A stretch of DNA of 62,975 bases, counting the filler. It is 6 parts of 6 records of this genome, joined end to end, with 100 filler letters (N's around TTAATTAATTAA, not from the genome) between each part and the next. Parts side by side here need not be neighbours in the genome. Positions count along the whole stretch, not along the records: positions 13,149 to 33,001 come from SRR31156797_16671; 5 more parts are not named here. One strand, written 5' to 3'. The position numbers and the translations under genes were made by a program. Positions within the stretch are counted from its first letter, which is position 1; the number at the start of each line of letters is the position of its first letter. Shown here piece by piece: positions 1-62,975 of the stretch. The notes under the pieces are model-generated. The model saw only the letters and a list, made by a program, of their open reading frames with translations, was not told the DNA's origin and did not search any database.

Positions 1-1
1 T

Positions 2-94
2 TTCTATGAAAATTATATGACGGTTACACCTTTGACATATGATATGACTAATTATGACTTTATGGATGGAGTTAAATCGGTGATAGATAATTAA
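2..94 (+). CDS. surE: 5'/3'-nucleotidase SurE, C-terminal fragment (partial at contig edge)
   Basis: Manual translation FYENYMTVTPLTYDMTNYDFMDGVKSVIDN*; TVTPLxxDxT matches the SurE C-terminal motif. Confidence 0.7.
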   Translation, partial: FYENYMTVTPLTYDMTNYDFMDGVKSVIDN

Positions 95-138
95 TGCATA
101 AAAAAATATTAATTATTGCATAAATATACATGAAGCCT

Positions 139-168
139 TACTGTCGCAGCCTTTGCGGCAGTATTTTT
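139..168 (+). terminator. Intrinsic terminator after surE
   Basis: TACTGTCGCA-gcctt-TGCGGCAGTA stem followed by TTTTT. Confidence 0.65.
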
Positions 169-291
169 ATGCAAAAGTGACATGGCATATGTACTCTCTT
201 GCAAGTACGATAAGTATTTTGTTGGTATTTTCGTAACAATTATGATACAATCAGTGCATATAAATTTCATATTAAGTGAGGAAGTTTTCTC

Positions 292-1197
292 ATGAGCAGT
301 TCAAAAGATTTAGTAAAGAAAATAAATGAAAAGTATTCATCTATGAGTAAAGGGCACAAGCTGATTGCCGAGTATATACTGGCTCATTATGATAAAGCGG
401 CCTATATGACAGCTATTAAATTAGGTGACAGTGTAGGCATCAGCGAGAGTACCATTGTACGCTTTGCTATGGCTCTTGGTTATGAAGGCTATCCTGAGCT
501 GCAGAAGGCTCTGCAGGAAATGATAAGAAACAAGCTGACAACGCTGCAGAGAATGGATATGACAAGCGAATTGAGCCACTCAATGCTGCTTCGTTCAGTG
601 CTGAAAGCAGATCTGAACAACATGAAGCTTACACTGGATGAAATAAATACAGAAATTTATGAACAGATAGTTGACTTAATATATGGTGCGAAAAATGTAT
701 ATATAATGGGTCTGCGCTCCTCTGCACCGTTGGCACAGTTTCTAGGATACTACACCAGTTTTATTCTGGATAATGTGCGTGTTGTAACATCAGGAATAAA
801 TGACATCATGGAGCAGATAATACATATAGGGCCTGACGATGTGCTGATATGCATTTCATTCCCCAGGTATTCTACGAAAATTGTTGAAGCGGTCAAGTTT
901 GCAACATCCAGAAAGGCAAGTATTATCTCTATTACCGACTCTGTAAACTCCCCTCTTGCCAAGTATTCAAAGCTAATGCTGACGGCTACTAGTGATATTG
1001 CAAGCTTTGTTGATTCACTGGTTGCACCATTATCTCTTATCAATGCTTTAATAGTGTCATTGGGATTAAGGAAAAAGTCTCAGGTGGCTGAGCACTTCAA
1101 GGATTTGGAGCAAATATGGGAAGAGTATAATGTCTACATAGAGGTAGACGAAAAAGACGACGAAGACGAAGAAATTAAGGAAAATTTAATTGACTAA
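292..1197 (+). CDS. MurR/RpiR-family transcriptional regulator (HTH + SIS)
   Basis: N-terminal HTH (ISESTIVRFAMALGYEGY); SIS domain (GLRSS, ISFPRYS, ITDSVNSPLA). Confidence 0.92.
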   Translation: MSSSKDLVKKINEKYSSMSKGHKLIAEYILAHYDKAAYMTAIKLGDSVGISESTIVRFAMALGYEGYPELQKALQEMIRNKLTTLQRMDMTSELSHSMLLRSVLKADLNNMKLTLDEINTEIYEQIVDLIYGAKNVYIMGLRSSAPLAQFLGYYTSFILDNVRVVTSGINDIMEQIIHIGPDDVLICISFPRYSTKIVEAVKFATSRKASIISITDSVNSPLAKYSKLMLTATSDIASFVDSLVAPLSLINALIVSLGLRKKSQVAEHFKDLEQIWEEYNVYIEVDEKDDEDEEIKENLID

Positions 1198-2404
1198 AAT
1201 ATGCATAGTTGGCGGCGGAGCTGCTGGATGTATGGCAGCAATTGGTGCAGGTGAATCTGCTGATGTTACCATTCTGGAGCGTAACGAAAAGCTCTTGAAG
1301 AAGGTGTTTATAACAGGCAAAGGCAGATGCAATGTGACAAATGCTGCTGTTGGTGAGGATTTCCTGGGTAATATTATCCGAGGGAAAAAGTTCTATATGA
1401 GTTCATTCTACAATTTTGATAATTTTGCAGTAATGGACTTCTTTGAGGATAGAAATGTTCCCCTTAAGCAGGAGAGGGGAATGCGAATGTTCCCTGACAG
1501 CGATAAATCCAGTGATATTATCAAAGCTATTGAAAAAGAATTAGCCTATAAAGGCGTGAAAATTCATTTAAATTATAAAGTTACTAGCATTAAAAAATCT
1601 ATTAATAATTTTATCATCAATAATGACTTAGAATTTGATAAAGTAATAATCACTACAGGCGGTGCTTCCTATCGCTCTACTGGTTCAGATGGGAATATGT
1701 ATGCAAAGCTAAGGGATTTGGGGCACTCTGTAAGCGACATATCCCCTGTCCTTTCAGCAATGACTACCAGCAATCTGAATCTAGGAGAACTACAGGGTGT
1801 ATCTTTGCTCAATGTGAAACTTACCGGGAAATATAAGGGTAAGACTATTTACTCTGATATGGGCGAAATGCTGTTTACTCACTTTGGAGTATCTGGACCT
1901 CTCGTACTATCACTTTCATCATATCTGGACAAGGATAAACTCAAAGAGTATGAAGTAAATATTGATTTGAAGCCGGGTCTACGCAAAGAAAAGCTAAGAA
2001 ACAGGATTGACCGAGACTTTACCAATGAGCCAAAGCGTACAATGAAGAATGTCCTTCGCAGACTTCTGCCGGCAGCACTTATCGGTGAAGTATTGAAAAA
2101 ATCCAAGATAGACGGGGATATGGTATGTAATCAGGTAAATAGAGAAAGCAGGGATAAGCTGGCGGATACTCTGAAAGATTTTGCTGTTGTAATCGATGAT
2201 TTCTATAAGCTGGACAATGCTATAGTTACAAGAGGCGGCGTAAAACTGAATGAAATTAATCCAAAAACTATGGAATCTAGAATAATTGATGGACTATATA
2301 TTGCCGGTGAGGTATTGGACATAGATGCATTGACAGGAGGATTTAATCTAACTGTTGCATTCTCTACAGGATATACAGCAGGAATGTATGCTGGCAGAGA
2401 ATAA
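1190..2404 (+). CDS. HI0933/BaiN-family NAD(P)/FAD-dependent oxidoreductase
   Basis: GGGAAG, ITGKGRCNVTN, TGSDG, FTHFGVSGP, GEVLDIDALTGGFNL motifs; TTG start overlapping the upstream gene. Confidence 0.93.
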   Translation: MTKICIVGGGAAGCMAAIGAGESADVTILERNEKLLKKVFITGKGRCNVTNAAVGEDFLGNIIRGKKFYMSSFYNFDNFAVMDFFEDRNVPLKQERGMRMFPDSDKSSDIIKAIEKELAYKGVKIHLNYKVTSIKKSINNFIINNDLEFDKVIITTGGASYRSTGSDGNMYAKLRDLGHSVSDISPVLSAMTTSNLNLGELQGVSLLNVKLTGKYKGKTIYSDMGEMLFTHFGVSGPLVLSLSSYLDKDKLKEYEVNIDLKPGLRKEKLRNRIDRDFTNEPKRTMKNVLRRLLPAALIGEVLKKSKIDGDMVCNQVNRESRDKLADTLKDFAVVIDDFYKLDNAIVTRGGVKLNEINPKTMESRIIDGLYIAGEVLDIDALTGGFNLTVAFSTGYTAGMYAGRE

Positions 2405-2612
2405 TATGCTTACTTGATTACTATAAATATAAGAGGTAACATTTTGTTATTTTTGCGGGCTTAACACTTTAATACAAAATATATTAGGGAATATTACATA
2501 TCAATAAATCAGAGTAAACTCAAGGTGAATTATCAAATAAAAAATATACATAATTAAAAGTTTATGATAAAATACTCTGGATATTATATGTATGTAAGAA
2601 AGGAGCATTATA

Positions 2613-3140
2613 ATGGATTTGTTTGAAGTTATTGATAAAAGAGCAACATATCGAGGACCATACAAAAAGGACAAAATCCCTAAAGCTGACATGGACAGGA
2701 TACTAAATGCAGCGATAAATGCTCCCAGTGGTAAGAATATGCAGACTACCAGCTTTGTAGTAGTTGATGATCCTCTTGTTATGAAAAAGCTTGCAACTAT
2801 TATGCCAAAGGGAGGAATGGATACAGCACCATGCGCTATTGTGCTGGCTGCGGATACCACTCCATGCTATCATGGCGAGGCATTCTATAAGGAGGACTAT
2901 TCAGCTGCGGTAATGAGTATATATTTGGCAGCTACTGCTCTTGGTTACGCTACATGCTGGCTGGACGGAGTTCTTCGTGTAAATGATAATCATAAGAAGA
3001 TATCCAGGCTTCTAGGCATACCAGAAGATAAACTGACATGTGTTATACTGCCTATTGGTATCCCTGCAAATGAAGTAATCAAGAAGAAAAAGAAAGATAT
3101 AAAAGAGCGTGTGTGTTACAATACATATTCGCTAGAGTAA
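2613..3140 (+). CDS. Nitroreductase family protein
   Basis: RATYR, APSGKNMQ, LAATALGYATCW motifs; AAGGAG RBS upstream. Confidence 0.9.
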   Translation: MDLFEVIDKRATYRGPYKKDKIPKADMDRILNAAINAPSGKNMQTTSFVVVDDPLVMKKLATIMPKGGMDTAPCAIVLAADTTPCYHGEAFYKEDYSAAVMSIYLAATALGYATCWLDGVLRVNDNHKKISRLLGIPEDKLTCVILPIGIPANEVIKKKKKDIKERVCYNTYSLE

Positions 3141-3159
3141 ACTCTAAGGAGATAATTAA

Positions 3160-3573
3160 ATGGTAGAAGCAGGCAGTAGAGATGTGTGCAGAGCAGCAGT
3201 CAGGATGTCAATTTCCACATCCAGAACTGAAGAAGATAAGTTAAAAGAAAAGTATTCTGAATTAGGAGTGCACTGTGCAGCTGTAGACTACGGCGGTGAA
3301 TTCATTCAGGGAGTTATGAAAATCGTGGAGAGAGCAGTAGTTGCTTCTAAGCGTGAGGGATTGATAACTGACAGCCATAATGAAGAGGGTGCTGTGGCAG
3401 GAGCGGCAAGAGAAGCTATCAGTCAGGTATCTCAAAAAGCGATTGGATTGAATATCGGCGGTAAAATTGGAATTGCAAGACATGAAGATCACATCGCAGT
3501 GAGTATATTTGTAGGTATTGGATTGCTTCATCTAAATGAAGTAGCAATGGGACTAGGACATAGAGTGATATAG
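3160..3573 (+). CDS. hutP: HutP-family RNA-binding regulator
   Basis: AAVDYGG, VERAVVASKREG, GGKIGIAR, GLGHR pattern of clostridial HutP; typical position upstream of cmk. Confidence 0.85.
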   Translation: MVEAGSRDVCRAAVRMSISTSRTEEDKLKEKYSELGVHCAAVDYGGEFIQGVMKIVERAVVASKREGLITDSHNEEGAVAGAAREAISQVSQKAIGLNIGGKIGIARHEDHIAVSIFVGIGLLHLNEVAMGLGHRVI

Positions 3574-3578
3574 TTATT

Positions 3579-4247
3579 GTGAAAGGTGATAAAGTGCAGA
3601 TAGCAATTGACGGACCAGCAGGTGCAGGCAAAACCAGTGTTTCAAAAGAATTGGCAAAACGCCTGAAGATAATGCGTCTGGATACAGGGGCAATGTACAG
3701 AGCACTAGGATACAAAATTTTTCGTATGGGGATTGACCCAGAGGATGAAAAGGAAGTATCCTATGCAGCGGATAATACAAATATTGATCTGCAATTCGCA
3801 GATGGTGAGCAGCGAGTAATACTAGATGGTGAGGATATTACACATTGTATAAGAACTCCTCAAATATCTATGTATGCGTCTACCTGCTCAAAGCATAAAA
3901 ACGTTAGAATAAAAATGGTTCAGCTTCAGCAAAGAATTGCCAGCACAAATGACGTAGTGGCAGAAGGCAGAGATATAGGTACTCACGTATTACCTGATGC
4001 AGAATATAAATTCCACGTCACAGCATCCACAACGGAGCGAGCCAACAGAAGATATAAAGAGCTTTTGGAAAAAGGTGAAAAGCCGGATTTGGAAGAGCTT
4101 ATTAATGAGATAGAAAAAAGAGATTATCAGGACATGAATCGTGATTATGCTCCACTGAAAGCGGCAGATGATGCAGTAATAATAGATACATCTAATCTTA
4201 ACTTTGAGCAAGTGATTCAAAAGATTTTGGAATACTTAAGGGAGTAA
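3579..4247 (+). CDS. cmk: Cytidylate kinase
   Basis: IAIDGPAGAGK P-loop, LDTGAMYR, EGRDIGT. Confidence 0.96.
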   Translation: MKGDKVQIAIDGPAGAGKTSVSKELAKRLKIMRLDTGAMYRALGYKIFRMGIDPEDEKEVSYAADNTNIDLQFADGEQRVILDGEDITHCIRTPQISMYASTCSKHKNVRIKMVQLQQRIASTNDVVAEGRDIGTHVLPDAEYKFHVTASTTERANRRYKELLEKGEKPDLEELINEIEKRDYQDMNRDYAPLKAADDAVIIDTSNLNFEQVIQKILEYLRE

Positions 4248-4253
4248 TGGTTA

Positions 4254-4871
4254 ATGAAAGTAATCAACTATATAGTAAATAAAATTACATTAATAGTACT
4301 AATAATTCTAAGCAATATTATTTATCCCCATATTACAATTGGGAGGAAAAACATACCGAAGGATAAGCCTTTTTTATTGTACGCAAATCACGTATGCTTT
4401 GTTGATGCAGTATTGATGAGGTGTATTCTATGGAATAAGAACGTATACTTTATGGGCAAAGAAGAATTGTTTAAGAAGAAATTTGTTAAGTGGTTCTTTA
4501 AAGCAAATAATGGTTTTCCGGTAAACAGGGGCAGTGCCGATATGAGAGCAATCAAAAAGTGCATAAGTGTCCTAAAAGACGGTAATGTAATGATGATATT
4601 TCCAGAGGGAACACGTAATAAAGAAAAGGATGGAAAGCTGCAGAAGTTCCATAATGGCGCAGGAATTATATTGATGCAGTCTAAGGCAGATGCTCTACCT
4701 GTATTTATTCAGAATAAAAGAGGAATGAAGCCATTTACATTTACAAAAATCCATATTGGAGAACTGCTTGATATGGATGAATATACGAATAAAAGGATGA
4801 ATTCAGAGAATCTGGATAATTGTGTGGATAAGCTGAAAAGCGAACTCCAGCTTTTGTCGGAGAAATGTTAA
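4254..4871 (+). CDS. plsC: 1-acyl-sn-glycerol-3-phosphate acyltransferase
   Basis: NHxxxxD (NHVCFVD) and FPEGTR motifs; cmk-plsC-ispH synteny. Confidence 0.9.
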   Translation: MKVINYIVNKITLIVLIILSNIIYPHITIGRKNIPKDKPFLLYANHVCFVDAVLMRCILWNKNVYFMGKEELFKKKFVKWFFKANNGFPVNRGSADMRAIKKCISVLKDGNVMMIFPEGTRNKEKDGKLQKFHNGAGIILMQSKADALPVFIQNKRGMKPFTFTKIHIGELLDMDEYTNKRMNSENLDNCVDKLKSELQLLSEKC

Positions 4872-5035
4872 AATATGTATTCCAATATTAAGAATGTATT
4901 ACTATAGGTTGACAAAATAAAATAATATGGTTAAAAAAATAACTTATGCTTGAATAATATCAGAATATAATATATTATATGTAAGTGTAGGTTATTGGGT
5001 AAGTTGGGGTATTTTTTTAATCTCAAGATATATAT

Positions 5036-7048
5036 ATGAATAATATAATTTTAGCAAAAAAAGGCGGTTTCTGCTTTGGTGTAAAACGGGCACTGGACAA
5101 AGCATTGGAGCTTACAAAGGAAAACGTTGATATAACAACTTACGGCCCAATAATACACAATCCTTTAGTAGTTGATATGCTCAAGGAAAAGGGTGTTAAC
5201 AGTATTGATGATTTGTCCGAACTTACGACATCTCATCTGATAATTCGCTCTCACGGAGTAAGTCCGGGAGTATATGAGGAATGTGAAAGAAGAAACGTCA
5301 CGATAGTAGATGCTACCTGTCCTTTTGTGAAAAAGATTCAGGATAAAGCTAAGCTGTGTAAGGATAAGGGTATCGAGCTGATAATAGTCGGCGAAGCAAA
5401 CCATCCGGAAACCATTGGTATCAATGGCTGGTACGGTGGGGATGCATTGATTATCAATTCACTTAGTGAAGCAAATGCTATTGATAATGTGGATAATGCC
5501 TGTGTAGTAGCCCAGACTACCACATCTGTAGAGAGATTTAATAGTATTCTGGAGGTTTTATCATCTAAAACAGATGATTTGGAGATATTTAATTCCATCT
5601 GTTCTGCAACCAGAGAGAGACAGACAGAGGCGATTGACATCTCAAAAAGGAGCGATATAGTTTTCGTAATTGGAGGAAAGAACTCATCCAATACACGGAA
5701 GTTGTATGATATATGCAATGAAAATTGCGAAGCTGTATATCACATAGAGAATGTGGGAGATATCCCGGATTTGGATTACAGTGATTATAATAGTTTAGGT
5801 ATCATCTCTGGTGCAAGCACACCTGAGTGGATAATCAAGGAGGTTTACTTAACAATGAGCGACATCGAAAAGATCGAGGTTACTGAGACTGCACCGGAAA
5901 TTGCAACTGATGCTGCATCATCATTCATGGAGGATGTTGAAAAGAGCATGGTTCAAATCAAATCAGGCATGGTGCTGACAGGCAAAGTAGTCAGTGTAAA
6001 CGAGGAAGAAGTTTGCGTAAATATCGGCTACAAAGCGGACGGCCTGATAAAGAGAAAGGACTTCTCTAACAATCCTGAAGACAATCCAGTTGAGATGGTC
6101 AAAGAAGGGGATGATATTGAGGTTGAAGTCGTGCGTGTAAAAGACGAAGACGGCAATGTAATCCTTTCTAGAAAAAATATAGAAGCTCGTAAGAATTGGA
6201 AGAATCTAGTCGAGCAAATAGAAACTCAAAAAGAGTTTAAGGGTATTGGTAAGCAAGCTATCAAAGGAGGTTTGATTGCTGATATCAACGGAGTGCGTGC
6301 TTTTGTCCCTGCTTCTCATCTGGATGTTAAGTATGTTAATGATATATCAGAATATGTCGGCAAAGAAATGGATCTGAAAATCCTTGAAGTAGAAAAGCAT
6401 CGCCGCAGAGTAGTTGCTTCCCGCAAGGAAGTAATTATGGACAGAGAAAAGGAAGCAAAGAAAGAGCTTTGGAGCCAGATTGATGAAGGCATTACTGTAC
6501 GTGGTATAGTAAGAAGGCTTACAAATTTCGGTGCTTTTGTTGACATCGGCGGAATCGACGGATTGGTTCACGTAACAGATTTGGCATGGGGTCGTGTAGA
6601 ACATCCAAAAGATGTAGTGAAAATCAATGACGAGATTGATGTTGTTGTCTTAAAGGTTGATCCAGAGCGCGAGCGTATTTCTCTAGGATATAAGCAGACT
6701 AAACCAAAACCATGGGACGTAGTTGATGAAAATTACATCATCGGTTCTGTAGTTTCAGGTAAAGTTGTGAGAATAGTCGACTTCGGAGCATTTGTTGAAT
6801 TAGAGCCTGGTTTGGACGGACTGATTCATATTTCACAAATCGCTAATAAGCGTATTGAAAAAGTTGAAGATGCTTTGGAATTGGGTCAGGTTGTCGAAGC
6901 TAAAGTTTTGGACGTAAATGCTACAGCAAGACGTATCAGTTTATCAATTCGTGCCTTAACTGAGCCGGTTGTAGAGGAAGCTGAAGAAGAATACGGTGAT
7001 TATTCTGAAAGTGCCAGCGTAAAGGTTGATATCGACTCTTACAAATAA
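5036..7048 (+). CDS. ispH: Bifunctional IspH (HMBPP reductase) / ribosomal protein S1 fusion
   Basis: GFCFGV, RSHG, DATCPFV, ICSAT, SSNT, GASTP followed by four S1 repeats (e.g. [15 protein letters not shown]). Confidence 0.95.
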
Positions 7049-7128
7049 TTTGAATTAAGTATTGTACATAGATCGTACATGCAAGTATAGTTATCAAGAG
7101 GTTGGAGAATTTAGTGAAAACTAGATGG

Positions 7129-7165
7129 GAAAAAAGTTGCATTATGCTGCGGCTTTTTTCTTTTT
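7129..7165 (+). terminator. Intrinsic terminator downstream of ispH-rpsA
   Basis: GAAAAAAGTTGCA-ttatgc-TGCGGCTTTTTTC followed by TTTTT. Confidence 0.7.
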
Positions 7166-7232
7166 GTAATACTTAAATCAATGCAATCGTCATAATATAT
7201 AATCAATATTCAAACTCAGGGAGACTATTTAA

Positions 7233-7790
7233 ATGTTAGTGTATTCAGTGGAAGGATACTTAGATGACAACGCACGTCTGATAATGAATAATATATGGAC
7301 CAATTTGAGTGCTGAGAATATAACAAATTATGGATTTGATAAAGGTGGTAAAATACCTCATATTACTATTGCAAACTATGAGGGCTTGAATAAAGACATC
7401 TTTATAGTATTATTGGATAAATTCTATAGCGATAAAGAGTCTGTACCTCTATTGCTGGACAAGTTAGGAACATTTATAGAAACAGGTGTTTTGTATCTTG
7501 CCCCTACCCTCTCAATTGAGCTATTAAAATTCCATAATGAGCACCATAATCATTTTATCAATTATAAAAAAAATCCAAATTGTTTCTATATTTCTGGCAG
7601 ATGGAGCCCTCACTGCACCATTGCAAGCGGATTGAATGATGAAAAACTAGCGAAGGCATTTGTATACTGTCAAAATAACATCAATAAAATATCATGTAGT
7701 ATATGTGAGATTGGTCTAGTTGAGGCTAGACTTGATAATGATGGTATTGTATTGGAACGAAATATGATATTTGCAAAAAAGCTGATATAA
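7233..7790 (+). CDS. 2H phosphoesterase / 2'-5' RNA ligase family protein
   Basis: Two HxT motifs (PHIT, PHCT) about 85 aa apart; GGGAG RBS. Confidence 0.85.
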   Translation: MLVYSVEGYLDDNARLIMNNIWTNLSAENITNYGFDKGGKIPHITIANYEGLNKDIFIVLLDKFYSDKESVPLLLDKLGTFIETGVLYLAPTLSIELLKFHNEHHNHFINYKKNPNCFYISGRWSPHCTIASGLNDEKLAKAFVYCQNNINKISCSICEIGLVEARLDNDGIVLERNMIFAKKLI

Positions 7791-7814
7791 TAGTTATATT
7801 GAATACAAAATAAT

Positions 7815-7845
7815 AAGCAGATAGCCTTGTAAACTATCTGCTTTT
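7815..7845. terminator. Bidirectional terminator between convergent genes
   Basis: AAGCAGATAG-ccttgtaaa-CTATCTGCTT perfect stem with A/T-rich flanks. Confidence 0.75.
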
Positions 7846-7866
7846 AATTTATCAAATAATATTTTA

Positions 7867-8937
7867 TTATTTCACTTCATATGACCAGCCGTATTTATTA
7901 TTGGATTTTCCAGTCTGAATATCATACAAATGATTAAACAGTGATAGTGTTAATTCGCCGGTTTCATTGTTATTAATTGTAATTGAATCGTTTTTCCTCT
8001 GCATAACACCAACAGGTGATACAACTACCGCTGTTCCTGTGCCGAATACTTCTTTCAGTTCGCCATTTGCGTGTCTATTAAATATTTCATCTATGGAGAT
8101 AGGTCTCTCTACAACAGTCTTATCCATATCCTTTAATAACTGCATGATTGATTTTCTGGTTATACCTGGCAGTATACTTCCAGATAACGCAGGGGTTATT
8201 ATTTCATTATCAAATACGAAGAAAATATTCATGGAGCCTACTTCTTCGCAGTATTTTTTTTCAATTGCGTCCAGCCACAATACCTGTGAACAGCCTTTTT
8301 CCTTGGCAATAGCAGATGCCATCAAAGAAGCTGCATAGTTGCCGCCAGCCTTGGTAAAACCTACTCCACCTCGTACAGCACGAACGTATTCATCTTCTAC
8401 ATAGATTTTGATAGGATTAAATCCAGAAGCATAGTATGGACCAACAGGACAAAGGATAATATAGAAAATATAATTGTTAGATGGTCTTACTCCAATAAAT
8501 GGATCAGCTGCAATCATAGTAGGTCTGATATATAGTGAAGTACCAGGACCTTCTGGTATCCATTCTTTTTCAAGATTAAGCAGTTCGACTAATCCCTCCA
8601 GAGCTAACTCCTCGTCAATACAAGCCATAGACAATCTTTGGGCTGAAACATTCATTCGCTTGAAGTTTTCCTCTGGTCTAAAAAGCAGAGGCTGCTTATC
8701 TGGTGAAAGATATGCTTTCATTCCTTCGAATATCTCCTGTCCATAGTGAAAAACCATACATGCAGGATCTAGAGAAATATTTTCATATGGTTTGATGACT
8801 GCATTGTGCCAGCCTTTATCTGGTGAATATTCCATTTGGAACATGTGGTCAGTATATAGTGTGCCAAACTTGAGCTTGTTAGGGTCATCGAATTTTTTCT
8901 TTAACTTTTTTGCTCTGGTTATTTTGATCTTACTCAT
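7867..8937 (-). CDS. ilvE: Branched-chain amino acid aminotransferase
   Basis: HYGQEIFEGMKAY, LYIRP, catalytic Lys in KAGGNY, EEVGSMN, ILPGITR, GTGTA. Confidence 0.96.
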   Translation of the reverse strand: MSKIKITRAKKLKKKFDDPNKLKFGTLYTDHMFQMEYSPDKGWHNAVIKPYENISLDPACMVFHYGQEIFEGMKAYLSPDKQPLLFRPEENFKRMNVSAQRLSMACIDEELALEGLVELLNLEKEWIPEGPGTSLYIRPTMIAADPFIGVRPSNNYIFYIILCPVGPYYASGFNPIKIYVEDEYVRAVRGGVGFTKAGGNYAASLMASAIAKEKGCSQVLWLDAIEKKYCEEVGSMNIFFVFDNEIITPALSGSILPGITRKSIMQLLKDMDKTVVERPISIDEIFNRHANGELKEVFGTGTAVVVSPVGVMQRKNDSITINNNETGELTLSLFNHLYDIQTGKSNNKYGWSYEVK

Positions 8938-8975
8938 ATCTACCGTCCTTAGCTATATAGAATTATATTAGAATA

Positions 8976-9004
8976 ATTATACAGATATCGAAAATATATG
9001 TCAA
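8976..9004 (-). promoter_or_regulatory. Sigma-A consensus promoter for ilvE
   Basis: Minus strand TTGACA (9004-8999), 17 bp, TATAAT (8981-8976). Confidence 0.8.
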
Positions 9005-9024
9005 TTGAAAAAGAGTTTTTATGC

Positions 9025-9104
9025 AAAATAAATTGGGAACGCATTCAGCGTTCCCAAAATTTAAAGAAGAAGGAGGAGAAGTATCTTGAAGAAAACTTTC
9101 TCTT
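9025..9104 (-). ncRNA. Candidate ~80-nt small RNA with anti-SD-like CU-rich segment
   Basis: Own promoter TTGTAA-17-TATTAT (9139-9111); transcript contains CUUCUCCUCCUUCUUC and ends in TTGGGAACGC-tgaat-GCGTTCCCAA + TTTATTTT; ends approximate. Confidence 0.5.
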
Positions 9105-9425
9105 GCCATTATAATACTAAAAACCCCCGATAATTACAATGCACAAATTTTACGAAATAATTACGGTTTTTTTTAGCACATTAGATAAATTTGCACAAAA
9201 ACAGCTCAAAACACTGTGATATTAACACATATTTCCTATAATAAGTAAATAAAAGAGCTTAAATCAATGAACTCAAAGAAAAAATTATAGGAAAAAAAGA
9301 AAAAAGTAAAATTATAAATACTATTTTCAGATACTAAATCATTTTAAATCCATAGGATGAGTATATTGTTAAGAAAAGGTGAAGTAATTGTGAAGTTCTA
9401 AGAATAAATGTTAAGATTGTTAATA

Positions 9426-10100
9426 TTAAGTCAATCCATCTTCGGTCATTCTGCCGTCTGAAGTGATTGGAATTACTTCATCACCAAGGATTACATCAGG
9501 CTTTAGTATTACTTGAAGAAGTGCCTTTACTCTGGCAGCTGACTCCCGCAGCTTAAAGTATGGCAGTTTTGAATAAGTTAAATAATCACTAGGGAAGCCT
9601 GTTGTATCGATGCCATTAGCTTCTGCCAGAAAAACTGCACGATACAGGTGATATTTTTGTGTTGAGATTATTGCACTGTCTACTAGGAATATTTTTTTAG
9701 CCCGAACCATTGTGGCATAAGTATTACCTCCGGCATGATCCATGAAGATATCTTCTTCGGGTACGCCTAAGTTCATAAGGTAATTTTTCATGGCATTAAC
9801 TTCATCGTATGGATTAAACAAATGATCTCCGCTGACAAGAATTTTCTTGGCATAGCCATTTACGTATGCTTCATATGCTGTATTCAGCCTGTCTTTTAGG
9901 ATACCGCTTGGAGTATCATTCCAAACACGAGCACCCAGCACGATTACGCAGTCTACAGATTCGCCGTCATAATCATCTATATCTGTGATGTTTTGAATAG
10001 AAGATAAGCATATAAATACATTTATCGCAAATATGGAAAATATAATAATGGTAACACTCCAAAACCCGATTTTAAATATAATGCGAAATAAATTCCTCAT
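9426..10100 (-). CDS. SanA/YdcF (DUF218, ElyC-like) family protein
   Basis: N-terminal TM helix, IVLGA, DRL, ILVSGD, E..AM, DHAG, TQKYHLYRA, RE motifs. Confidence 0.9.
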   Translation of the reverse strand: MRNLFRIIFKIGFWSVTIIIFSIFAINVFICLSSIQNITDIDDYDGESVDCVIVLGARVWNDTPSGILKDRLNTAYEAYVNGYAKKILVSGDHLFNPYDEVNAMKNYLMNLGVPEEDIFMDHAGGNTYATMVRAKKIFLVDSAIISTQKYHLYRAVFLAEANGIDTTGFPSDYLTYSKLPYFKLRESAARVKALLQVILKPDVILGDEVIPITSDGRMTEDGLT

Positions 10101-10336
10101 GCTCTGGATTATACCATTGATAATTTAATTAGTAAATGTTTATTGTAAATACATTAACTATCCTAAGGAGCACCTCAATATAAACAAAATATACAATAAT
10201 ATCTACAAAAAAGCAAAATTTACACGAATTTAACAATATGTGTTGATAAAAGACAATTATTTTAGTAAAATGATATATAAACAATTTTTAGCAAAAAATA
10301 ATACTAGAACAAGAAAGAAATACTATAGGTAGTGAA

Positions 10337-10810
10337 ATGCTATGTGAAGGTGTAAGAATAAAGAATAGCGAAAAACATGAAGCTAGATTTATTAATCAAG
10401 ATGGTGAAGAAATTTTTCTCGGCTATCAGAACAAATCTACTCCCCTAAAGACAATAATAACTGGATGTAATGGTAAGTACAATTATTTGGGTGATTTTGT
10501 TACTCAAAATAATGTACCGAAATTTGTGATATCAAATAATGAGAAACATATTCTGACTGTTACTAGAGTGCCGTCGCATTCACCAAAATGCAAGATTGAA
10601 CACTACAAAAGGGATATATCTGTAAAGTATAGTTTAGGACTTGGATTTACAAAATCGTCAGTGTTAGAGAACAATATTGAGTTAGCTAGTCTGATTAGAA
10701 AGTTTAAGGGATATCGGTTAGAAATAAAGGATGGAGAAAATCCTACGCTGTTTACCGCAATACTCTATGGAGCAGCTGTGATAAATGGATTAGCAGATTT
10801 TATTGATTAA
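10337..10810 (+). CDS. Hypothetical protein, possibly LURP-one/scramblase (Tubby-like) fold
   Basis: Beta-rich body ending YRLEIKDGENPTLFTAILYGAAVI, resembling the LURP-one C-terminal helix; family call tentative. Confidence 0.5.
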   Translation: MLCEGVRIKNSEKHEARFINQDGEEIFLGYQNKSTPLKTIITGCNGKYNYLGDFVTQNNVPKFVISNNEKHILTVTRVPSHSPKCKIEHYKRDISVKYSLGLGFTKSSVLENNIELASLIRKFKGYRLEIKDGENPTLFTAILYGAAVINGLADFID

Positions 10811-10940
10811 TATATATTAAGCTATGTTTTATTGAACTGCTTAATTATTTATAAACAAATTATATATTTTGCCGGCAGCATTTACTTAGCAGAATAATTA
10901 TGATAACATATCACGTAAAGGTCATATAGGGAGAGAGAAT

Positions 10941-11744
10941 TTGAGCAAAGTAATAGTTTGCCCGTTGTTTTCCGGCAGCAGTGGCAACTCAACATTTGTG
11001 GCAACAGAAAGTACAGCTATCTTGGTAGATGCTGGAATGAATGCAAAACGAACAAAGATTGCACTTAGTCATATTGATGCAAGCTTTAATGATATAAATG
11101 GAATAATAATTACACATGAGCATTTTGACCATATCAGAGGAATTGGTGTACTCTCACGACAGCATAATCTGCCTATTTATGCAAATGAAGAAACTTGGCG
11201 TGAAATTGAGCTAAGCAATAAAGTTGGCGATATTCCAATTTATAATAAAATATATATAAAGAATAACAGTCCATTCAGCATAGGAGATATTAATATAACA
11301 GGGTTTTCTACATTTCATGATGTAGCACAAGGCGTGGGATATGTTATAGAACATGCAGCTAAAAAAGCTGTGATTTTGACAGATACAGGACAAGTTACTG
11401 ACAGCATGAAAAGCTATATTGCAGGATGTGATGTGCTGATGATTGAATCAAATCACGATGAACATATGCTGCGAAACGGTAAATATCCTGTGTTCTTAAA
11501 GAGAAGAATATTATCCCGTCATGGTCATTTATCTAATTATGCTGCATCAAAAGTTGTGGCATATGCTGCTAAATACGATTGCAGGAACTTTATATTGGCT
11601 CACTTATCGGACGATAATAATACACCGGAAGCTGCATATGACGCAGCTAGAGAAGAACTGGCAAAAATGGGACTTATGCCGAATAGGGATGTAAATATAC
11701 AAATAGCAAGGAAAGAGATAGTAACTGAGCCAATAATTATATAG
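10941..11744 (+). CDS. MBL-fold metallo-hydrolase (WalJ/YycJ-like)
   Basis: SGSSGN, THEHFDH, HD, TDTG, IESNHD, GHLSN, AHLS. Confidence 0.92.
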   Translation: MSKVIVCPLFSGSSGNSTFVATESTAILVDAGMNAKRTKIALSHIDASFNDINGIIITHEHFDHIRGIGVLSRQHNLPIYANEETWREIELSNKVGDIPIYNKIYIKNNSPFSIGDINITGFSTFHDVAQGVGYVIEHAAKKAVILTDTGQVTDSMKSYIAGCDVLMIESNHDEHMLRNGKYPVFLKRRILSRHGHLSNYAASKVVAYAAKYDCRNFILAHLSDDNNTPEAAYDAAREELAKMGLMPNRDVNIQIARKEIVTEPIII

Positions 11745-12024
11745 TAATTAGAAATTAAGAACTCGTTGTTAATAATCTAATTACATTAGAGTGATAACTA
11801 TTATTTGTGCGGCAGTTTCTTCTTTGAATTAAGCATTGTAAAACCTTGTGTCATATTTATTTTAATAGCATAATATATTATAGTAAATGCAATAAAAAAT
11901 AAAAAATGCCCACGGAAAACAGCAAAAAAGGCAGAAAATCCGTTTATTCGTATTGAATTTAACTGTTAAGCAGACTAATCTTGCAAGAATAATAATAAAA
12001 CTTGCAAAAAAATAAAAAAAATAC

Positions 12025-12053
12025 TTGCATTATCTATTATATTATAGTATTAT
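12025..12053 (+). promoter_or_regulatory. Sigma-A-like promoter for glnA
   Basis: TTGCAT (12025-12030), 17 bp, TATTAT (12048-12053). Confidence 0.6.
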
Positions 12054-12065
12054 GATTTCAACGCT

Positions 12066-12150
12066 AAAAAGGGCGTTTGACTAAAGAGAATATATTTAGG
12101 AACAACGACGTTTCACTAACCCGCTGGGGTTTTTGAAGCGTTTTTTATTT
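12066..12150 (+). promoter_or_regulatory. ANTAR-type antitermination leader of glnA
   Basis: Hairpin AAC-AACGAC-GTT (12101-12112, loop A1/G4) overlaps the 5' arm of terminator ACGTTTCA...TGAAGCGT-TTTTT (12108-12146); imperfect first hairpin AAA-AAGGGC-GTT (12066-12077). Confidence 0.6.
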
Positions 12151-12181
12151 TATCTAATTAATTCATAAAGGAGCATGTGAA

Positions 12182-13048
12182 ATGACAAAGATTACAGAAA
12201 TTTACGGCAGTGACGTTTTTAACGATAGCGTTATGAGAGAAAGGTTAACAAAGCCTGTCTACAAGTCACTGAAGGCGGTAATGGGAAGCGGCGGTCAACT
12301 ATCTTTGGAAGTTGCGGATGTAGTAGCAAACGCAATGAAGGACTGGGCAATCGAGAAGGGTGCAACTCACTTTACTCACTGGTTCCAGCCAATGACAGGA
12401 CTTACAGCTGAGAAGCACGACTCATTTATATCACCAATAGGTGACGGCGAGATTATGTTAACATTCTCAGGCAAGGAACTTATCCAAGGTGAACCTGACG
12501 CATCATCATTCCCTAACGGCGGACTAAGACAAACAGCTGAAGCAAGAGGCTATACAGCTTGGGACTGTACATCACCAGCATTCGTAAAGGACGGTACACT
12601 ATATATACCAACAGCATTCTGTTCATACACAGGATTTGCACTTGATAAAAAAACACCTTTGCTTCGTTCAATGGATGCAGTATCAAAGCAAGCGTTAAAG
12701 ATTATGAAGCTGTTCGGCAATACAACAGCAACTAAGGTTACATCATATGTTGGTCCAGAACAGGAGTATTTCTTGATTGACAAGAAAATGTTCGACCAAA
12801 GAAAAGACCTTATATATTCAGGCAGAACACTATTCGGTGCACCTTCTCCAAAAGGACAGGAAATGGATGACCAATACTTCGGTTCACTAAAGGAACGTGT
12901 ATCAGCATTCATGAAGGAATTCGATGAAGAGCTGTGGAAGCTAGGTGTAGCAAGTACTACAAAGCATAACGAAGTTGCTCCAGCACAGCACGAAATGGCA
13001 CCTGTATATTCTACAACAAATATAGCAACAGACCACAACCAATTGGTT
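12182..13048 (+). CDS. glnA: Glutamine synthetase type III (partial, truncated by contig end)
   Basis: [52 protein letters not shown]. Confidence 0.95.
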
Positions 13049-13148
13049 NNNNNNNNNNNNNNNNNNNNNNNNNNNNNNNNNNNNNNNNNNNNTTAATTAA
13101 TTAANNNNNNNNNNNNNNNNNNNNNNNNNNNNNNNNNNNNNNNNNNNN
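13049..13148. other. Artificial contig spacer
   Basis: N-run with TTAATTAATTAA; gene content changes across it. Confidence 0.98.
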
Positions 13149-13347
13149 CCTTCTTATTTGAGAACCTGAGTTGTTACCCTTTTGTTCTAATATTATAGTG
13201 TTGAATGCATAAAATTATGTGGAATAGAAGTTTTTATGTAACTTCTTAAAGCCTACAGACAGGAAAGATAATATGAAAGGAATCAGTAAAGCGGTTTCAA
13301 CATTATTAAACATCTGGCTGTTAATAAAATGTCTTTAATCCTTAAAT

Positions 13348-15651
13348 ATGCACACAATACTCATTTTATACTTGCTCATCACATTTGCATTGCTCATCAT
13401 TCCAAAGAAGCAATCGAAATATAGTGCAGTATTGGTTGCTTTTTTTCAGTTGGGGATGTTTGTATACTTCTACATGCAAATGCCAACATTACAGGCACAA
13501 CAAAGCGTTTCATTATTTACGGAATGGATACCTGAGCTGGGCTTGAATTTTGAGTTTACGTTAGATGGATTGAGTTTCGTTTTTAGCTTGTTGATTACTT
13601 TTATTGGCTTTCTGGTTTTTATATATGCCCAAAACTATATGAAAAGTTACTCCGGTACCAGGAGGTTTTATTTTTACCTTTCTCTTTTTAGTGGGGCCAT
13701 GTTAGGGCTGGTGTTATCCTCTAACTTTGTTCAACTCTTTGTATTTTGGGAGCTAACTAGTGTTTTATCATTTCTCTTAATCAGCTTTTTTAATGAAAAA
13801 CCTAATGCCAGAAAAGCTGCATTTCAATCATTATTTGTTACTGGGTTGGGAGGTTTAAGTTTGCTGGCAGGAATAATACTTATTGGTAGTATCGTTGATA
13901 GTTATTCCTTAAGTGTTTGGTTAAATCAATCTGAAGTTATTAAAAGTGATAGCAGGTATCTGCCGGCTTTAGTTTTAATTTTAATAGGCATATTCTCCAA
14001 ATCTGCCCAATTCCCCTTTCACTTTTGGCTGTTAGGAGCCATGCAAGCACCAACTCCGGTGAGCTCATACCTTCATTCTGCAACAATGGTAAAGGCGGGT
14101 GTTTTTTTGTTGGCACGTTTATACCCTATTTTAGGCAATACGGCGGAATGGTCAAGTTTTGTTTCCATGGCAGGAGGAGTCACTATGCTTATTGGGGCTT
14201 ATTTGGCCATTACCCAGGTAAATATTAAGCTTATTTTAGCATATACCACCGTTAGTGCTCTTGGAATTCTTACTTTATTGTTAGGTATAAATATACAATT
14301 GGCCGTAAAAGCAGCTTTTGTTTTCTTGTTTGTTCATGCCTTTTATAAGGCTGCACTTTTTATGCTTGCCGGGTATATTATCAAACAAACCAATACAAAA
14401 ACAATTGAAGGCTCCGGAGGATTAATAAAAGCAACGCCAATTGGTTTTGTAATCGCTGCCATTGCGCTTTTTTCCATGGCTGGCATGCCTCCTTTACTTG
14501 GTTTTATTGGGAAAGAGCTTATATACGAAGCTAAATTTGAATCAACATGGATGTCATCCATTTTGCTTGTGCTAGGTGTAACTACCAATATTTTTATGAT
14601 TGCGATCTCTTTTTTACTGCTCTTTAAAGTCTTTCTGGGTAAGGCAAAAACCAACCTTTCAAGTCCTAAAAGCAATTATGGAATCCTGTTATTCAGTCCG
14701 GGAGTCTTGGCTTTGCTAAGCTTAATATTCGGTTTATTTCCTGATTTACTTAGCCGGATAATAGAACCGGCAATGCGCACTGTTCTTGAGGATAATTTTC
14801 CGGTAAAACTAAAATTGTGGCATGGCTTTAATCAGGTGTTATTATTAAGTGTACTGACTATTTTAATGGGTATATTGCTTTTTATAATTACTTATAAAAA
14901 CAAAAGGGTTATAACAGTTTGGCAAAGCATAAACAGTCATCTGTTTTCCATATATCTTTCCAATGTATTTTTTAATGCAGTGGAAAACTTCATATCCTTT
15001 TCCAGAGGGAACATTAAGTTTATCCAACATGGTTATAACAGGTATTATATTATTACAATTATTTTAATTACCAGCTTATTAGTATCATTTCAACTGTATC
15101 TTTTAAATGGATGGGAAGTTGATTTGCCATTGTCGATTCAACCGTTTTATATTTTCGGATTGGTATTAATAATAGGCGTTTCAACAATTTTGAGCATTGT
15201 ATCAATGAATAGGCTATTTACTATAGCCACGATGGCAGTAATAGGGTATGGTATATCATTAATTTATATATACTACAGTGCTATTGATCTGGCCATTACT
15301 CAAATAATTATTGAAACCTTAATGGTAGTAATGTTTGTAGTGGTGCTGGGTAAATTACCTAAATTTAAAAGATTCTCTAAACCATCAACTAAAATTAGGG
15401 ATGCCATCATTGCCATAACATTCGGTGTTGTTATGTCCTTTTTGGCGTTGAATGCCATCGATGTAAACCTTAACCCATCCATTTCGGAATATTTTATTGA
15501 CAATAGCGCTTTAAAAGCCTACGGTAAGAATGTTGTCAATGTCATTTTAGTTGATTTTAGGGCTTTAGATACACTGGGCGAAATTACCGTTCTTGCCATA
15601 GCAGCTTTAGGGGTTTATTCAATGTTGTACGTAAAAAAAACTAAAAAATGA
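13348..15651 (+). CDS. mrpA: Na+/H+ antiporter subunit A
   Basis: FVFWELT, KSAQFPFHFW, APTPVSSYLHSATMVKAG, NVVNVILVDFRALDTLGE. Confidence 0.95.
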   Translation: MHTILILYLLITFALLIIPKKQSKYSAVLVAFFQLGMFVYFYMQMPTLQAQQSVSLFTEWIPELGLNFEFTLDGLSFVFSLLITFIGFLVFIYAQNYMKSYSGTRRFYFYLSLFSGAMLGLVLSSNFVQLFVFWELTSVLSFLLISFFNEKPNARKAAFQSLFVTGLGGLSLLAGIILIGSIVDSYSLSVWLNQSEVIKSDSRYLPALVLILIGIFSKSAQFPFHFWLLGAMQAPTPVSSYLHSATMVKAGVFLLARLYPILGNTAEWSSFVSMAGGVTMLIGAYLAITQVNIKLILAYTTVSALGILTLLLGINIQLAVKAAFVFLFVHAFYKAALFMLAGYIIKQTNTKTIEGSGGLIKATPIGFVIAAIALFSMAGMPPLLGFIGKELIYEAKFESTWMSSILLVLGVTTNIFMIAISFLLLFKVFLGKAKTNLSSPKSNYGILLFSPGVLALLSLIFGLFPDLLSRIIEPAMRTVLEDNFPVKLKLWHGFNQVLLLSVLTILMGILLFIITYKNKRVITVWQSINSHLFSIYLSNVFFNAVENFISFSRGNIKFIQHGYNRYYIITIILITSLLVSFQLYLLNGWEVDLPLSIQPFYIFGLVLIIGVSTILSIVSMNRLFTIATMAVIGYGISLIYIYYSAIDLAITQIIIETLMVVMFVVVLGKLPKFKRFSKPSTKIRDAIIAITFGVVMSFLALNAIDVNLNPSISEYFIDNSALKAYGKNVVNVILVDFRALDTLGEITVLAIAALGVYSMLYVKKTKK

Positions 15652-16067
15652 ACTCAATTATATTACAAATAGCTACAAAATATTTAAGACCTATTTTCTT
15701 GATATTTGCGATTATCGCCCTTTGGCAAGGGCACAATCACCCAGGAGGGGGCTTTATTGGTGGACTTATTGCTTCGCTTGCTACCGTATACAGCAGCATT
15801 GCCTATACCAACAAAACAATTAGACGCAAAATAAAAGTTAAGCCAACATACTTTATTGGGATAGGGTTAATTTGTGCCCTTTCAAGTTTATTACCAAGTG
15901 TTTTTATGGGAGCTCCCCTAATGAAAGGAAATTGGCTGGTATTTGACATGCCTGTACTTGGCACTATTAAACTGGGAACACCACTCCTTTTTGATATAGG
16001 TGTGTTTTTTACGGTCATTGGCATTACGCTCATGTTTTTATTCACATTATCAATAAACGAAGAGTAA
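15648..16067 (+). CDS. mrpB: Na+/H+ antiporter subunit B
   Basis: GHNHPGGGFIGGL, LFDIGV; ATGA overlap with mrpA. Confidence 0.93.
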   Translation: MNSIILQIATKYLRPIFLIFAIIALWQGHNHPGGGFIGGLIASLATVYSSIAYTNKTIRRKIKVKPTYFIGIGLICALSSLLPSVFMGAPLMKGNWLVFDMPVLGTIKLGTPLLFDIGVFFTVIGITLMFLFTLSINEE

Positions 16068-16411
16068 TGGAAGTACTATTATCAGCATTAATTGGTTTAC
16101 TGTATGCCGGAGGAGTATATTTAATATTAAGGCGCAACATCCTGCGTTTTATTATTGGTATTATATTTTTAGGTAATGCTACCAATATGCTTGTATTTCT
16201 ATCGGCAGGTATAGTGGCAGGCCAACCACCCATATTAAAAGAAGTTGAGAAAAATACGCAACAAATAGCCGATCCTTTGCCTCAGGCACTGGTATTAACA
16301 GCGATTGTTATTGGTTTGGGGGTGGTCATATTTACCCTTGCATTAAAATATAAGTTTTTTACAGCAACAGCCATTGATGATATGGATGAATTAAAAAGCA
16401 CAGATGGTTAA
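16067..16411 (+). CDS. mrpC: Na+/H+ antiporter subunit C
   Basis: DPLPQALVLTAIVIG. Confidence 0.94.
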   Translation: MEVLLSALIGLLYAGGVYLILRRNILRFIIGIIFLGNATNMLVFLSAGIVAGQPPILKEVEKNTQQIADPLPQALVLTAIVIGLGVVIFTLALKYKFFTATAIDDMDELKSTDG

Positions 16412-16413
16412 AT

Positions 16414-17901
16414 ATGAATGAAATAGCTCTTCCTATATTATTGCCTTTTGCCTTCATCATTATTTTAATTTTTGTGAGGGCGGCCTCCATTGCCAGATGG
16501 ATAGGTATTTTTGGTAGTGCCCTGTTACTGGCTGTTTCGGTTTTTCTTTTTATTCAGGTAAGGAAATATAACGTGCTGGTATTGCAGGTAGGAGGATGGG
16601 AGGCGCCTTATGGTATCTTTCTGGTAATTGATTATTTAAGCAGTCTTATGTTGCTGGTCTCCAACTTAATTGTTTTAGCTATTTCCATTTATGCTTATCG
16701 TTTTGTAGGTAAGAATGATAAATTCTCTAAATTCTTTCTTTTCTTTTTTGCTCTCGTATTAGGTGTTAATGGAATTTTTATTACCGGTGATGCGTTTAAC
16801 TTTTACGTGTGGCTCGAAGTTATGCTGCTTTCTTCCTTTGTGCTTATAACAATGGGAACTTCAAGAAAACAGCTTGAGGGTGGAATTAAATATATGTCAT
16901 TAAACCTTATTTCGTCACTTTTATTTTTAGCGGGTTTGGGTTTATTATATGGCAAAACGGGTACCTTAAATATGGCTCATCTGGCAAAGGTTATAAGTAA
17001 CAGCCAGGAGGGAATATTAATGAATACATCTGGTATGTTGTTTTTTATTTCTTTAGGTATAAAATCAGCTATTTTTCCACTTTTCTTTTGGTTGCCTGCT
17101 TCTTACCATACCGCAAATATTACAGTGACTTCTTTATTTGCAGGGCTGTTAACTAAAGTAGGAGTCTATGGCTTTATTCGGTTTACCACCCTGTTTGTTG
17201 CAGAGAGCGCCAGTTTATGGCACAATTTACTATTAATATCTGCTGGGTTAACAATGGTAATTGGCGGAATGGCAGCATCAATACAGTATGATAGCAGGCG
17301 CATTTTATCATATCATATTATCAGCCAAATTGGCTATATGATTATGGGGCTGGGTATTTATACCCCATTGGCTATTGCAGGAGCCATCTATTTTACTATT
17401 CATAATATGTTGGCTAAAACCAATACCTTTTTAATAACGGGCGTTATTCATAAACTAAAGGGAACATTTGATTTAAAAATAATAGGAGGCTTGTTTAAAG
17501 AACATCCTTTCCTCGCCATTCTTTTTATTATTCCGGCTTTTGCTTTGGCTGGTATTCCTCCTTTGTCCGGTTTTTTTGCAAAGTTGGCTCTAGTTAAGGC
17601 GGGTATTGACGATCATTACTATTTGATTACAGCAGTAGCTATTCTGACCAGCCTTTTAACCCTTTATTCGATGATTAAAATTTGGAATGAAGCCTTTTTA
17701 AAACAGCAACCCGAAAACACTTGTTTGCCCAAAGGTAATTCACTTGGTTTAAGCGATGTGCTCCCATCTGTCATACTGGGATTTTGCACTATAGCCCTGG
17801 GTTTGCTAGCTGCCCATTTTATAGAATTAACTTTGATAGCAGCCAACCAATTGCTCGATCCGGATGTTTATATTAATGCAGTGCTAAATGAAGAAAAATG
17901 A
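16414..17901 (+). CDS. mrpD: Na+/H+ antiporter subunit D
   Basis: FNFYVWLEV, KSAIFPLFFWLPASY, LLTKVGVY, GIPPLSGFFAK. Confidence 0.94.
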   Translation: MNEIALPILLPFAFIIILIFVRAASIARWIGIFGSALLLAVSVFLFIQVRKYNVLVLQVGGWEAPYGIFLVIDYLSSLMLLVSNLIVLAISIYAYRFVGKNDKFSKFFLFFFALVLGVNGIFITGDAFNFYVWLEVMLLSSFVLITMGTSRKQLEGGIKYMSLNLISSLLFLAGLGLLYGKTGTLNMAHLAKVISNSQEGILMNTSGMLFFISLGIKSAIFPLFFWLPASYHTANITVTSLFAGLLTKVGVYGFIRFTTLFVAESASLWHNLLLISAGLTMVIGGMAASIQYDSRRILSYHIISQIGYMIMGLGIYTPLAIAGAIYFTIHNMLAKTNTFLITGVIHKLKGTFDLKIIGGLFKEHPFLAILFIIPAFALAGIPPLSGFFAKLALVKAGIDDHYYLITAVAILTSLLTLYSMIKIWNEAFLKQQPENTCLPKGNSLGLSDVLPSVILGFCTIALGLLAAHFIELTLIAANQLLDPDVYINAVLNEEK

Positions 17902-18230
17902 AGATAATTGATAAAACATATCAGGCTGCTTTGTTTCTCATTTACTACCTCATCAAGGTAGTACAGGCAAACGTATATATAGCCTATGATATTTTAACAC
18001 CCAAAGCACTATCTACACCAGAGCTTATCTGGATTCCAATTAAGATAAAAACGGATTTTGGATTGCTTTTACTAACGAACCTAATTACTATGACACCAGG
18101 TACTTTAAGTATTGAGCTTAGTGAGGACAAAAAGAAAATTTTGGTGCACAGCTTGTATAATGACAAGAATGGTAATGTTATAGCAGATATTGAAAAAATT
18201 CAGTCAAAAATAATACGTTTAACCACATAG
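17898..18230 (+). CDS. mrpE: Na+/H+ antiporter subunit E
   Basis: NLITMTPGTL motif; operon order. Confidence 0.92.
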   Translation: MKIIDKTYQAALFLIYYLIKVVQANVYIAYDILTPKALSTPELIWIPIKIKTDFGLLLLTNLITMTPGTLSIELSEDKKKILVHSLYNDKNGNVIADIEKIQSKIIRLTT

Positions 18231-18234
18231 AGTA

Positions 18235-18519
18235 ATGATGGAAGAAAGTGTTTTAAATATCGCTATAGTCATTGGTTTTGCCTTTATGTTGTTGGCCATC
18301 ATACTGACATTATACCGGCTTATAAAAGGTCCAGATATGCACGATAGAATTGCAGCAATGGATCTTTTGGCATCCATAACAATGGGGTTTATACTATTAT
18401 ATAGCATTGTCATTAAAAAAGGTTTGTATATCGATATTGTAATTGTTTTATCTCTAGTTTCATTTATTAGCACAGTAGCTATATCTACTTATTTAAAACT
18501 GAAATATTCTCAAATATGA
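18235..18519 (+). CDS. mrpF: Na+/H+ antiporter subunit F
   Basis: RLIKGP..DRIAAMD; three TM helices. Confidence 0.92.
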   Translation: MMEESVLNIAIVIGFAFMLLAIILTLYRLIKGPDMHDRIAAMDLLASITMGFILLYSIVIKKGLYIDIVIVLSLVSFISTVAISTYLKLKYSQI

Positions 18520-18806
18520 TTAATCTTATTATTTCCATATTTATAGTTTTAGGTGCATTATTATTTTTAATTGCAGCAATTGGCTTAATAAGGTTTAAGG
18601 ATCTTTACAGCAGGCTTCATGCCATTTCAAAAGCAACTTCGTTGGGAATTCTTTTACTTATCATGGGAGTCGTTATTTATTTTCAGAGTTGGGAGATTGG
18701 TATAAAGTCATTTCTTATCATTGTTTTTATCTATATAACTTCTCCATTGTCTGCTCATTCAATAGCAAAATCATATAGGGATATAAATAGTACCAAAAAA
18801 AAATAG
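18516..18806 (+). CDS. mrpG: Na+/H+ antiporter subunit G
   Basis: GLIRFKDLYSRLHA, TSPLSAH. Confidence 0.92.
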   Translation: MINLIISIFIVLGALLFLIAAIGLIRFKDLYSRLHAISKATSLGILLLIMGVVIYFQSWEIGIKSFLIIVFIYITSPLSAHSIAKSYRDINSTKKK

Positions 18807-18862
18807 TAAATTAAGTACACGCAGGTTTGAATCAGTTGAATTACTAATTAAATAAAAAGACC

Positions 18863-19993
18863 ATGAAATATCTTCAGAATATACTTGTAACGGTTGATTT
18901 TAGTGAGTCATCAGACTATATAATTGAAAACTCAATTAAATTAGCTGAAAAATTTAATTCAGAGATTACATTAATGCATGTCATTGCCGAAGAGCATTTA
19001 TCTGATAAACTGGATCATTTTATTGAAGAATCGGTGCAAACCAAATTAGATAAAATGGCTTCCCAAATTTCTGCAAAGGGAATTAAACTAAAAGAGTCGA
19101 TTATAGTCCATGGGGTACCTTTCGAGAAAATTATTGATGAAGCAGCAGCCAAAGATTATAATGTAATTATAGCTGGCAAATCATTTAAAACAGAAAATGA
19201 TTCATATGGCCCAGGTACTACAGTAGATAAACTAATTCGGAAAAATGAAATTCCAGTTTGGGTGGTCAGACCACAACCCGTTGGTAAAATAGAAAAGATA
19301 ATGTGCCCCGTTGACTTTTCTGATGCATCAAAAAGGGCGCTTGAGAATGCGATCACTTTAACTCGTAGTTACAAAGCAACTTTGACAATTCTAAATGTCT
19401 ATAAACCTATTCACTATTCTTCGATGTGGTATGAAGGAGATAGTGTAGATGAAAACCAAACGCTAATGTTAAATCAGGAAGCTGAATTCAAAGAATTTCT
19501 TAGCAACTTTGATTTATCAGATATTTCCTATAATGCAGTTTCTCTTGAAGGGGAAGTACATGTAGAAATATTGAAGTATAGTAAGGAAAATGAAGTGGAT
19601 TTGTTGCTGATAGGGACAACAGGGAAAAAAGGATTGAGTAGGTTGTTAATGGGTTCAACCGCAGCCAAAGTTACCAGGGAGATTCAATGTAATTTTGTTA
19701 CCACAAAAACAAAAGACATTACAGATGACTATTTTGAAAGTAGTTTAAAATCATTAGAGGCAATTGTTAATTCGGCAAAAAAACTTATTGAAAAAGAAGA
19801 CTATAACGGAGCTATAGAAAAATATTCTATGGCGTTAAAACAGCACCCTTACAATATTCCAATTTTTTTGGGACTAATTGAATGTTATGAAGCTATTGAT
19901 GAAAAAGATAAAGCTGAATATTATAGAAATCATGCTCATATAATAGTAGAACGAATTTGGGGTAAAAAGTATCTGCATATATTTAAATTATAG
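18863..19993 (+). CDS. Universal stress protein (two USP domains) with C-terminal TPR-like extension
   Basis: ILVTVDFSESS and IMCPVDFSDAS repeats; GTTGKKGLSRLLMGSTA; helical tail YNGAIEKYSMALKQHP. Confidence 0.88.
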   Translation: MKYLQNILVTVDFSESSDYIIENSIKLAEKFNSEITLMHVIAEEHLSDKLDHFIEESVQTKLDKMASQISAKGIKLKESIIVHGVPFEKIIDEAAAKDYNVIIAGKSFKTENDSYGPGTTVDKLIRKNEIPVWVVRPQPVGKIEKIMCPVDFSDASKRALENAITLTRSYKATLTILNVYKPIHYSSMWYEGDSVDENQTLMLNQEAEFKEFLSNFDLSDISYNAVSLEGEVHVEILKYSKENEVDLLLIGTTGKKGLSRLLMGSTAAKVTREIQCNFVTTKTKDITDDYFESSLKSLEAIVNSAKKLIEKEDYNGAIEKYSMALKQHPYNIPIFLGLIECYEAIDEKDKAEYYRNHAHIIVERIWGKKYLHIFKL

Positions 19994-20035
19994 CTGTTGC
20001 AACATATTGTTTTTAGAAAGAATGTTTGATAAATC

Positions 20036-20064
20036 AGGAGCCAAATTATTGGGCTCCTTTTTTT
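20036..20064 (+). terminator. Intrinsic terminator after USP gene
   Basis: AGGAGCC...GGCTCCT followed by TTTTTT. Confidence 0.75.
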
Positions 20065-20235
20065 ATGCCAATTTACTAAGTGTGGGATTTGTATGTGTCC
20101 ATATTTAAGGTGCTTAAATCTAAATTTTCATATTCGGTAATACGGGTAACTCTATCCGTAATAAAGGTAGTTATACCTTATTGTTAATCCAGATATTTGT
20201 ATTGTAGAAAATGAGAACAATTAAATACAAATACA

Positions 20236-20631
20236 ATGAGTGATTTCAAACAACCTTTTTCTTTAGGAGAAAAAAACGAGGCTTATGCTCAATATTTTGT
20301 AGGGCAAAGTTATATATCAGTGCTGTCGCTCGAAGGTGCCCAATCCTTTAATGTGACTTTTGAACCGGGATGCCGCAACAACTGGCATATTCACCATAAA
20401 GGAGGTCAAATATTATACTGTACTGCTGGTGAAGGATGGTATCAGGCAGAAGGGCAACCAGGACAAAAATTAAAAGTTGGAGATGTGGTAAATATTCCTG
20501 CCGGAGTAAATCATTGGCATGGTGCAACTAAAGATAGTTGGTTTGCTCACATTGCTTTATCTATTCCAGCTGAAGGAGCAAGTGTTGAATGGTTAAATCC
20601 TGTTACTGATGAAGAGTATAATCAACTTTAA
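20236..20631 (+). CDS. Cupin domain protein
   Basis: VTFEPGCRNNWHIH, GEGWYQ, HWHGA. Confidence 0.9.
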   Translation: MSDFKQPFSLGEKNEAYAQYFVGQSYISVLSLEGAQSFNVTFEPGCRNNWHIHHKGGQILYCTAGEGWYQAEGQPGQKLKVGDVVNIPAGVNHWHGATKDSWFAHIALSIPAEGASVEWLNPVTDEEYNQL

Positions 20632-20643
20632 ATAATAGAACAG

Positions 20644-21717
20644 ATGAGAAATTTAAAAACAATAGGGATGGGACTGATAGTGTTATTCATGCTTATAACA
20701 CAATCATGTACTAGCACAAACAACGATAAAAGTTTGGAACAAATGAAAAATACAGAACAGAAGGAACATTACACGTTTGAATTAAATGATAATGTAATAA
20801 GAGAAAAAGTAACTTTCACCAATCGTTACGGAATTACATTAACCGGAGATTTATATCTACCTAAAAACCGAGGCGAAGAAAAATTAGCAGCCATCTCAGT
20901 AAGTGGCCCTTATGGAGCTGTAAAAGAACAATCTTCAGGTTTATATGCTAACGAATTAGCTCAAAGAGGTTTTGCAGTGGTAGCTTTTGATCCTTCTTTT
21001 ACTGGAGAAAGTGGAGGCGAACCTCGCAATGTAGCTTCACCGGATATTAATTCAGAAGATTTTAGTGCAGCTATTGATTTTCTTGGAATTCAACCTTTTG
21101 TTGACAGAGAAAAAGTGGGTATCATGGGTATTTGTGGTTTTGGTGGTATGGGCTTAAATGCTACAGCTGCAGATAAGAGAGTTAAAGCCATTGCTGTAGC
21201 CAGTATGTACGATATGTCTCGCGTTACTTCAAAGGGATATTTCGATAGTATGACTCCAGAGCAACGTTCAGGAATGTTAGAGCAATTAGGACAACAACGT
21301 TGGAAAGATGCTGAGGCTGGAAAACCTGCATATGGTACGCAAGGGCTTCCTGAGGCTGATCAGTTAACCGGAAACGAACCTGAGTTTGTACAAGGTTATG
21401 TGAATTATTACAAAACAGAAAGAGGTTTTCATCCTCGTTCTATTAATTCAAATGGAGCTTGGACAGCAACAAATGCATTATCATTTATGAATATGCCATT
21501 AATGACTTACATCAGCGAAATTTCACCTCGTCCAATTTTAATTATAGCTGGAGAAAAAGCACACTCACGTTATTTTAGTGAAGATGCTTATAAAGCAGCC
21601 AATGAGCCTAAAGAATTAATGATTATTCCGGGAGCAGTTCATACGGATTTATATGATAAAACAGATATTATCCCATTTGATAAATTAGAGACTTTCTTTA
21701 AAGAAAACCTGAAATAA
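20644..21717 (+). CDS. Alpha/beta hydrolase (YcjY-like), probable lipoprotein
   Basis: Signal peptide with TQSC lipobox-like site; GAVKEQ, TGESGGEPR, GICGFGG nucleophile elbow, HTDLYD. Confidence 0.88.
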   Translation: MRNLKTIGMGLIVLFMLITQSCTSTNNDKSLEQMKNTEQKEHYTFELNDNVIREKVTFTNRYGITLTGDLYLPKNRGEEKLAAISVSGPYGAVKEQSSGLYANELAQRGFAVVAFDPSFTGESGGEPRNVASPDINSEDFSAAIDFLGIQPFVDREKVGIMGICGFGGMGLNATAADKRVKAIAVASMYDMSRVTSKGYFDSMTPEQRSGMLEQLGQQRWKDAEAGKPAYGTQGLPEADQLTGNEPEFVQGYVNYYKTERGFHPRSINSNGAWTATNALSFMNMPLMTYISEISPRPILIIAGEKAHSRYFSEDAYKAANEPKELMIIPGAVHTDLYDKTDIIPFDKLETFFKENLK

Positions 21718-21748
21718 GAATAAATAGAACAAAATACTAAGATTAAAC

Positions 21749-21778
21749 TTCCCAATGATCATTTTGTGTCATTGGGAA
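21749..21778 (+). terminator. Hairpin / probable terminator
   Basis: TTCCCAATGA...TCATTGGGAA about 30 bp after the stop codon. Confidence 0.55.
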
Positions 21779-22100
21779 TTCTTCATATATAACCATTTCA
21801 AAATTTCCTTGAAACATAAAGACAAGCTATTCTTAAAACTTATTAAGGTGTATAAATTATAAAATAGGTGGATTATCTGTGAAAACAGGTAGTTGAATAT
21901 AAAAACCGGTTTTAAATAATTAAGATATTCTTTAATATTGCTATGCTAAAAAGGCATTAAATCAATTAATTTAAGCTACTCTTAGTATAAAAATAATATG
22001 AAAAGGAGCATGATTACAATTGTTGTTATATAATCATAAAACCATTATCGTAGGTAAAGTAATCATGTGATTTTATGAGATAATGTATAAAATCTAACAA

Positions 22101-24881
22101 ATGAAAAAAATCAACAGTCTTGCCATTTTACTTTTAATAGTGGTAAGCAGTTTAATGCAGGCACAGCAAACAGAAAAGCAAATGCTGTCCGGGAATAGTA
22201 TTGAAGAAGGTACTACCTGGGATTTCTTTTGTACTGCCGGTAGAAATAGTGGAGAATGGACAAAAATTCGTGTTCCTTCCTGCTGGGAAACAGAAGGTTT
22301 TGGAACCTACAATTATGGGTATGAAAAAAATAAGGCTTCGGAGAAAGGCTTATATAAAACTACCTTTTCATTGCCTGAATCCTGGAAAGAGAAGCGTGTT
22401 TTTATAGTTTTTGAAGGTTCCATGACAGATACAAAAGTGGAAGTGAATGGAAAACAGGCAGGAGATATCCATCAAGGATCATTTTATCGATTTAAAAGAG
22501 AAATTACAGAACTTGTAAAGATGGATGAAGATAATCTACTGGAAGTGGAAGTGAGTAAAATGTCTTCTAACCAAAGTATTAACCGGGCAGAGCGCGATGC
22601 TGATTATTGGGTGTTTGGGGGAATCTATCGCCCGGTATACCTGGAGGCTGTTCCAAAAACATTTGTGGAATATACAGGAATTAATGCCGGACATGATGGA
22701 GAAATCGATTTGGAGATTCACCTGGATAAAGCGATTGCAAAGGCAAAAGTAAATGTGGATATCATAGAAGTGGTGACAGGGGAAAAAGTAGGAGAGTTTG
22801 AGTCAATAACAAAAGATGAAAGTAGCAAACTGAAAGCTTCTTCCTCTTTTTCGAACATAAAACCCTGGACAGCTGAAACACCGCACTTATATGATGCCAT
22901 AGTTACCGTAAGTCAAAAGGGAGATGTGTTACATACTCTTACCGAGCGTTTTGGTTTTCGTACCGTTGAAGTGCGACAAAGAGATGGTGTATACGTAAAT
23001 GGTAAAAAGATCAGATTTAAAGGTGTTAACCGCCATTGCTTTTGGCCAAGTACAGGGAGAACGGTGAATAAGGAGCAAAGTTTGATGGATGCTGAGTTAA
23101 TTAAGGAGATGAATATGAATGCGGTTCGTATGTCACATTACCCACCGGATAAACATTTTCTTGAAATTTGTGATTCTTTAGGTTTATATGTGATCGACGA
23201 GCTTTGTGCCTGGCAAAAACCATGGTATGATACCAATGTGGGAACCATTTTAGTGAATGAAATGGTAAAAAGAGACATCAATCATCCTTCCATAATCTTT
23301 TGGGCAAACGGAAACGAAGGTGGTTTTAACAGGGATTTTGATCCTATGTTCAAAGAGCTGGATATTCAGAAAAGACCTGTAATTCATCCTTTCGGATTAC
23401 ATGAAGGAATTAATACAGTGCATTACATTTCGTACAATTCGGGTATAAAAAACATGTTTAATGGGCGTGATATTTTTATGCCTACAGAAAGTTTGCACGG
23501 ATTATATGATGGCGGACACGGAGCCGGCTTGGATGATTATTGGAACCTGATGTTATCAAATCCGCTTTCTGCCGGTTTATTTTTATGGGACTTTTCTGAT
23601 GAAGGTGTTGTGCGTACCGATAAAGATGGTGTTCTGGATACAGATAAAGCTTCAGGTGCTGATGGTATCTTAGGGCCTTACAGAGAAAAAGAAGCTAGTT
23701 TTTATACCATTAAAGTGATATGGTCGCCCATTTATATCCCAAAGAAATACATTACGCCACAATGGGATGGGAAATTAAACATTGAAAATCGTTATGATTT
23801 TAACAATATTAATCAATGTAGTTTTTCATTTACTTTAAAGCGTTTTGATGGATTGAATGGAACCTTTAAAGAAGCAAAAGGAAGTGTAAAATCTCCAGAT
23901 ATTGCTCCTTGGACTGAAGGAGAACTGGAAATTGAATTGCCGAAAGATTGGAAGTCCTATGATGTGCTGTATTTGACTGCAAAAGATGATAAAAATAATG
24001 AAATATATACCTGGAGTTACGAATTAAATTCTCCTGCTTTTTTTGCTACGCGTGTTTTGGATATAGAAACAGATAAGGTCGCAAAAATAAAGAAAAGCGA
24101 GACGGATTCATTATATATATTGTCGGCTGGAGAAGTTAGTGTAAAAATAAGTAAAACAACAGGTATGCTAGTGGAGGTTGAAAGAAAAAACGGGATTATT
24201 CCTTTAACCAACGGACCTGTATTTATTACCGATCAAAACTTAAAATGTAATAAGGTATCACTTCGCAGCAGTATAGATGTCTACAGTATTGATGCCGTAT
24301 ATAGCTATCCAAACGGTTGGGATGCTTATCGCTTTAGCTGGACGATGCAACAAAATGGAGTATTACAATTAGATTACGATTACAGGCCTTGGGATAAAAT
24401 AGCAATGAGTGGTATTACTTTTAATTTTCCGGAAAAGGATATAGAAGGAGCTCAATTGTTAGCCAATGGACCTTACAGGGTTTATAATAATCGTTTAAAA
24501 GGAACTACTTTAAATATATGGGAAAAAGAATACAACGATGGAATAACGGGAGAGGTTTGGGATTATCCTGAATTTAAAGGTTACTATTCGTTATTCTATG
24601 GAATGAAGTTAAAATGCCCAACACCATTTGAAGTATATACAGCATCGGAAGATATATTCCTGCATTTGTTTACGCCAACAATGCAACGTCAGTACGATCC
24701 AAAACGAAATTTTACATGTCCTCCATATCCAACGGGGAATATCTCATTTATGGATGCGATACCAGCCGTGGGAACGAAATTTCAGCCAGTAGAAAACTTT
24801 GGACCCAAATCTCAATTGCACCGCTTTAAAGGATTCAGCGAAACGCCTAATATGATTAACCGTATTTATTTTAAATTTTGA
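22101..24881 (+). CDS. Glycoside hydrolase family 2 (beta-galactosidase-like), secreted
   Basis: Signal peptide; GGIYRPVYL, FGFRTVE, KGVNRH, NAVRMSHYP, WANGNE acid/base, MPTE nucleophile. Confidence 0.92.
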   Translation: MKKINSLAILLLIVVSSLMQAQQTEKQMLSGNSIEEGTTWDFFCTAGRNSGEWTKIRVPSCWETEGFGTYNYGYEKNKASEKGLYKTTFSLPESWKEKRVFIVFEGSMTDTKVEVNGKQAGDIHQGSFYRFKREITELVKMDEDNLLEVEVSKMSSNQSINRAERDADYWVFGGIYRPVYLEAVPKTFVEYTGINAGHDGEIDLEIHLDKAIAKAKVNVDIIEVVTGEKVGEFESITKDESSKLKASSSFSNIKPWTAETPHLYDAIVTVSQKGDVLHTLTERFGFRTVEVRQRDGVYVNGKKIRFKGVNRHCFWPSTGRTVNKEQSLMDAELIKEMNMNAVRMSHYPPDKHFLEICDSLGLYVIDELCAWQKPWYDTNVGTILVNEMVKRDINHPSIIFWANGNEGGFNRDFDPMFKELDIQKRPVIHPFGLHEGINTVHYISYNSGIKNMFNGRDIFMPTESLHGLYDGGHGAGLDDYWNLMLSNPLSAGLFLWDFSDEGVVRTDKDGVLDTDKASGADGILGPYREKEASFYTIKVIWSPIYIPKKYITPQWDGKLNIENRYDFNNINQCSFSFTLKRFDGLNGTFKEAKGSVKSPDIAPWTEGELEIELPKDWKSYDVLYLTAKDDKNNEIYTWSYELNSPAFFATRVLDIETDKVAKIKKSETDSLYILSAGEVSVKISKTTGMLVEVERKNGIIPLTNGPVFITDQNLKCNKVSLRSSIDVYSIDAVYSYPNGWDAYRFSWTMQQNGVLQLDYDYRPWDKIAMSGITFNFPEKDIEGAQLLANGPYRVYNNRLKGTTLNIWEKEYNDGITGEVWDYPEFKGYYSLFYGMKLKCPTPFEVYTASEDIFLHLFTPTMQRQYDPKRNFTCPPYPTGNISFMDAIPAVGTKFQPVENFGPKSQLHRFKGFSETPNMINRIYFKF

Positions 24882-25015
24882 TGTAAAAGGTTATTAATAA
24901 AGTAATATTGTAAAGATCTATTTCGTAATAGATTGCAATATATAAGAGCTATTAATTGTCAATGACAAATAAGCATGGACTAATAGTTAATTACAATAAT
25001 TCAGTTAAATAATTT

Positions 25016-25072
25016 ATCCCTCAAAATGCAATAGGCATTTTGGGGGATTTTTTATTCCTATTTCTCAGATAG
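25016..25072 (+). repeat. Direct repeat copy 1 (terminator-like hairpin plus tail)
   Basis: ATCCCTCAAAATGC-aatag-GCATTTTGGGGGAT + TTTTT, then CTATTTCTCAGATAG; near-identical to 28050-28111. Confidence 0.85.
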
Positions 25073-25632
25073 TAAATTTAAATATTTGGCTTAAAGAAGA
25101 TGTTGTCATCGTAATTTCATAAAATATAGATTTGATATAGTTTAATTCTTTGAAAAAAGAGTACCTGTTAGTAAAGAAAGAATTGAAGGGTGGCAGGATG
25201 GAAGTAATGTGACGGTTCGTTGCTTATTTTTTGTTCAACTAAATCGGAATTAATTAAAATATTTATATCATAATTGGCATTTGATATATTATTAATATAT
25301 TGCTGAAGAAATATATTTATGATTAATGTGAATAGATGTTAATTAAAGACTTAGTATATATTAATTGTCTTAATACCATGAGAAAAGATAACCATGGAGA
25401 GCTTGGTTTATGTAGGTATATTGTTGTTTGTTAGGCGTTTAGGGAATTGGGAGGTGGTTTTGTTGCTTTTTCTAAGAAATGCATAGGTCGTAAATTCTCA
25501 AAAGACGCATGATGGCTTATTAAGCTGAAATTTATATCGGATCATTAAAAATAAGATTATTGTTTATAATAATTGCTTAAATAAATCGACTATACTAAAA
25601 ACTATATTACTAAATGTTTAATAAAAAATACT

Positions 25633-28011
25633 ATGGGATACATTTTAGGGATTAATTCAAGTCACGATCCGAGCGTTTGTTTATTAAAAGACGATAAACT
25701 AATAGCAGCAATCGAAGAGGAACGACTGAATCTGGATAAACATTCAGCATTAATAAAAATATCCACAGTAGGTAGCCGAAGTTTAATCAAATATTTGCCA
25801 TTCTTGTCTATCAATTATGTTTTAGATTGTGCGGGTATTGGCATAGATGATGTGGACGAGATAATTATTAATGATTGCGACATGGTTATTCATAATGCTA
25901 CATTAAGTACGCTTGAATACCTGAAAAGTGTAATCCCGGTTAAAGATAAATCCAAAATAAAATACCTGACTCCATCTTCTCATCATCTGATGCATGCTTA
26001 CAATGCTTATTATCAATCAAAATTTACCGAAAGTATCATTGTGGTAGTTGATTCCTTCTCTGGTAAAGATTTGACGAAGAAAGATGATAAAGGAGTTTAT
26101 GAAACTATTTTTTATGCAAAAAACAATGAAATAAAAGAGATATATAAGCGCGAAAAATTACCCGGAGAAATGGGAATAGGAGCTCTTTATCAATTCTTTT
26201 GTAAGTTGCTTGATTTTAATACAAAGCTTTCATACGATGCACCTTATAACTATTTTAAAATTGGTTTTGATGAGGCTGGGAAATTAATGGGGCTCGCTAG
26301 TTATGGTAATGATGTGTATAGTGATACAATAACAAAAGTTAAGGATGGTGAGTTAAGCATAAAAATAAAAGACCTGTATGATTTCGGAATAAAGCACAAT
26401 ATTGTAGAGGAAATATTATATCCGGAGAATCTAAATAAATTAAGTTTGGTACCTGGGCAACAGCTTATAATGCCAAACAAAACCTATTCAGATTATACAA
26501 AAGAGATTGCACAGAATTACGCTTATTTTGCTCAGAAAGAACTTGAAAGAGCAATGGAGTTCTTTGTTGAAAAGGCTGATGGGTTCGTAAATTGTAATAA
26601 TGTGTGTATTGCTGGTGGAGTAGCGTTAAATTGCTTAGCTAATGGCAAGCTTTATAAAAAATATAACACCAAAAACTTCTTTATACCTTTTGCACCTGCT
26701 GATAACGGAAATGCATTGGGTGCATGCTTTTATGGTTATGCAGAACAGAATAAAAATATAGCTGGCTTAAAGGAAAGTAAAATACAATTTAAGAACCTGA
26801 CTCCATTCTTAGGTAAACCATATCAAATAAGTAAAGAAGAAATACTCGAAGCTGCCGAAATGCATGGTTTTGATAGAGATTCTTTAACAGTGGTAGAGTT
26901 AAAGAATGAAGAACTGGCACAAACGGTTGCCGAATATCTGAAAGAGGAGTTTATAGTGGCCTTAATTGAAGGAGGTTCTGAGTTTGGTCCTCGCGCTTTA
27001 GGACATAGGAGTATTTTAGCGAGCCCCATTAAAAAGGAAACCAAGGATTATTTAAATTTATATATCAAAAAGCGGGAGTGGTTTCGTCCTTTGGCACCTG
27101 TACTTTTAGAGGATTATAAAAATGTTTATTTCGAAGCTGAAAATGCAGATAGTCCTTATATGTCTAAAGTTGTTCAGCTTAGAGATAAGTATTCATTTAT
27201 CTCAGCTATTAAGAATATTGATGAAAGTTCCCGGATTCAAACAGTAAATAAGGACTATAATGGTGTATTAAAAGATATTATTACTGCCTTTGGCAAGATG
27301 AGTGATGTATATATGCTGTTAAATACATCCTTAAATTATAAAGGTTTGCCAATATTAGAGAATCCGCTCGATATATTTGCCATATATGAAGATATACCGG
27401 TGGATATTATTGTAATAAATAACTATCTGATTTACGATAAAGAAATTATTCATAATTTAATGATTTATGATGCGCTAAAAGACGATACAAAGATTGAGTT
27501 GGCTAATGATATGTTGAATTCATCTAACTTTTTTAGAGCATCAAGAATATTTGAGGATTTATATGTGAAAACAAATAATCCATTATTTCTTTTCGAAGTC
27601 TTCAAAATCCTTTTCAATTTAATTAATGAAGAGAAAAGAATTGAAGGAATATATAAAGCCTTAAGTCAACATAGTTCAGTAATATTTGAAAGGATAAAAG
27701 GTAGTCTTGTAGAACAGGAGCTTAGAGTATATTTAGGTGTGTATCAAATGGTACACTATGATAATAATACTGATTCATATGGCTTGAATAGTATGATAAA
27801 TGAAAATAGTGTTAGAACAATTGCGATGATATTTATGAAAGTACTTGCATATGCAAAAATGGAGTGTCCTAAATCTATACAGAGTGAGAATACTAAAATA
27901 TTTATCGAAAAATTGCTTCCATATACGGTTGATTTGGATGTATTTCAGTCTATTATGAAAATAATGAAGCAGGAGAAAGATAAAAAAGTACTTGAGGTAG
28001 CGGAATCATAG
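25633..28011 (+). CDS. NodU/CmcH/TobZ-family O-carbamoyltransferase with ~190-aa C-terminal helical extension
   Basis: HD, EEERL, HHLMHA, GKLMGLASYG, AGGVALNC, EFGPRALGHRSILA, KKREWFRPLAP, LLNTSLN. Confidence 0.9.
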   Translation: MGYILGINSSHDPSVCLLKDDKLIAAIEEERLNLDKHSALIKISTVGSRSLIKYLPFLSINYVLDCAGIGIDDVDEIIINDCDMVIHNATLSTLEYLKSVIPVKDKSKIKYLTPSSHHLMHAYNAYYQSKFTESIIVVVDSFSGKDLTKKDDKGVYETIFYAKNNEIKEIYKREKLPGEMGIGALYQFFCKLLDFNTKLSYDAPYNYFKIGFDEAGKLMGLASYGNDVYSDTITKVKDGELSIKIKDLYDFGIKHNIVEEILYPENLNKLSLVPGQQLIMPNKTYSDYTKEIAQNYAYFAQKELERAMEFFVEKADGFVNCNNVCIAGGVALNCLANGKLYKKYNTKNFFIPFAPADNGNALGACFYGYAEQNKNIAGLKESKIQFKNLTPFLGKPYQISKEEILEAAEMHGFDRDSLTVVELKNEELAQTVAEYLKEEFIVALIEGGSEFGPRALGHRSILASPIKKETKDYLNLYIKKREWFRPLAPVLLEDYKNVYFEAENADSPYMSKVVQLRDKYSFISAIKNIDESSRIQTVNKDYNGVLKDIITAFGKMSDVYMLLNTSLNYKGLPILENPLDIFAIYEDIPVDIIVINNYLIYDKEIIHNLMIYDALKDDTKIELANDMLNSSNFFRASRIFEDLYVKTNNPLFLFEVFKILFNLINEEKRIEGIYKALSQHSSVIFERIKGSLVEQELRVYLGVYQMVHYDNNTDSYGLNSMINENSVRTIAMIFMKVLAYAKMECPKSIQSENTKIFIEKLLPYTVDLDVFQSIMKIMKQEKDKKVLEVAES

Positions 28012-28049
28012 CAGATTTAATCTGTATGTAAAATAAAATACAAATATAG

Positions 28050-28111
28050 ATCCCTCAAAATGAATAGGCATTTTGGGGGATTATTGTTTCATATCTATTT
28101 ACTCCTGATAG
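28050..28111 (+). repeat. Direct repeat copy 2 (terminator-like hairpin plus tail)
   Basis: ATCCCTCAAAATG-aatagg-CATTTTGGGGGAT then CTATTTACTCCTGATAG. Confidence 0.85.
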
Positions 28112-28161
28112 ATTATAAAGCACCCAAAATACCATATTCAACACATAATAAGCATCACAAT

Positions 28162-28476
28162 CGATAAAAATGACCTGTTCTGCAGACGGGAAAGTGTATA
28201 ATGTTAAAACATTAACAGCTAATACCAACAGGAAAGATATTGAGCCTGACGGGGTGACATGTTAACCTGACGGGAAGACATGTTTGAACCACAAAATAGC
28301 TTCTGAGAATAAAAAAATAGCTTCTAAGACTAACGGGAAAGATATACATGCTGACGGGGTGACATGTTGGACTGTCGGGAAGACATGATTGCGAATAAAA
28401 ATAGACACTCAAGATCAAAAAATAGGAGGTAAGAACATAAAAATAGCATCTAAGGTATTTAGAATAAATAAGCATG
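28162..28476. repeat. Degenerate 21-bp-period tandem array (~15 units, two unit classes, 105-bp higher-order repeat)
   Basis: In-phase units, e.g. 28246 CTGACGGGGTGACATGTTAAC, 28267 CTGACGGGAAGACATGTTTGA, 28288 ACCACAAAATAGCTTCTGAGA, 28309 ATAAAAAAATAGCTTCTAAGA, 28351 CTGACGGGGTGACATGTTGGA, 28372 CTGTCGGGAAGACATGATTGC. Confidence 0.9.
28212..28475 (-). CDS. Possible 87-aa heptad-repeat peptide encoded by the array (expression unproven)
   Basis: ATG at the array edge; heptads LRCYFYV/LTSYFLI/QSCLPDS/PTCHPVS/LRSYFFI/QTCLPVR/LTCHPVR; the repeat continues past the stop. Confidence 0.3.
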   Translation of the reverse strand: MLIYSKYLRCYFYVLTSYFLILSVYFYSQSCLPDSPTCHPVSMYIFPVSLRSYFFILRSYFVVQTCLPVRLTCHPVRLNIFPVGISC

Positions 28477-28744
28477 ATTGAATGGTTGTATATATGGTCT
28501 GCAAATTCAACTACATATCATGGGTTTATATTTGATCAACAAAAAATGAAAATATTTACAATTTGATATTGACATAATTTCAAAACGGGGTTAAATTATA
28601 GTTAGATAAAGTAATTCAACGATGCTTTAATTATAGCAATATTAAATTAAAAAAGAAACACATCTTTAGCAAACCAGCTCAAATACAACGGGATGCTATA
28701 CTAATGGTTTCAAACATTAAGTATTCATTTTAAAAAGTACAACT

Positions 28745-29431
28745 ATGAATAAACTCATTGAATCCAAATTTAATTCAAACAAGCTAGTATTGGCTACATT
28801 AGAACATTACAATAGTATATATGCCCATATACCAGTAATGGTGGAAAACGTGAATATACTAAAGAACCTGATTCAGGATACAAATAACTTATCTGCTAAA
28901 GTTCAGAATATACCGCATAAAGTGGCAGGTAATAAAAGTATAACACGCGCTGAATTAGCGATCATATCCAATAAAATAAGTAATATTTTATTAGTATATG
29001 CGAATATGAATCATGAACAAAATTTACAGGACTTTCTGATTACTTCAGAAAATGTTTTGCTAAAACAAATGCGTGGTCGCGAAATATTGGATTATGCAAA
29101 GAATGTATTGGATAGGGCTATTGAAAAAGGAGAAGCTTTAAATAATTATGGTATTACACCTGAAATGATTAATGAATTGTCGACAGGCATTAACGACTTT
29201 GAAGGTGTAATAGCACAACCAAGGGAACTTATTGCCAAAAGAAAAACGCATAATGAACTAATGACAGAATCTGTGGTAAAAGCTTCTGATATTATAGAAG
29301 ATAAGATCGATCCGTTTATGGAACTGTTTAAAAATAATAAGGAATTTTACCTGGAATATAAAACGGCTCGTATAGCTGTTGATCCAGCTTCTCGTTCACG
29401 GAAAGAAGCAACGGAAGATATCAACGAATAA
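28745..29431 (+). CDS. Uncharacterised all-alpha protein (228 aa)
   Basis: Long ORF with A-rich start context and a downstream terminator; amphipathic helices; LxxYGIT and FYxEYxxARxxxDP motifs. Confidence 0.8.
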   Translation: MNKLIESKFNSNKLVLATLEHYNSIYAHIPVMVENVNILKNLIQDTNNLSAKVQNIPHKVAGNKSITRAELAIISNKISNILLVYANMNHEQNLQDFLITSENVLLKQMRGREILDYAKNVLDRAIEKGEALNNYGITPEMINELSTGINDFEGVIAQPRELIAKRKTHNELMTESVVKASDIIEDKIDPFMELFKNNKEFYLEYKTARIAVDPASRSRKEATEDINE

Positions 29432-29463
29432 ACTTCATAAATAATAGGTTGAATTACTCAAGT

Positions 29464-29504
29464 AAAGGATGTTAAAAAGTAAAAGCTTTTTAGCATCCTT
29501 TTTT
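29464..29504 (+). terminator. Intrinsic terminator
   Basis: AAAGGATGTTAAAAAG-taaaag-CTTTTTAGCATCCTTT + TTT. Confidence 0.8.
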
Positions 29505-29941
29505 ATTGTAATGTACATACATCATTAAGTGATGACAAATTATAGGTTCAGAAAAGGTTGAGTTATTCGCATATTAGAGTATTTTAATTACTTATATTAT
29601 AACTAACTTTTCATATATGGATTTAATGCTTATTTTTACTATAATTATAACAAAATGAATGAGATAATGAGGTGTAGATTAAAGATTGTAAATGCGAAAA
29701 TCTATTAATTCATAAAATGAAATCGAATCTTTTAGCCTTAATAATGTGTTTGTTGGCACGGTATTTATTGCATCCTTTACTGTAAATACTAATAAAGTTC
29801 TTATTGTTGAGATGCTCAATCATAAAGCATCATATTAACTTTTTAATTCTTGATTTATCAATTCTGAATGGATCACAAAAACTTTGCATAAAGTATAACG
29901 AATTTGATCGAACAATAATAATAAACTATAAAGGTAAAAAA

Positions 29942-30397
29942 ATGAAAAAATTAGAAGTAAGCTCAGAAGGAACTCATTACTCTACTATTGATTTAGGATA
30001 TTTAAATAATTTAATGGAGTATTCATACATGCATCCTAAAAGAAACCAGGAAGTACAAGGAAAAGTATTTATTGGAGAATGTTTAAAATCGAGCAGTGCT
30101 GAGATATCTTTTACGGTATTGCCACCCAAAGCTGAAATGCCTTTTTTTCATCAGCATAAAAATAATGAAGAAATATATATCATTTTAAAAGGTTCAGGAC
30201 AATTTCAAATCGATGAGGATTTATTTAATGTTTCAGAAGGCTCTATTATAAGAGTTTCACCAGAAGGAAGAAGAACCTATCGAAATAATTCGGATGAAGC
30301 ATTAACATTTCTGTGTATTCAAATTAAAGTAGGTTCATTAGAGCAATTTAATGTGGAAGATGGATTCCTGGCAGAGGGTAAAACGTTATGGAGGTAA
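29942..30397 (+). CDS. Cupin domain protein
   Basis: PFFHQHKNNEEIYIILKGSG cupin motif; ATG at 29942 preferred over the TTG at 29804. Confidence 0.85.
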   Translation: MKKLEVSSEGTHYSTIDLGYLNNLMEYSYMHPKRNQEVQGKVFIGECLKSSSAEISFTVLPPKAEMPFFHQHKNNEEIYIILKGSGQFQIDEDLFNVSEGSIIRVSPEGRRTYRNNSDEALTFLCIQIKVGSLEQFNVEDGFLAEGKTLWR

Positions 30398-30466
30398 ACA
30401 TCCATATTAGAATACACAAAGAAAATTTATACTAAAATAAAATAAGATATTTATTGCAGTTAAATC

Positions 30467-30979
30467 ATGAAAAAACTACTTACAATTATAGCCATTGCCT
30501 TTTTATGGAATGGAATTACCATAGCACAAACCTCAGAAACATTAACTCAGGAAGAACAGCTTGATAAATTAAAAAAAATGAAGGCATCAGTATTAATTAA
30601 TTCCGATGATTCCAAATCGATATTAATTGATAATGGTAGTGCAAAGATCATTGTTAATTCAAACGGGATGCACTCTACTCTAATTGATAATGGAGCTACG
30701 GCTTTGTTGGTTAATCCGGACGGAACACATTCTACTATTACTAAAAATAAGGATATTTATACCATAATGAATACCAATGGTAGTCATAGGGTTATGGTAT
30801 TTAAAAAGAAGGAACTAGCTCTTTTGAAGTCGGATGGAAGCTGTTCCGATTTAGATGAAGATATTAAAGTAACCACCATTTCTGATTCCGACGGAGCTCC
30901 ATGTATATGTATTGTTTATAAAAATGTTACAACAACCATAAATGCAAATGGAAAGATAAAAACCCATAGTGTAAATTAG
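30467..30979 (+). CDS. Secreted protein with ~19-aa NxDG beta-hairpin repeats
   Basis: Signal peptide (..TIAQ); repeats INSDDSKS / VNSNGMHS / VNPDGTHS / MNTNGSHR / LKSDGSCS at 19-aa spacing. Confidence 0.75.
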   Translation: MKKLLTIIAIAFLWNGITIAQTSETLTQEEQLDKLKKMKASVLINSDDSKSILIDNGSAKIIVNSNGMHSTLIDNGATALLVNPDGTHSTITKNKDIYTIMNTNGSHRVMVFKKKELALLKSDGSCSDLDEDIKVTTISDSDGAPCICIVYKNVTTTINANGKIKTHSVN

Positions 30980-31046
30980 TTTTAAGACTGGAAAAATGGT
31001 GAGTATGAATATAAAAACCAGCCATCTTTTAAATAAGAAATAGGTA

Positions 31047-31511
31047 ATGAATATTGCAATTAGAAATATATTTATTTTAATACTGTTTTTAAATACACCA
31101 ATGGTTTTCTCTCAAGACAAAGCTCTTGAGGTGTATATGAGAAAAAACCCCTCTAAAAAATATATTATTAACATTGATGATCGTGTATTAATTAAATGCA
31201 GACCATATGCTGATAAATCACAAAAAAAGCAATATGTGGTTGCTCGATTAGCGGCAATAGATGGTAGAAAGTTTTATTTTTCCCCAATTAGCAGTCATTA
31301 TAGTGAAACTATTTATACACCATCTACTCTAAGAGAAATTGGTATTAAAACAACTTTCAATAAGGTAATGACAATTATACATTATGGATGGCGAATTCAT
31401 GATCTTATTCGATTTAAGAAAGTGACTTTTCCAAGATCTTGTACAGATGGCTTATATAAAAGAGTCAATATTAAAAGTATTAAATGGAGAGTTCGTACTG
31501 TGGATATTTAA
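31047..31511 (+). CDS. Hypothetical secreted basic protein
   Basis: Signal peptide ending VFS-Q; no recognised domain. Confidence 0.65.
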   Translation: MNIAIRNIFILILFLNTPMVFSQDKALEVYMRKNPSKKYIINIDDRVLIKCRPYADKSQKKQYVVARLAAIDGRKFYFSPISSHYSETIYTPSTLREIGIKTTFNKVMTIIHYGWRIHDLIRFKKVTFPRSCTDGLYKRVNIKSIKWRVRTVDI

Positions 31512-31615
31512 GATTTTGGAATATAAGAATTGAGTCAATTTCTAATCATTTATTAATTGTATAAGATATAGTTTTAAAGCAAAAACAGTCGACTGCACCA
31601 AACAAAGAACCTAAC

Positions 31616-32452
31616 ATGGCAACATATCTAAAAACAAACTGGAATTATAATTCAGAACAACTGATAGAAGTATTTGATGAGCTGCCATTTTGGGCTGCTC
31701 CTTTTGGATTGCAGTTACTGGATGGAATAAAATATAAAAAAGGTATTCAGGTATTGGATATTGGTTTTGGGGCAGGCTTTCCTTTAACCGAAATTGCCAT
31801 GCGTTTAGGAAAAGATTCAAAGGTGTTTGGTATTGATCCATGGGATGTGGCTATAGATAGAGCCGAGAAGAAGATTGATTTCTATAATATTGATAATATC
31901 GAAATTATTCGCGGCAAAGCAGAGAGTATTCCATTGCAAGACGCTTCTATAGATTTGATTGTAAGTAATAATGGTTTAAATAACGTATCAGATCTGGATA
32001 AAACCTTATTTGAGTGTTCCAGAATAATAAAAAAAGGAGGACAGTTTATTCAAACCATGAACCTGAATAATACGATGATGGAGTTTTATATGGTAATGGA
32101 AAGCGTATTAAAGGAATTAAAACTTGAAGATTGTTTAAGTAATTTGAGTGATCATATTTACAAAAAAAGAAAACCGGTAGATGAATATCTGGAAAAAATA
32201 GAGCTGTATGGATTTGAAGTGAAAGAAGTAAAGCATCATCAATTTGAATATAAATTTGTGGATGGCACAAGCATGCTTAACCATTATTTTATTCGATTGG
32301 CCTTTATGGATTCCTGGAAGAATATTGTTCCTGAAGAAAAGCAACAAATTGTATTTAAGCATATAGAATCCGAATTAAACAGACAATCAGATATTGATGG
32401 AATAATGAAATTGACCATTCCTTTTGTATTAATTGATTGCGAAAAAAGCTAA
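31616..32452 (+). CDS. Class I SAM-dependent methyltransferase
   Basis: VLDIGFGAG, GIDPW, SIDLIVSN, RIIKKGG. Confidence 0.9.
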   Translation: MATYLKTNWNYNSEQLIEVFDELPFWAAPFGLQLLDGIKYKKGIQVLDIGFGAGFPLTEIAMRLGKDSKVFGIDPWDVAIDRAEKKIDFYNIDNIEIIRGKAESIPLQDASIDLIVSNNGLNNVSDLDKTLFECSRIIKKGGQFIQTMNLNNTMMEFYMVMESVLKELKLEDCLSNLSDHIYKKRKPVDEYLEKIELYGFEVKEVKHHQFEYKFVDGTSMLNHYFIRLAFMDSWKNIVPEEKQQIVFKHIESELNRQSDIDGIMKLTIPFVLIDCEKS

Positions 32453-32502
32453 TTAAAATAGCATACTCAGTAAACTTGATTTAAAATATAAGGATTATTA
32501 AA

Positions 32503-32961
32503 ACGGATACAGAAATAGGTAATGCAGATCTTTCTGATTTAGCAGAAATATTGAAAGTACAGCATGAAGCCTACATACAGGAAGCAGATATATACAATAA
32601 TTATACTATACCACCTTTGCTTCAGAATCTTGATGCTTTAATTCAGGAATGGAACGAAGGAATAGTGATCAAAGCGGTGTATAATGAGCAAATAATTGGT
32701 TCGGTTCGTGCTAAAGCTGATAACAATATTTGTAGGATAGGTAAACTCATTGTAAAACCTGCCTTTCAAAACCAAGGACTCGGAAAAAGATTAATGGAAG
32801 CTATTGAAATGCAATTCAATCAATGTTCCGTATTTGAATTATTTACCGGACACAGGAGTGAAAAGAATTTAAAGCTATACAAAAAGCTCGGTTATGAGCC
32901 ATTTAATACCGAACAATTCGATGATGGATTAACACTGATTTATTTAAGAAAGCAGCCTTGA
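32503..32961 (+). CDS. GNAT-family N-acetyltransferase (apparent ACG in the start-codon position)
   Basis: IIGSVRA, KLIVKPAFQNQGLGKRLM, NLKLYKKLGY; GNAT-like N-terminus (ADLSDLAEILKVQ) lies upstream of the TTG at 32551. Confidence 0.8.
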   Translation, partial: TDTEIGNADLSDLAEILKVQHEAYIQEADIYNNYTIPPLLQNLDALIQEWNEGIVIKAVYNEQIIGSVRAKADNNICRIGKLIVKPAFQNQGLGKRLMEAIEMQFNQCSVFELFTGHRSEKNLKLYKKLGYEPFNTEQFDDGLTLIYLRKQP

Positions 32962-33001
32962 TTTTCTTTGTTCACTTTCTTTCATCAAGGAAAGAAAAGT
33001 G
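32962..33001. repeat. REP-like palindromic element at contig end
   Basis: TTTTCTTTGTTCACTTTCTTTCATCAAGGAAAGAAAAGTG; imperfect inverted repeat CACTTTCTTTC / GAAAGAAAAGTG; assembly breaks here. Confidence 0.5.
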
Positions 33002-33101
33002 NNNNNNNNNNNNNNNNNNNNNNNNNNNNNNNNNNNNNNNNNNNNTTAATTAATTAANNNNNNNNNNNNNNNNNNNNNNNNNNNNNNNNNNNNNNNNNNN
33101 N
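33002..33101. other. Artificial contig spacer
   Basis: N-run with TTAATTAATTAA. Confidence 0.98.
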
Positions 33102-33329
33102 GTAGATACTCATGTATTTAGAGTTTCTCATAGACTAGGGCTTAGTGATGCAAAAACAGTTGAAAAAACAGAAGAACAACTGGTAAAAAAACTCAAAGAT
33201 GATCTTCATATTTTTCATCAAGCGATGGTATTATTTGGAAGATATATTTGTAAAGCCGTAAAACCAGAGTGTGAGAAGTGTTTTTTAACTGAAGTGTGTA
33301 AAACAAAACAATCTTTTAAGGCAGGATGA
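33102..33329 (+). CDS. nth: Endonuclease III, C-terminal part (partial)
   Basis: Manual translation VDTHVFRVSHRLGL...FGRYICKAVKPECEKCFLTEVC (Cx6Cx2Cx5C [4Fe-4S] motif). Confidence 0.93.
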   Translation, partial: VDTHVFRVSHRLGLSDAKTVEKTEEQLVKKLKDDLHIFHQAMVLFGRYICKAVKPECEKCFLTEVCKTKQSFKAG

Positions 33330-34120
33330 TGATCTTTAAAACTTTTCGTATTTTTATAGCAGGTTTTCTTTTTGTTATATTTACAGGGTGTAGTAATAGT
33401 TCAAAAGAAGTGGTTCCTCAAAAAGTAAAAAATGAAAAAACTCTTGAAGAGATGAGTTTTTTAGAAGAGTTTGAAGAGGAAGTAAAAGTAGAAAAAGAAG
33501 TAGATTTTTTTGAAGAGTACAATAGGGTAATGACATCATTTAATGATGGTGTGTATAGTTATATTCTTATTCCTGTGGCAAAAGGGTATAAATATATTAC
33601 TCCCAAAGAGTTAAGAGAGGCATTATCAAACTTTTTTTCAAACCTTTATATTCCAGTAAGTGTTGTAAATAATATCTTACAAGGGGAGTTGGTAGATGCT
33701 TCTACTGAAGTGGGTCGATTTGCTTTTAATTCTACTTTAGGATTAGGTGGTTTATTTGATTTTTCTAAAGAACATTTGAATATGGAATCAAAAAAAGAGG
33801 ATTTTGGACAAACTTTAGGAGTATGGGGAGTTGAAAGTGGATCCCATATCGTACTTCCTATTTTAGGACCTTCAAACTTACGTGATCTTGCTGGGATCTT
33901 TCCTGATACACTTATTAATCCTGTAAGTTATTTTCAATGGCGTAATTATAATTTAGTAGATAATCAAGCAGATTCACTAAAAGTTCGAGTTTTTGATAGA
34001 GTAAACTATACAGCAATTCATGATGGTGAATATGAAAAGATAAAAGCAGATGCTATTGATCTTTATCCTTATTTTAAAAATATGTATGAACAATACCGTG
34101 CAAACCAAATAAAGGAATAA
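33326..34120 (+). CDS. mlaA: VacJ/MlaA-family lipoprotein
   Basis: FTGC lipobox; NSTLGLGGLFD, EDFGQTLG, LPILGPSNLRD. Confidence 0.92.
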   Translation: MMIFKTFRIFIAGFLFVIFTGCSNSSKEVVPQKVKNEKTLEEMSFLEEFEEEVKVEKEVDFFEEYNRVMTSFNDGVYSYILIPVAKGYKYITPKELREALSNFFSNLYIPVSVVNNILQGELVDASTEVGRFAFNSTLGLGGLFDFSKEHLNMESKKEDFGQTLGVWGVESGSHIVLPILGPSNLRDLAGIFPDTLINPVSYFQWRNYNLVDNQADSLKVRVFDRVNYTAIHDGEYEKIKADAIDLYPYFKNMYEQYRANQIKE

Positions 34121-34121
34121 A

Positions 34122-34709
34122 ATGAGAAAAGTTGGATTATTTATAGTATTAATGGGACTGTTTCAGTTTTGTTTTGCCGATGAAACTGTAAAAGTTAAAG
34201 AGCTTTTTATGAAAAAGATTGATGAGGTTGTTCTTATAGTCAATGATACCTCTTTAGATAAAGAGAATAGAAATGCAAAGATTGTAAAGGTTTTAGATCC
34301 TATTTTTGATTTTGAACTGATGGCAAAATTAAGCCTTGGGAAAAAATGGTTTACACTTTCCTCTGAAGATCAAAAAAAGTTTGTAGAACTATATGTAGAG
34401 AGGATGAAAAAATCATATTCATCAAAACTTGACAGTTATAGTGGTCAAGAGATACAAGTGACAGATATACAACAGCCAAAAGATACAAGAATTGTCCTTA
34501 CTAGTAATTTGATAGCAGAAGATTCAAAGTTTGAAGTGGTGTATAAGTTTTATAAACCAAATGAACAACTTTCAGATAAACTAGAGTGGGTCATTTATGA
34601 TGTGGAGATAGAAGGGGTTAGTATCTTAAAAACAGATCGTGCGCAATTTAGTGAATATCTTCAAAAAAACAGCGTTAAAGATCTCATGCAAGAACTTGTA
34701 AAAAAATAA
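34122..34709 (+). CDS. mlaC: MlaC/Ttg2D-family phospholipid-binding protein
   Basis: FDFELMAKLSLGKKW, WVIYDVEIEGVS. Confidence 0.9.
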   Translation: MRKVGLFIVLMGLFQFCFADETVKVKELFMKKIDEVVLIVNDTSLDKENRNAKIVKVLDPIFDFELMAKLSLGKKWFTLSSEDQKKFVELYVERMKKSYSSKLDSYSGQEIQVTDIQQPKDTRIVLTSNLIAEDSKFEVVYKFYKPNEQLSDKLEWVIYDVEIEGVSILKTDRAQFSEYLQKNSVKDLMQELVKK

Positions 34710-34712
34710 CCT

Positions 34713-37142
34713 ATGTTTCACACTTTTTATAAGGACTATCTTTTAAAATATCCAAAGGTAGTTCTTGCTTTTATTTTATCTTGTTTTATCCTTTTTGCTT
34801 TTTTTGCTACAAAATTAGAGATCGATGCAAGTGCCCAGACTCTTTTACTTGATGGGGATAAAGACTTAGAGTTTACAAGAGAGATTGGAAAAAAGTTTAC
34901 TGCACCAGATATTTTAGTAGTGACATATACAATCAAAGATGATCTTTTAAGTGATAAAAACCTTCAAAATATAAAAGAACTAGAAAATAGATTAATCCCT
35001 TTTAAAGAGATAGAATCAATCACTTCAATTATAAATGTCCCTTTATTACAATCTCCCGTACAGCCAATAACAGAGCTTATTAAAGATATTAAAAATCTCC
35101 AAAATGATGGAGTAGATAAAACTTTAGTAAAACAGGAGTTTTTAAATAGTCCTATTTATAAGAAGAATTTAGTAAGTGAGGATTTTAAAACAACAGCTTT
35201 ACTAATAAATCTAAAAAGGGATACCAAATATTTCGAGCTTTTAAAAAATGGAACACAAGAGGAGCTAAAAAAATATAGAGACAATTCAAGAGTTCAAACC
35301 CATCAGTTTATAACAGATCTTCGAATCACTTTGAAAACCTTTGAACAGCAAAAAGATGTACAACTTCACTTAGGTGGAGCAATTATGATCGGTGATGATA
35401 TGGTTGAGTTTGTAAAATATGATCTAAAAACCTTTGGTTTGGTTATAGTATGGCTTCTTGTTGTTATACTTTTTATTCTTTTAAGAGAGATCAAATGGAT
35501 CCTTATCCCACTTTTTATCTGTACAGTGTCTATTGTGGTTACAAGTGGGCTTTTAGGCTTATTTGGATGGGAGATCACGGTAATATCTTCAAATTTTATC
35601 TCTTTACAGCTTATTATGAATATGTCACTTGTGGTTCATTTGATCATAAAATATAAAGAGCTTTTAGAAAAATATCCTGAACATACGCAAAAACAGCTAG
35701 TAAATGAAACTGCTGTAGCTATGATAAAGCCATCATTTTTTGTAGTGATTACAACAATTGCTGGGTTTAGTTCACTGGTTTTTAGTAATATTTTACCTGT
35801 TATTAATTTTGGTTGGATGATGAGTGTAGGGATCATTGTCTCTTTATTTTTTACTTTTATTCTTTTCCCTTTAGTGGTTTCATTTTTTCCAAAAAAGAAT
35901 ATGCAGTCTAAAAAAACAAAAAGAGTATTTACAGCATTTGTAGCAAACTTTGCACTAAAGTATAAAAAAACTATTTTATTTTTTACAGTTGTTTTAGTTA
36001 TATTTTCTTTATCAGGAGCTCTAAATCTTCGCGTGGAGAATAGCTTTATCGATTATTTTAAAAAAGATACTCAGATCTATCAAGGGATGAAACTCATAGA
36101 TCAAAAACTTGGAGGAACCACACCTCTTGATGTGGTGATAACATTTAAAGAAAATAGTGATGAAATAGAATCTATTAAAATAGATAAAAGTAGTATAGAT
36201 GATCCATCTATGGATATGCTTGATGAGTTTAATGATGAGTTTGCAATGGATGAAGAGGATAAGACCCAGTATTGGTTTACAAAAACTAAGCTTGATACTA
36301 TAAGAGAAGTTCACTATTATCTTGATTCATTAGAACCAATAGGAAAAGTATTATCTCTAGCCACACTTTTAGATATAGGAAAAATTCTAAATGATGGAAA
36401 AGATCTTGATGGAGTCACTTTAGCTCTTATGAATAAAGAGTTACCTGGGAAATATAAAGATATTGTTTTAAGTCCATATGTGGATATTGAAAGCAATATG
36501 GCACGAATTAGTACTAGGATCATTGATAGTATGGATGGACTTCAAAGGGATAAGCTTTTAAAAACTATTGATGCTCACTTACAAACGATCATCGATCCAA
36601 ACTATGAAGAGTATAAGATATCAAATCTTTTAGTGATCTATAATAATATGCTTCAATCTCTCTTTGACTCTCAGATAAAAACTATTGCAGTGGTTTTATT
36701 GATCCTGTTTATTATGTTTTTGATTCTCTTTAGAGATCTAAAAATTGCAATTGTGGCGATTATTGTAAATAGTGTACCAGTGAGTGTTATTTTTGGAGTA
36801 ATGGGCTGGTTTGATATGCCTTTAGATATGATGACCATTACAATTGCAGCTATTAGTATTGGGATCGCTGTGGATGATACAATCCATTATATTCATCGAT
36901 TTAATATAGAGTATAAATCCCATTCGAATATTATAGAAGCGATTAAAAATTCTCATAAGAGTATAGGGCGAGCAATGTTTTATACCTCTACGATCATTAT
37001 AGTGGGCTTTAGCGTGCTTGTTTTGTCAAACTTTATCCCTACTATCTATTTTGGAGTTTTAACGATGCTAGCTATGTTTATGGCAATTGTAGCGGATCTT
37101 TTACTTTTACCTGTTTTATTATTGATGCTAAAAGGAAAATAA
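34713..37142 (+). CDS. MMPL-family RND transporter
   Basis: Two TM blocks; TTIAGFSSL, GIAVDDTIH, GFSVL motifs. Confidence 0.9.
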   Translation: MFHTFYKDYLLKYPKVVLAFILSCFILFAFFATKLEIDASAQTLLLDGDKDLEFTREIGKKFTAPDILVVTYTIKDDLLSDKNLQNIKELENRLIPFKEIESITSIINVPLLQSPVQPITELIKDIKNLQNDGVDKTLVKQEFLNSPIYKKNLVSEDFKTTALLINLKRDTKYFELLKNGTQEELKKYRDNSRVQTHQFITDLRITLKTFEQQKDVQLHLGGAIMIGDDMVEFVKYDLKTFGLVIVWLLVVILFILLREIKWILIPLFICTVSIVVTSGLLGLFGWEITVISSNFISLQLIMNMSLVVHLIIKYKELLEKYPEHTQKQLVNETAVAMIKPSFFVVITTIAGFSSLVFSNILPVINFGWMMSVGIIVSLFFTFILFPLVVSFFPKKNMQSKKTKRVFTAFVANFALKYKKTILFFTVVLVIFSLSGALNLRVENSFIDYFKKDTQIYQGMKLIDQKLGGTTPLDVVITFKENSDEIESIKIDKSSIDDPSMDMLDEFNDEFAMDEEDKTQYWFTKTKLDTIREVHYYLDSLEPIGKVLSLATLLDIGKILNDGKDLDGVTLALMNKELPGKYKDIVLSPYVDIESNMARISTRIIDSMDGLQRDKLLKTIDAHLQTIIDPNYEEYKISNLLVIYNNMLQSLFDSQIKTIAVVLLILFIMFLILFRDLKIAIVAIIVNSVPVSVIFGVMGWFDMPLDMMTITIAAISIGIAVDDTIHYIHRFNIEYKSHSNIIEAIKNSHKSIGRAMFYTSTIIIVGFSVLVLSNFIPTIYFGVLTMLAMFMAIVADLLLLPVLLLMLKGK

Positions 37143-37143
37143 T

Positions 37144-38679
37144 ATGCCAAATCAAAATATTAATAAGATTGATCTTATCTATCTAACTCCAGATCATCAT
37201 CAAGCCATAGTTGCTTTGATGGAGCATGAATATAGACATCTTGATGATTCTGCATGGACAAAAGAAGAGTTTGAAGCTCTTATCAGTAAATTTCCAAAAG
37301 GGCAGGTGGGTATCACTATTGATGGGGAGTTTGCAGGGTTTGCACTTTGTATTATAGTAGATTATGAAAAGTTTGAAGATACCCATACCTATAAAGAGAT
37401 CACAGGAGATTATACTTTTAATACCCATGATAATAATGGAAAAACTTTATATGGAATTGATATTTTTATTAGTAAAAAATATCGAGGACTTAGACTAGGG
37501 CGTAGGCTATATGATTATAGAAAAGAGCTATGTGAAGAGCTCAATCTAAAAAATATCCTTTTTGGAGGAAGATTACCAAACTATAAAAAATATACTCATA
37601 TTATGACTCCAAAAGAGTATATTCAAAAAGTAAAAGAGAAAGAGATCCATGATCCAGTTTTGAACTTTCAGCTCTCTAATGATTTTTTTGTAAAAAGGGT
37701 AATCAAAAATTATCTAGAGGGTGATATAGAGAGTTGTGAATATGCAGCGCTGCTTAGTTGGGAGAATATCTACTTTTCAAAACCGACAAAAACTCCTACG
37801 TTTGAAAAGACAGTGGTAAGGCTTGGACTTATCCAATGGCAAGTAAGAACTTATAACTCTTTTGAAGAGGTGATGGAACAGGCTGAGTATTTTATCGATG
37901 CTGTTTCAAGCTATAGAAGTGACTTTGTTTTATTTCCAGAGTTTTTTAATGCTCCATTGATGGCAGAACATAATCATCTTGATGAACCTGATGCGATACG
38001 AGAGCTTGCTAAATATACCCATAGGTTTAAAGAGGAGTTCTCAAAGCTAGCTATAAGTTACAATATAAATATCATTGGTGGAAGTATGCCAGAACTCATT
38101 GATGGAGATCTTTATAATGTTGGCTTTTTATGTAGAAGAGATGGAACTACAGAAAAATATGCCAAGATCCATGTCACTCCAGATGAGAAAAAAGTATGGG
38201 GGATGAAAGGAGCCAATAGTATCAAAACTTTTGATACAGATTGTGGAAAAATAGGGGTGCTTATCTGTTATGATAGTGAGTTTCCTGAACTCTCGCGATA
38301 TCTAGCCATTGAGGGGATGGATATCTTATTTGTACCATTTCTAACAGATACTCAAAATGGATATTCCCGTGTAAGAAACTGTTCTCAAGCAAGGGCGATT
38401 GAAAATGAATGTTATGTAGCAATTGCTGGGTGTGTGGGAAACTTACCAAAAGTACATAATATGGATATACAATATGCTCAATCAGCTGTATTTACACCAT
38501 GTGATTTTTCATTTCCATCAAATGGGGTAAAAGCAGAATCTACACCAAATACAGAGATGATACTTGTAGCTGATGTTGACCTTGCTTTAATAAAAGAGCT
38601 TCACAATCTAGGAGGAGTAACCAACCTCAAAGATCGAAGAACCGATCTTTATGAGATCACTTTAAAAAGAGAGATTTAA
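37144..38679 (+). CDS. Fused GNAT acetyltransferase / carbon-nitrogen hydrolase
   Basis: YRGLRLGRRLY acetyl-CoA motif; nitrilase triad FPE, YAKIH, ICYD. Confidence 0.92.
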   Translation: MPNQNINKIDLIYLTPDHHQAIVALMEHEYRHLDDSAWTKEEFEALISKFPKGQVGITIDGEFAGFALCIIVDYEKFEDTHTYKEITGDYTFNTHDNNGKTLYGIDIFISKKYRGLRLGRRLYDYRKELCEELNLKNILFGGRLPNYKKYTHIMTPKEYIQKVKEKEIHDPVLNFQLSNDFFVKRVIKNYLEGDIESCEYAALLSWENIYFSKPTKTPTFEKTVVRLGLIQWQVRTYNSFEEVMEQAEYFIDAVSSYRSDFVLFPEFFNAPLMAEHNHLDEPDAIRELAKYTHRFKEEFSKLAISYNINIIGGSMPELIDGDLYNVGFLCRRDGTTEKYAKIHVTPDEKKVWGMKGANSIKTFDTDCGKIGVLICYDSEFPELSRYLAIEGMDILFVPFLTDTQNGYSRVRNCSQARAIENECYVAIAGCVGNLPKVHNMDIQYAQSAVFTPCDFSFPSNGVKAESTPNTEMILVADVDLALIKELHNLGGVTNLKDRRTDLYEITLKREI

Positions 38680-39635
38680 GAGATAGGGATCTCTTCTTTT
38701 ATAGTAAGTCCAAATCCATTGATCCCTACAAAAGAGTGCTTTCCTCCACTTGTAAGAAGTTTGATATTTTTGATTCCAAGAGCATGTAGGATCTGAGCTC
38801 CGATTCCAAAATCTTTGATCGTATCTTGGTTTGGATTTTTATTTTCCAAGAAAATCAAAACTCCCCCTTTACTTTCTAAGAAGTTGATAGATTTTAACAT
38901 AGAGTTTAGTTTTGTATTATTTAAAAAGATATTGATATCAGGCTCAACCGTATGAAATTTTACAAGTGAAGTTTCATCTAACTCTTTAAATTGAATCACT
39001 GTATGTTCATTGTCTCTATGGTCTTTAAAAACTCTTTTTTGTACTATAGTATCAAAAAAAGTAGTCTCTTCATTTGAGATCTCAGTGACTAAACACTCAT
39101 TTGCCATTCTATACTCAACAAGATCTGAGATATAGATCTGTTTAAGATCATGCTTTTGAGCAAAGATATCAAGATCATCACGTCTAGCCATTGTTCCATC
39201 TTCTTTCATGATCTCACAAATAACCGCTTCCCCAGCAAGTCCAGCTAATTTACAAAGATCGATACTTCCCTCCGTATGACCAGTTCGAACAAGTACACCA
39301 CCATCTTTAGCAATGAGTGGAAAAATATGACCAGGTTTTACAAGCTCCTCTTTTTTACTAATAGGATTTGCAAGAATTCGAATCGTATCATCTCTCTCCC
39401 CAGCACTAATCCCAGTACTAGCTTTTGCACAATCTACAGATACTGTAAAAGCTGTTTCATATGATGAGGTATTGCTAGCAACCATTGGTGCTAGATCTAA
39501 TCTCATAGCAGTCTCTTTTGTAACTGCAACACAGATCAAACCTTTTGCATGGGTAGCCATAAAGTTTACTTTTTGATCATCACTTAAAGCTGCTGCATAT
39601 ACAAGATCACCCTCATTTTCTCTATCTTCATCATC
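38676..39635 (-). CDS. ribB: DHBP synthase fused to a degenerate GTP cyclohydrolase II-like domain (RibBX type), 5' partial
   Basis: DDEDRENEGD at contig edge, FTVSVD, GISAGER, PGHIFPL, RTGHTE, ICEIM; C-domain keeps DFGIGAQIL but has no Zn-binding Cys. Confidence 0.92.
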   Translation of the reverse strand, partial: DDEDRENEGDLVYAAALSDDQKVNFMATHAKGLICVAVTKETAMRLDLAPMVASNTSSYETAFTVSVDCAKASTGISAGERDDTIRILANPISKKEELVKPGHIFPLIAKDGGVLVRTGHTEGSIDLCKLAGLAGEAVICEIMKEDGTMARRDDLDIFAQKHDLKQIYISDLVEYRMANECLVTEISNEETTFFDTIVQKRVFKDHRDNEHTVIQFKELDETSLVKFHTVEPDINIFLNNTKLNSMLKSINFLESKGGVLIFLENKNPNQDTIKDFGIGAQILHALGIKNIKLLTSGGKHSFVGINGFGLTIKEEIPIS

Positions 39636-39637
39636 AA

Positions 39638-39737
39638 NNNNNNNNNNNNNNNNNNNNNNNNNNNNNNNNNNNNNNNNNNNNTTAATTAATTAANNNNNNN
39701 NNNNNNNNNNNNNNNNNNNNNNNNNNNNNNNNNNNNN
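39638..39737. other. Artificial contig spacer
   Basis: N-run with TTAATTAATTAA. Confidence 0.98.
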
Positions 39738-39959
39738 GAAATGATCAACGAAGTGCTGGATGTCATGAAATCACTGGCCCGTGAAGGCATGACCATGATC
39801 TGCGTCACCCATGAAATGGGCTTTGCTCGAGAAGTGGCGGACCGGGTCATATTTATGGACGAAGGGAATCTCGTTGAAGAAAACACGCCTGAAGAATTCT
39901 TCAATAATCCGCAGAGTGATCGGACCAAAGATTTCCTGAGCAAGATTCTCAGCCACTAG
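39738..39959 (+). CDS. Polar amino acid ABC transporter ATP-binding protein, C-terminal part
   Basis: [29 protein letters not shown]. Confidence 0.92.
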
Positions 39960-39972
39960 GCACAGAATATCT

Positions 39973-40009
39973 GCCTTTGTCGGACACAGTGTCCGCCAAA
40001 GGCTTTTTT
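39973..40009 (+). terminator. Intra-operon hairpin / terminator
   Basis: GCCTTTG-T-CGGACAC...GTGTCCG-C-CAAAGGC + TTTTTT. Confidence 0.6.
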
Positions 40010-40035
40010 ATGGACTCAACCATTAGGAGAGGTAA

Positions 40036-40860
40036 ATGAGAGTTCTCAAAATCACCGTCATGGCAGCATTGCTGGTCATGGCAGCTTCCGTAGCTTTCGC
40101 AGGTCCGACCTACGATCGCGTTATGTCCACAAAGGTCGTCAAAGCCGGGCTGTCCAATCAGGGTATCCCCTTCGGCTTCATTGATGACAAGAACGAGTGG
40201 GTCGGTTTCGATGTCGATATGGCTGCTGAAATTGCCAAGCGTCTCGGCTGCAAGCTCGAAAAGACTGTTGTGAATAACAACACCCGTATTTCCTTTGTAC
40301 AGACCACACCGTCCAAGGTTGACATGGTTCTGGCAAACATGACCCACAAACGCGTACGCGACGAGAAGATTGATTTCTCCATCACCTACTTCTTCGACGG
40401 TCAGAAGTTCCTGGCCAAAAAAGGCACAGTCAAAGACGTCAAGGATCTGGCTAAGATGAAAGTCGGTTCCATGCAGGGTACTACCTCCATCGTCAACGTG
40501 ACTGCCTACCTGAAGTCTCTGGGCAACGCCAACCCCAAGGTCATCGGTTACGACGGTGAAGTCGCCATGTTCGAAGCCCTGCGCTCCGGTCGTGTACAGG
40601 CTATCTCCACTGATTCCACCTTGCTGCTCGGCTACGCTGCCAAGGTCCCCGGCCAGTTCGAACTGGTTGGCGACTTCATCTCTGACGAACCTTACGGCAT
40701 CGGCCTGCCCCAGGACGACTCTGCATGGCGCGACGCTGTCAACTTCGCCATTCAGGACATTTGGAAAGACGGTACCTACCAGAAGATCTACGACAAATGG
40801 TTCGGCCCGGATTCCAAGTACCCCTTCCCGCTGACTTCCAAGATCGAAATGTGGCCCTAA
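40036..40860 (+). CDS. Amino acid ABC transporter substrate-binding protein (family 3)
   Basis: Signal peptide AFA; PFGF, GFDVD, IDFSITYF, EPYGIG. Confidence 0.93.
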   Translation: MRVLKITVMAALLVMAASVAFAGPTYDRVMSTKVVKAGLSNQGIPFGFIDDKNEWVGFDVDMAAEIAKRLGCKLEKTVVNNNTRISFVQTTPSKVDMVLANMTHKRVRDEKIDFSITYFFDGQKFLAKKGTVKDVKDLAKMKVGSMQGTTSIVNVTAYLKSLGNANPKVIGYDGEVAMFEALRSGRVQAISTDSTLLLGYAAKVPGQFELVGDFISDEPYGIGLPQDDSAWRDAVNFAIQDIWKDGTYQKIYDKWFGPDSKYPFPLTSKIEMWP

Positions 40861-40931
40861 GCTGCGAGCTAAAGCCTAAAACGGGTCCCGGAGCACCTAA
40901 GCTTCGGGACCTTCTTCCTTAAAAGAGTACA

Positions 40932-42695
40932 ATGATAAAACGGTATTTCGAGAAAATCTGGGTCCAAAATCTTGCGCTGCTGACCATGGTCGGCGCGTTG
41001 ACCTATTACTTCGCCTTCATTTTCGAATTCAAATATGACTTTGACTGGGCTGTATTCTTCGTGGAAGGACAGTATGGTCACATGGGTCATCTCATGGTCA
41101 ACGGACTCAATTCGACCTTGACGATCACCCTCTATTCCGCTGTCATCGCTTTGGCATTCGGTACAATTTTCGGTCTGGCCAGACTATCCAGTTTCAAACC
41201 AGTCTACTGGCTGGCTACCTGCTATGTGGAACTGTTCCGCAACACCCCTCTGCTTATCCAGCTCTTTTTTTGGAACTTTGCACTCCCATACGCATTTCCT
41301 GAAGAAATTCGGTTCAAACTCTTTGAAATGGATTTCGAATTCTGGTGTGCCACCATCGGTTGCGGTATTTTCACTGGTGCTTTCATGGCAGAAATCATCC
41401 GCGCGGGAATACAATCCATTCCCAAAGGCTTGTTGGAAGCATCATACTCTTCCGGCCTCAGCTTCACCCAGACCCTGCGTAAGGTCATCCTGCCACTAGC
41501 CTTCCGTGAAATCATCCCGCCTCTGGGCAGCGAGTTTCTCAACAACATGAAGAACACTTCTCTGGCTATGACCATCGGTGTAACCGAATTATTCTGGTCT
41601 ATGCAGGAGGTGCTCTCGCTCACATACCGTACTTTTGAATCATTCATAGTAGCCACGGCTATCTATCTGCTACTTTCCCTGATCATCGCCTGCTTCATGA
41701 ACATCGTGAACGAAAAGTTAAAGATCATGCCACGCGACAGGATAACCGTACTTCGCAGAATCGCAGACACGCTCTTCCTGCCTGTAGACGTTATTGGCAA
41801 TGGTTTGGAATACATATTCTGGTATCTCAGAAAATCTCCTGAACAAAAAACAGTGTCCCCGATCGCCCGGATTTTCAAATCATCCATAAAGACCCTCATT
41901 TTGGGAGCCAAAATCCTATTTGTCGCGGCTTTGGGATATTTATTCTACGTGCTCGGCACCGCCCTCATGAATTTCAATTACGAAATTATCTGGGCCAACC
42001 TACCGGCATTGCTCATCTGGCGATTCCCTGATGGAGACAGTTCCGAGTTCTTCATGGGGCTGGGAGGCCTATCAGGTTCCCTGCTGATGGCGATTATTTC
42101 AATTACAGGCAGTTTCTTCATCGGACTAATTATTGGCATGGGGCGTACGGCTAAAAACAACGCCATTAAAATCCCTTGCACGCTTTACATTGAATTGGTC
42201 CGTGGTGTCCCGCTTGTTCTGGTCATCCTCTGGTTCTATCAGGTCATTCTCGACTTCGTCTTCAAGCTTGAAATCCACGCCTTCTGGGCGGGTACCATCG
42301 CACTGACATTCTTCTTCGGTGCATATATCGCCGAAACAGTCCGTGGTGGTATTGAAAACATCCCTCTCGGTCAGGTGGAAGCAGCCAAGGCGTCAGGTCT
42401 CAGCTATTTCCAAACCATGCGAAAGATCGTCCTGCCTCAGGCACTCAAGCAGATGCTTCCGGCCCTTGTCGGCATGTTCATTGCGGCCTTCAAGGACACG
42501 GCTCTGGTGTACATCATCGGCGTCATGGACCTGACCCGTGCAGCTTATGCCGTCAACAACCGGACAATGATCTATCCTTTTGAAATCTACACAACGGTTA
42601 TCGTGCTGTACTTCATATTCAGCTACGTCATGAGCCTGTATGCAAAACGGTTGGAAAGAAAACTCAGCCCGGAAAACGTCCGCATTTCAATGTAG
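40932..42695 (+). CDS. Amino acid ABC transporter permease with two fused permease domains
   Basis: Two copies of the RNTP/RGVP and EAA loop motifs (AEIIRAGIQSIPKG; AETVRGGIENIPLG). Confidence 0.92.
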   Translation: MIKRYFEKIWVQNLALLTMVGALTYYFAFIFEFKYDFDWAVFFVEGQYGHMGHLMVNGLNSTLTITLYSAVIALAFGTIFGLARLSSFKPVYWLATCYVELFRNTPLLIQLFFWNFALPYAFPEEIRFKLFEMDFEFWCATIGCGIFTGAFMAEIIRAGIQSIPKGLLEASYSSGLSFTQTLRKVILPLAFREIIPPLGSEFLNNMKNTSLAMTIGVTELFWSMQEVLSLTYRTFESFIVATAIYLLLSLIIACFMNIVNEKLKIMPRDRITVLRRIADTLFLPVDVIGNGLEYIFWYLRKSPEQKTVSPIARIFKSSIKTLILGAKILFVAALGYLFYVLGTALMNFNYEIIWANLPALLIWRFPDGDSSEFFMGLGGLSGSLLMAIISITGSFFIGLIIGMGRTAKNNAIKIPCTLYIELVRGVPLVLVILWFYQVILDFVFKLEIHAFWAGTIALTFFFGAYIAETVRGGIENIPLGQVEAAKASGLSYFQTMRKIVLPQALKQMLPALVGMFIAAFKDTALVYIIGVMDLTRAAYAVNNRTMIYPFEIYTTVIVLYFIFSYVMSLYAKRLERKLSPENVRISM

Positions 42696-42717
42696 ACCCA
42701 TCATCCAAATCACACAC

Positions 42718-42749
42718 AAAGGGGAAGCACATTGCTTCCCCTTTTTTTT
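42718..42749 (+). terminator. Intrinsic terminator
   Basis: AAAGGGGAAGCA-cat-TGCTTCCCCTTT + TTTTT. Confidence 0.85.
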
Positions 42750-42924
42750 ATGATTTGAACACAGACAAAAGCCTATAAAAGAAAGGACCGTGCGCATGTG
42801 TGCAAAAAACGTACGCAGTCTCAAAGCTCCATAACTAAAACAACTATCATTATAGATGGTTAAGAAACGGCACACCTCTTGCGAATACAACAGCGTCGAT
42901 GATTACAAACCGCTGGAGGAACGC

Positions 42925-43320
42925 ATGTACCGCTTTATCATGATCGTAACGACACTCTGTGTCCTGGCCCTGGCCCCCACCGTGGGGCTTGCTGCAACCG
43001 AAGCTCCCGGAGACCTGAAACTTGGACCGCCAGAAAGTATAAAGACAACCAAGACACTGGTTGATTTTTCTCATGCCAAGCATGATGCAGCCAAGATCGA
43101 CTGTGCGAGCTGCCACCACACATGGGATGGTACGAGCGACATTCAGTCCTGTGCCACTCCCGGATGTCACGATCAACCCGGCAAGAAGGGCGTAACCGCT
43201 TTTTACACAGCCTTCCACGCCAAGAAGTCGGACAAGAGCTGTCTCGGCTGCCACAAGATCGTGAAGAAGCGTGACGGCAAGCCTGTTCCGGTCAGTTGCA
43301 AGTCTTGTCACCCAAAGTAA
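42925..43320 (+). CDS. Tetraheme cytochrome c3 (class III)
   Basis: GGAGG RBS before ATG 42925; signal peptide; FSHAKH; CASCHH, CATPGCH, CLGCH, CKSCH. Confidence 0.93.
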   Translation: MYRFIMIVTTLCVLALAPTVGLAATEAPGDLKLGPPESIKTTKTLVDFSHAKHDAAKIDCASCHHTWDGTSDIQSCATPGCHDQPGKKGVTAFYTAFHAKKSDKSCLGCHKIVKKRDGKPVPVSCKSCHPK

Positions 43321-43352
43321 ACAAAACCATACCCCCTTCACCTCCCCTAAAT

Positions 43353-43382
43353 GAAAAGGCCCGCTCATTTGCGGGCCTTTTC
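43353..43382. terminator. Bidirectional terminator
   Basis: GAAAAGGCCCGC-tcattt-GCGGGCCTTTTC between convergent genes. Confidence 0.85.
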
Positions 43383-43411
43383 TATAAATATTAAAATTAA
43401 AATTAATAAAA

Positions 43412-45586
43412 TCAGGAAACGCGCAAAGCCTCTTGCACGGCCTTGAGTTTTTTGACCTGAGCCAATGCGGAATACAATTGATTGAGGTCTTTGACTTCCA
43501 CTGTAAAATGCAATTTGGACGTACCGTCAACATTGGATTCAAAACTCCCGGAATCAATATTGACTTCCATTTCAGCCAGCATAGAACAAATCTTGCCAAG
43601 CATACCGGGCTTATTGAGACACTTGACCTTGATCTTGGCCGGATAAGGCTTCTCTTCAACACCTTCCCACGTGACCTGCAATAACCGCTCATCTTCAAAA
43701 TTCTTGACGTTATGGCAGTCGATGCGATGTACAGTCACACCGCGGCCTCGGGTAATGTAGCCAATAATAGGTTCACCCGGTAGGGGCGTGCAACAACTGG
43801 CAAAACGAACAAGTACATTGTCCACACCAGAAATCTGTAAGCCATCCGTCTTGGGTTTCTTCTTGCCTTCGTCTTCGGTAGCTTTCTTGACCTTACGCTC
43901 ATCCAGCGTCTCACCGTGCATAAGCGCGTACAAACGCTTTATAACCTTGCGGGGTGTAAACCGAGAAAAGCCGACCTGACTTAAAAGATCATCCACACTT
44001 CCACAATTGAATTCCTCGGCCAGCTTAAGGAATTCACCGTCCTTCATCGCCTTCTGCACATTAATGCCGACGCGACGACCTTCCTTCTCAAGTAATTCCT
44101 TGGCAAGAGCTATGGACCGTTCGCGCTCAACAGTACGGATATATTGCTTGATACGGGTCCGCGCCTTGGCGGTCTTGACGAACTTCAACCAATCGCGGCT
44201 CGGCATTCGGTTCTTGTCTGTGATAACCTCAACGGAATCACCATTCTTGAGCGTGGTATGTAATGGTACAATGCGTCCATTAATCTTGGCTCCGGCACAC
44301 TTGTCGCCCACTTCCGAGTGAATGGCATACGCGAAATCCACAGGCGTGGCCCCATCCGGCAACTCCTTAATGTCACCGTTAGGCGTAAAAACGTAGACTT
44401 CTTCCTGAAACATTTCCAAACGCAGAGAAGACATGAACTCACGAGGATCAGAAAGCTCTCGTTGCCAATCCATAATCTGCTTGAGCCAGGTATATCGCTC
44501 CGCATCACGAGTGCCGGTAGCCTTACCCTTTTTGATGCCCTTACCCACTTCCTTGTATTGCCAGTGAGCAGCCACACCATATTCAGCAATCTGGTTCATC
44601 TCCTCAGTACGAATCTGAAACTCGATTCGCTCACCGTCCGGCCCGATGACCGTGGAGTGAAGCGACTGGTACATATTCGCCTTGGGAATAGAAATATAAT
44701 CTTTAAACCGCCCGGCAACAGGCCGCCACACCGCGTGAATCAATCCAAGAACGGCATAACAGTCTTTCAAGGACTTCAGAATGATACGAAATGCGATCAG
44801 GTCGTAGATTTCATCAAAAGTCAATCCCTGCTGTTCCATTTTTACATGAATGGAGTGCAGATGCTTTGTCCGACCGTTAACCATGCCCTTCATCTTGTTC
44901 TTTTTGAGCATCTCATTGATCAGTCCGATGACTTTCTCAATATATGGTTCACCGGCAGCCCGATGTTCAGACACGGCTTCACTCAACTGAGAAAAAACAT
45001 CCGGCTTAAGATACCGCAAACACAAGTCTTCCAACTCTGTCTTGACCCGGTGCAACCCCAGACGGTTGGCGAGTGGTGCGTAAATATCCTGTGTTTCCTG
45101 AGCAATAAGCCGCTGCTTGACCGGCTTCATGAACTCCAAGGTACGCATGTTGTGCAGTCTGTCAGCCAATTTAACCATGAGCACGCGAATATCTTCGGCC
45201 ATGGCAAGAATAAGCTTACGAATATTCTCTGCCTGTTGAACGGCTTTAGACTCAAAGTCCATCTTGCTGATCTTGGTCACGCCATCAACAATGTCAGCAA
45301 CATCCGCACCGAACAGATCTTCAATTTCATCGACCGTAGTATCGGTATCCTCAACGGTATCATGCAAAAGCCCGGCGGCTACCGTGGCTTCATCAAGTTG
45401 CATGTCGGCCAACAAATTGGCCACATTCATGGGATGGGATATATACGGTTCCCCGGAACGGCGCACCACACCGTCATGGGCCTGCGCGGAAAAGACATAC
45501 GCCCGCTGAATCAAATCCAAGTCTGGATTATCAATGTATGAGGCCACCTTGTCGGTGATCTGGTTGATGCGAATCATATCAATCAA
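43412..45586 (-). CDS. relA: Bifunctional (p)ppGpp synthetase/hydrolase (RelA/SpoT)
   Basis: Intact HD hydrolase (LHDTVEDT), RFKDYI, YQSLH, EFQIRT, TGS and ACT domains. Confidence 0.95.
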   Translation of the reverse strand: MIDMIRINQITDKVASYIDNPDLDLIQRAYVFSAQAHDGVVRRSGEPYISHPMNVANLLADMQLDEATVAAGLLHDTVEDTDTTVDEIEDLFGADVADIVDGVTKISKMDFESKAVQQAENIRKLILAMAEDIRVLMVKLADRLHNMRTLEFMKPVKQRLIAQETQDIYAPLANRLGLHRVKTELEDLCLRYLKPDVFSQLSEAVSEHRAAGEPYIEKVIGLINEMLKKNKMKGMVNGRTKHLHSIHVKMEQQGLTFDEIYDLIAFRIILKSLKDCYAVLGLIHAVWRPVAGRFKDYISIPKANMYQSLHSTVIGPDGERIEFQIRTEEMNQIAEYGVAAHWQYKEVGKGIKKGKATGTRDAERYTWLKQIMDWQRELSDPREFMSSLRLEMFQEEVYVFTPNGDIKELPDGATPVDFAYAIHSEVGDKCAGAKINGRIVPLHTTLKNGDSVEVITDKNRMPSRDWLKFVKTAKARTRIKQYIRTVERERSIALAKELLEKEGRRVGINVQKAMKDGEFLKLAEEFNCGSVDDLLSQVGFSRFTPRKVIKRLYALMHGETLDERKVKKATEDEGKKKPKTDGLQISGVDNVLVRFASCCTPLPGEPIIGYITRGRGVTVHRIDCHNVKNFEDERLLQVTWEGVEEKPYPAKIKVKCLNKPGMLGKICSMLAEMEVNIDSGSFESNVDGTSKLHFTVEVKDLNQLYSALAQVKKLKAVQEALRVS

Positions 45587-45592
45587 TACTTC

Positions 45593-47230
45593 CTAGGGCT
45601 GTCGCTGCAAAGACCGGGGTATCCACCACTTCTCGAAATTGTAGGATATTCCGGCCGGAGCCGCTTTTATATTCTGCACCCGCGCTTGAACAATAGGCAG
45701 GGACTTGGGAACATACAAAAAACAATACGGCACTTCGTCAAACAATATCTGCTGGACCCTATCATAAATGGGCTTACGATCTTCCTGTTTCACAAGATGC
45801 CTGCCACGTTCCAACAATTCATCCAATTCAGGATTAGTATATCGGGTAAAATTCAATCCACCGTCAACGGCCATACTCGAATGCCAGACATTATAGATAT
45901 CAGGGTCTTGTAAAATATTCCATCCCAAAATAATCGCATCAAAACGCCCTTTATCCACAAATTCCTTAATAAAAGCGGCCCATTCAACAGTACGTAGATC
46001 AACTTCAATTCCTATATCCTTGAGCCGCTGCTGAATGATCACCCCGCATTTGATGCGCTGGGTATTTCCTTGATTGGTAATGATGGAAAAAGAAAACGGC
46101 ACCCCGTCCTTATCGAGCAAACCATCTCCGTCAGAATCAGTCCATCCGGCTTCAGCCATAAGTTGCCGCGACTTGGCAAGATCATGCTTTCTGGGTTTAA
46201 TAGAGTCATTATACTGCCAGGTACCGGGTTTATATGGACCATTGGCAGGTTCTCCGAGTCCAAAAAGAACTCCCTTGACTATTTCACGACGATCAATGGC
46301 AAAATCAATGGCTTTACGAACCCGAACATCTTTAAAGAACGGATGTTTGTAATTGAATCCAAGAAAAGAATAACCAAAAGACAAATAATCAAACTTATTA
46401 AAACTGCCATCCCACCCCGGTCCTGAAGTTTGATAAAGATACTGCAGCGGAGTTAAATCCATTGCATCCAGATTTCCGGCCTTAAGTTCCAAAAACTGCG
46501 TACCCATGTCTGGGATGATGCGATACACGACTTTATCAATCCGGGGCTTCCCTTCGAAGAAATTCGGGTTTGCTTCCAGAACAAGCTGACTCCCCGGCAC
46601 CCACTCTTTAAGTATATAAGGCCCCGCTCCAACCGGCTCACGACTATACTTCGTATGAAGAAGATCCTCTCCCTCCAAAAGGTGCTTAGGCATGATATCC
46701 ATGGCCCACGTCACCAACGCCTTTGCAAAAGGCTGATCATACTCCACTTCAAATGAAAATTTCCCTGTTCGACGAAACGCTTTGACCAATTTAAAATTTC
46801 CGGCATAAGCCGTAGGCGTTTTGGGATCAATCATCATTTTATAGGTGAATTCAACGTCTTCAGCCGTCAACTGAACACCATCGACCCAAAAAATATCCTC
46901 GCGCACTTTAAACTTAAGTAACGTACCGCCATTCAACACTTCATAAGATTCTGCGGCGTAGGGTACTAGATTGATATCTTTGTCATACTTAAGCAAACTG
47001 ACATAAATTTGTGTAGCCACAGAATGAGAGGCACTGTCCGAAGACAGCGCAGCAATCAAATTACTTGGTTCGCCAATCATAGACTCGACGATGGTCCCGC
47101 CTTCTTCCGGCAAAGCAGGGATATCCTGAGGAGCAACTGGTTTGACAGGAGTCGCAGGTCCGCCACTTTCGGAACACCCTGCAACAAGAATCAGGCACAA
47201 GATAAAGACAAACAGATTAGAGCGTCTCAT
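45593..47230 (-). CDS. Peptide ABC transporter substrate-binding lipoprotein (family 5)
   Basis: VAGC lipobox; DGVQLTAEDVEFT, PVGAGPY, DVRVRKAI; ATG 47230 preceded by AAGGA. Confidence 0.92.
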   Translation of the reverse strand: MRRSNLFVFILCLILVAGCSESGGPATPVKPVAPQDIPALPEEGGTIVESMIGEPSNLIAALSSDSASHSVATQIYVSLLKYDKDINLVPYAAESYEVLNGGTLLKFKVREDIFWVDGVQLTAEDVEFTYKMMIDPKTPTAYAGNFKLVKAFRRTGKFSFEVEYDQPFAKALVTWAMDIMPKHLLEGEDLLHTKYSREPVGAGPYILKEWVPGSQLVLEANPNFFEGKPRIDKVVYRIIPDMGTQFLELKAGNLDAMDLTPLQYLYQTSGPGWDGSFNKFDYLSFGYSFLGFNYKHPFFKDVRVRKAIDFAIDRREIVKGVLFGLGEPANGPYKPGTWQYNDSIKPRKHDLAKSRQLMAEAGWTDSDGDGLLDKDGVPFSFSIITNQGNTQRIKCGVIIQQRLKDIGIEVDLRTVEWAAFIKEFVDKGRFDAIILGWNILQDPDIYNVWHSSMAVDGGLNFTRYTNPELDELLERGRHLVKQEDRKPIYDRVQQILFDEVPYCFLYVPKSLPIVQARVQNIKAAPAGISYNFEKWWIPRSLQRQP

Positions 47231-47428
47231 TTTTCCTTGCAAAACTAAGAGGGTTGGATCATATAATGGTACGAGCGTGGCATGGTGCGGTTAGTATGGC
47301 CCAATGATCTTGAAAAGCCAAGAGGTCAGAATGCCTCTGGTGAAATATATCACACTTGCCCATTGTAATATATATATGTAAATAGGCCTGTCCTGTTTCA
47401 TGGAAACCAACATTTTCACGAGTTTTGA

Positions 47429-50320
47429 ATGAGTACCGGCGAAGAACACATAGTAAAATCCATATTGCAGAATTTTCTGGGCGACAGCGTCCCGGATTAT
47501 ATTCTGGAGAGTGCACAAGGCATTGTTGCTGACGGTGGAGTTAAGAAACTCGACCTCAAGAAACGTGACCAGTATTGGGATGTTGACGGGCAGGTTGAAG
47601 GAGACGATTTTCAGAATTACACTTCTGAAGTCGGATTGAACCTCGTTGACAAGACCATCAATTATTACTGCAACTGCCCGGATTCCTTTTCCGGTGTCTG
47701 TCGTCATGTCACGGCAACGGCCCTCAAGCTTAAAAAATCTCTTGATACGGATTCCAGCGAAGAAATGCCCATTCCACGAACGGATTGGCGTCAGACATTT
47801 CGCCCATTCTTTGCGACCGAGCTTGAGCCGGAAGCAGGCCGTCATTACATTATTTATCGGATATACCCCGAACCAGGCCGCCTTCAGGTTGCTTTTTTTC
47901 GGGCACGACAAAACAAATCCGGCATTTCCCAAGTACAAAATGAAATCACATTAACCCAGATTGTTGAAAATCCTGATTGGTGCGATACAACCCCGGCCCT
48001 GCCCGGTGTTGCAGAACAGATCGGGCATTATCTCGATTACTGGGGGCATAAAGTTGAAATCCCGGCGGGCCTGCATTCATGGTTCTTCCGAGCGGTTAAA
48101 GGCGAATATTATCTGTATTTGCGTGAAAGCGACAAGCCTGTGACCATCGAATCAAAGACCATGCAGCTCAAGCTGTCCCCTGCTTTGAGCGAAGATGGCC
48201 TGGATTTCGACATCTTGTTGGCGCGCGAAGATACCCTTCCCTTCCCTATTACTGATGAGGAAGAAATATATTTCTACGGCAGACTTCCACTCTGGGTTTA
48301 TTATAAAAATTCATTCTATCCTGTTCAGACCGGGCTTGATCCAAAGCTGGTCCAATCCATGGTAGAAAAGAAACCCATTGTTCCCCATGCCGATGTTTCG
48401 GAATTTCTTGATAGGGTTTGGACACAAATTCCCGTCTCTGATCTCTATGGTCAGGAAGACTTCCTTGAACGTATCGGTCCTATCTTTCAAGATGCGGATT
48501 ACAATCCCAAGCTGTACCTTGATGAAGAAGGCAGCCTGCTCGTTCTCAAGATTCAGAACATCTACGAAAACGAACACGGCGAACACGTCATGGCCGGTCC
48601 CAACCCGGACCTTCAAACAGGCAGTTACCATGATGGCGGCAAGTCCTATCTCATCCGACGTGCTCAGGACGAAGAAGCCCGTCTCTTTGCCGAACTACAG
48701 GCAATGAATTTCCAGCCCAGAAACAACCAAATCTGGTTTATGGAGCAAGAAGAAGCGATCACCTTCCTGCTCGATTTCTACCCACAACTGGTTGAAGCCT
48801 ACCGGGTATACGGTGAGCAAAACCTGACCCGCTACAAAGTGCGCACAACACAGCCGCAAGTCGTGGCAGAAGTAGAAACTGACGAGGAAGAAAAATGGTT
48901 CAACCTCGAACTGTCCGTAGAATACGACGACCAGCGCGTACCGATCGAAGTGATTTGGGAAGCGTGGACCAAGGGCAAGCGATATGTCCAACTCAAGGAC
49001 GGCTCGTACACCAGTCTGCCGGAATCCTGGCTCAACAAACTGGGCCACAAGCTCAAAGCCCTTGGTTTTGACCCGGAAAAGGCTCCCAAGCAGCAGTTCA
49101 ACCAGTTTGAAGCCCCGGTACTCGAAAAGATTCTGGAAGACCTGCCGCAGGCCCAGACCGATGAGTTTTTCGTCAAACTCAAAGAGAAGATCAATAATTT
49201 TGATGAAATCAAGATGATTGAGCAGCCCAAAGCTTTACAGGCCACACTCAGGCCGTATCAGGCTCAGGGGCTCAGCTACATGAACTTCCTGCGCGAGTAT
49301 GGATTCGGTGGAATTTTGGCGGATGAAATGGGCCTTGGTAAGACCATCCAGACCTTGTCCTATCTCCAATCATTGACAGACAGAGGCATCGACGGTCCAA
49401 ACCTGATCATCGTGCCGACATCTGTTTTGCCCAACTGGGAAAGAGAAGCACAGAAATTCGTCCCGAATCTCAAGCGTCTGACTATTTACGGCGCAAAACG
49501 TGAAGGCCTGTTCCAGCATATCAAGGATTCGCAACTGGTCATCACCACGTATGCCCTGCTGCGACGCGATCTTGACGAACTGCTCAAGTACGAATACGTC
49601 AGCGTCATTCTTGACGAAGCACAAAACATCAAAAATCCCAACACGATCACGGCCCGCTCCGTACGCAAACTCGAAGCAGGCCTGCGCGTCTGTCTGTCGG
49701 GTACGCCTATCGAAAACAACCTATTCGAATTGTGGTCCCTGTTTGAATTTCTCATGCCCGGATTCCTCGGTTCGCAGCATTCTTTCCAGCGTGGCATCGT
49801 CAAACCCATCAAAGATGGCGACGAAGAAACTCTGGACTACCTGCGCACTCGCGTGAAGCCATTCATTTTGCGGCGTACCAAGGCTGAAGTTGCCAAGGAT
49901 CTGCCGCCCAAAATCGAGACAACGCACTATTGCGAACTCGTGGATGAACAGCGCGATCTCTACAACGCCCTGGCTAAAAAGCTCAAGGATCAGGTCCTCC
50001 GGGACGTCGAAGAGAAAGGCATGGCCAAGAGCCAAATGTCCATTCTTGATGCCCTGCTCAAGCTCCGCCAGATATGTTGTCACCCGCGTTTACTTAAGCT
50101 CGACATCCCCGGCGTTTCCACCAATCTGCCTTCCGGCAAATTTGACGCCTTCAAGGATCTGGTTGTGGATATCATCGAAGGCGGTCACAAGGTGCTCGTA
50201 TTCTCCCAGTTCGTGCAGATGCTTCATGTCATCCGCAACTGGTTGCAAATTCGTGAGATCCCCTTCGCTTATTTGGATGGTTCCTCCAAGGACCGTTTCG
50301 AGCAGGTGGACAAATTCAAC
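47429..50320 (+). CDS. SWIM-domain SNF2-family helicase (3' partial)
   Basis: CNC..CRH SWIM; LRPYQ, GILADEMGLGKT, DEAQ, SGTPIEN, RRTK, LRQICCHP. Confidence 0.93.
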
Positions 50321-50420
50321 NNNNNNNNNNNNNNNNNNNNNNNNNNNNNNNNNNNNNNNNNNNNTTAATTAATTAANNNNNNNNNNNNNNNNNNNNNNNN
50401 NNNNNNNNNNNNNNNNNNNN
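50321..50420. other. Artificial contig spacer
   Basis: N-run with TTAATTAATTAA. Confidence 0.98.
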
Positions 50421-50443
50421 AGGTTGGGCACATGAACAGGAAC

Positions 50444-52549
50444 TCAGCCAACCGCTGCCTGTTGTTTTAAAGCTTCCTCCGATTCCGGGTCCATGGTGTA
50501 ACAGGTAATACAACAGGAGAGACACCGTTGGCTTTCCTTCAATGCCTGTTCTTCGGTCAGGACCTGATCCACTTCCACAAACGATTTGATCCTTTCGCCC
50601 GCCGGTAGTTCCTCCATGGGTGATCTGGGTTTTTTGACGATGCCGGGGACATGGTCCAATCGGGAACCGGGAATGAGGTCTTTTCCCATATGTTCCGTGG
50701 GACCTGCCTTGACTTCTTCGCCCATCACATATTGATGGATGGATCTGGCGGCCCTTCTGCCGCCGCCGATGGCGGTGACCACCAGGGCCGGGCCCGTAGC
50801 CGAATCGCCGCCCGCAAAGAGGTAGGGGATATTGGACTGAAGCGTTTTGGGATCGGCGTCAACCGTACTCCATCGGGTGGTTTTCAATTCGGCAAGACGT
50901 TTTTGATCCCGTTCAACAAATGACATGTCCGGCGCCTGTCCGATGGCGGTAATGATCATGTCGGTCTGCAGCCGGGTTTCCGAACCTTCGATGGGGACGG
51001 GACGGCGTCTGCCGCTGGCATCCGGTTCTCCCAATTCCATTTTCAGATATTCCAGATGGGTACAGTGCCCCTTATCATCGCTGATCACTTCTTTGGGCGC
51101 GGTCAGGAAAATGAATTCCACGCCTTCCTCTTCGGCGGCCTCGATCTCAACCGGGTTGGCAGGCATCTCTTTCCGGGTTCTTCGATACGCCAGATAGACC
51201 TTTTTGGCGCCATAGCGGAGGAGGTTCCGGGTACAGTCGATGGCGGTGTTTCCGCCGCCGATGACCACCGCCGTATCTCCCATGGGCAGTTTCTCGCCGC
51301 CGGCCAGGCGGGAAAGAAAATCGATGCCCGTGTAGCATCCTTCCAGATTTTCCCCTTCCACGCGGAGGAGGGAATCTTTCCATGCGCCGATGCCCATGAA
51401 AATGGCATCGTATCCTGCCGCCACGAGGGATGACAGATCGAAATCCTCTCCGAATTTCACCCGGGTATGGCTTTCGATCCCCAGGTTGAGTATCCCTTCA
51501 ATCTCCCAGTCCAGCGTTTTCTTGGGGAGCCGATATTCGGGAATGCCGTATCGGATCATGCCGCCCAGCTTGGGCATGGCTTCGAATATGGTCACGTCAT
51601 GCCCCATCCGTCGAAGGAAAAAAGCACAACTCAGCCCCGCGGGACCACCGCCGATGACGGCGACCTTTTTCCCTGTAGGGGGCGCCACGGAAATGGGAAA
51701 CCGCCTGCCCGAATTCATCTCATAATCAGCGGCAAAGCGCTTCAACTGGTTGATGGAAACCGGTTCATCTTCAATTCCCCGGCGGCAGCTGTCCTCACAG
51801 GGATGGGGGCAAACCCTGCCGCAGGAAAGGAGCAGGGGGTTGCGTTCGCGTATGGTATGGACGGCGCCCTCGTAATCGCCTTCCCGGATCTGGGCAATAT
51901 ACAGGGGGATATTGATCTGGGCGGGACATATCTGGCGGCAGGGCGCCAGACAATCTTCTTCATCATTGAATTGAAGCAGGCGTTCCGACGGTGTTTTCAC
52001 GGTGAGAATGTTTTTTGGGCAGGTCCGCTCACAGGCGCCGCATCCCACGCATTTTTCTTCGTCCACAACGGGAAACCCTTCAGGTCCGATTTTCAGGGCG
52101 TCAAACAGGCAGGCCTTCACGCAGTCCCCGTAACCCAGACAACCCAGATCGCACTGACGTTTGCCATCATCCAGCATCATCTGTGCCCGGCATGAGGGGA
52201 TGCCTTTGTAAAGATACCGAACCTTTGCACGATCTCCACCGGTGCAGGGGTTTGAACAGGAGGACGCTTCCGCAAGTCCCCCGGCCATTCCCATGATGGC
52301 GGCGACGGCCTGGGTGGCCTCGTCTCCCGCCACAATACACACATTGGCGGGCGCCTGACCTTCCACCACGGCAACCGCCGCGGCGGAACAACCCGCATAA
52401 CCGCATCCGCCACAATTGGCGCCGGCCAGGCAGTCTTCCACCTGGGCAATCCTCGGGTCTTCATAAACGTAAAAGATTTTGGACGCGAGGCTTAGAACAA
52501 CACCCAATACCGCTCCCAGACCACACATCACAAGCAAGGCTGGAACCAT
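50444..52549 (-). CDS. rnfB: RnfB-like polyferredoxin fused to a GltD/NfnB-like FAD/NAD(P)H oxidoreductase
   Basis: TM anchor, GANCGGCGYAGC, CLGYGDCVKAC, CVGCGACERTCP; then CGRVCPHPCE, GGGPAG, YGIPEYRL, GGGNTAID; GGAGG RBS before ATG 52549. Confidence 0.85.
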   Translation of the reverse strand: MVPALLVMCGLGAVLGVVLSLASKIFYVYEDPRIAQVEDCLAGANCGGCGYAGCSAAAVAVVEGQAPANVCIVAGDEATQAVAAIMGMAGGLAEASSCSNPCTGGDRAKVRYLYKGIPSCRAQMMLDDGKRQCDLGCLGYGDCVKACLFDALKIGPEGFPVVDEEKCVGCGACERTCPKNILTVKTPSERLLQFNDEEDCLAPCRQICPAQINIPLYIAQIREGDYEGAVHTIRERNPLLLSCGRVCPHPCEDSCRRGIEDEPVSINQLKRFAADYEMNSGRRFPISVAPPTGKKVAVIGGGPAGLSCAFFLRRMGHDVTIFEAMPKLGGMIRYGIPEYRLPKKTLDWEIEGILNLGIESHTRVKFGEDFDLSSLVAAGYDAIFMGIGAWKDSLLRVEGENLEGCYTGIDFLSRLAGGEKLPMGDTAVVIGGGNTAIDCTRNLLRYGAKKVYLAYRRTRKEMPANPVEIEAAEEEGVEFIFLTAPKEVISDDKGHCTHLEYLKMELGEPDASGRRRPVPIEGSETRLQTDMIITAIGQAPDMSFVERDQKRLAELKTTRWSTVDADPKTLQSNIPYLFAGGDSATGPALVVTAIGGGRRAARSIHQYVMGEEVKAGPTEHMGKDLIPGSRLDHVPGIVKKPRSPMEELPAGERIKSFVEVDQVLTEEQALKESQRCLSCCITCYTMDPESEEALKQQAAVG

Positions 52550-52872
52550 TATGAACTCCTCCAAATAAAAGGCTTGGGCGGAAAGTTTGTTGTTAATCTA
52601 GTACCGGTGGAGGCCGCCCAACAATACCCCCAAGGCGATTTTGAAATTTGAACCTCAGCCATTGAATCGATAAGAACGCCGAAAAAGCGTCCGTTCCATT
52701 AACAACACATATAGGCAAAACAGGGTTCATATGTCAACCACAAGAGCGCATTTTGAAGCGTGAGAGTGGAAAAAATCCGATTTTTCCCTTGTGCCAGGTG
52801 TTTGGGTTTGATGTTAGAGATTGGAGATGCGGTTTTTTGGTTGGAGGCGGAAAAAGAAAATGATGGTCTGCT

Positions 52873-53904
52873 TTATCCGTATTCACGATCCGTCCTCTGA
52901 ATGGATGGAACTTGGAAGCAATCCTGGATGGCCAAAATGGTTAATGCCAAATGGGATGAAGGGACGACACCGGTAATGGAAGCGATGGTACAGCTTAATC
53001 CCATAAGATTAACGCCGGCTGTTTCCAGGGCAATGAGCAGGTCCCGGACGATACCGTATCGATCTCCGAAATGGGGACCGTTCATGGAGAATGTACCCAC
53101 GGGATCATGGGCTTCCATTTGTAACGGGTCGAGGATCCGGGCAATATCTTCTTTGTTGGATCCCCTTTTTGTTAACGGCAGGCAGAGATCCATGGTATCT
53201 ATTTCCCCCCGGGATCGGCCGGCGACCAGGAAGGTTAGATCAAGCCCATGAAGGGAAACGCCTTGAAAGGCGGCACCCAGGGCGCTCATGTTTGAGGGTT
53301 CCAACGTGATGTGCAACAGTTCCTGGTGGTCCTGATATTCCAGACCGTAAATTTTCGGGTGTTTCTCCTGGTAGCTTGCGACCACTTCCTTGAAAAGTTT
53401 TTCCTTTCCTTTCTGGGCCAGTTTCCAGTCTGCCGGTGTTCGGTAAGCGCCAAAAGCGAACGGACCGAAAAGGGCGCTACTGGCTTGTAACAGTATCCGC
53501 TCCTTCAGAACCGCTGAAATGGCTGAAGGTGAATGGGCCATGGCCTCCGGATGGATGCCTTCACGGCTAAAGGCGTCGAAAAGGGTGCCGGTAATGGCGG
53601 GCTTTTTCCGGTGGGGGAAAATGGAGAGGATCGCTGCGTTCGATTGTTGATGGGGTCTTTTGCCGAGGGTTTCTGATAAAAGTCTGCCGGCCGTCCGTGC
53701 GTCTTTAAAGTCAACGGCCATGTTGACCTGCCATCTCCCCGCAACTTCCGGAACACAGGTGACATAGGGTAGATTAATTTCATGTTCCGCCAGGACACGG
53801 AATAATGCCACGGGCAGGCGCCTGTCAGGTTCAAAAGGGGCGGGCGAGAAGAGCACCGCCTCTTTTAAAATTTTAAATCCACCCAGTTTTTCCGGATCAG
53901 ACAT
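52873..53904 (-). CDS. ACT-domain protein resembling the aspartokinase regulatory region, no kinase domain
   Basis: LFRVLAEHEIN, ILSIFP..ITGTLFDAF..SPSAISAV, GPHFGDRYGI..SCTIASITGVV. Confidence 0.65.
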   Translation of the reverse strand: MSDPEKLGGFKILKEAVLFSPAPFEPDRRLPVALFRVLAEHEINLPYVTCVPEVAGRWQVNMAVDFKDARTAGRLLSETLGKRPHQQSNAAILSIFPHRKKPAITGTLFDAFSREGIHPEAMAHSPSAISAVLKERILLQASSALFGPFAFGAYRTPADWKLAQKGKEKLFKEVVASYQEKHPKIYGLEYQDHQELLHITLEPSNMSALGAAFQGVSLHGLDLTFLVAGRSRGEIDTMDLCLPLTKRGSNKEDIARILDPLQMEAHDPVGTFSMNGPHFGDRYGIVRDLLIALETAGVNLMGLSCTIASITGVVPSSHLALTILAIQDCFQVPSIQRTDREYG

Positions 53905-53935
53905 GAAAGTTCGGTGAAAGGTTCAAGGGTTAGGG

Positions 53936-53963
53936 GTAGAGACAAGGCATGCCTTGTCTCTAC
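53936..53963. repeat. GTAG-family REP-like perfect palindrome
   Basis: GTAGAGACAAGGCA|TGCCTTGTCTCTAC, 28 bp, 6 bp beyond the stop codon of the receiver gene. Confidence 0.8.
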
Positions 53964-53969
53964 ATTTTT

Positions 53970-54350
53970 TTAGAGCAGATTGCTGACCACCTCCCACAAC
54001 CCTTCCGTATCAATGGGCTTGGCGATATAGTCATCCGCTTCAGTGGACATGCCGTCGGCATGGGTGTAGGTGGTCGTGGGAACAGCTTCGCCCACGGCGG
54101 TCAGGAGGACCACCGGGATATTCGCCATTTCCGGGTTTGCCTTCATTTCGGCGCAAAGCACATACCCGTCTTTCCTGGGCATCATCACATCAAGAACAAC
54201 CAGGTCCGGACGTCTTTCCTTTATGGACTCTTCTCCTTCCACGCCATCATAGGCCCGTCCCACCTCACATCCTTTGCTTTCCAGCATCATGGCCACGGTT
54301 TCCACCAGATCAGGATCATCATCAACCACCAGAACATATTTTTTATCCAT
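53970..54350 (-). CDS. Single-domain response regulator (CheY-like receiver)
   Basis: VVDDD, LDVMMP phospho-Asp, LLTA, YIAKP. Confidence 0.93.
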   Translation of the reverse strand: MDKKYVLVVDDDPDLVETVAMMLESKGCEVGRAYDGVEGEESIKERRPDLVVLDVMMPRKDGYVLCAEMKANPEMANIPVVLLTAVGEAVPTTTYTHADGMSTEADDYIAKPIDTEGLWEVVSNLL

Positions 54351-54465
54351 AACAAAACCTCCTTTCGCCGGTCATTGTTAAATCACTGTTAACTCGATAA
54401 CGTACATTATCGGCTGTTGCAAGCTTATTCTTGAAAAAGCAGGCAAGAGCCCGTGTCTCCTTATC

Positions 54466-55395
54466 CTACAACTTCGGCCTGGGATAAAGGCCGCTTCGTT
54501 CCACAATCCCCGGCACTTTTTCTTCCCATTCAATGGCCATGATGTGAAACCCGCTGACCCCTTCACATTCCTTTAACCGCTCTATGGTTTCAACGCAGAT
54601 GTTGATCCCCTCTTCCGCCTGTTTCTCCTTGGGAACGCCGGCCATCCGTTTGACCACATGGTCGGGTACATCCATTCCCGGAACCCGGTTTTTCATGTAT
54701 TTGGCCATGCCCGCAGATTTGAAAGGGGTCACCCCCGCCATAATATGGGCTTTTTCATGGAGACCGCGGTCACGGGCCTGTTGCATCCACAGCTCGAATT
54801 TGTCCAGGTTATAGATGCACTGGGTTTGAATAAATTCGACGCCGGCTGCAATTTTCTTGGCCAGCCTGGGGGTGCGGATTTCAAAAGGATCCGCAAAGGG
54901 ATTGGCCGCGGCACCCACAAACATGTTGGGAGGTCTTTTAATGTCGTCCCCGCCCAGGAATTTCCCCTCGTCCCGCATATGCCTCACCGTCTGGATCAGC
55001 TGCATGGAGTCGATATCAAAGACGTTTTGTCCCTGAGCCGAGTCTCCGAATTGCTGATGGTCCCCCGAAAGGCATAAAATATTATGGATGTCAAAAGATG
55101 CGGCACCCAGAATATCGCTTTGAAGGGCGATCCGGTTTCGGTCCCTCACCACCATCTGAAGGATCGGTTCCACGCCCATGAGTTTAAGGTGAATGCAGGA
55201 GGCGAGACTGGACAGACGGACAACACTGGTCTGGTTGTCCGTGATGTTGATGGCATCCACATGATCCTTAATCATCTCGGCCTTTTGGGTGATCGCCTCC
55301 GGGTCGCTCCCTCTGGGCGGTCCACATTCCGATGTGACGGCCAGAAGGCCTTCGGCCAGAATCTTTTCCAGTTTGCTGGGGGTCTTTGTTTTCAT
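54466..55395 (-). CDS. metF: Methylenetetrahydrofolate reductase
   Basis: ECGPP, NITDN, RDRNRIALQ, LSGD, KIAAGVEFIQTQ. Confidence 0.93.
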   Translation of the reverse strand: MKTKTPSKLEKILAEGLLAVTSECGPPRGSDPEAITQKAEMIKDHVDAINITDNQTSVVRLSSLASCIHLKLMGVEPILQMVVRDRNRIALQSDILGAASFDIHNILCLSGDHQQFGDSAQGQNVFDIDSMQLIQTVRHMRDEGKFLGGDDIKRPPNMFVGAAANPFADPFEIRTPRLAKKIAAGVEFIQTQCIYNLDKFELWMQQARDRGLHEKAHIMAGVTPFKSAGMAKYMKNRVPGMDVPDHVVKRMAGVPKEKQAEEGINICVETIERLKECEGVSGFHIMAIEWEEKVPGIVERSGLYPRPKL

Positions 55396-56060
55396 TGCAT
55401 TACATCCTCCCTCACCACTTTTCTGGGACCACCGGCCCGCTCCGTTGACCAGTCCTTGATGGGCAGAAGCGTTTCATAGTCTGAAAGGCGGTCCAGCTTT
55501 GTTAACCTGTCCACAATGAGCTGCCAGCCGCAGATGACATCCTTGTCGATTTCGCAATGGCCGTCGGTGGATCCGCCGCAGGGTCCGTTGAAAAGCCGTT
55601 TGGCGCAACGGGAGACCGGGCAGATGCCGCCGGTCTTGGCCAGCATGCAGCTGCCGCACCCCTGGCAGCGCTCCGACCACACGCCTCTTTCCTCGGTGAC
55701 CCCCATGAAACAGGTGTCGACGCCCGGCAGGACGGGCATGCTCATGTATTTCTCCGCCATGAACTGAACGCCTACACCGCATGCCAATGATACCACCGCA
55801 TCATACTGGTCGATCCGGTTTCGCAACTCCTCCAGGTATTCGTGGTCGCATTGACGTTCCAGGGTAACCTCTTCTATTTTAATGTCCTTTCCCTGGTTCA
55901 TGAAGTGTATATGCAGGGCGGAGGCCAGAACCGCCACTTCCTTTTTCCCCCCCGCTTCACATACCGTGACGCATTCGTTGCATCCGACCAAGAGTATTTT
56001 TTCGTAGCCTTGGGCTTCCTCAATGATTTCCTCAATGGGCTTTCTTTTCGCCACAATCAT
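55392..56060 (-). CDS. metV: MTHFR small subunit MetV (MTHFR C-terminal domain protein)
   Basis: GCNECVTVC, ERQC, CGVG, CQGCGSC, CP..RCAK..NGPCGG, CGW; ATGA overlap with metF. Confidence 0.9.
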   Translation of the reverse strand: MIVAKRKPIEEIIEEAQGYEKILLVGCNECVTVCEAGGKKEVAVLASALHIHFMNQGKDIKIEEVTLERQCDHEYLEELRNRIDQYDAVVSLACGVGVQFMAEKYMSMPVLPGVDTCFMGVTEERGVWSERCQGCGSCMLAKTGGICPVSRCAKRLFNGPCGGSTDGHCEIDKDVICGWQLIVDRLTKLDRLSDYETLLPIKDWSTERAGGPRKVVREDVMQ

Positions 56061-56132
56061 AATGAAATTCCCTCCTGTGGGTTGTAATTCGTGCTTGTCC
56101 GGAAACCAGTATCATATTTCTTACTTCTGGCT

Positions 56133-56504
56133 TCATGCAGCCCGTTTCATGGCTGTTTTAACGGGGTTGGGACCCATCTCCTTTATTTTTTCGGTCATTT
56201 CAGTGATCATTTTGACAAACTGAGGTGCTTCACTGGAAGAAAGATTGAACATCTGCACCCGTTCGCCTCCGGTCTTGACGCTGTCAAGAATTCTCCGGGC
56301 TTCTTCCACCCGTTTGCGGGCGCGGATGTTGCCGCTGGTATACTGGCAGGCCCCTTCCATGCAGCCCACCACACAAACCCCGTCGGCGCCCTTTTCAAAG
56401 GAACGGAGCAGATGGATCAGATCCACCTTTCCGGTGCAGGGGAGTTTGATGATCTTGACGTTGCTGGGATATTGAAGTCTCATGGAACCTGCCAGGTCCG
56501 CGGC
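56133..56504 (-). CDS. mvhD: MvhD/FlpD-like hydrogenase iron-sulfur subunit (5' partial)
   Basis: AADLAGSMRLQYP, PCTGKVD, GADGV, GC..GACQY..GN, MGPNP. Confidence 0.9.
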   Translation of the reverse strand, partial: AADLAGSMRLQYPSNVKIIKLPCTGKVDLIHLLRSFEKGADGVCVVGCMEGACQYTSGNIRARKRVEEARRILDSVKTGGERVQMFNLSSSEAPQFVKMITEMTEKIKEMGPNPVKTAMKRAA

Positions 56505-56505
56505 T

Positions 56506-56605
56506 NNNNNNNNNNNNNNNNNNNNNNNNNNNNNNNNNNNNNNNNNNNNTTAATTAATTAANNNNNNNNNNNNNNNNNNNNNNNNNNNNNNNNNNNNNNN
56601 NNNNN
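56506..56605. other. Artificial contig spacer
   Basis: N-run with TTAATTAATTAA. Confidence 0.98.
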
Positions 56606-57427
56606 ATTGATGAACTAAAACCAAGAGATGAAGTTTCAAGGGCAATAAGTGAAAAACTATTAAACAATGAAAAAATCTTTTTAGATTTAAGACATCTTGA
56701 TGAAAAATTAATAGATGAACTTCTTCCTCAGGAAAAACAACTTGCAAAAACATTTAAAAATATAGATATTTCAAAAGAGTTATTGCCTATAGTTAGTGCA
56801 GCTCATTATAGTATGGGTGGTATTTTATGTGATGAAAATGCAAAAACATCACTTAAAAATCTTTTTGTATGTGGAGAGTGTGCCCAAGGAAACATACATG
56901 GAGCAAATAGGTTAGGTGGTAACTCTTTACTTGAAGTTATTTACTTAGCAAAAAAAGCTGGAAATAGTGCTTTTCAAAACCTACAAAGAGCAACTATAAA
57001 AGAAGATATCAAAACCGTAGATTTTGAAAAAAGTATAGAAGATATACTTTCAAATAAAAATATAATAAATGTCTCTAAAGAGAAAAAAGAGTTTGGAGAG
57101 AGACTTTTTAAAGCTCTTGGAGTATTTAAAGACGAAACTAGTATGAAAACTTTATTGTCTTATTTAGAACAATTAGAGCAAAAATTAAAAGTCTCTACAA
57201 TAGAAGATAAAAGTAGGGTATATAATAAAAGCTTAATAGAGTTCTTAGAGTTTAAAGAGTCTGTTTATATGGCAAAACTAATAGCTAAGTGTGCTTTAGA
57301 GAGAAAAGAGAGTAGAGGGGCACATTTTAGAACAGACTTTAAAGAACAAAAAGAAGAGTTTGCAAAGATTAGTATTGTAAAGTATGAAAAAGAGCAAGAT
57401 ATTATTTCCTATGAAGACGCAGTATGA
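56606..57427 (+). CDS. sdhA: Succinate dehydrogenase/fumarate reductase flavoprotein subunit (5' partial)
   Basis: Frame open from the contig edge: ELKPRDEVSRAI, HYSMGG, HGANRLGGNSL, RKESRGAHFRTD. Confidence 0.88.
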   Translation: MDELKPRDEVSRAISEKLLNNEKIFLDLRHLDEKLIDELLPQEKQLAKTFKNIDISKELLPIVSAAHYSMGGILCDENAKTSLKNLFVCGECAQGNIHGANRLGGNSLLEVIYLAKKAGNSAFQNLQRATIKEDIKTVDFEKSIEDILSNKNIINVSKEKKEFGERLFKALGVFKDETSMKTLLSYLEQLEQKLKVSTIEDKSRVYNKSLIEFLEFKESVYMAKLIAKCALERKESRGAHFRTDFKEQKEEFAKISIVKYEKEQDIISYEDAV

Positions 57428-58152
57428 AAATAAAAGTAAGTAGATTTAATCAAGAGAAAACCTTTTTAGAAGAGTTTGACGTGAAAGAGAATAAAACACT
57501 TTTAGAAAATCTTGTTGAAATAAAACAAGATAAAGACTCTACTTTAACTTTTAAACATGGTTGTAGAAGTGGAGTTTGTGGCTGTTGTTCTGTAAGAGTA
57601 AATGGTCAAGAAAGATTAGCCTGTAAAACAAAACTAAAAGAGAATGATTTAGTAGAACCACTTAAAAACTACGAAGTCTTAAAGGATTTAGTAGTTGATA
57701 CTTCAAAGGAAGAAGAGCTTTTAACTAAAACAAATAGCTTCTTACATAAAAAAGAAGATGTAAGCATTTCAATAAAAGATGAAAAGCAAATAGATAGACA
57801 AAGTAACTGTATTTTATGTCAAAGTTGTTATAGCTCATGTCCTGTTTATGAAGTAAATGAAAACTTCTTAGGACCATACGCTTTAACAAGAGCTTTACGA
57901 TACGTAGATGATAAAAAAGAGGGTGATAAGCTAGCTATTTTAGCTTCTATTCAAGAAGATGGTATTTGGGATTGTACTTTATGTGGAAACTGTACTTTTG
58001 TATGCCCTCAGGCAATTGATCCAAAGATGGATATAACAAACCTTAGAATGAAATCCGCTCAAAGTGGTTTTGAAGATAAGAGTATGCAAAACTATAATAG
58101 TTTTAATAGTGGATTTGACCCAATGGGAGGTTTCAATCCCAATGGGTTTTAG
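57424..58152 (+). CDS. sdhB: Succinate dehydrogenase/fumarate reductase iron-sulfur subunit
   Basis: CRSGVCGCC..C, CILCQSCYSSCP, CTLCGNCTFVCP. Confidence 0.9.
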   Translation: MKIKVSRFNQEKTFLEEFDVKENKTLLENLVEIKQDKDSTLTFKHGCRSGVCGCCSVRVNGQERLACKTKLKENDLVEPLKNYEVLKDLVVDTSKEEELLTKTNSFLHKKEDVSISIKDEKQIDRQSNCILCQSCYSSCPVYEVNENFLGPYALTRALRYVDDKKEGDKLAILASIQEDGIWDCTLCGNCTFVCPQAIDPKMDITNLRMKSAQSGFEDKSMQNYNSFNSGFDPMGGFNPNGF

Positions 58153-58153
58153 T

Positions 58154-59245
58154 TTATAGATTATTTTTAATATATAAATAATCAGACATCTCAGTCCACT
58201 CTCTTACATCTTTCATATAAGCATCTTGGTGGTCTAAAATCTCTTTTAACTCAGGAGATTTTGCTCCTAGTTCTGCTCTTAGTTCAGCATTTGCTTTTTT
58301 CATCTCATCCATAATCTCTTTAGGGAATGTTTTTACTTGAATATTTGGATGTTCTGCTTTCATCTTTTTCCAAGCTTTTGCATTCATATCATAGTTTTGG
58401 ATATACATATCATATGCCGCTGTTCTAATTGTAAGTACTAAAATCTCTTGTAAGTCTTTTGGTAACTTATCAAAAGTCTTTTTATTGATTAAAAACTGCA
58501 TTTCTGAAGCTGGTTCATGCCAACCTGTGTAGTAGTATGAAGCAATTCTATGGAATCCCATTCCTATATCCATAGATGGACCAACCCATTCTAAAGCATC
58601 AATAGTATTTCTATCTAAAGCAGTATAAAGTTCCCCTGGAGCAATATTTGTAACTTGTACACCAAGTTTTGCCATAATCTCACCAGCAAACCCAGGAATT
58701 CTCATCTTAAGACCTTGTAAGTCTTCTAAAGATTTAATCTCTTCTTTAAACCATCCACCCATTTGAACTCCAGTACTTCCCCCTGGAAATGAAAGTAGTC
58801 CATGTTTTGAGTAAACTTTTTGCATAAGCTCTAACCCACCACCTTCATAAAACCATGCATACTGTTCAGGTGCAGTCATACCAAAAGGCATAGAAGTAAA
58901 AGGAAGGGCTGCAATATCTTTACCTTTCCAGTAATATGAAGCAGAGTGACCCATATCGTACTGACCACCTTTTACCATATCTAAAATACCAAGTGGTGAC
59001 TTATGTTTATTAGAAGCATCAACTCTAATTTTTAATCTTCCATTAGACATAGTTTCAGCATATTTTGCCATGTTTTGTGCTGAGTCAATTAGTGGAGATA
59101 AAGTAGGTCCCCAAGTCGTAGCCATAGTAAGTGTGTAAGTTCTAGCCTTAGCTTTAGGCTCTTGTTTAGTTTCTTGTTTCTTTGTATCATTACAACCTGT
59201 AAAAAGAACAGCTAATGAGACAAAAAGAAGTGTAAGTTTTTTCAT
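58154..59245 (-). CDS. dctP: TRAP transporter substrate-binding lipoprotein (TakP-like)
   Basis: FTGC lipobox; SYYWKGK, QMGGWF, GLKMRIPG, EWVGP, GWHEP. Confidence 0.92.
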   Translation of the reverse strand: MKKLTLLFVSLAVLFTGCNDTKKQETKQEPKAKARTYTLTMATTWGPTLSPLIDSAQNMAKYAETMSNGRLKIRVDASNKHKSPLGILDMVKGGQYDMGHSASYYWKGKDIAALPFTSMPFGMTAPEQYAWFYEGGGLELMQKVYSKHGLLSFPGGSTGVQMGGWFKEEIKSLEDLQGLKMRIPGFAGEIMAKLGVQVTNIAPGELYTALDRNTIDALEWVGPSMDIGMGFHRIASYYYTGWHEPASEMQFLINKKTFDKLPKDLQEILVLTIRTAAYDMYIQNYDMNAKAWKKMKAEHPNIQVKTFPKEIMDEMKKANAELRAELGAKSPELKEILDHQDAYMKDVREWTEMSDYLYIKNNL

Positions 59246-59375
59246 CTTTTCCCTTTTTTCTTAGTAGCCATTTATAAGTTATACTAATATTGACTACTAA
59301 TTTTAGTAGGGCTATTTTAACCAATACTCTCTTATTTCATAGCTATAAATATTATAAATCATATTATTAAACTAC

Positions 59376-60425
59376 TTATCGTAACTTTTTGATTGTATTT
59401 AGTTGTTGGTTTATTTTTTTAAGATAAGCATGGGCTCTTCTATTTTCTGGATGACAAGCAATTATCTTCTCAAAAGTTATCTTAGCCTCATCAAAGTTTT
59501 GTTTTATATAAAGATTAATTCCTTTTGCTTCAAGGGTTCCTGTCATATCACACTTTGCAACTTTAGAAGCACTTATTATCTCTTTTGCTTCTTGATTGTT
59601 TTGATTAAGCTTTAAAGCTTTTTTAGCAACTTTTGATGCTTTATTATAGTTTTTATTTGCTAAATATGATTTCGCTTCTTCTATTAACTCTTTTTGTTTA
59701 ATATAGTGCAGATAATTATTGATTGTTTTATCTTCTTGGTAAATAGAGCTTAATAAATTGAACTCTTTTTTAGCTTGAGAATAGTTCTTTTTATTATAAA
59801 GAGAGATACTATTTTTAACTAGTCTTTCATAAGAGTTTTTTATTATACTTTTTGCTTTTATTGCAATAGGATTGAAGTCATCATATTTAACTAGTTTTTT
59901 TACACTATTATTTAAAGAGCGAGTGTGATAAACCGTCATTTTGTTTTTATTTAGTAGATTTTGAATTTTTTGTTCTTTTTTATTTATAAAGCTTTTTACT
60001 TTTGAATTTTCAAGAAGGGTTTCTTTTAATTCAATAGCCTCTTTTAAAGTAGGGTTATTACGCATTGTTATATTTATATAGTATAAGGATTTTATTTTAT
60101 TTTTTTTAGCATTTGCATGAGCTTTTTTCAAAAAGTACTTAGCATTGTATGAGGCTCTATTTTTCAAATTGTTTATATATTCTTTAGAGTAAACCTCTTT
60201 TGCTTCATAGAAATTAACTTTTTCATATGCAAGAATAGCCTTGTGGTAATATTTGTTTTTTAAGTAGATATCACCTTCTTTTTTATAACTCTCTATTTCA
60301 TTAACAACACTATGATATATTTCAAACTTTTTTTCAGCAGAAAGAGAATTCACTGAAACAAGTGAACAAGCTGTAAATAAAAAAGGTATAAGAAGAGTGA
60401 TTAAAAATGGCATTATTCTTTTCAT
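59376..60425 (-). CDS. TPR-containing lipoprotein
   Basis: FTAC lipobox; TPR-like units such as GINLYIKQNFDEAKITFEKIIACHPEN. Confidence 0.75.
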   Translation of the reverse strand: MKRIMPFLITLLIPFLFTACSLVSVNSLSAEKKFEIYHSVVNEIESYKKEGDIYLKNKYYHKAILAYEKVNFYEAKEVYSKEYINNLKNRASYNAKYFLKKAHANAKKNKIKSLYYINITMRNNPTLKEAIELKETLLENSKVKSFINKKEQKIQNLLNKNKMTVYHTRSLNNSVKKLVKYDDFNPIAIKAKSIIKNSYERLVKNSISLYNKKNYSQAKKEFNLLSSIYQEDKTINNYLHYIKQKELIEEAKSYLANKNYNKASKVAKKALKLNQNNQEAKEIISASKVAKCDMTGTLEAKGINLYIKQNFDEAKITFEKIIACHPENRRAHAYLKKINQQLNTIKKLR

Positions 60426-61897
60426 GGCATATTTTCCTTGAAGACAATTGAGCTTACTTTAATAGCTTGAGAAAACCCTTTTACTTTTAAAGGCTCAATT
60501 GGATTAGTTTTATATTTATTATCTAGTTTTTCAATAAGAGTATTTTCTACTAAGATTTCATTTGCTTTTGCATGGGAACAAAGTCTAGCTGCAAGATTAA
60601 CTGTTGAACCCATTGAGGTAAAGTCCATACGTTCGTATGCTCCTACATTTCCAACGATAGCTTCACCTTTGTTTATTCCAATTCCTACATTGCATATTGT
60701 ATGCTTTTGTTTTTTTCTATGTATATTTTGCATAGAGATACTATTTTGAATCTCAATTGCAGCATTTATAGCATCTTCTAGGCTATCATCTCCTGTAAAA
60801 GAAGCCATAACTTCATCTCCAATGAATTTGTCTATATCTCCATTGTTTTTCTTTATAATCTCAGCTTGTAAATTTAAATAGAAATTAACTATTTCTACAA
60901 CTTCACTTGGAGTCTTTTCTTCACTCATTTGAGTAAAACCTCTAATATCAGAGAAAAGGAAAGTTTGCGTACGATACTCACCTCCTAATAGAAGCTCTTG
61001 TTTTGTATCCTTTTGAATCATACTTATTGTAGAACCAGAAACAAATTTTTGCATATGATTACGTTCTCTTAATCCATTTATCATAGTATTAAACTGTTCA
61101 GATAAAACACCAATCTCATCGGCTGTATTAATATTTAGTTCTAGATTTAAGTCTCCTTTTGAGACTTTGTTTGCAGCAGCTGTTATTTCTAATATAGGAC
61201 GAGTAAATTTCAATCCAAAGAAATATACAATCATTGTTGCAAGAAAGATAATAATAAGAGCAGTCAAGATAGAGATATTTATTACTTTATTTATAATTCC
61301 ATAGATAGCCTCTTTATCATATTTTAGGACTACTGCACCTAAAAGGATAGTTTGCTCCTTAAAAGTATAAAGAATAGGTCTTGTAAATTGATAGGCTTTT
61401 GTATTATTGTTTAATAAAATATCTTTTTTTAGTATTGATTCAGAGTTTGCACTAGTTAACTGTTTATGTAACTCTTCATCACTTAAGTAGATAGCTTCTT
61501 TACTTTTTTTAAAACCAGTTAGATAGGTAAATTTATTAATGTTTTCAATCTTTTGTCGTTGATAGATAGAGATATCTAAAAAACCATCTATTTTAGATTG
61601 TTCAATCTTTTTAACAAGCTCACTTAGATTAAGTTTGTTCTCATATGTTCTTTCTAATAAGGCTTGTCTAGAAAAGTTAGCAATATGAGTAATAGAACTA
61701 TTTACTACATCAAAAGACTTTTTCTCAATAGAGTCTGTCATAAGCTTAATAATAATAGAACTTAGAATAACTACAGTAGTAATAATAATAGCAATAGTAA
61801 ACCCAATAAGCTTAAGTTTTATTCCACCATTTTTTAATAATATGTATAATCTATTTTTTAATTCAGTTATTTTATTTTTAATACTTAAAATCCCCAC
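60422..61897 (-). CDS. Membrane class III adenylate cyclase (TM-sensor-TM-HAMP-cyclase)
   Basis: FSDIRGFT, DKFIGD, GIGIN, VGNVG, FT..G.TVNLAARL; HAMP DEIGVLSEQFNTM. Confidence 0.92.
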   Translation of the reverse strand: MGILSIKNKITELKNRLYILLKNGGIKLKLIGFTIAIIITTVVILSSIIIKLMTDSIEKKSFDVVNSSITHIANFSRQALLERTYENKLNLSELVKKIEQSKIDGFLDISIYQRQKIENINKFTYLTGFKKSKEAIYLSDEELHKQLTSANSESILKKDILLNNNTKAYQFTRPILYTFKEQTILLGAVVLKYDKEAIYGIINKVINISILTALIIIFLATMIVYFFGLKFTRPILEITAAANKVSKGDLNLELNINTADEIGVLSEQFNTMINGLRERNHMQKFVSGSTISMIQKDTKQELLLGGEYRTQTFLFSDIRGFTQMSEEKTPSEVVEIVNFYLNLQAEIIKKNNGDIDKFIGDEVMASFTGDDSLEDAINAAIEIQNSISMQNIHRKKQKHTICNVGIGINKGEAIVGNVGAYERMDFTSMGSTVNLAARLCSHAKANEILVENTLIEKLDNKYKTNPIEPLKVKGFSQAIKVSSIVFKENMP

Positions 61898-61990
61898 TAG
61901 ATATTTGGTATAGATAATCGGAATTATAGTGTATTTTGTTTATAGTTAGGTCAATATATAAAATTATTATTTATTTTGTTGCCAGTAAGG

Positions 61991-62066
61991 TGGTGACCAT
62001 GATTGGACTTGAACCAACGACAACTACGATGTCAACGTAGTGCTCTACCAACTGAGCTACACGGTC
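61991..62066 (-). tRNA. tRNA-Val (GAC)
   Basis: 76-nt cloverleaf GACCGTG-TAGCTCAGTTGGTAGAGC-ACTACG-TTGACAT-CGTAG...GGTTCAAGTCC...CATGGTC-ACCA. Confidence 0.97.
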
Positions 62067-62129
62067 AAAAAAAGGACTATCACAACAGAAGAAAAGTTGT
62101 GATAAGTCTGAGGTACTTAATAAAATATG

Positions 62130-62432
62130 TTATTTTTTAAGTTCGTGAAGTTCACTAAATAAATAAGCTTCAACTATTTCATCAATACTTCTTTGAGTAG
62201 GAGCTACTAAAACAGAAGCATTTTCTTGTTGAAATTGCCAAACATACTCTTGGTCATTTTGAACAACAACTGTCTCAATGAAAGCATTTATTTCATCTTT
62301 ATCTTTATAAAACTTACAGTTTTCTATTTGTCCTTCGTTTAATTCAACAAAGGCCCAGTATTCAAGTGCATCTAGTGTAGTTAATAGGGCTTCATGCCTT
62401 CTATTTGAATCTACAGGGATTAGTAAACTCAT
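62130..62432 (-). CDS. Hypothetical protein, possibly degenerate NifB/NifX-like fold
   Basis: AAGGA RBS before ATG 62432; LLIPVD start and SIDEIVEAYL end resemble the NifX-like fold; tentative. Confidence 0.55.
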   Translation of the reverse strand: MSLLIPVDSNRRHEALLTTLDALEYWAFVELNEGQIENCKFYKDKDEINAFIETVVVQNDQEYVWQFQQENASVLVAPTQRSIDEIVEAYLFSELHELKK

Positions 62433-62530
62433 ACTAAAATCCTTCAAGTTTTCTAAATAATATTATTAGGTGATAAATATTATTCGTTGTATTATATATT
62501 CTTACAACTTATTAAAACTTTACTTATTTA

Positions 62531-62974
62531 CTATAGATATATTTTTTTAAACCATTTAGAAAAGATATAGATAGTCCATAGATGTTGTTTGAACTTTCTT
62601 TGTGAAGAAAGAGTATAGATATGTTTCAAATACTCTTCGTTAAAAAGGTTTGTTTCTTTGTTTACATCTAGAATAGTTTGTAAAATAGAGTCTTTATACT
62701 CTTGGTGAATCCACTCATTAAATGGAGAGTTAAAACCTTTTTTTGTACGGTGAACTATTTGTTCTGGAATATATTTTAAAGCAATCTTTTTTAGAAGATA
62801 TTTATTTGTATCACCAACTTTCAGTTTTGAATCAATACTAAAAGCAAGATTTACTAATCTATAGTCTAAAAAAGGAGTTCTAACTTCTAAAGAGTTTCTC
62901 ATAGAGATACGGTCAACCTTACTTAGAAGTGCTTCTCCTAGCCATATTTTTAAATCAATATAACTCATCCAATC
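62531..62974 (-). CDS. asnB: Asparagine synthase (glutamine-hydrolysing), C-terminal part
   Basis: LLSKVDRISM.NSLEVRTPFLD, KYLLKK, RTKKGF. Confidence 0.9.
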   Translation of the reverse strand, partial: DWMSYIDLKIWLGEALLSKVDRISMRNSLEVRTPFLDYRLVNLAFSIDSKLKVGDTNKYLLKKIALKYIPEQIVHRTKKGFNSPFNEWIHQEYKDSILQTILDVNKETNLFNEEYLKHIYTLSSQRKFKQHLWTIYIFSKWFKKIYL

Positions 62975-62975
62975 A

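Follow-up and report, generated by a model that had tools for sequence, protein, structure and literature searches.

Direct repeats of ~20 bp with two-turn spacing (21 bp correspond to two turns of the DNA helix), placed beside the gene of the matched protein, characterize iterons with their Rep proteins as well as operator and centromere arrays. In the iteron-type systems the repeat words are private to each system and an AT-rich stretch separates the repeats from the gene; direct repeats, an AT-rich stretch and then the gene make up the classical layout of an iteron origin. A fixed period combined with a locus-private sequence usually marks a specific partnership between a protein and a nucleic acid, examples being iterons, centromeres and type III antitoxins. 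To our knowledge, few such partnerships have been described in Bacteroidota, and none with a protein of the fold discussed below. In the type III toxin-antitoxin systems (toxIN, cptIN, tenpIN), one protein gene is preceded by a tandem array, from which it may be separated by up to 340 bp, and at one locus the repeats follow the gene; a short palindromic repeat serves as a terminator between array and gene, and the repeats are 31–62 nt long and present in 1.9–5.6 copies (Blower et al. 2012, PMC3401426, Table 2). Another kind of array is represented by BrickBuilt from Porphyromonas gingivalis, a minisatellite-bearing MITE with one 23-nt word, 19 dispersed copies per genome, a leader, a tail and inverted-repeat ends, which adjoins unrelated genes; its copy number is strain-dependent, it could not plausibly be translated, and it has been proposed to affect transcription in its neighbourhood (Klein et al. 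2015, PMC4596501).

The locus described here lies in a window of 62,975 nt (the window being the whole stretch of DNA that was analysed) and comprises a tandem array, an AT-rich gap and a gene for an all-helical protein (Table 1). Array and gene form a self-contained, strain-variable two-part module without conserved neighbours, which looks like an undescribed two-part genetic element.

Table 1. Features of the array-gene locus; positions count along the whole window.
Feature	Position	Strand	Basis
Strain-variable segment (array, gap, gene and terminator), ~1.5 kb; ends approximate, within about 10 bp	28108-29601		blastn vs related Saccharicrinis locus (L001), three-way junction alignment
Terminator-like hairpin closing the upstream carbamoyltransferase gene	28049-28082	+	terminator scan
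Tandem array, 13–14 units	28183-28476		TRF, register, self-match
Two G-type units, block 1, core CTGACGGG(G/A)(T/A)GACATG	28246-28287	+	core matches, register
Two A-tract units, block 1, AAAATAGCTTCT	28288-28329	+	TRF, register, comparison with solo copy L003
Three G-type units, block 2	28330-28392	+	core matches, register
Three A-tract units, block 2, AAAAATAG	28393-28455	+	TRF, register
AT-rich gap, array to start codon, 289 bp, GC 0.25	28456-28744	+	composition, promoter scan
Extra G-type core ACGGGGTTAAAT, 2 mismatches	28585-28596	+	post hoc
Second extra G-type core ACGGGATGCTAT, 2 mismatches	28688-28699	+	post hoc
Gene, 228-aa all-helical protein	28745-29431	+	ORF, profile search, structure model
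Terminator-like hairpin of the gene	29464-29501	+	terminator scan

The array is non-coding, has a GC content of 0.38, is purine-rich on the gene-bearing strand and contains words of two classes in a common 21-bp register. TRF reported a 105-bp period in 2.0 copies at 28219-28425 (76% matches, score: 244) as well as 21-bp sub-arrays at 28245-28284, 28293-28333 and 28395-28454. The 105-bp higher-order block occurs twice at 28205-28414, and its two versions agree at 76/105 positions. The top self-match lags of the array are 105, 126, 21, 84 and 63, and its lag-21 match fraction (0.46) was equalled by none of 2000 mononucleotide shuffles. The core CTGACGGGRWGACATG (at most 3 mismatches) is present in 4 copies in the window vs 0.59 expected, all of them within the array; a looser G-type unit, CCAACAGGAAAGATAT, at 28225, precedes the two G-type units of block 1. 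Most of the description given in an earlier note on this DNA was reproduced: the unit order A-B-C-D-D followed by A-B-C-D-D-D was recovered in the 21-bp register, the 105-bp higher-order repeat was found both by TRF and by block comparison, the agreement of 51/63 between the first three units of the blocks (28225-28287 vs 28330-28392) was obtained again on recounting, and the plus strand is closed in all three frames (12, 15 and 2 stops). The units are indeed in phase and 21 bp long, but they number 13–14 instead of ~15, and the array does lie upstream of the gene, but at a distance of 289 bp instead of ~270 bp. Absent from that note is a minus-strand frame open over the array (87-aa ORF, 28212-28475). 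The array resembles CRISPR in that regular short direct repeats are found in an intergenic region beside a protein gene. It differs from CRISPR, as the note had correctly stated, in that its units abut without unique spacers; moreover, the 26 ORFs of 12182-42695 (Pfam, PHROGs) include no Cas protein and no plasmid or phage genes near the array, and the Rfam scan of the window identified only tRNA, with no match in the array.

The gap has a sole good sigma-70-like match (TTGACA-17-TAAATT, 28569-28597), which is a match to the consensus only, the region 27900-29600 giving 9 such matches vs 10.5 expected. The first of the two extra G-type cores is in exact array register (16 x 21 bp from 28249) and falls into the spacer of this promoter-like match, and the second is located 57 bp upstream of the start codon, 2 bp off register; both were noticed post hoc, and the two strands of the 63-kb window together contain 8 such matches outside the array region. 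No terminator was predicted between 28476 and 28745 when 27900-29600 was scanned. The gene had been claimed to stand alone and to be self-terminated, with which the 228-aa ORF and the hairpin behind it agree; the gene upstream of the array encodes a carbamoyltransferase (25633-28011, Pfam Carbam_trans_N/C).

Comparison of 20600-33000 with a related Saccharicrinis genome (blastn, flanks 95% identical) revealed that the whole segment of array, gap, gene and terminator is missing at the syntenic site, the hairpin behind the carbamoyltransferase gene being the last feature common to both before the variable segment. Neither a target-site duplication nor a terminal inverted repeat was found at the ends of this 1.5-kb indel or around the array. 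A solo copy of the array (L003) was identified in a related genome (G001); it is 75% identical to the array of the window over 202 nt, with the unit order kept and the G-type cores as the best-conserved columns, and G001 carries just a 38-residue fragment of the helical protein family. The array word of the window occurs at one place in G001 and in none of the 100 other genomes searched, and both of its known sites are strain-variable hot spots; in the lineage of the window, 4671 bases take the place of the L003 array segment. An array spread genome-wide and independent of the gene family had been named as evidence against the pairing; the solo L003 copy touches on the independence, while the spread is not observed (1/101 genomes). 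A metagenome scan with the array pattern gave 19 matches, all of them unrelated, GC-rich (0.48–0.73) and without similarity to the array, and the neighbour genes of 20 homologous loci have no family in common.

The profile search with the 228-aa protein identified 2650 cluster representatives, as opposed to a single relative in a word-indexed homologue search; protein-pattern searches of genome, viral and metagenome collections found no relative. The protein was rightly called uncharacterised: its large family is itself uncharacterised and has no Pfam model. The family belongs to Bacteroidota, where it is patchy (39/101 and 17/301 genomes) and reaches 8–9 copies per genome; one genome additionally carries 11 PQLLE genes. 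Conserved residues include, among others, K64, G136, D189, F201, Y205 and R209. We define the array-linked family (A2) by a full-length profile match together with a tandem array in the ~900 bp upstream whose period is 21 or a multiple thereof; the locus of the window fits this definition, with an E-value of 8.9e-78 to the family profile (of which the protein is itself a member) and an upstream period-21 array (z 6.4). The proteins are acidic (median pI 6.0 for 50 members; pI 5.8 and net charge -4 for the protein of the window). The structure model is all-helical and elongated, and fold comparisons with PDB and BFVD (Foldseek) and with 48,161 chains (VIA-align) retrieved generic helical bundles only, the best Z of 9.4 being under the level meaningful for helical proteins. 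The sequence profile found nothing in the PDB below E 0.01. Neither a helix-turn-helix nor any other DNA-binding family was detected (Pfam, NCBIfam), no Rep family was found in the protein or in 50 relatives (Pfam, NCBIfam, PHROGs), and PADLOC and PHROGs gave no match. Toxins of the ToxN/CptN/TenpN type were likewise unmatched in 50 members (Pfam, PADLOC) and the model is all-helical; the generic-bundle fold matches exclude nothing.

The families that come closest are PQLLE and, as a weaker lead, DUF6261, which are, like this family, helical proteins of Bacteroidota of ~215–245 aa, present in multiple copies and preceded by tandem arrays. The family is probably distantly related to PQLLE, as judged from sequence profiles: the hhalign comparison of the two is collinear over 179 columns (probability 73%, E 3e-5), and the PQLLE model NF052641 of NCBIfam is weakly matched by 7/50 relatives (best E 1.5e-5). 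The protein of the window differs in that it has no match to this model at E<=0.01 and remains below the curated cut-off. DUF6261 appeared as a weak lead (0.87–0.88) in the ESM Atlas, which otherwise returned hypothetical proteins only, and its homology to the family is unsupported by hhalign (Pfam PF19775, probability 1.6%). The full-text literature search found no functional study on PQLLE or DUF6261.

An array with a period of 21 or a multiple is paired with this helical-protein family, and also with PQLLE, across Bacteroidota. With lag-21 autocorrelation of z>=5 within 900 bp upstream as the pairing criterion, the signal was detected at 44/59 evaluable homologous genes from 47 genomes, namely at 24/30 loci (30 genomes) of the same family-level group and at 20/29 evaluable loci (17 genomes) of a phylum-wide sample, vs 0/225 control 900-bp segments (maximum 4.8). 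Period-21 enrichment in the flanks of homologues was the test set by the earlier note; its outcome is positive, and these counts support the note's suggestion that a conserved pairing would make the locus an undescribed array-plus-protein module. The same signal was found in 4/60 downstream flanks (3/30 and 1/30) and in 1/60 gene bodies. TRF identified an upstream period of 21, 42, 63, 84, 105 or 126 at 20/30 loci, other periods being almost absent. The array is located downstream of the gene at 4/30 TRF-positive loci and at one more in the second set; in 20 loci of ~10.7 kb each, such arrays adjoin the gene with two exceptions. Among PQLLE genes 20/28 exhibit the signal (lag-21 z>=5), with period 42 in 12/13 of the strong ones, and their 42-nt arrays run to 7–11 copies; at DUF6261 loci the best lag is 41–43 in 13/17. 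The literature, searched as full text, contained nothing relevant on 21-bp tandem repeats in intergenic regions of Bacteroidetes. Through the pairing with the upstream array, a family of thousands of members gains a testable handle.

What the loci have in common is the period (21 or a multiple), whereas each has repeat words of its own: blastn between arrays found matches in only 8/1035 pairs and no similarity in 1027/1035. All 8 alignable pairs agree in array orientation relative to the gene, and in 4 of these pairs the proteins are at least 68% identical. In one pair of orthologues (L014 and L015) alignment is possible for the gene and promoter (80%) but not for the arrays; the upstream region of L015 contains 4 copies of NAGGTA, 3 of them in phase, vs 3 copies in the other 3.1 kb. 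In a closer pair (L016 and L021) the identity is 98.3% for the gene, 100/100 for the last 100 bp upstream, 90.8% for the array and 81.2% for the gap. Within the units, a core of about 6–16 bp is kept and the linker drifts. Higher-order blocks are 90–92% alike at four loci (L012, L014, L020 and L035), which indicates recent unequal exchange. Purine-richness on the strand of the gene was found in 33/46 arrays. Neither protein-coding potential nor a stable RNA fold is present in the arrays.

We tentatively favour the explanation that the array is a phased, same-face DNA docking platform, iteron- or operator-like, matched to the module's own protein. The array would act as DNA, with one word displayed over and over along a single face of the helix, and would serve, upstream of the gene's promoter, for the cooperative docking of a putative sequence-specific factor. 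The most economical candidate for this factor is the protein of the module itself, alone or in a complex, and occupancy would set or buffer how strongly the gene is expressed, in the manner of iterons with Rep and of operator or centromere arrays with their binders. Such a role is consistent with the upstream pairing, the private words, the kept cores, the negative results for coding and RNA folding, the promoter-side position of the array, the two extra cores in the gap of the window and the autonomy of the 1.5-kb indel. With iterons the module shares the 21-bp direct repeats (within the ~17–22 bp typical of iterons), the private words and the AT-rich gap; it differs from them in being chromosomal, in many copies per genome and with 5 to 47 units, and in that its protein, whose DNA binding is putative, is acidic, all-helical and devoid of a winged helix or ribbon-helix-helix. 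Points against the platform are precisely this acidic character, the lack of a DNA-binding domain and the restriction of fold matches to generic bundles, as well as the solo array in G001 and the downstream arrays at some loci. In addition, the array word did not recur consistently around the start codon in the matrix scan of 19 loci, with strong matches confined to array edges, and the purine-rich strand (33/46) and the fixed orientation would also fit a role as RNA. If the arrays are binding platforms, the family would provide a set of naturally orthogonal protein/site pairs.

The RNA role would amount to a relationship of the type III toxin-antitoxin kind, with the array transcribed into a repeat RNA that binds and neutralises the adjacent protein or is processed by it, the protein being harmful or active only upon loss of the RNA. 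We consider it unlikely. The module is, like the type III systems, a stand-alone pair with the array upstream, patchy, multi-copy and with repeats co-varying with the protein, and it agrees with the published definition down to the repeats specific to each protein (PMC3401426); its strain variability and lack of fixed neighbours are also those of toxin-antitoxin and defence genes. The 42-nt arrays of PQLLE and the 41–43-nt arrays linked to DUF6261 fall into the published range of 31–62 nt (PMC3401426), and the array orientation with respect to the gene is kept in 8/8 pairs, with a purine-rich gene strand in 33/46. However, the basic unit in the family of the window protein is 21 nt, and 39–47 units in some arrays are far from the published 1.9–5.6 copies (PMC3401426). 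Where the type III systems have a terminator, a hairpin followed by a T-run was found between array and gene in the sense direction at 1/46 loci vs 7/46 in the antisense direction, and none in the window. The z-scores of RNA folding range from -2.5 to +3.5 for 16 arrays on both strands (-1.69 and +0.49 for the array of the window), and the protein, acidic and all-helical, corresponds neither to ToxN-type toxins nor to any PADLOC model. Finally, a conserved promoter-like box, GTTACG-N16/17-ATTAAC, is present at -74 to -102, between the array and the start codon, at 9/30 loci, which places the array outside any transcript starting there. A sigma-54 reading of the GTTACG...TTGCA box was rejected, as the spacing is 7 bp too long. 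If the arrays do turn out to be RNA partners, the type III toxin-antitoxin idea would be widened beyond ToxN-like nucleases. One could go further and propose a new two-component class of Bacteroidota, in which thousands of helical proteins (the family, PQLLE and perhaps DUF6261) would each be matched to a private tandem-repeat address with a fixed period of 21/42 nt. Such a class, a possible but doubtful generalization, could be either an addiction or anti-phage system neutralised by repeat RNA and equipped with a non-nuclease effector, which would add a fourth kind, unrelated in structure, to the type III-like toxin-antitoxin systems, or a DNA-templated protein filament with one protomer per 21 bp.

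Or perhaps the array is a platform for a different factor, such as a host regulator, a nucleoid protein or an activator dependent on an alternative sigma factor, which drives or silences the gene without the helical protein ever touching the array? The evidence from periodicity is the same as for docking of the module's own protein, and the acidic charge and the absence of a DNA-binding domain are in better agreement with a foreign factor; the solo array in G001 keeps intact cores without the protein. In part of the family, the distinctive conserved GTTACG-N16/17-ATTAAC box suggests that a dedicated transcription factor or sigma factor is involved. Yet the words are unlike in 1027/1035 pairs, so that recognition of all of them by one shared host factor is impossible, and this explanation would need matching variable binders encoded elsewhere, none of which are seen next to the modules. 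On balance we regard it as quite unlikely.

Docking of the module's own protein also has to be weighed against a functionless minisatellite, i.e. a region prone to slippage or unequal crossing-over, or a gene travelling with repeat-bearing mobile sequence like BrickBuilt. The recent unequal exchange in the blocks of L012, L014, L020 and L035, the turnover of arrays faster than that of the gene, the strain-variable hot spots at both known sites of the window's word and the existence of a solo copy all speak for such an origin, and a MITE carrying an intergenic minisatellite has been described from Bacteroidota (PMC4596501). The module and BrickBuilt are alike as intergenic spacer-less arrays of ~20-nt units in Bacteroidota; the module differs from the element in having a word per locus, a period of 21 or a multiple and a single protein family, with no inverted ends seen. 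Neutral slippage leaves unexplained why a period of 21 or a multiple recurs across unrelated words, in three locus sets and two families, vs 0/225 controls, why cores are kept while linkers drift, and why identity is higher in the array than in the flanking gap (90.8% vs 81.2%). Further points against it are that no terminal inverted repeats or target duplication were seen and that the word is not dispersed, G001 having a single further copy and the 100 other genomes searched having none. The minisatellite explanation is decidedly improbable.

The two-turn direct repeats, followed by the 289-bp stretch with a GC content of 0.25 and then by the gene, could also be taken for the origin of an integrated small replicon, with the helical protein as initiator. 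This is highly improbable: up to 8–11 modules per chromosome would mean as many extra origins, up to 47 units are far beyond iteron sets, the region 28000-28760 has no perfect DnaA box (TTATNCACA) and only four AT-rich matches with 1 mismatch, and the module lacks a partner ATPase, a recognisable Rep and nearby plasmid or phage genes.

Scarcely credible is a coding role for the array, with the 87-aa ORF of the minus strand specifying a small peptide of heptad repeats, since the frame that is open over the whole array (21 nt being 7 codons) follows automatically from one stop-free unit in a repeat, the paralogous L003 copy has no ORF of at least 50 aa across it, and 4/15 arrays are closed in all six frames, with no frame consistently open and the open ones elsewhere on varying strands. 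The same observations led us to reject the heptad-coding template on either strand that the earlier note had considered. Its two other mechanisms, a phased binding platform and a repetitive RNA, are retained here as candidates, the former being preferred. The array was rejected also as a donor template for the heptads of the gene: gene bodies carry the lag-21 signal in 0/30 and 1/30 cases, the latter borderline, and the array matrices score low inside genes.

Several loci, e.g. L012 and L029, stop at a contig edge inside the array, i.e. the arrays break draft assemblies.

The array upstream of the helical-protein gene is composed of units in 21-bp register spanning 28183 to ~28476, in which Tandem Repeats Finder (TRF) identified three 21-bp sub-arrays and, at 28219-28425, 2.0 copies of a 105-bp period (score 244). 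Units A, B and C (G-type) have in common a core rich in G, either CTGACGGG(G/A)(T/A)GACATG or a less strict variant of it, and unit D (A-tract type) bears AAAAATAG. The register layout agrees with the unit order claimed in the earlier note, A-B-C-D-D followed by A-B-C-D-D-D; the block similarity of 51/63 given there is exact on recount, and the plus-strand frames are indeed closed, the minus strand having one open frame (an 87-aa ORF). The two 105-bp blocks are identical at 76/105 positions. The top self-match lags are 105, 126, 21, 84 and 63, and the lag-21 match fraction (0.46) was equalled in 0/2000 shuffles. The G-core pattern has 4 matches in 63 kb, all within the array (0.59 expected). 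Rfam and tRNA scans of the array and gene region gave no match. The sole other period-21 repeat of the window (60815-60862, 2.2 copies, score 54) falls within a long ORF of the minus strand and probably belongs to coding sequence.

Features of the module in the window and of the related sites (window coordinates unless a locus is named)
Feature	Position	Remark
Carbamoyltransferase terminator	28049-28082	left boundary of array
Leading units	from 28183	one degenerate G-type, one degenerate A-type
Block 1, A-B-C-D-D	28225-28329	
Block 2, A-B-C-D-D-D	28330-28455	
Decayed unit	after 28455, to ~28476	
Gap between array and gene		289 bp, GC 0.25
Best sigma-70-like match in gap	28569-28597	TTGACA-17-TAAATT
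Further G-type cores in gap	28585 and 28688	2 mismatches each
Helical-protein gene, 228 aa	28745-29431	own terminator-like hairpin behind
Loci with GTTACG-N16/17-ATTAAC box	-74 to -102 from start codon	L014, L015, L016, L020-L024, L030
Segment of the relative's second site replaced in the window's run	L003 1232-1843	612 bp, includes solo array

The proposal that a conserved pairing would define an array-plus-protein module is borne out by homologous genes, with upstream period-21 signal in 44/59 loci versus 0/225 controls. In a first set (30 genomes, the 30 top-ranking loci with 1.5 kb on either side of the gene, each oriented on the gene), TRF detected arrays of period 21 or a multiple (42, 63, 84, 105, 126) upstream in 20/30 and downstream in 4/30, and did not detect them in 6/30; other periods were rare. 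Sensitivity was higher with the z-score of lag-21 self-match, computed in windows of 168 bp: at a threshold of z>=5 the signal was present within 900 bp upstream in 24/30 loci, in the downstream flank in 3/30 and in the gene body in 0/30. The corresponding figures for a phylum-wide set (30 loci from 17 genomes, one without upstream sequence) are 20/29 evaluable loci, 1/30 and 1/30, the last being a gene fragment with z 5.0. The threshold was reached by none of the 225 control segments of 900 bp (maximum 4.8), for which the remaining window, distant flanks of 20 loci and seven loci picked arbitrarily in the relative were used. When 20 loci were widened to ~10.7 kb, period-21-type arrays adjoined the gene with two exceptions, one weak and the other, in locus L053, located 1.9 kb downstream of its gene. 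Other long tandem repeats near family genes were seen in L060 (6339-7647, periods 27/81, 24/72 and 12), L045 (6801-7954, 463 bp x2.5) and L059 (7592-8261, 249 bp x2.7).

The gap between array and gene usually measures ~150-420 bp. In 9/30 loci it contains a conserved box, GTTACG-N16/17-ATTAAC, often followed by a short palindrome (by eye), so that in these loci the array lies upstream of a promoter-like element. The usual Bacteroidota promoter is of the -33/-7 type, a consensus that this box does not resemble; the box could be the signature of a sigma factor or regulator dedicated to part of the family. A sense-strand terminator-like hairpin occurs in the gap of 1/46 loci. Of the two G-type cores in the window gap, that at 28585 lies exactly 16 x 21 bp from the 28249 core and within the promoter-like spacer, a post hoc observation that is suggestive of meaning; eight comparable 2-mismatch cores occur elsewhere in the 63-kb window (both strands), and a matrix scan of 19 other loci revealed no consistent counterpart.

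A word-indexed search with the window protein yielded one relative, and a full profile search yielded 2650 cluster representatives at E<=1e-3 (555 at E<=1e-10). Members are usually ~215-240 aa long, acidic to neutral (median pI 6.0); 5/50 have a ~300-aa form with a C-terminal CarboxypepD_reg-like domain. The helical part matches no Pfam family. The NCBIfam 'PQLLE family' (NF052641) is matched weakly by 7/50 members, and profile-profile comparison gave a probability of 73% (E 3e-5), collinear across 179 columns. The AlphaFold model is of high confidence (pLDDT 94.4) and all helical, with one helix of 57 residues, and fold searches returned generic bundles only. The family occurs in 39/101 genomes sampled from the relative's family-level group (at most 8 matches per genome) and in 17/301 genomes of the phylum-wide sample.

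The lag-21 signal was also found upstream of 20/28 PQLLE genes, mostly with period 42. It was found in 0/17 DUF6261 (PF19775) genes (L119-L135, several in the related Saccharicrinis genome), for which homology to the window's family is unsupported; their upstream arrays have a best lag of 41-43 in 13/17 loci, strong (z>=8) in 5/17. The PQLLE genes of one genome, G142 (L095-L118), are preceded by strong GGAGG-type ribosome-binding sites, which are unusual for Bacteroidia; therefore the phylum-level sample probably extends to other classes.

The words of the arrays are private: 8/1035 pairs among 46 arrays have any blastn match; in all 8 the arrays share their orientation towards the gene, and in 4 the proteins are at least 68% identical. 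Within units the core is kept and the linker drifts. This is confirmed in the orthologous loci L014 and L015, which are alignable at 80% from -153 through the gene but not in their arrays, and in which NAGGTA nevertheless recurs in phase. In the pair L016/L021 the genes are 98.3% identical (third codon positions 96.1%), the last 100 bp upstream 100/100, and the arrays 90.8% versus 81.2% for the gap. Higher-order blocks are 90-92% alike in some arrays, which shows that unequal exchange is ongoing. The gene strand is purine-rich in 33/46 family arrays versus only 9/19 PQLLE arrays. RNA folding z-scores for 16 arrays, both strands, are scattered around zero, without indication of a stable fold.

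The surrounding 40 kb carry ordinary chromosomal genes (Mrp antiporter, GH2 glycosidase, Mla proteins, methyl- and acetyltransferases); neither cas genes nor genes of phage or plasmid type were found. Via the neighbouring carbamoyltransferase, the comparison reached the genome of a close relative, an uncultured Saccharicrinis (Marinilabiliaceae, Bacteroidota). It is syntenic and ~95% identical either side of the module and lacks window ~28108-29601 (array, gap, gene and terminator); the module is thus a 1.5-kb presence/absence polymorphism, at which no target duplication or terminal inverted repeats were seen. The relative has 7 PQLLE and 10 DUF6261 genes, and the family only as a 38-residue fragment. 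A single copy of the window's array occurs elsewhere in the relative's genome, at L003, flanked by an MFS transporter gene and a small ORF and without a helical gene in the vicinity; it is 75% identical across 202 nt, with the same unit order and lag-21 z 7.2. The L003 site is spanned by a 28-kb contig in the run with the window's DNA, where 4671 other bases take the place of the array segment; variation between strains therefore affects both sites at which this array word is known. The window's array was found neither as DNA in 100 other genomes of the group nor by pattern in the metagenome collection.

The fixed period of two helical turns, the private words and the kept cores with drifting linkers point to a specific protein-nucleic-acid partnership and not to a neutral repeat. 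The array is best read, tentatively, as a putative DNA platform, because arrays lie upstream of the promoter-like box wherever it is recognisable, lack RNA structure, are followed by a gap without terminator and run to dozens of units. A type III-like partnership of array RNA and protein would be in keeping with the module's ecology and with the 42-nt periods seen in the sister families, but it is doubtful. Of four published criteria (PMC3401426), three find no support in these loci: the terminator between array and gene, the repeat length with copy number, and a ToxN-type toxin, for which Pfam and PADLOC gave no match. On a DNA platform, the module's own protein would be the simplest candidate binder, since the words change with the protein. 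Against this stand the protein's acidic charge, its lack of a DNA-binding domain and the presence of a solo array in a genome without intact protein, which make binding by a separate factor a real, if unlikely, alternative. A functionless minisatellite is improbable and leaves the period unexplained; an iteron origin is very improbable. The heptad-coding template considered in the earlier note is hardly credible, as the minus-strand ORF is missing from the paralogous copy and 4/15 arrays are closed in all six frames, open frames varying among the rest.

In full-text searches, the literature on PQLLE, DUF6261 and Bacteroidetes intergenic 21-bp tandem repeats yielded no account of the array-gene pairing. 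The closest published items, judged from the available parts of both papers, are type III toxin-antitoxin loci (PMC3401426) and, from Porphyromonas gingivalis, BrickBuilt (PMC4596501), a MITE with a 23-nt minisatellite. Repeat arrays that are matched to a neighbouring protein are a known kind of arrangement, to which the module probably belongs, with a fair chance that its category is altogether new.

A second variable spot lies right of the module (window 29601-30461 versus 7484-9661 in L001, the relative's syntenic site), where a 197-aa cupin gene in the window stands against two other genes in the relative; a 376-aa signal-peptide gene is intact in the relative and retains only about its first 14 codons in the window. 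Two window genes appear truncated: the type III glutamine synthetase at 12182-13096 has 304 aa only, and the RibBA-like gene at 38676-39560 (minus strand) retains no more than the end of its GTP cyclohydrolase II domain. At 39700-56500 the GC content rises from ~0.30 to 0.44-0.57 and returns, with many overlapping ORFs on both strands, and this segment is either a foreign island or a chimeric assembly join.
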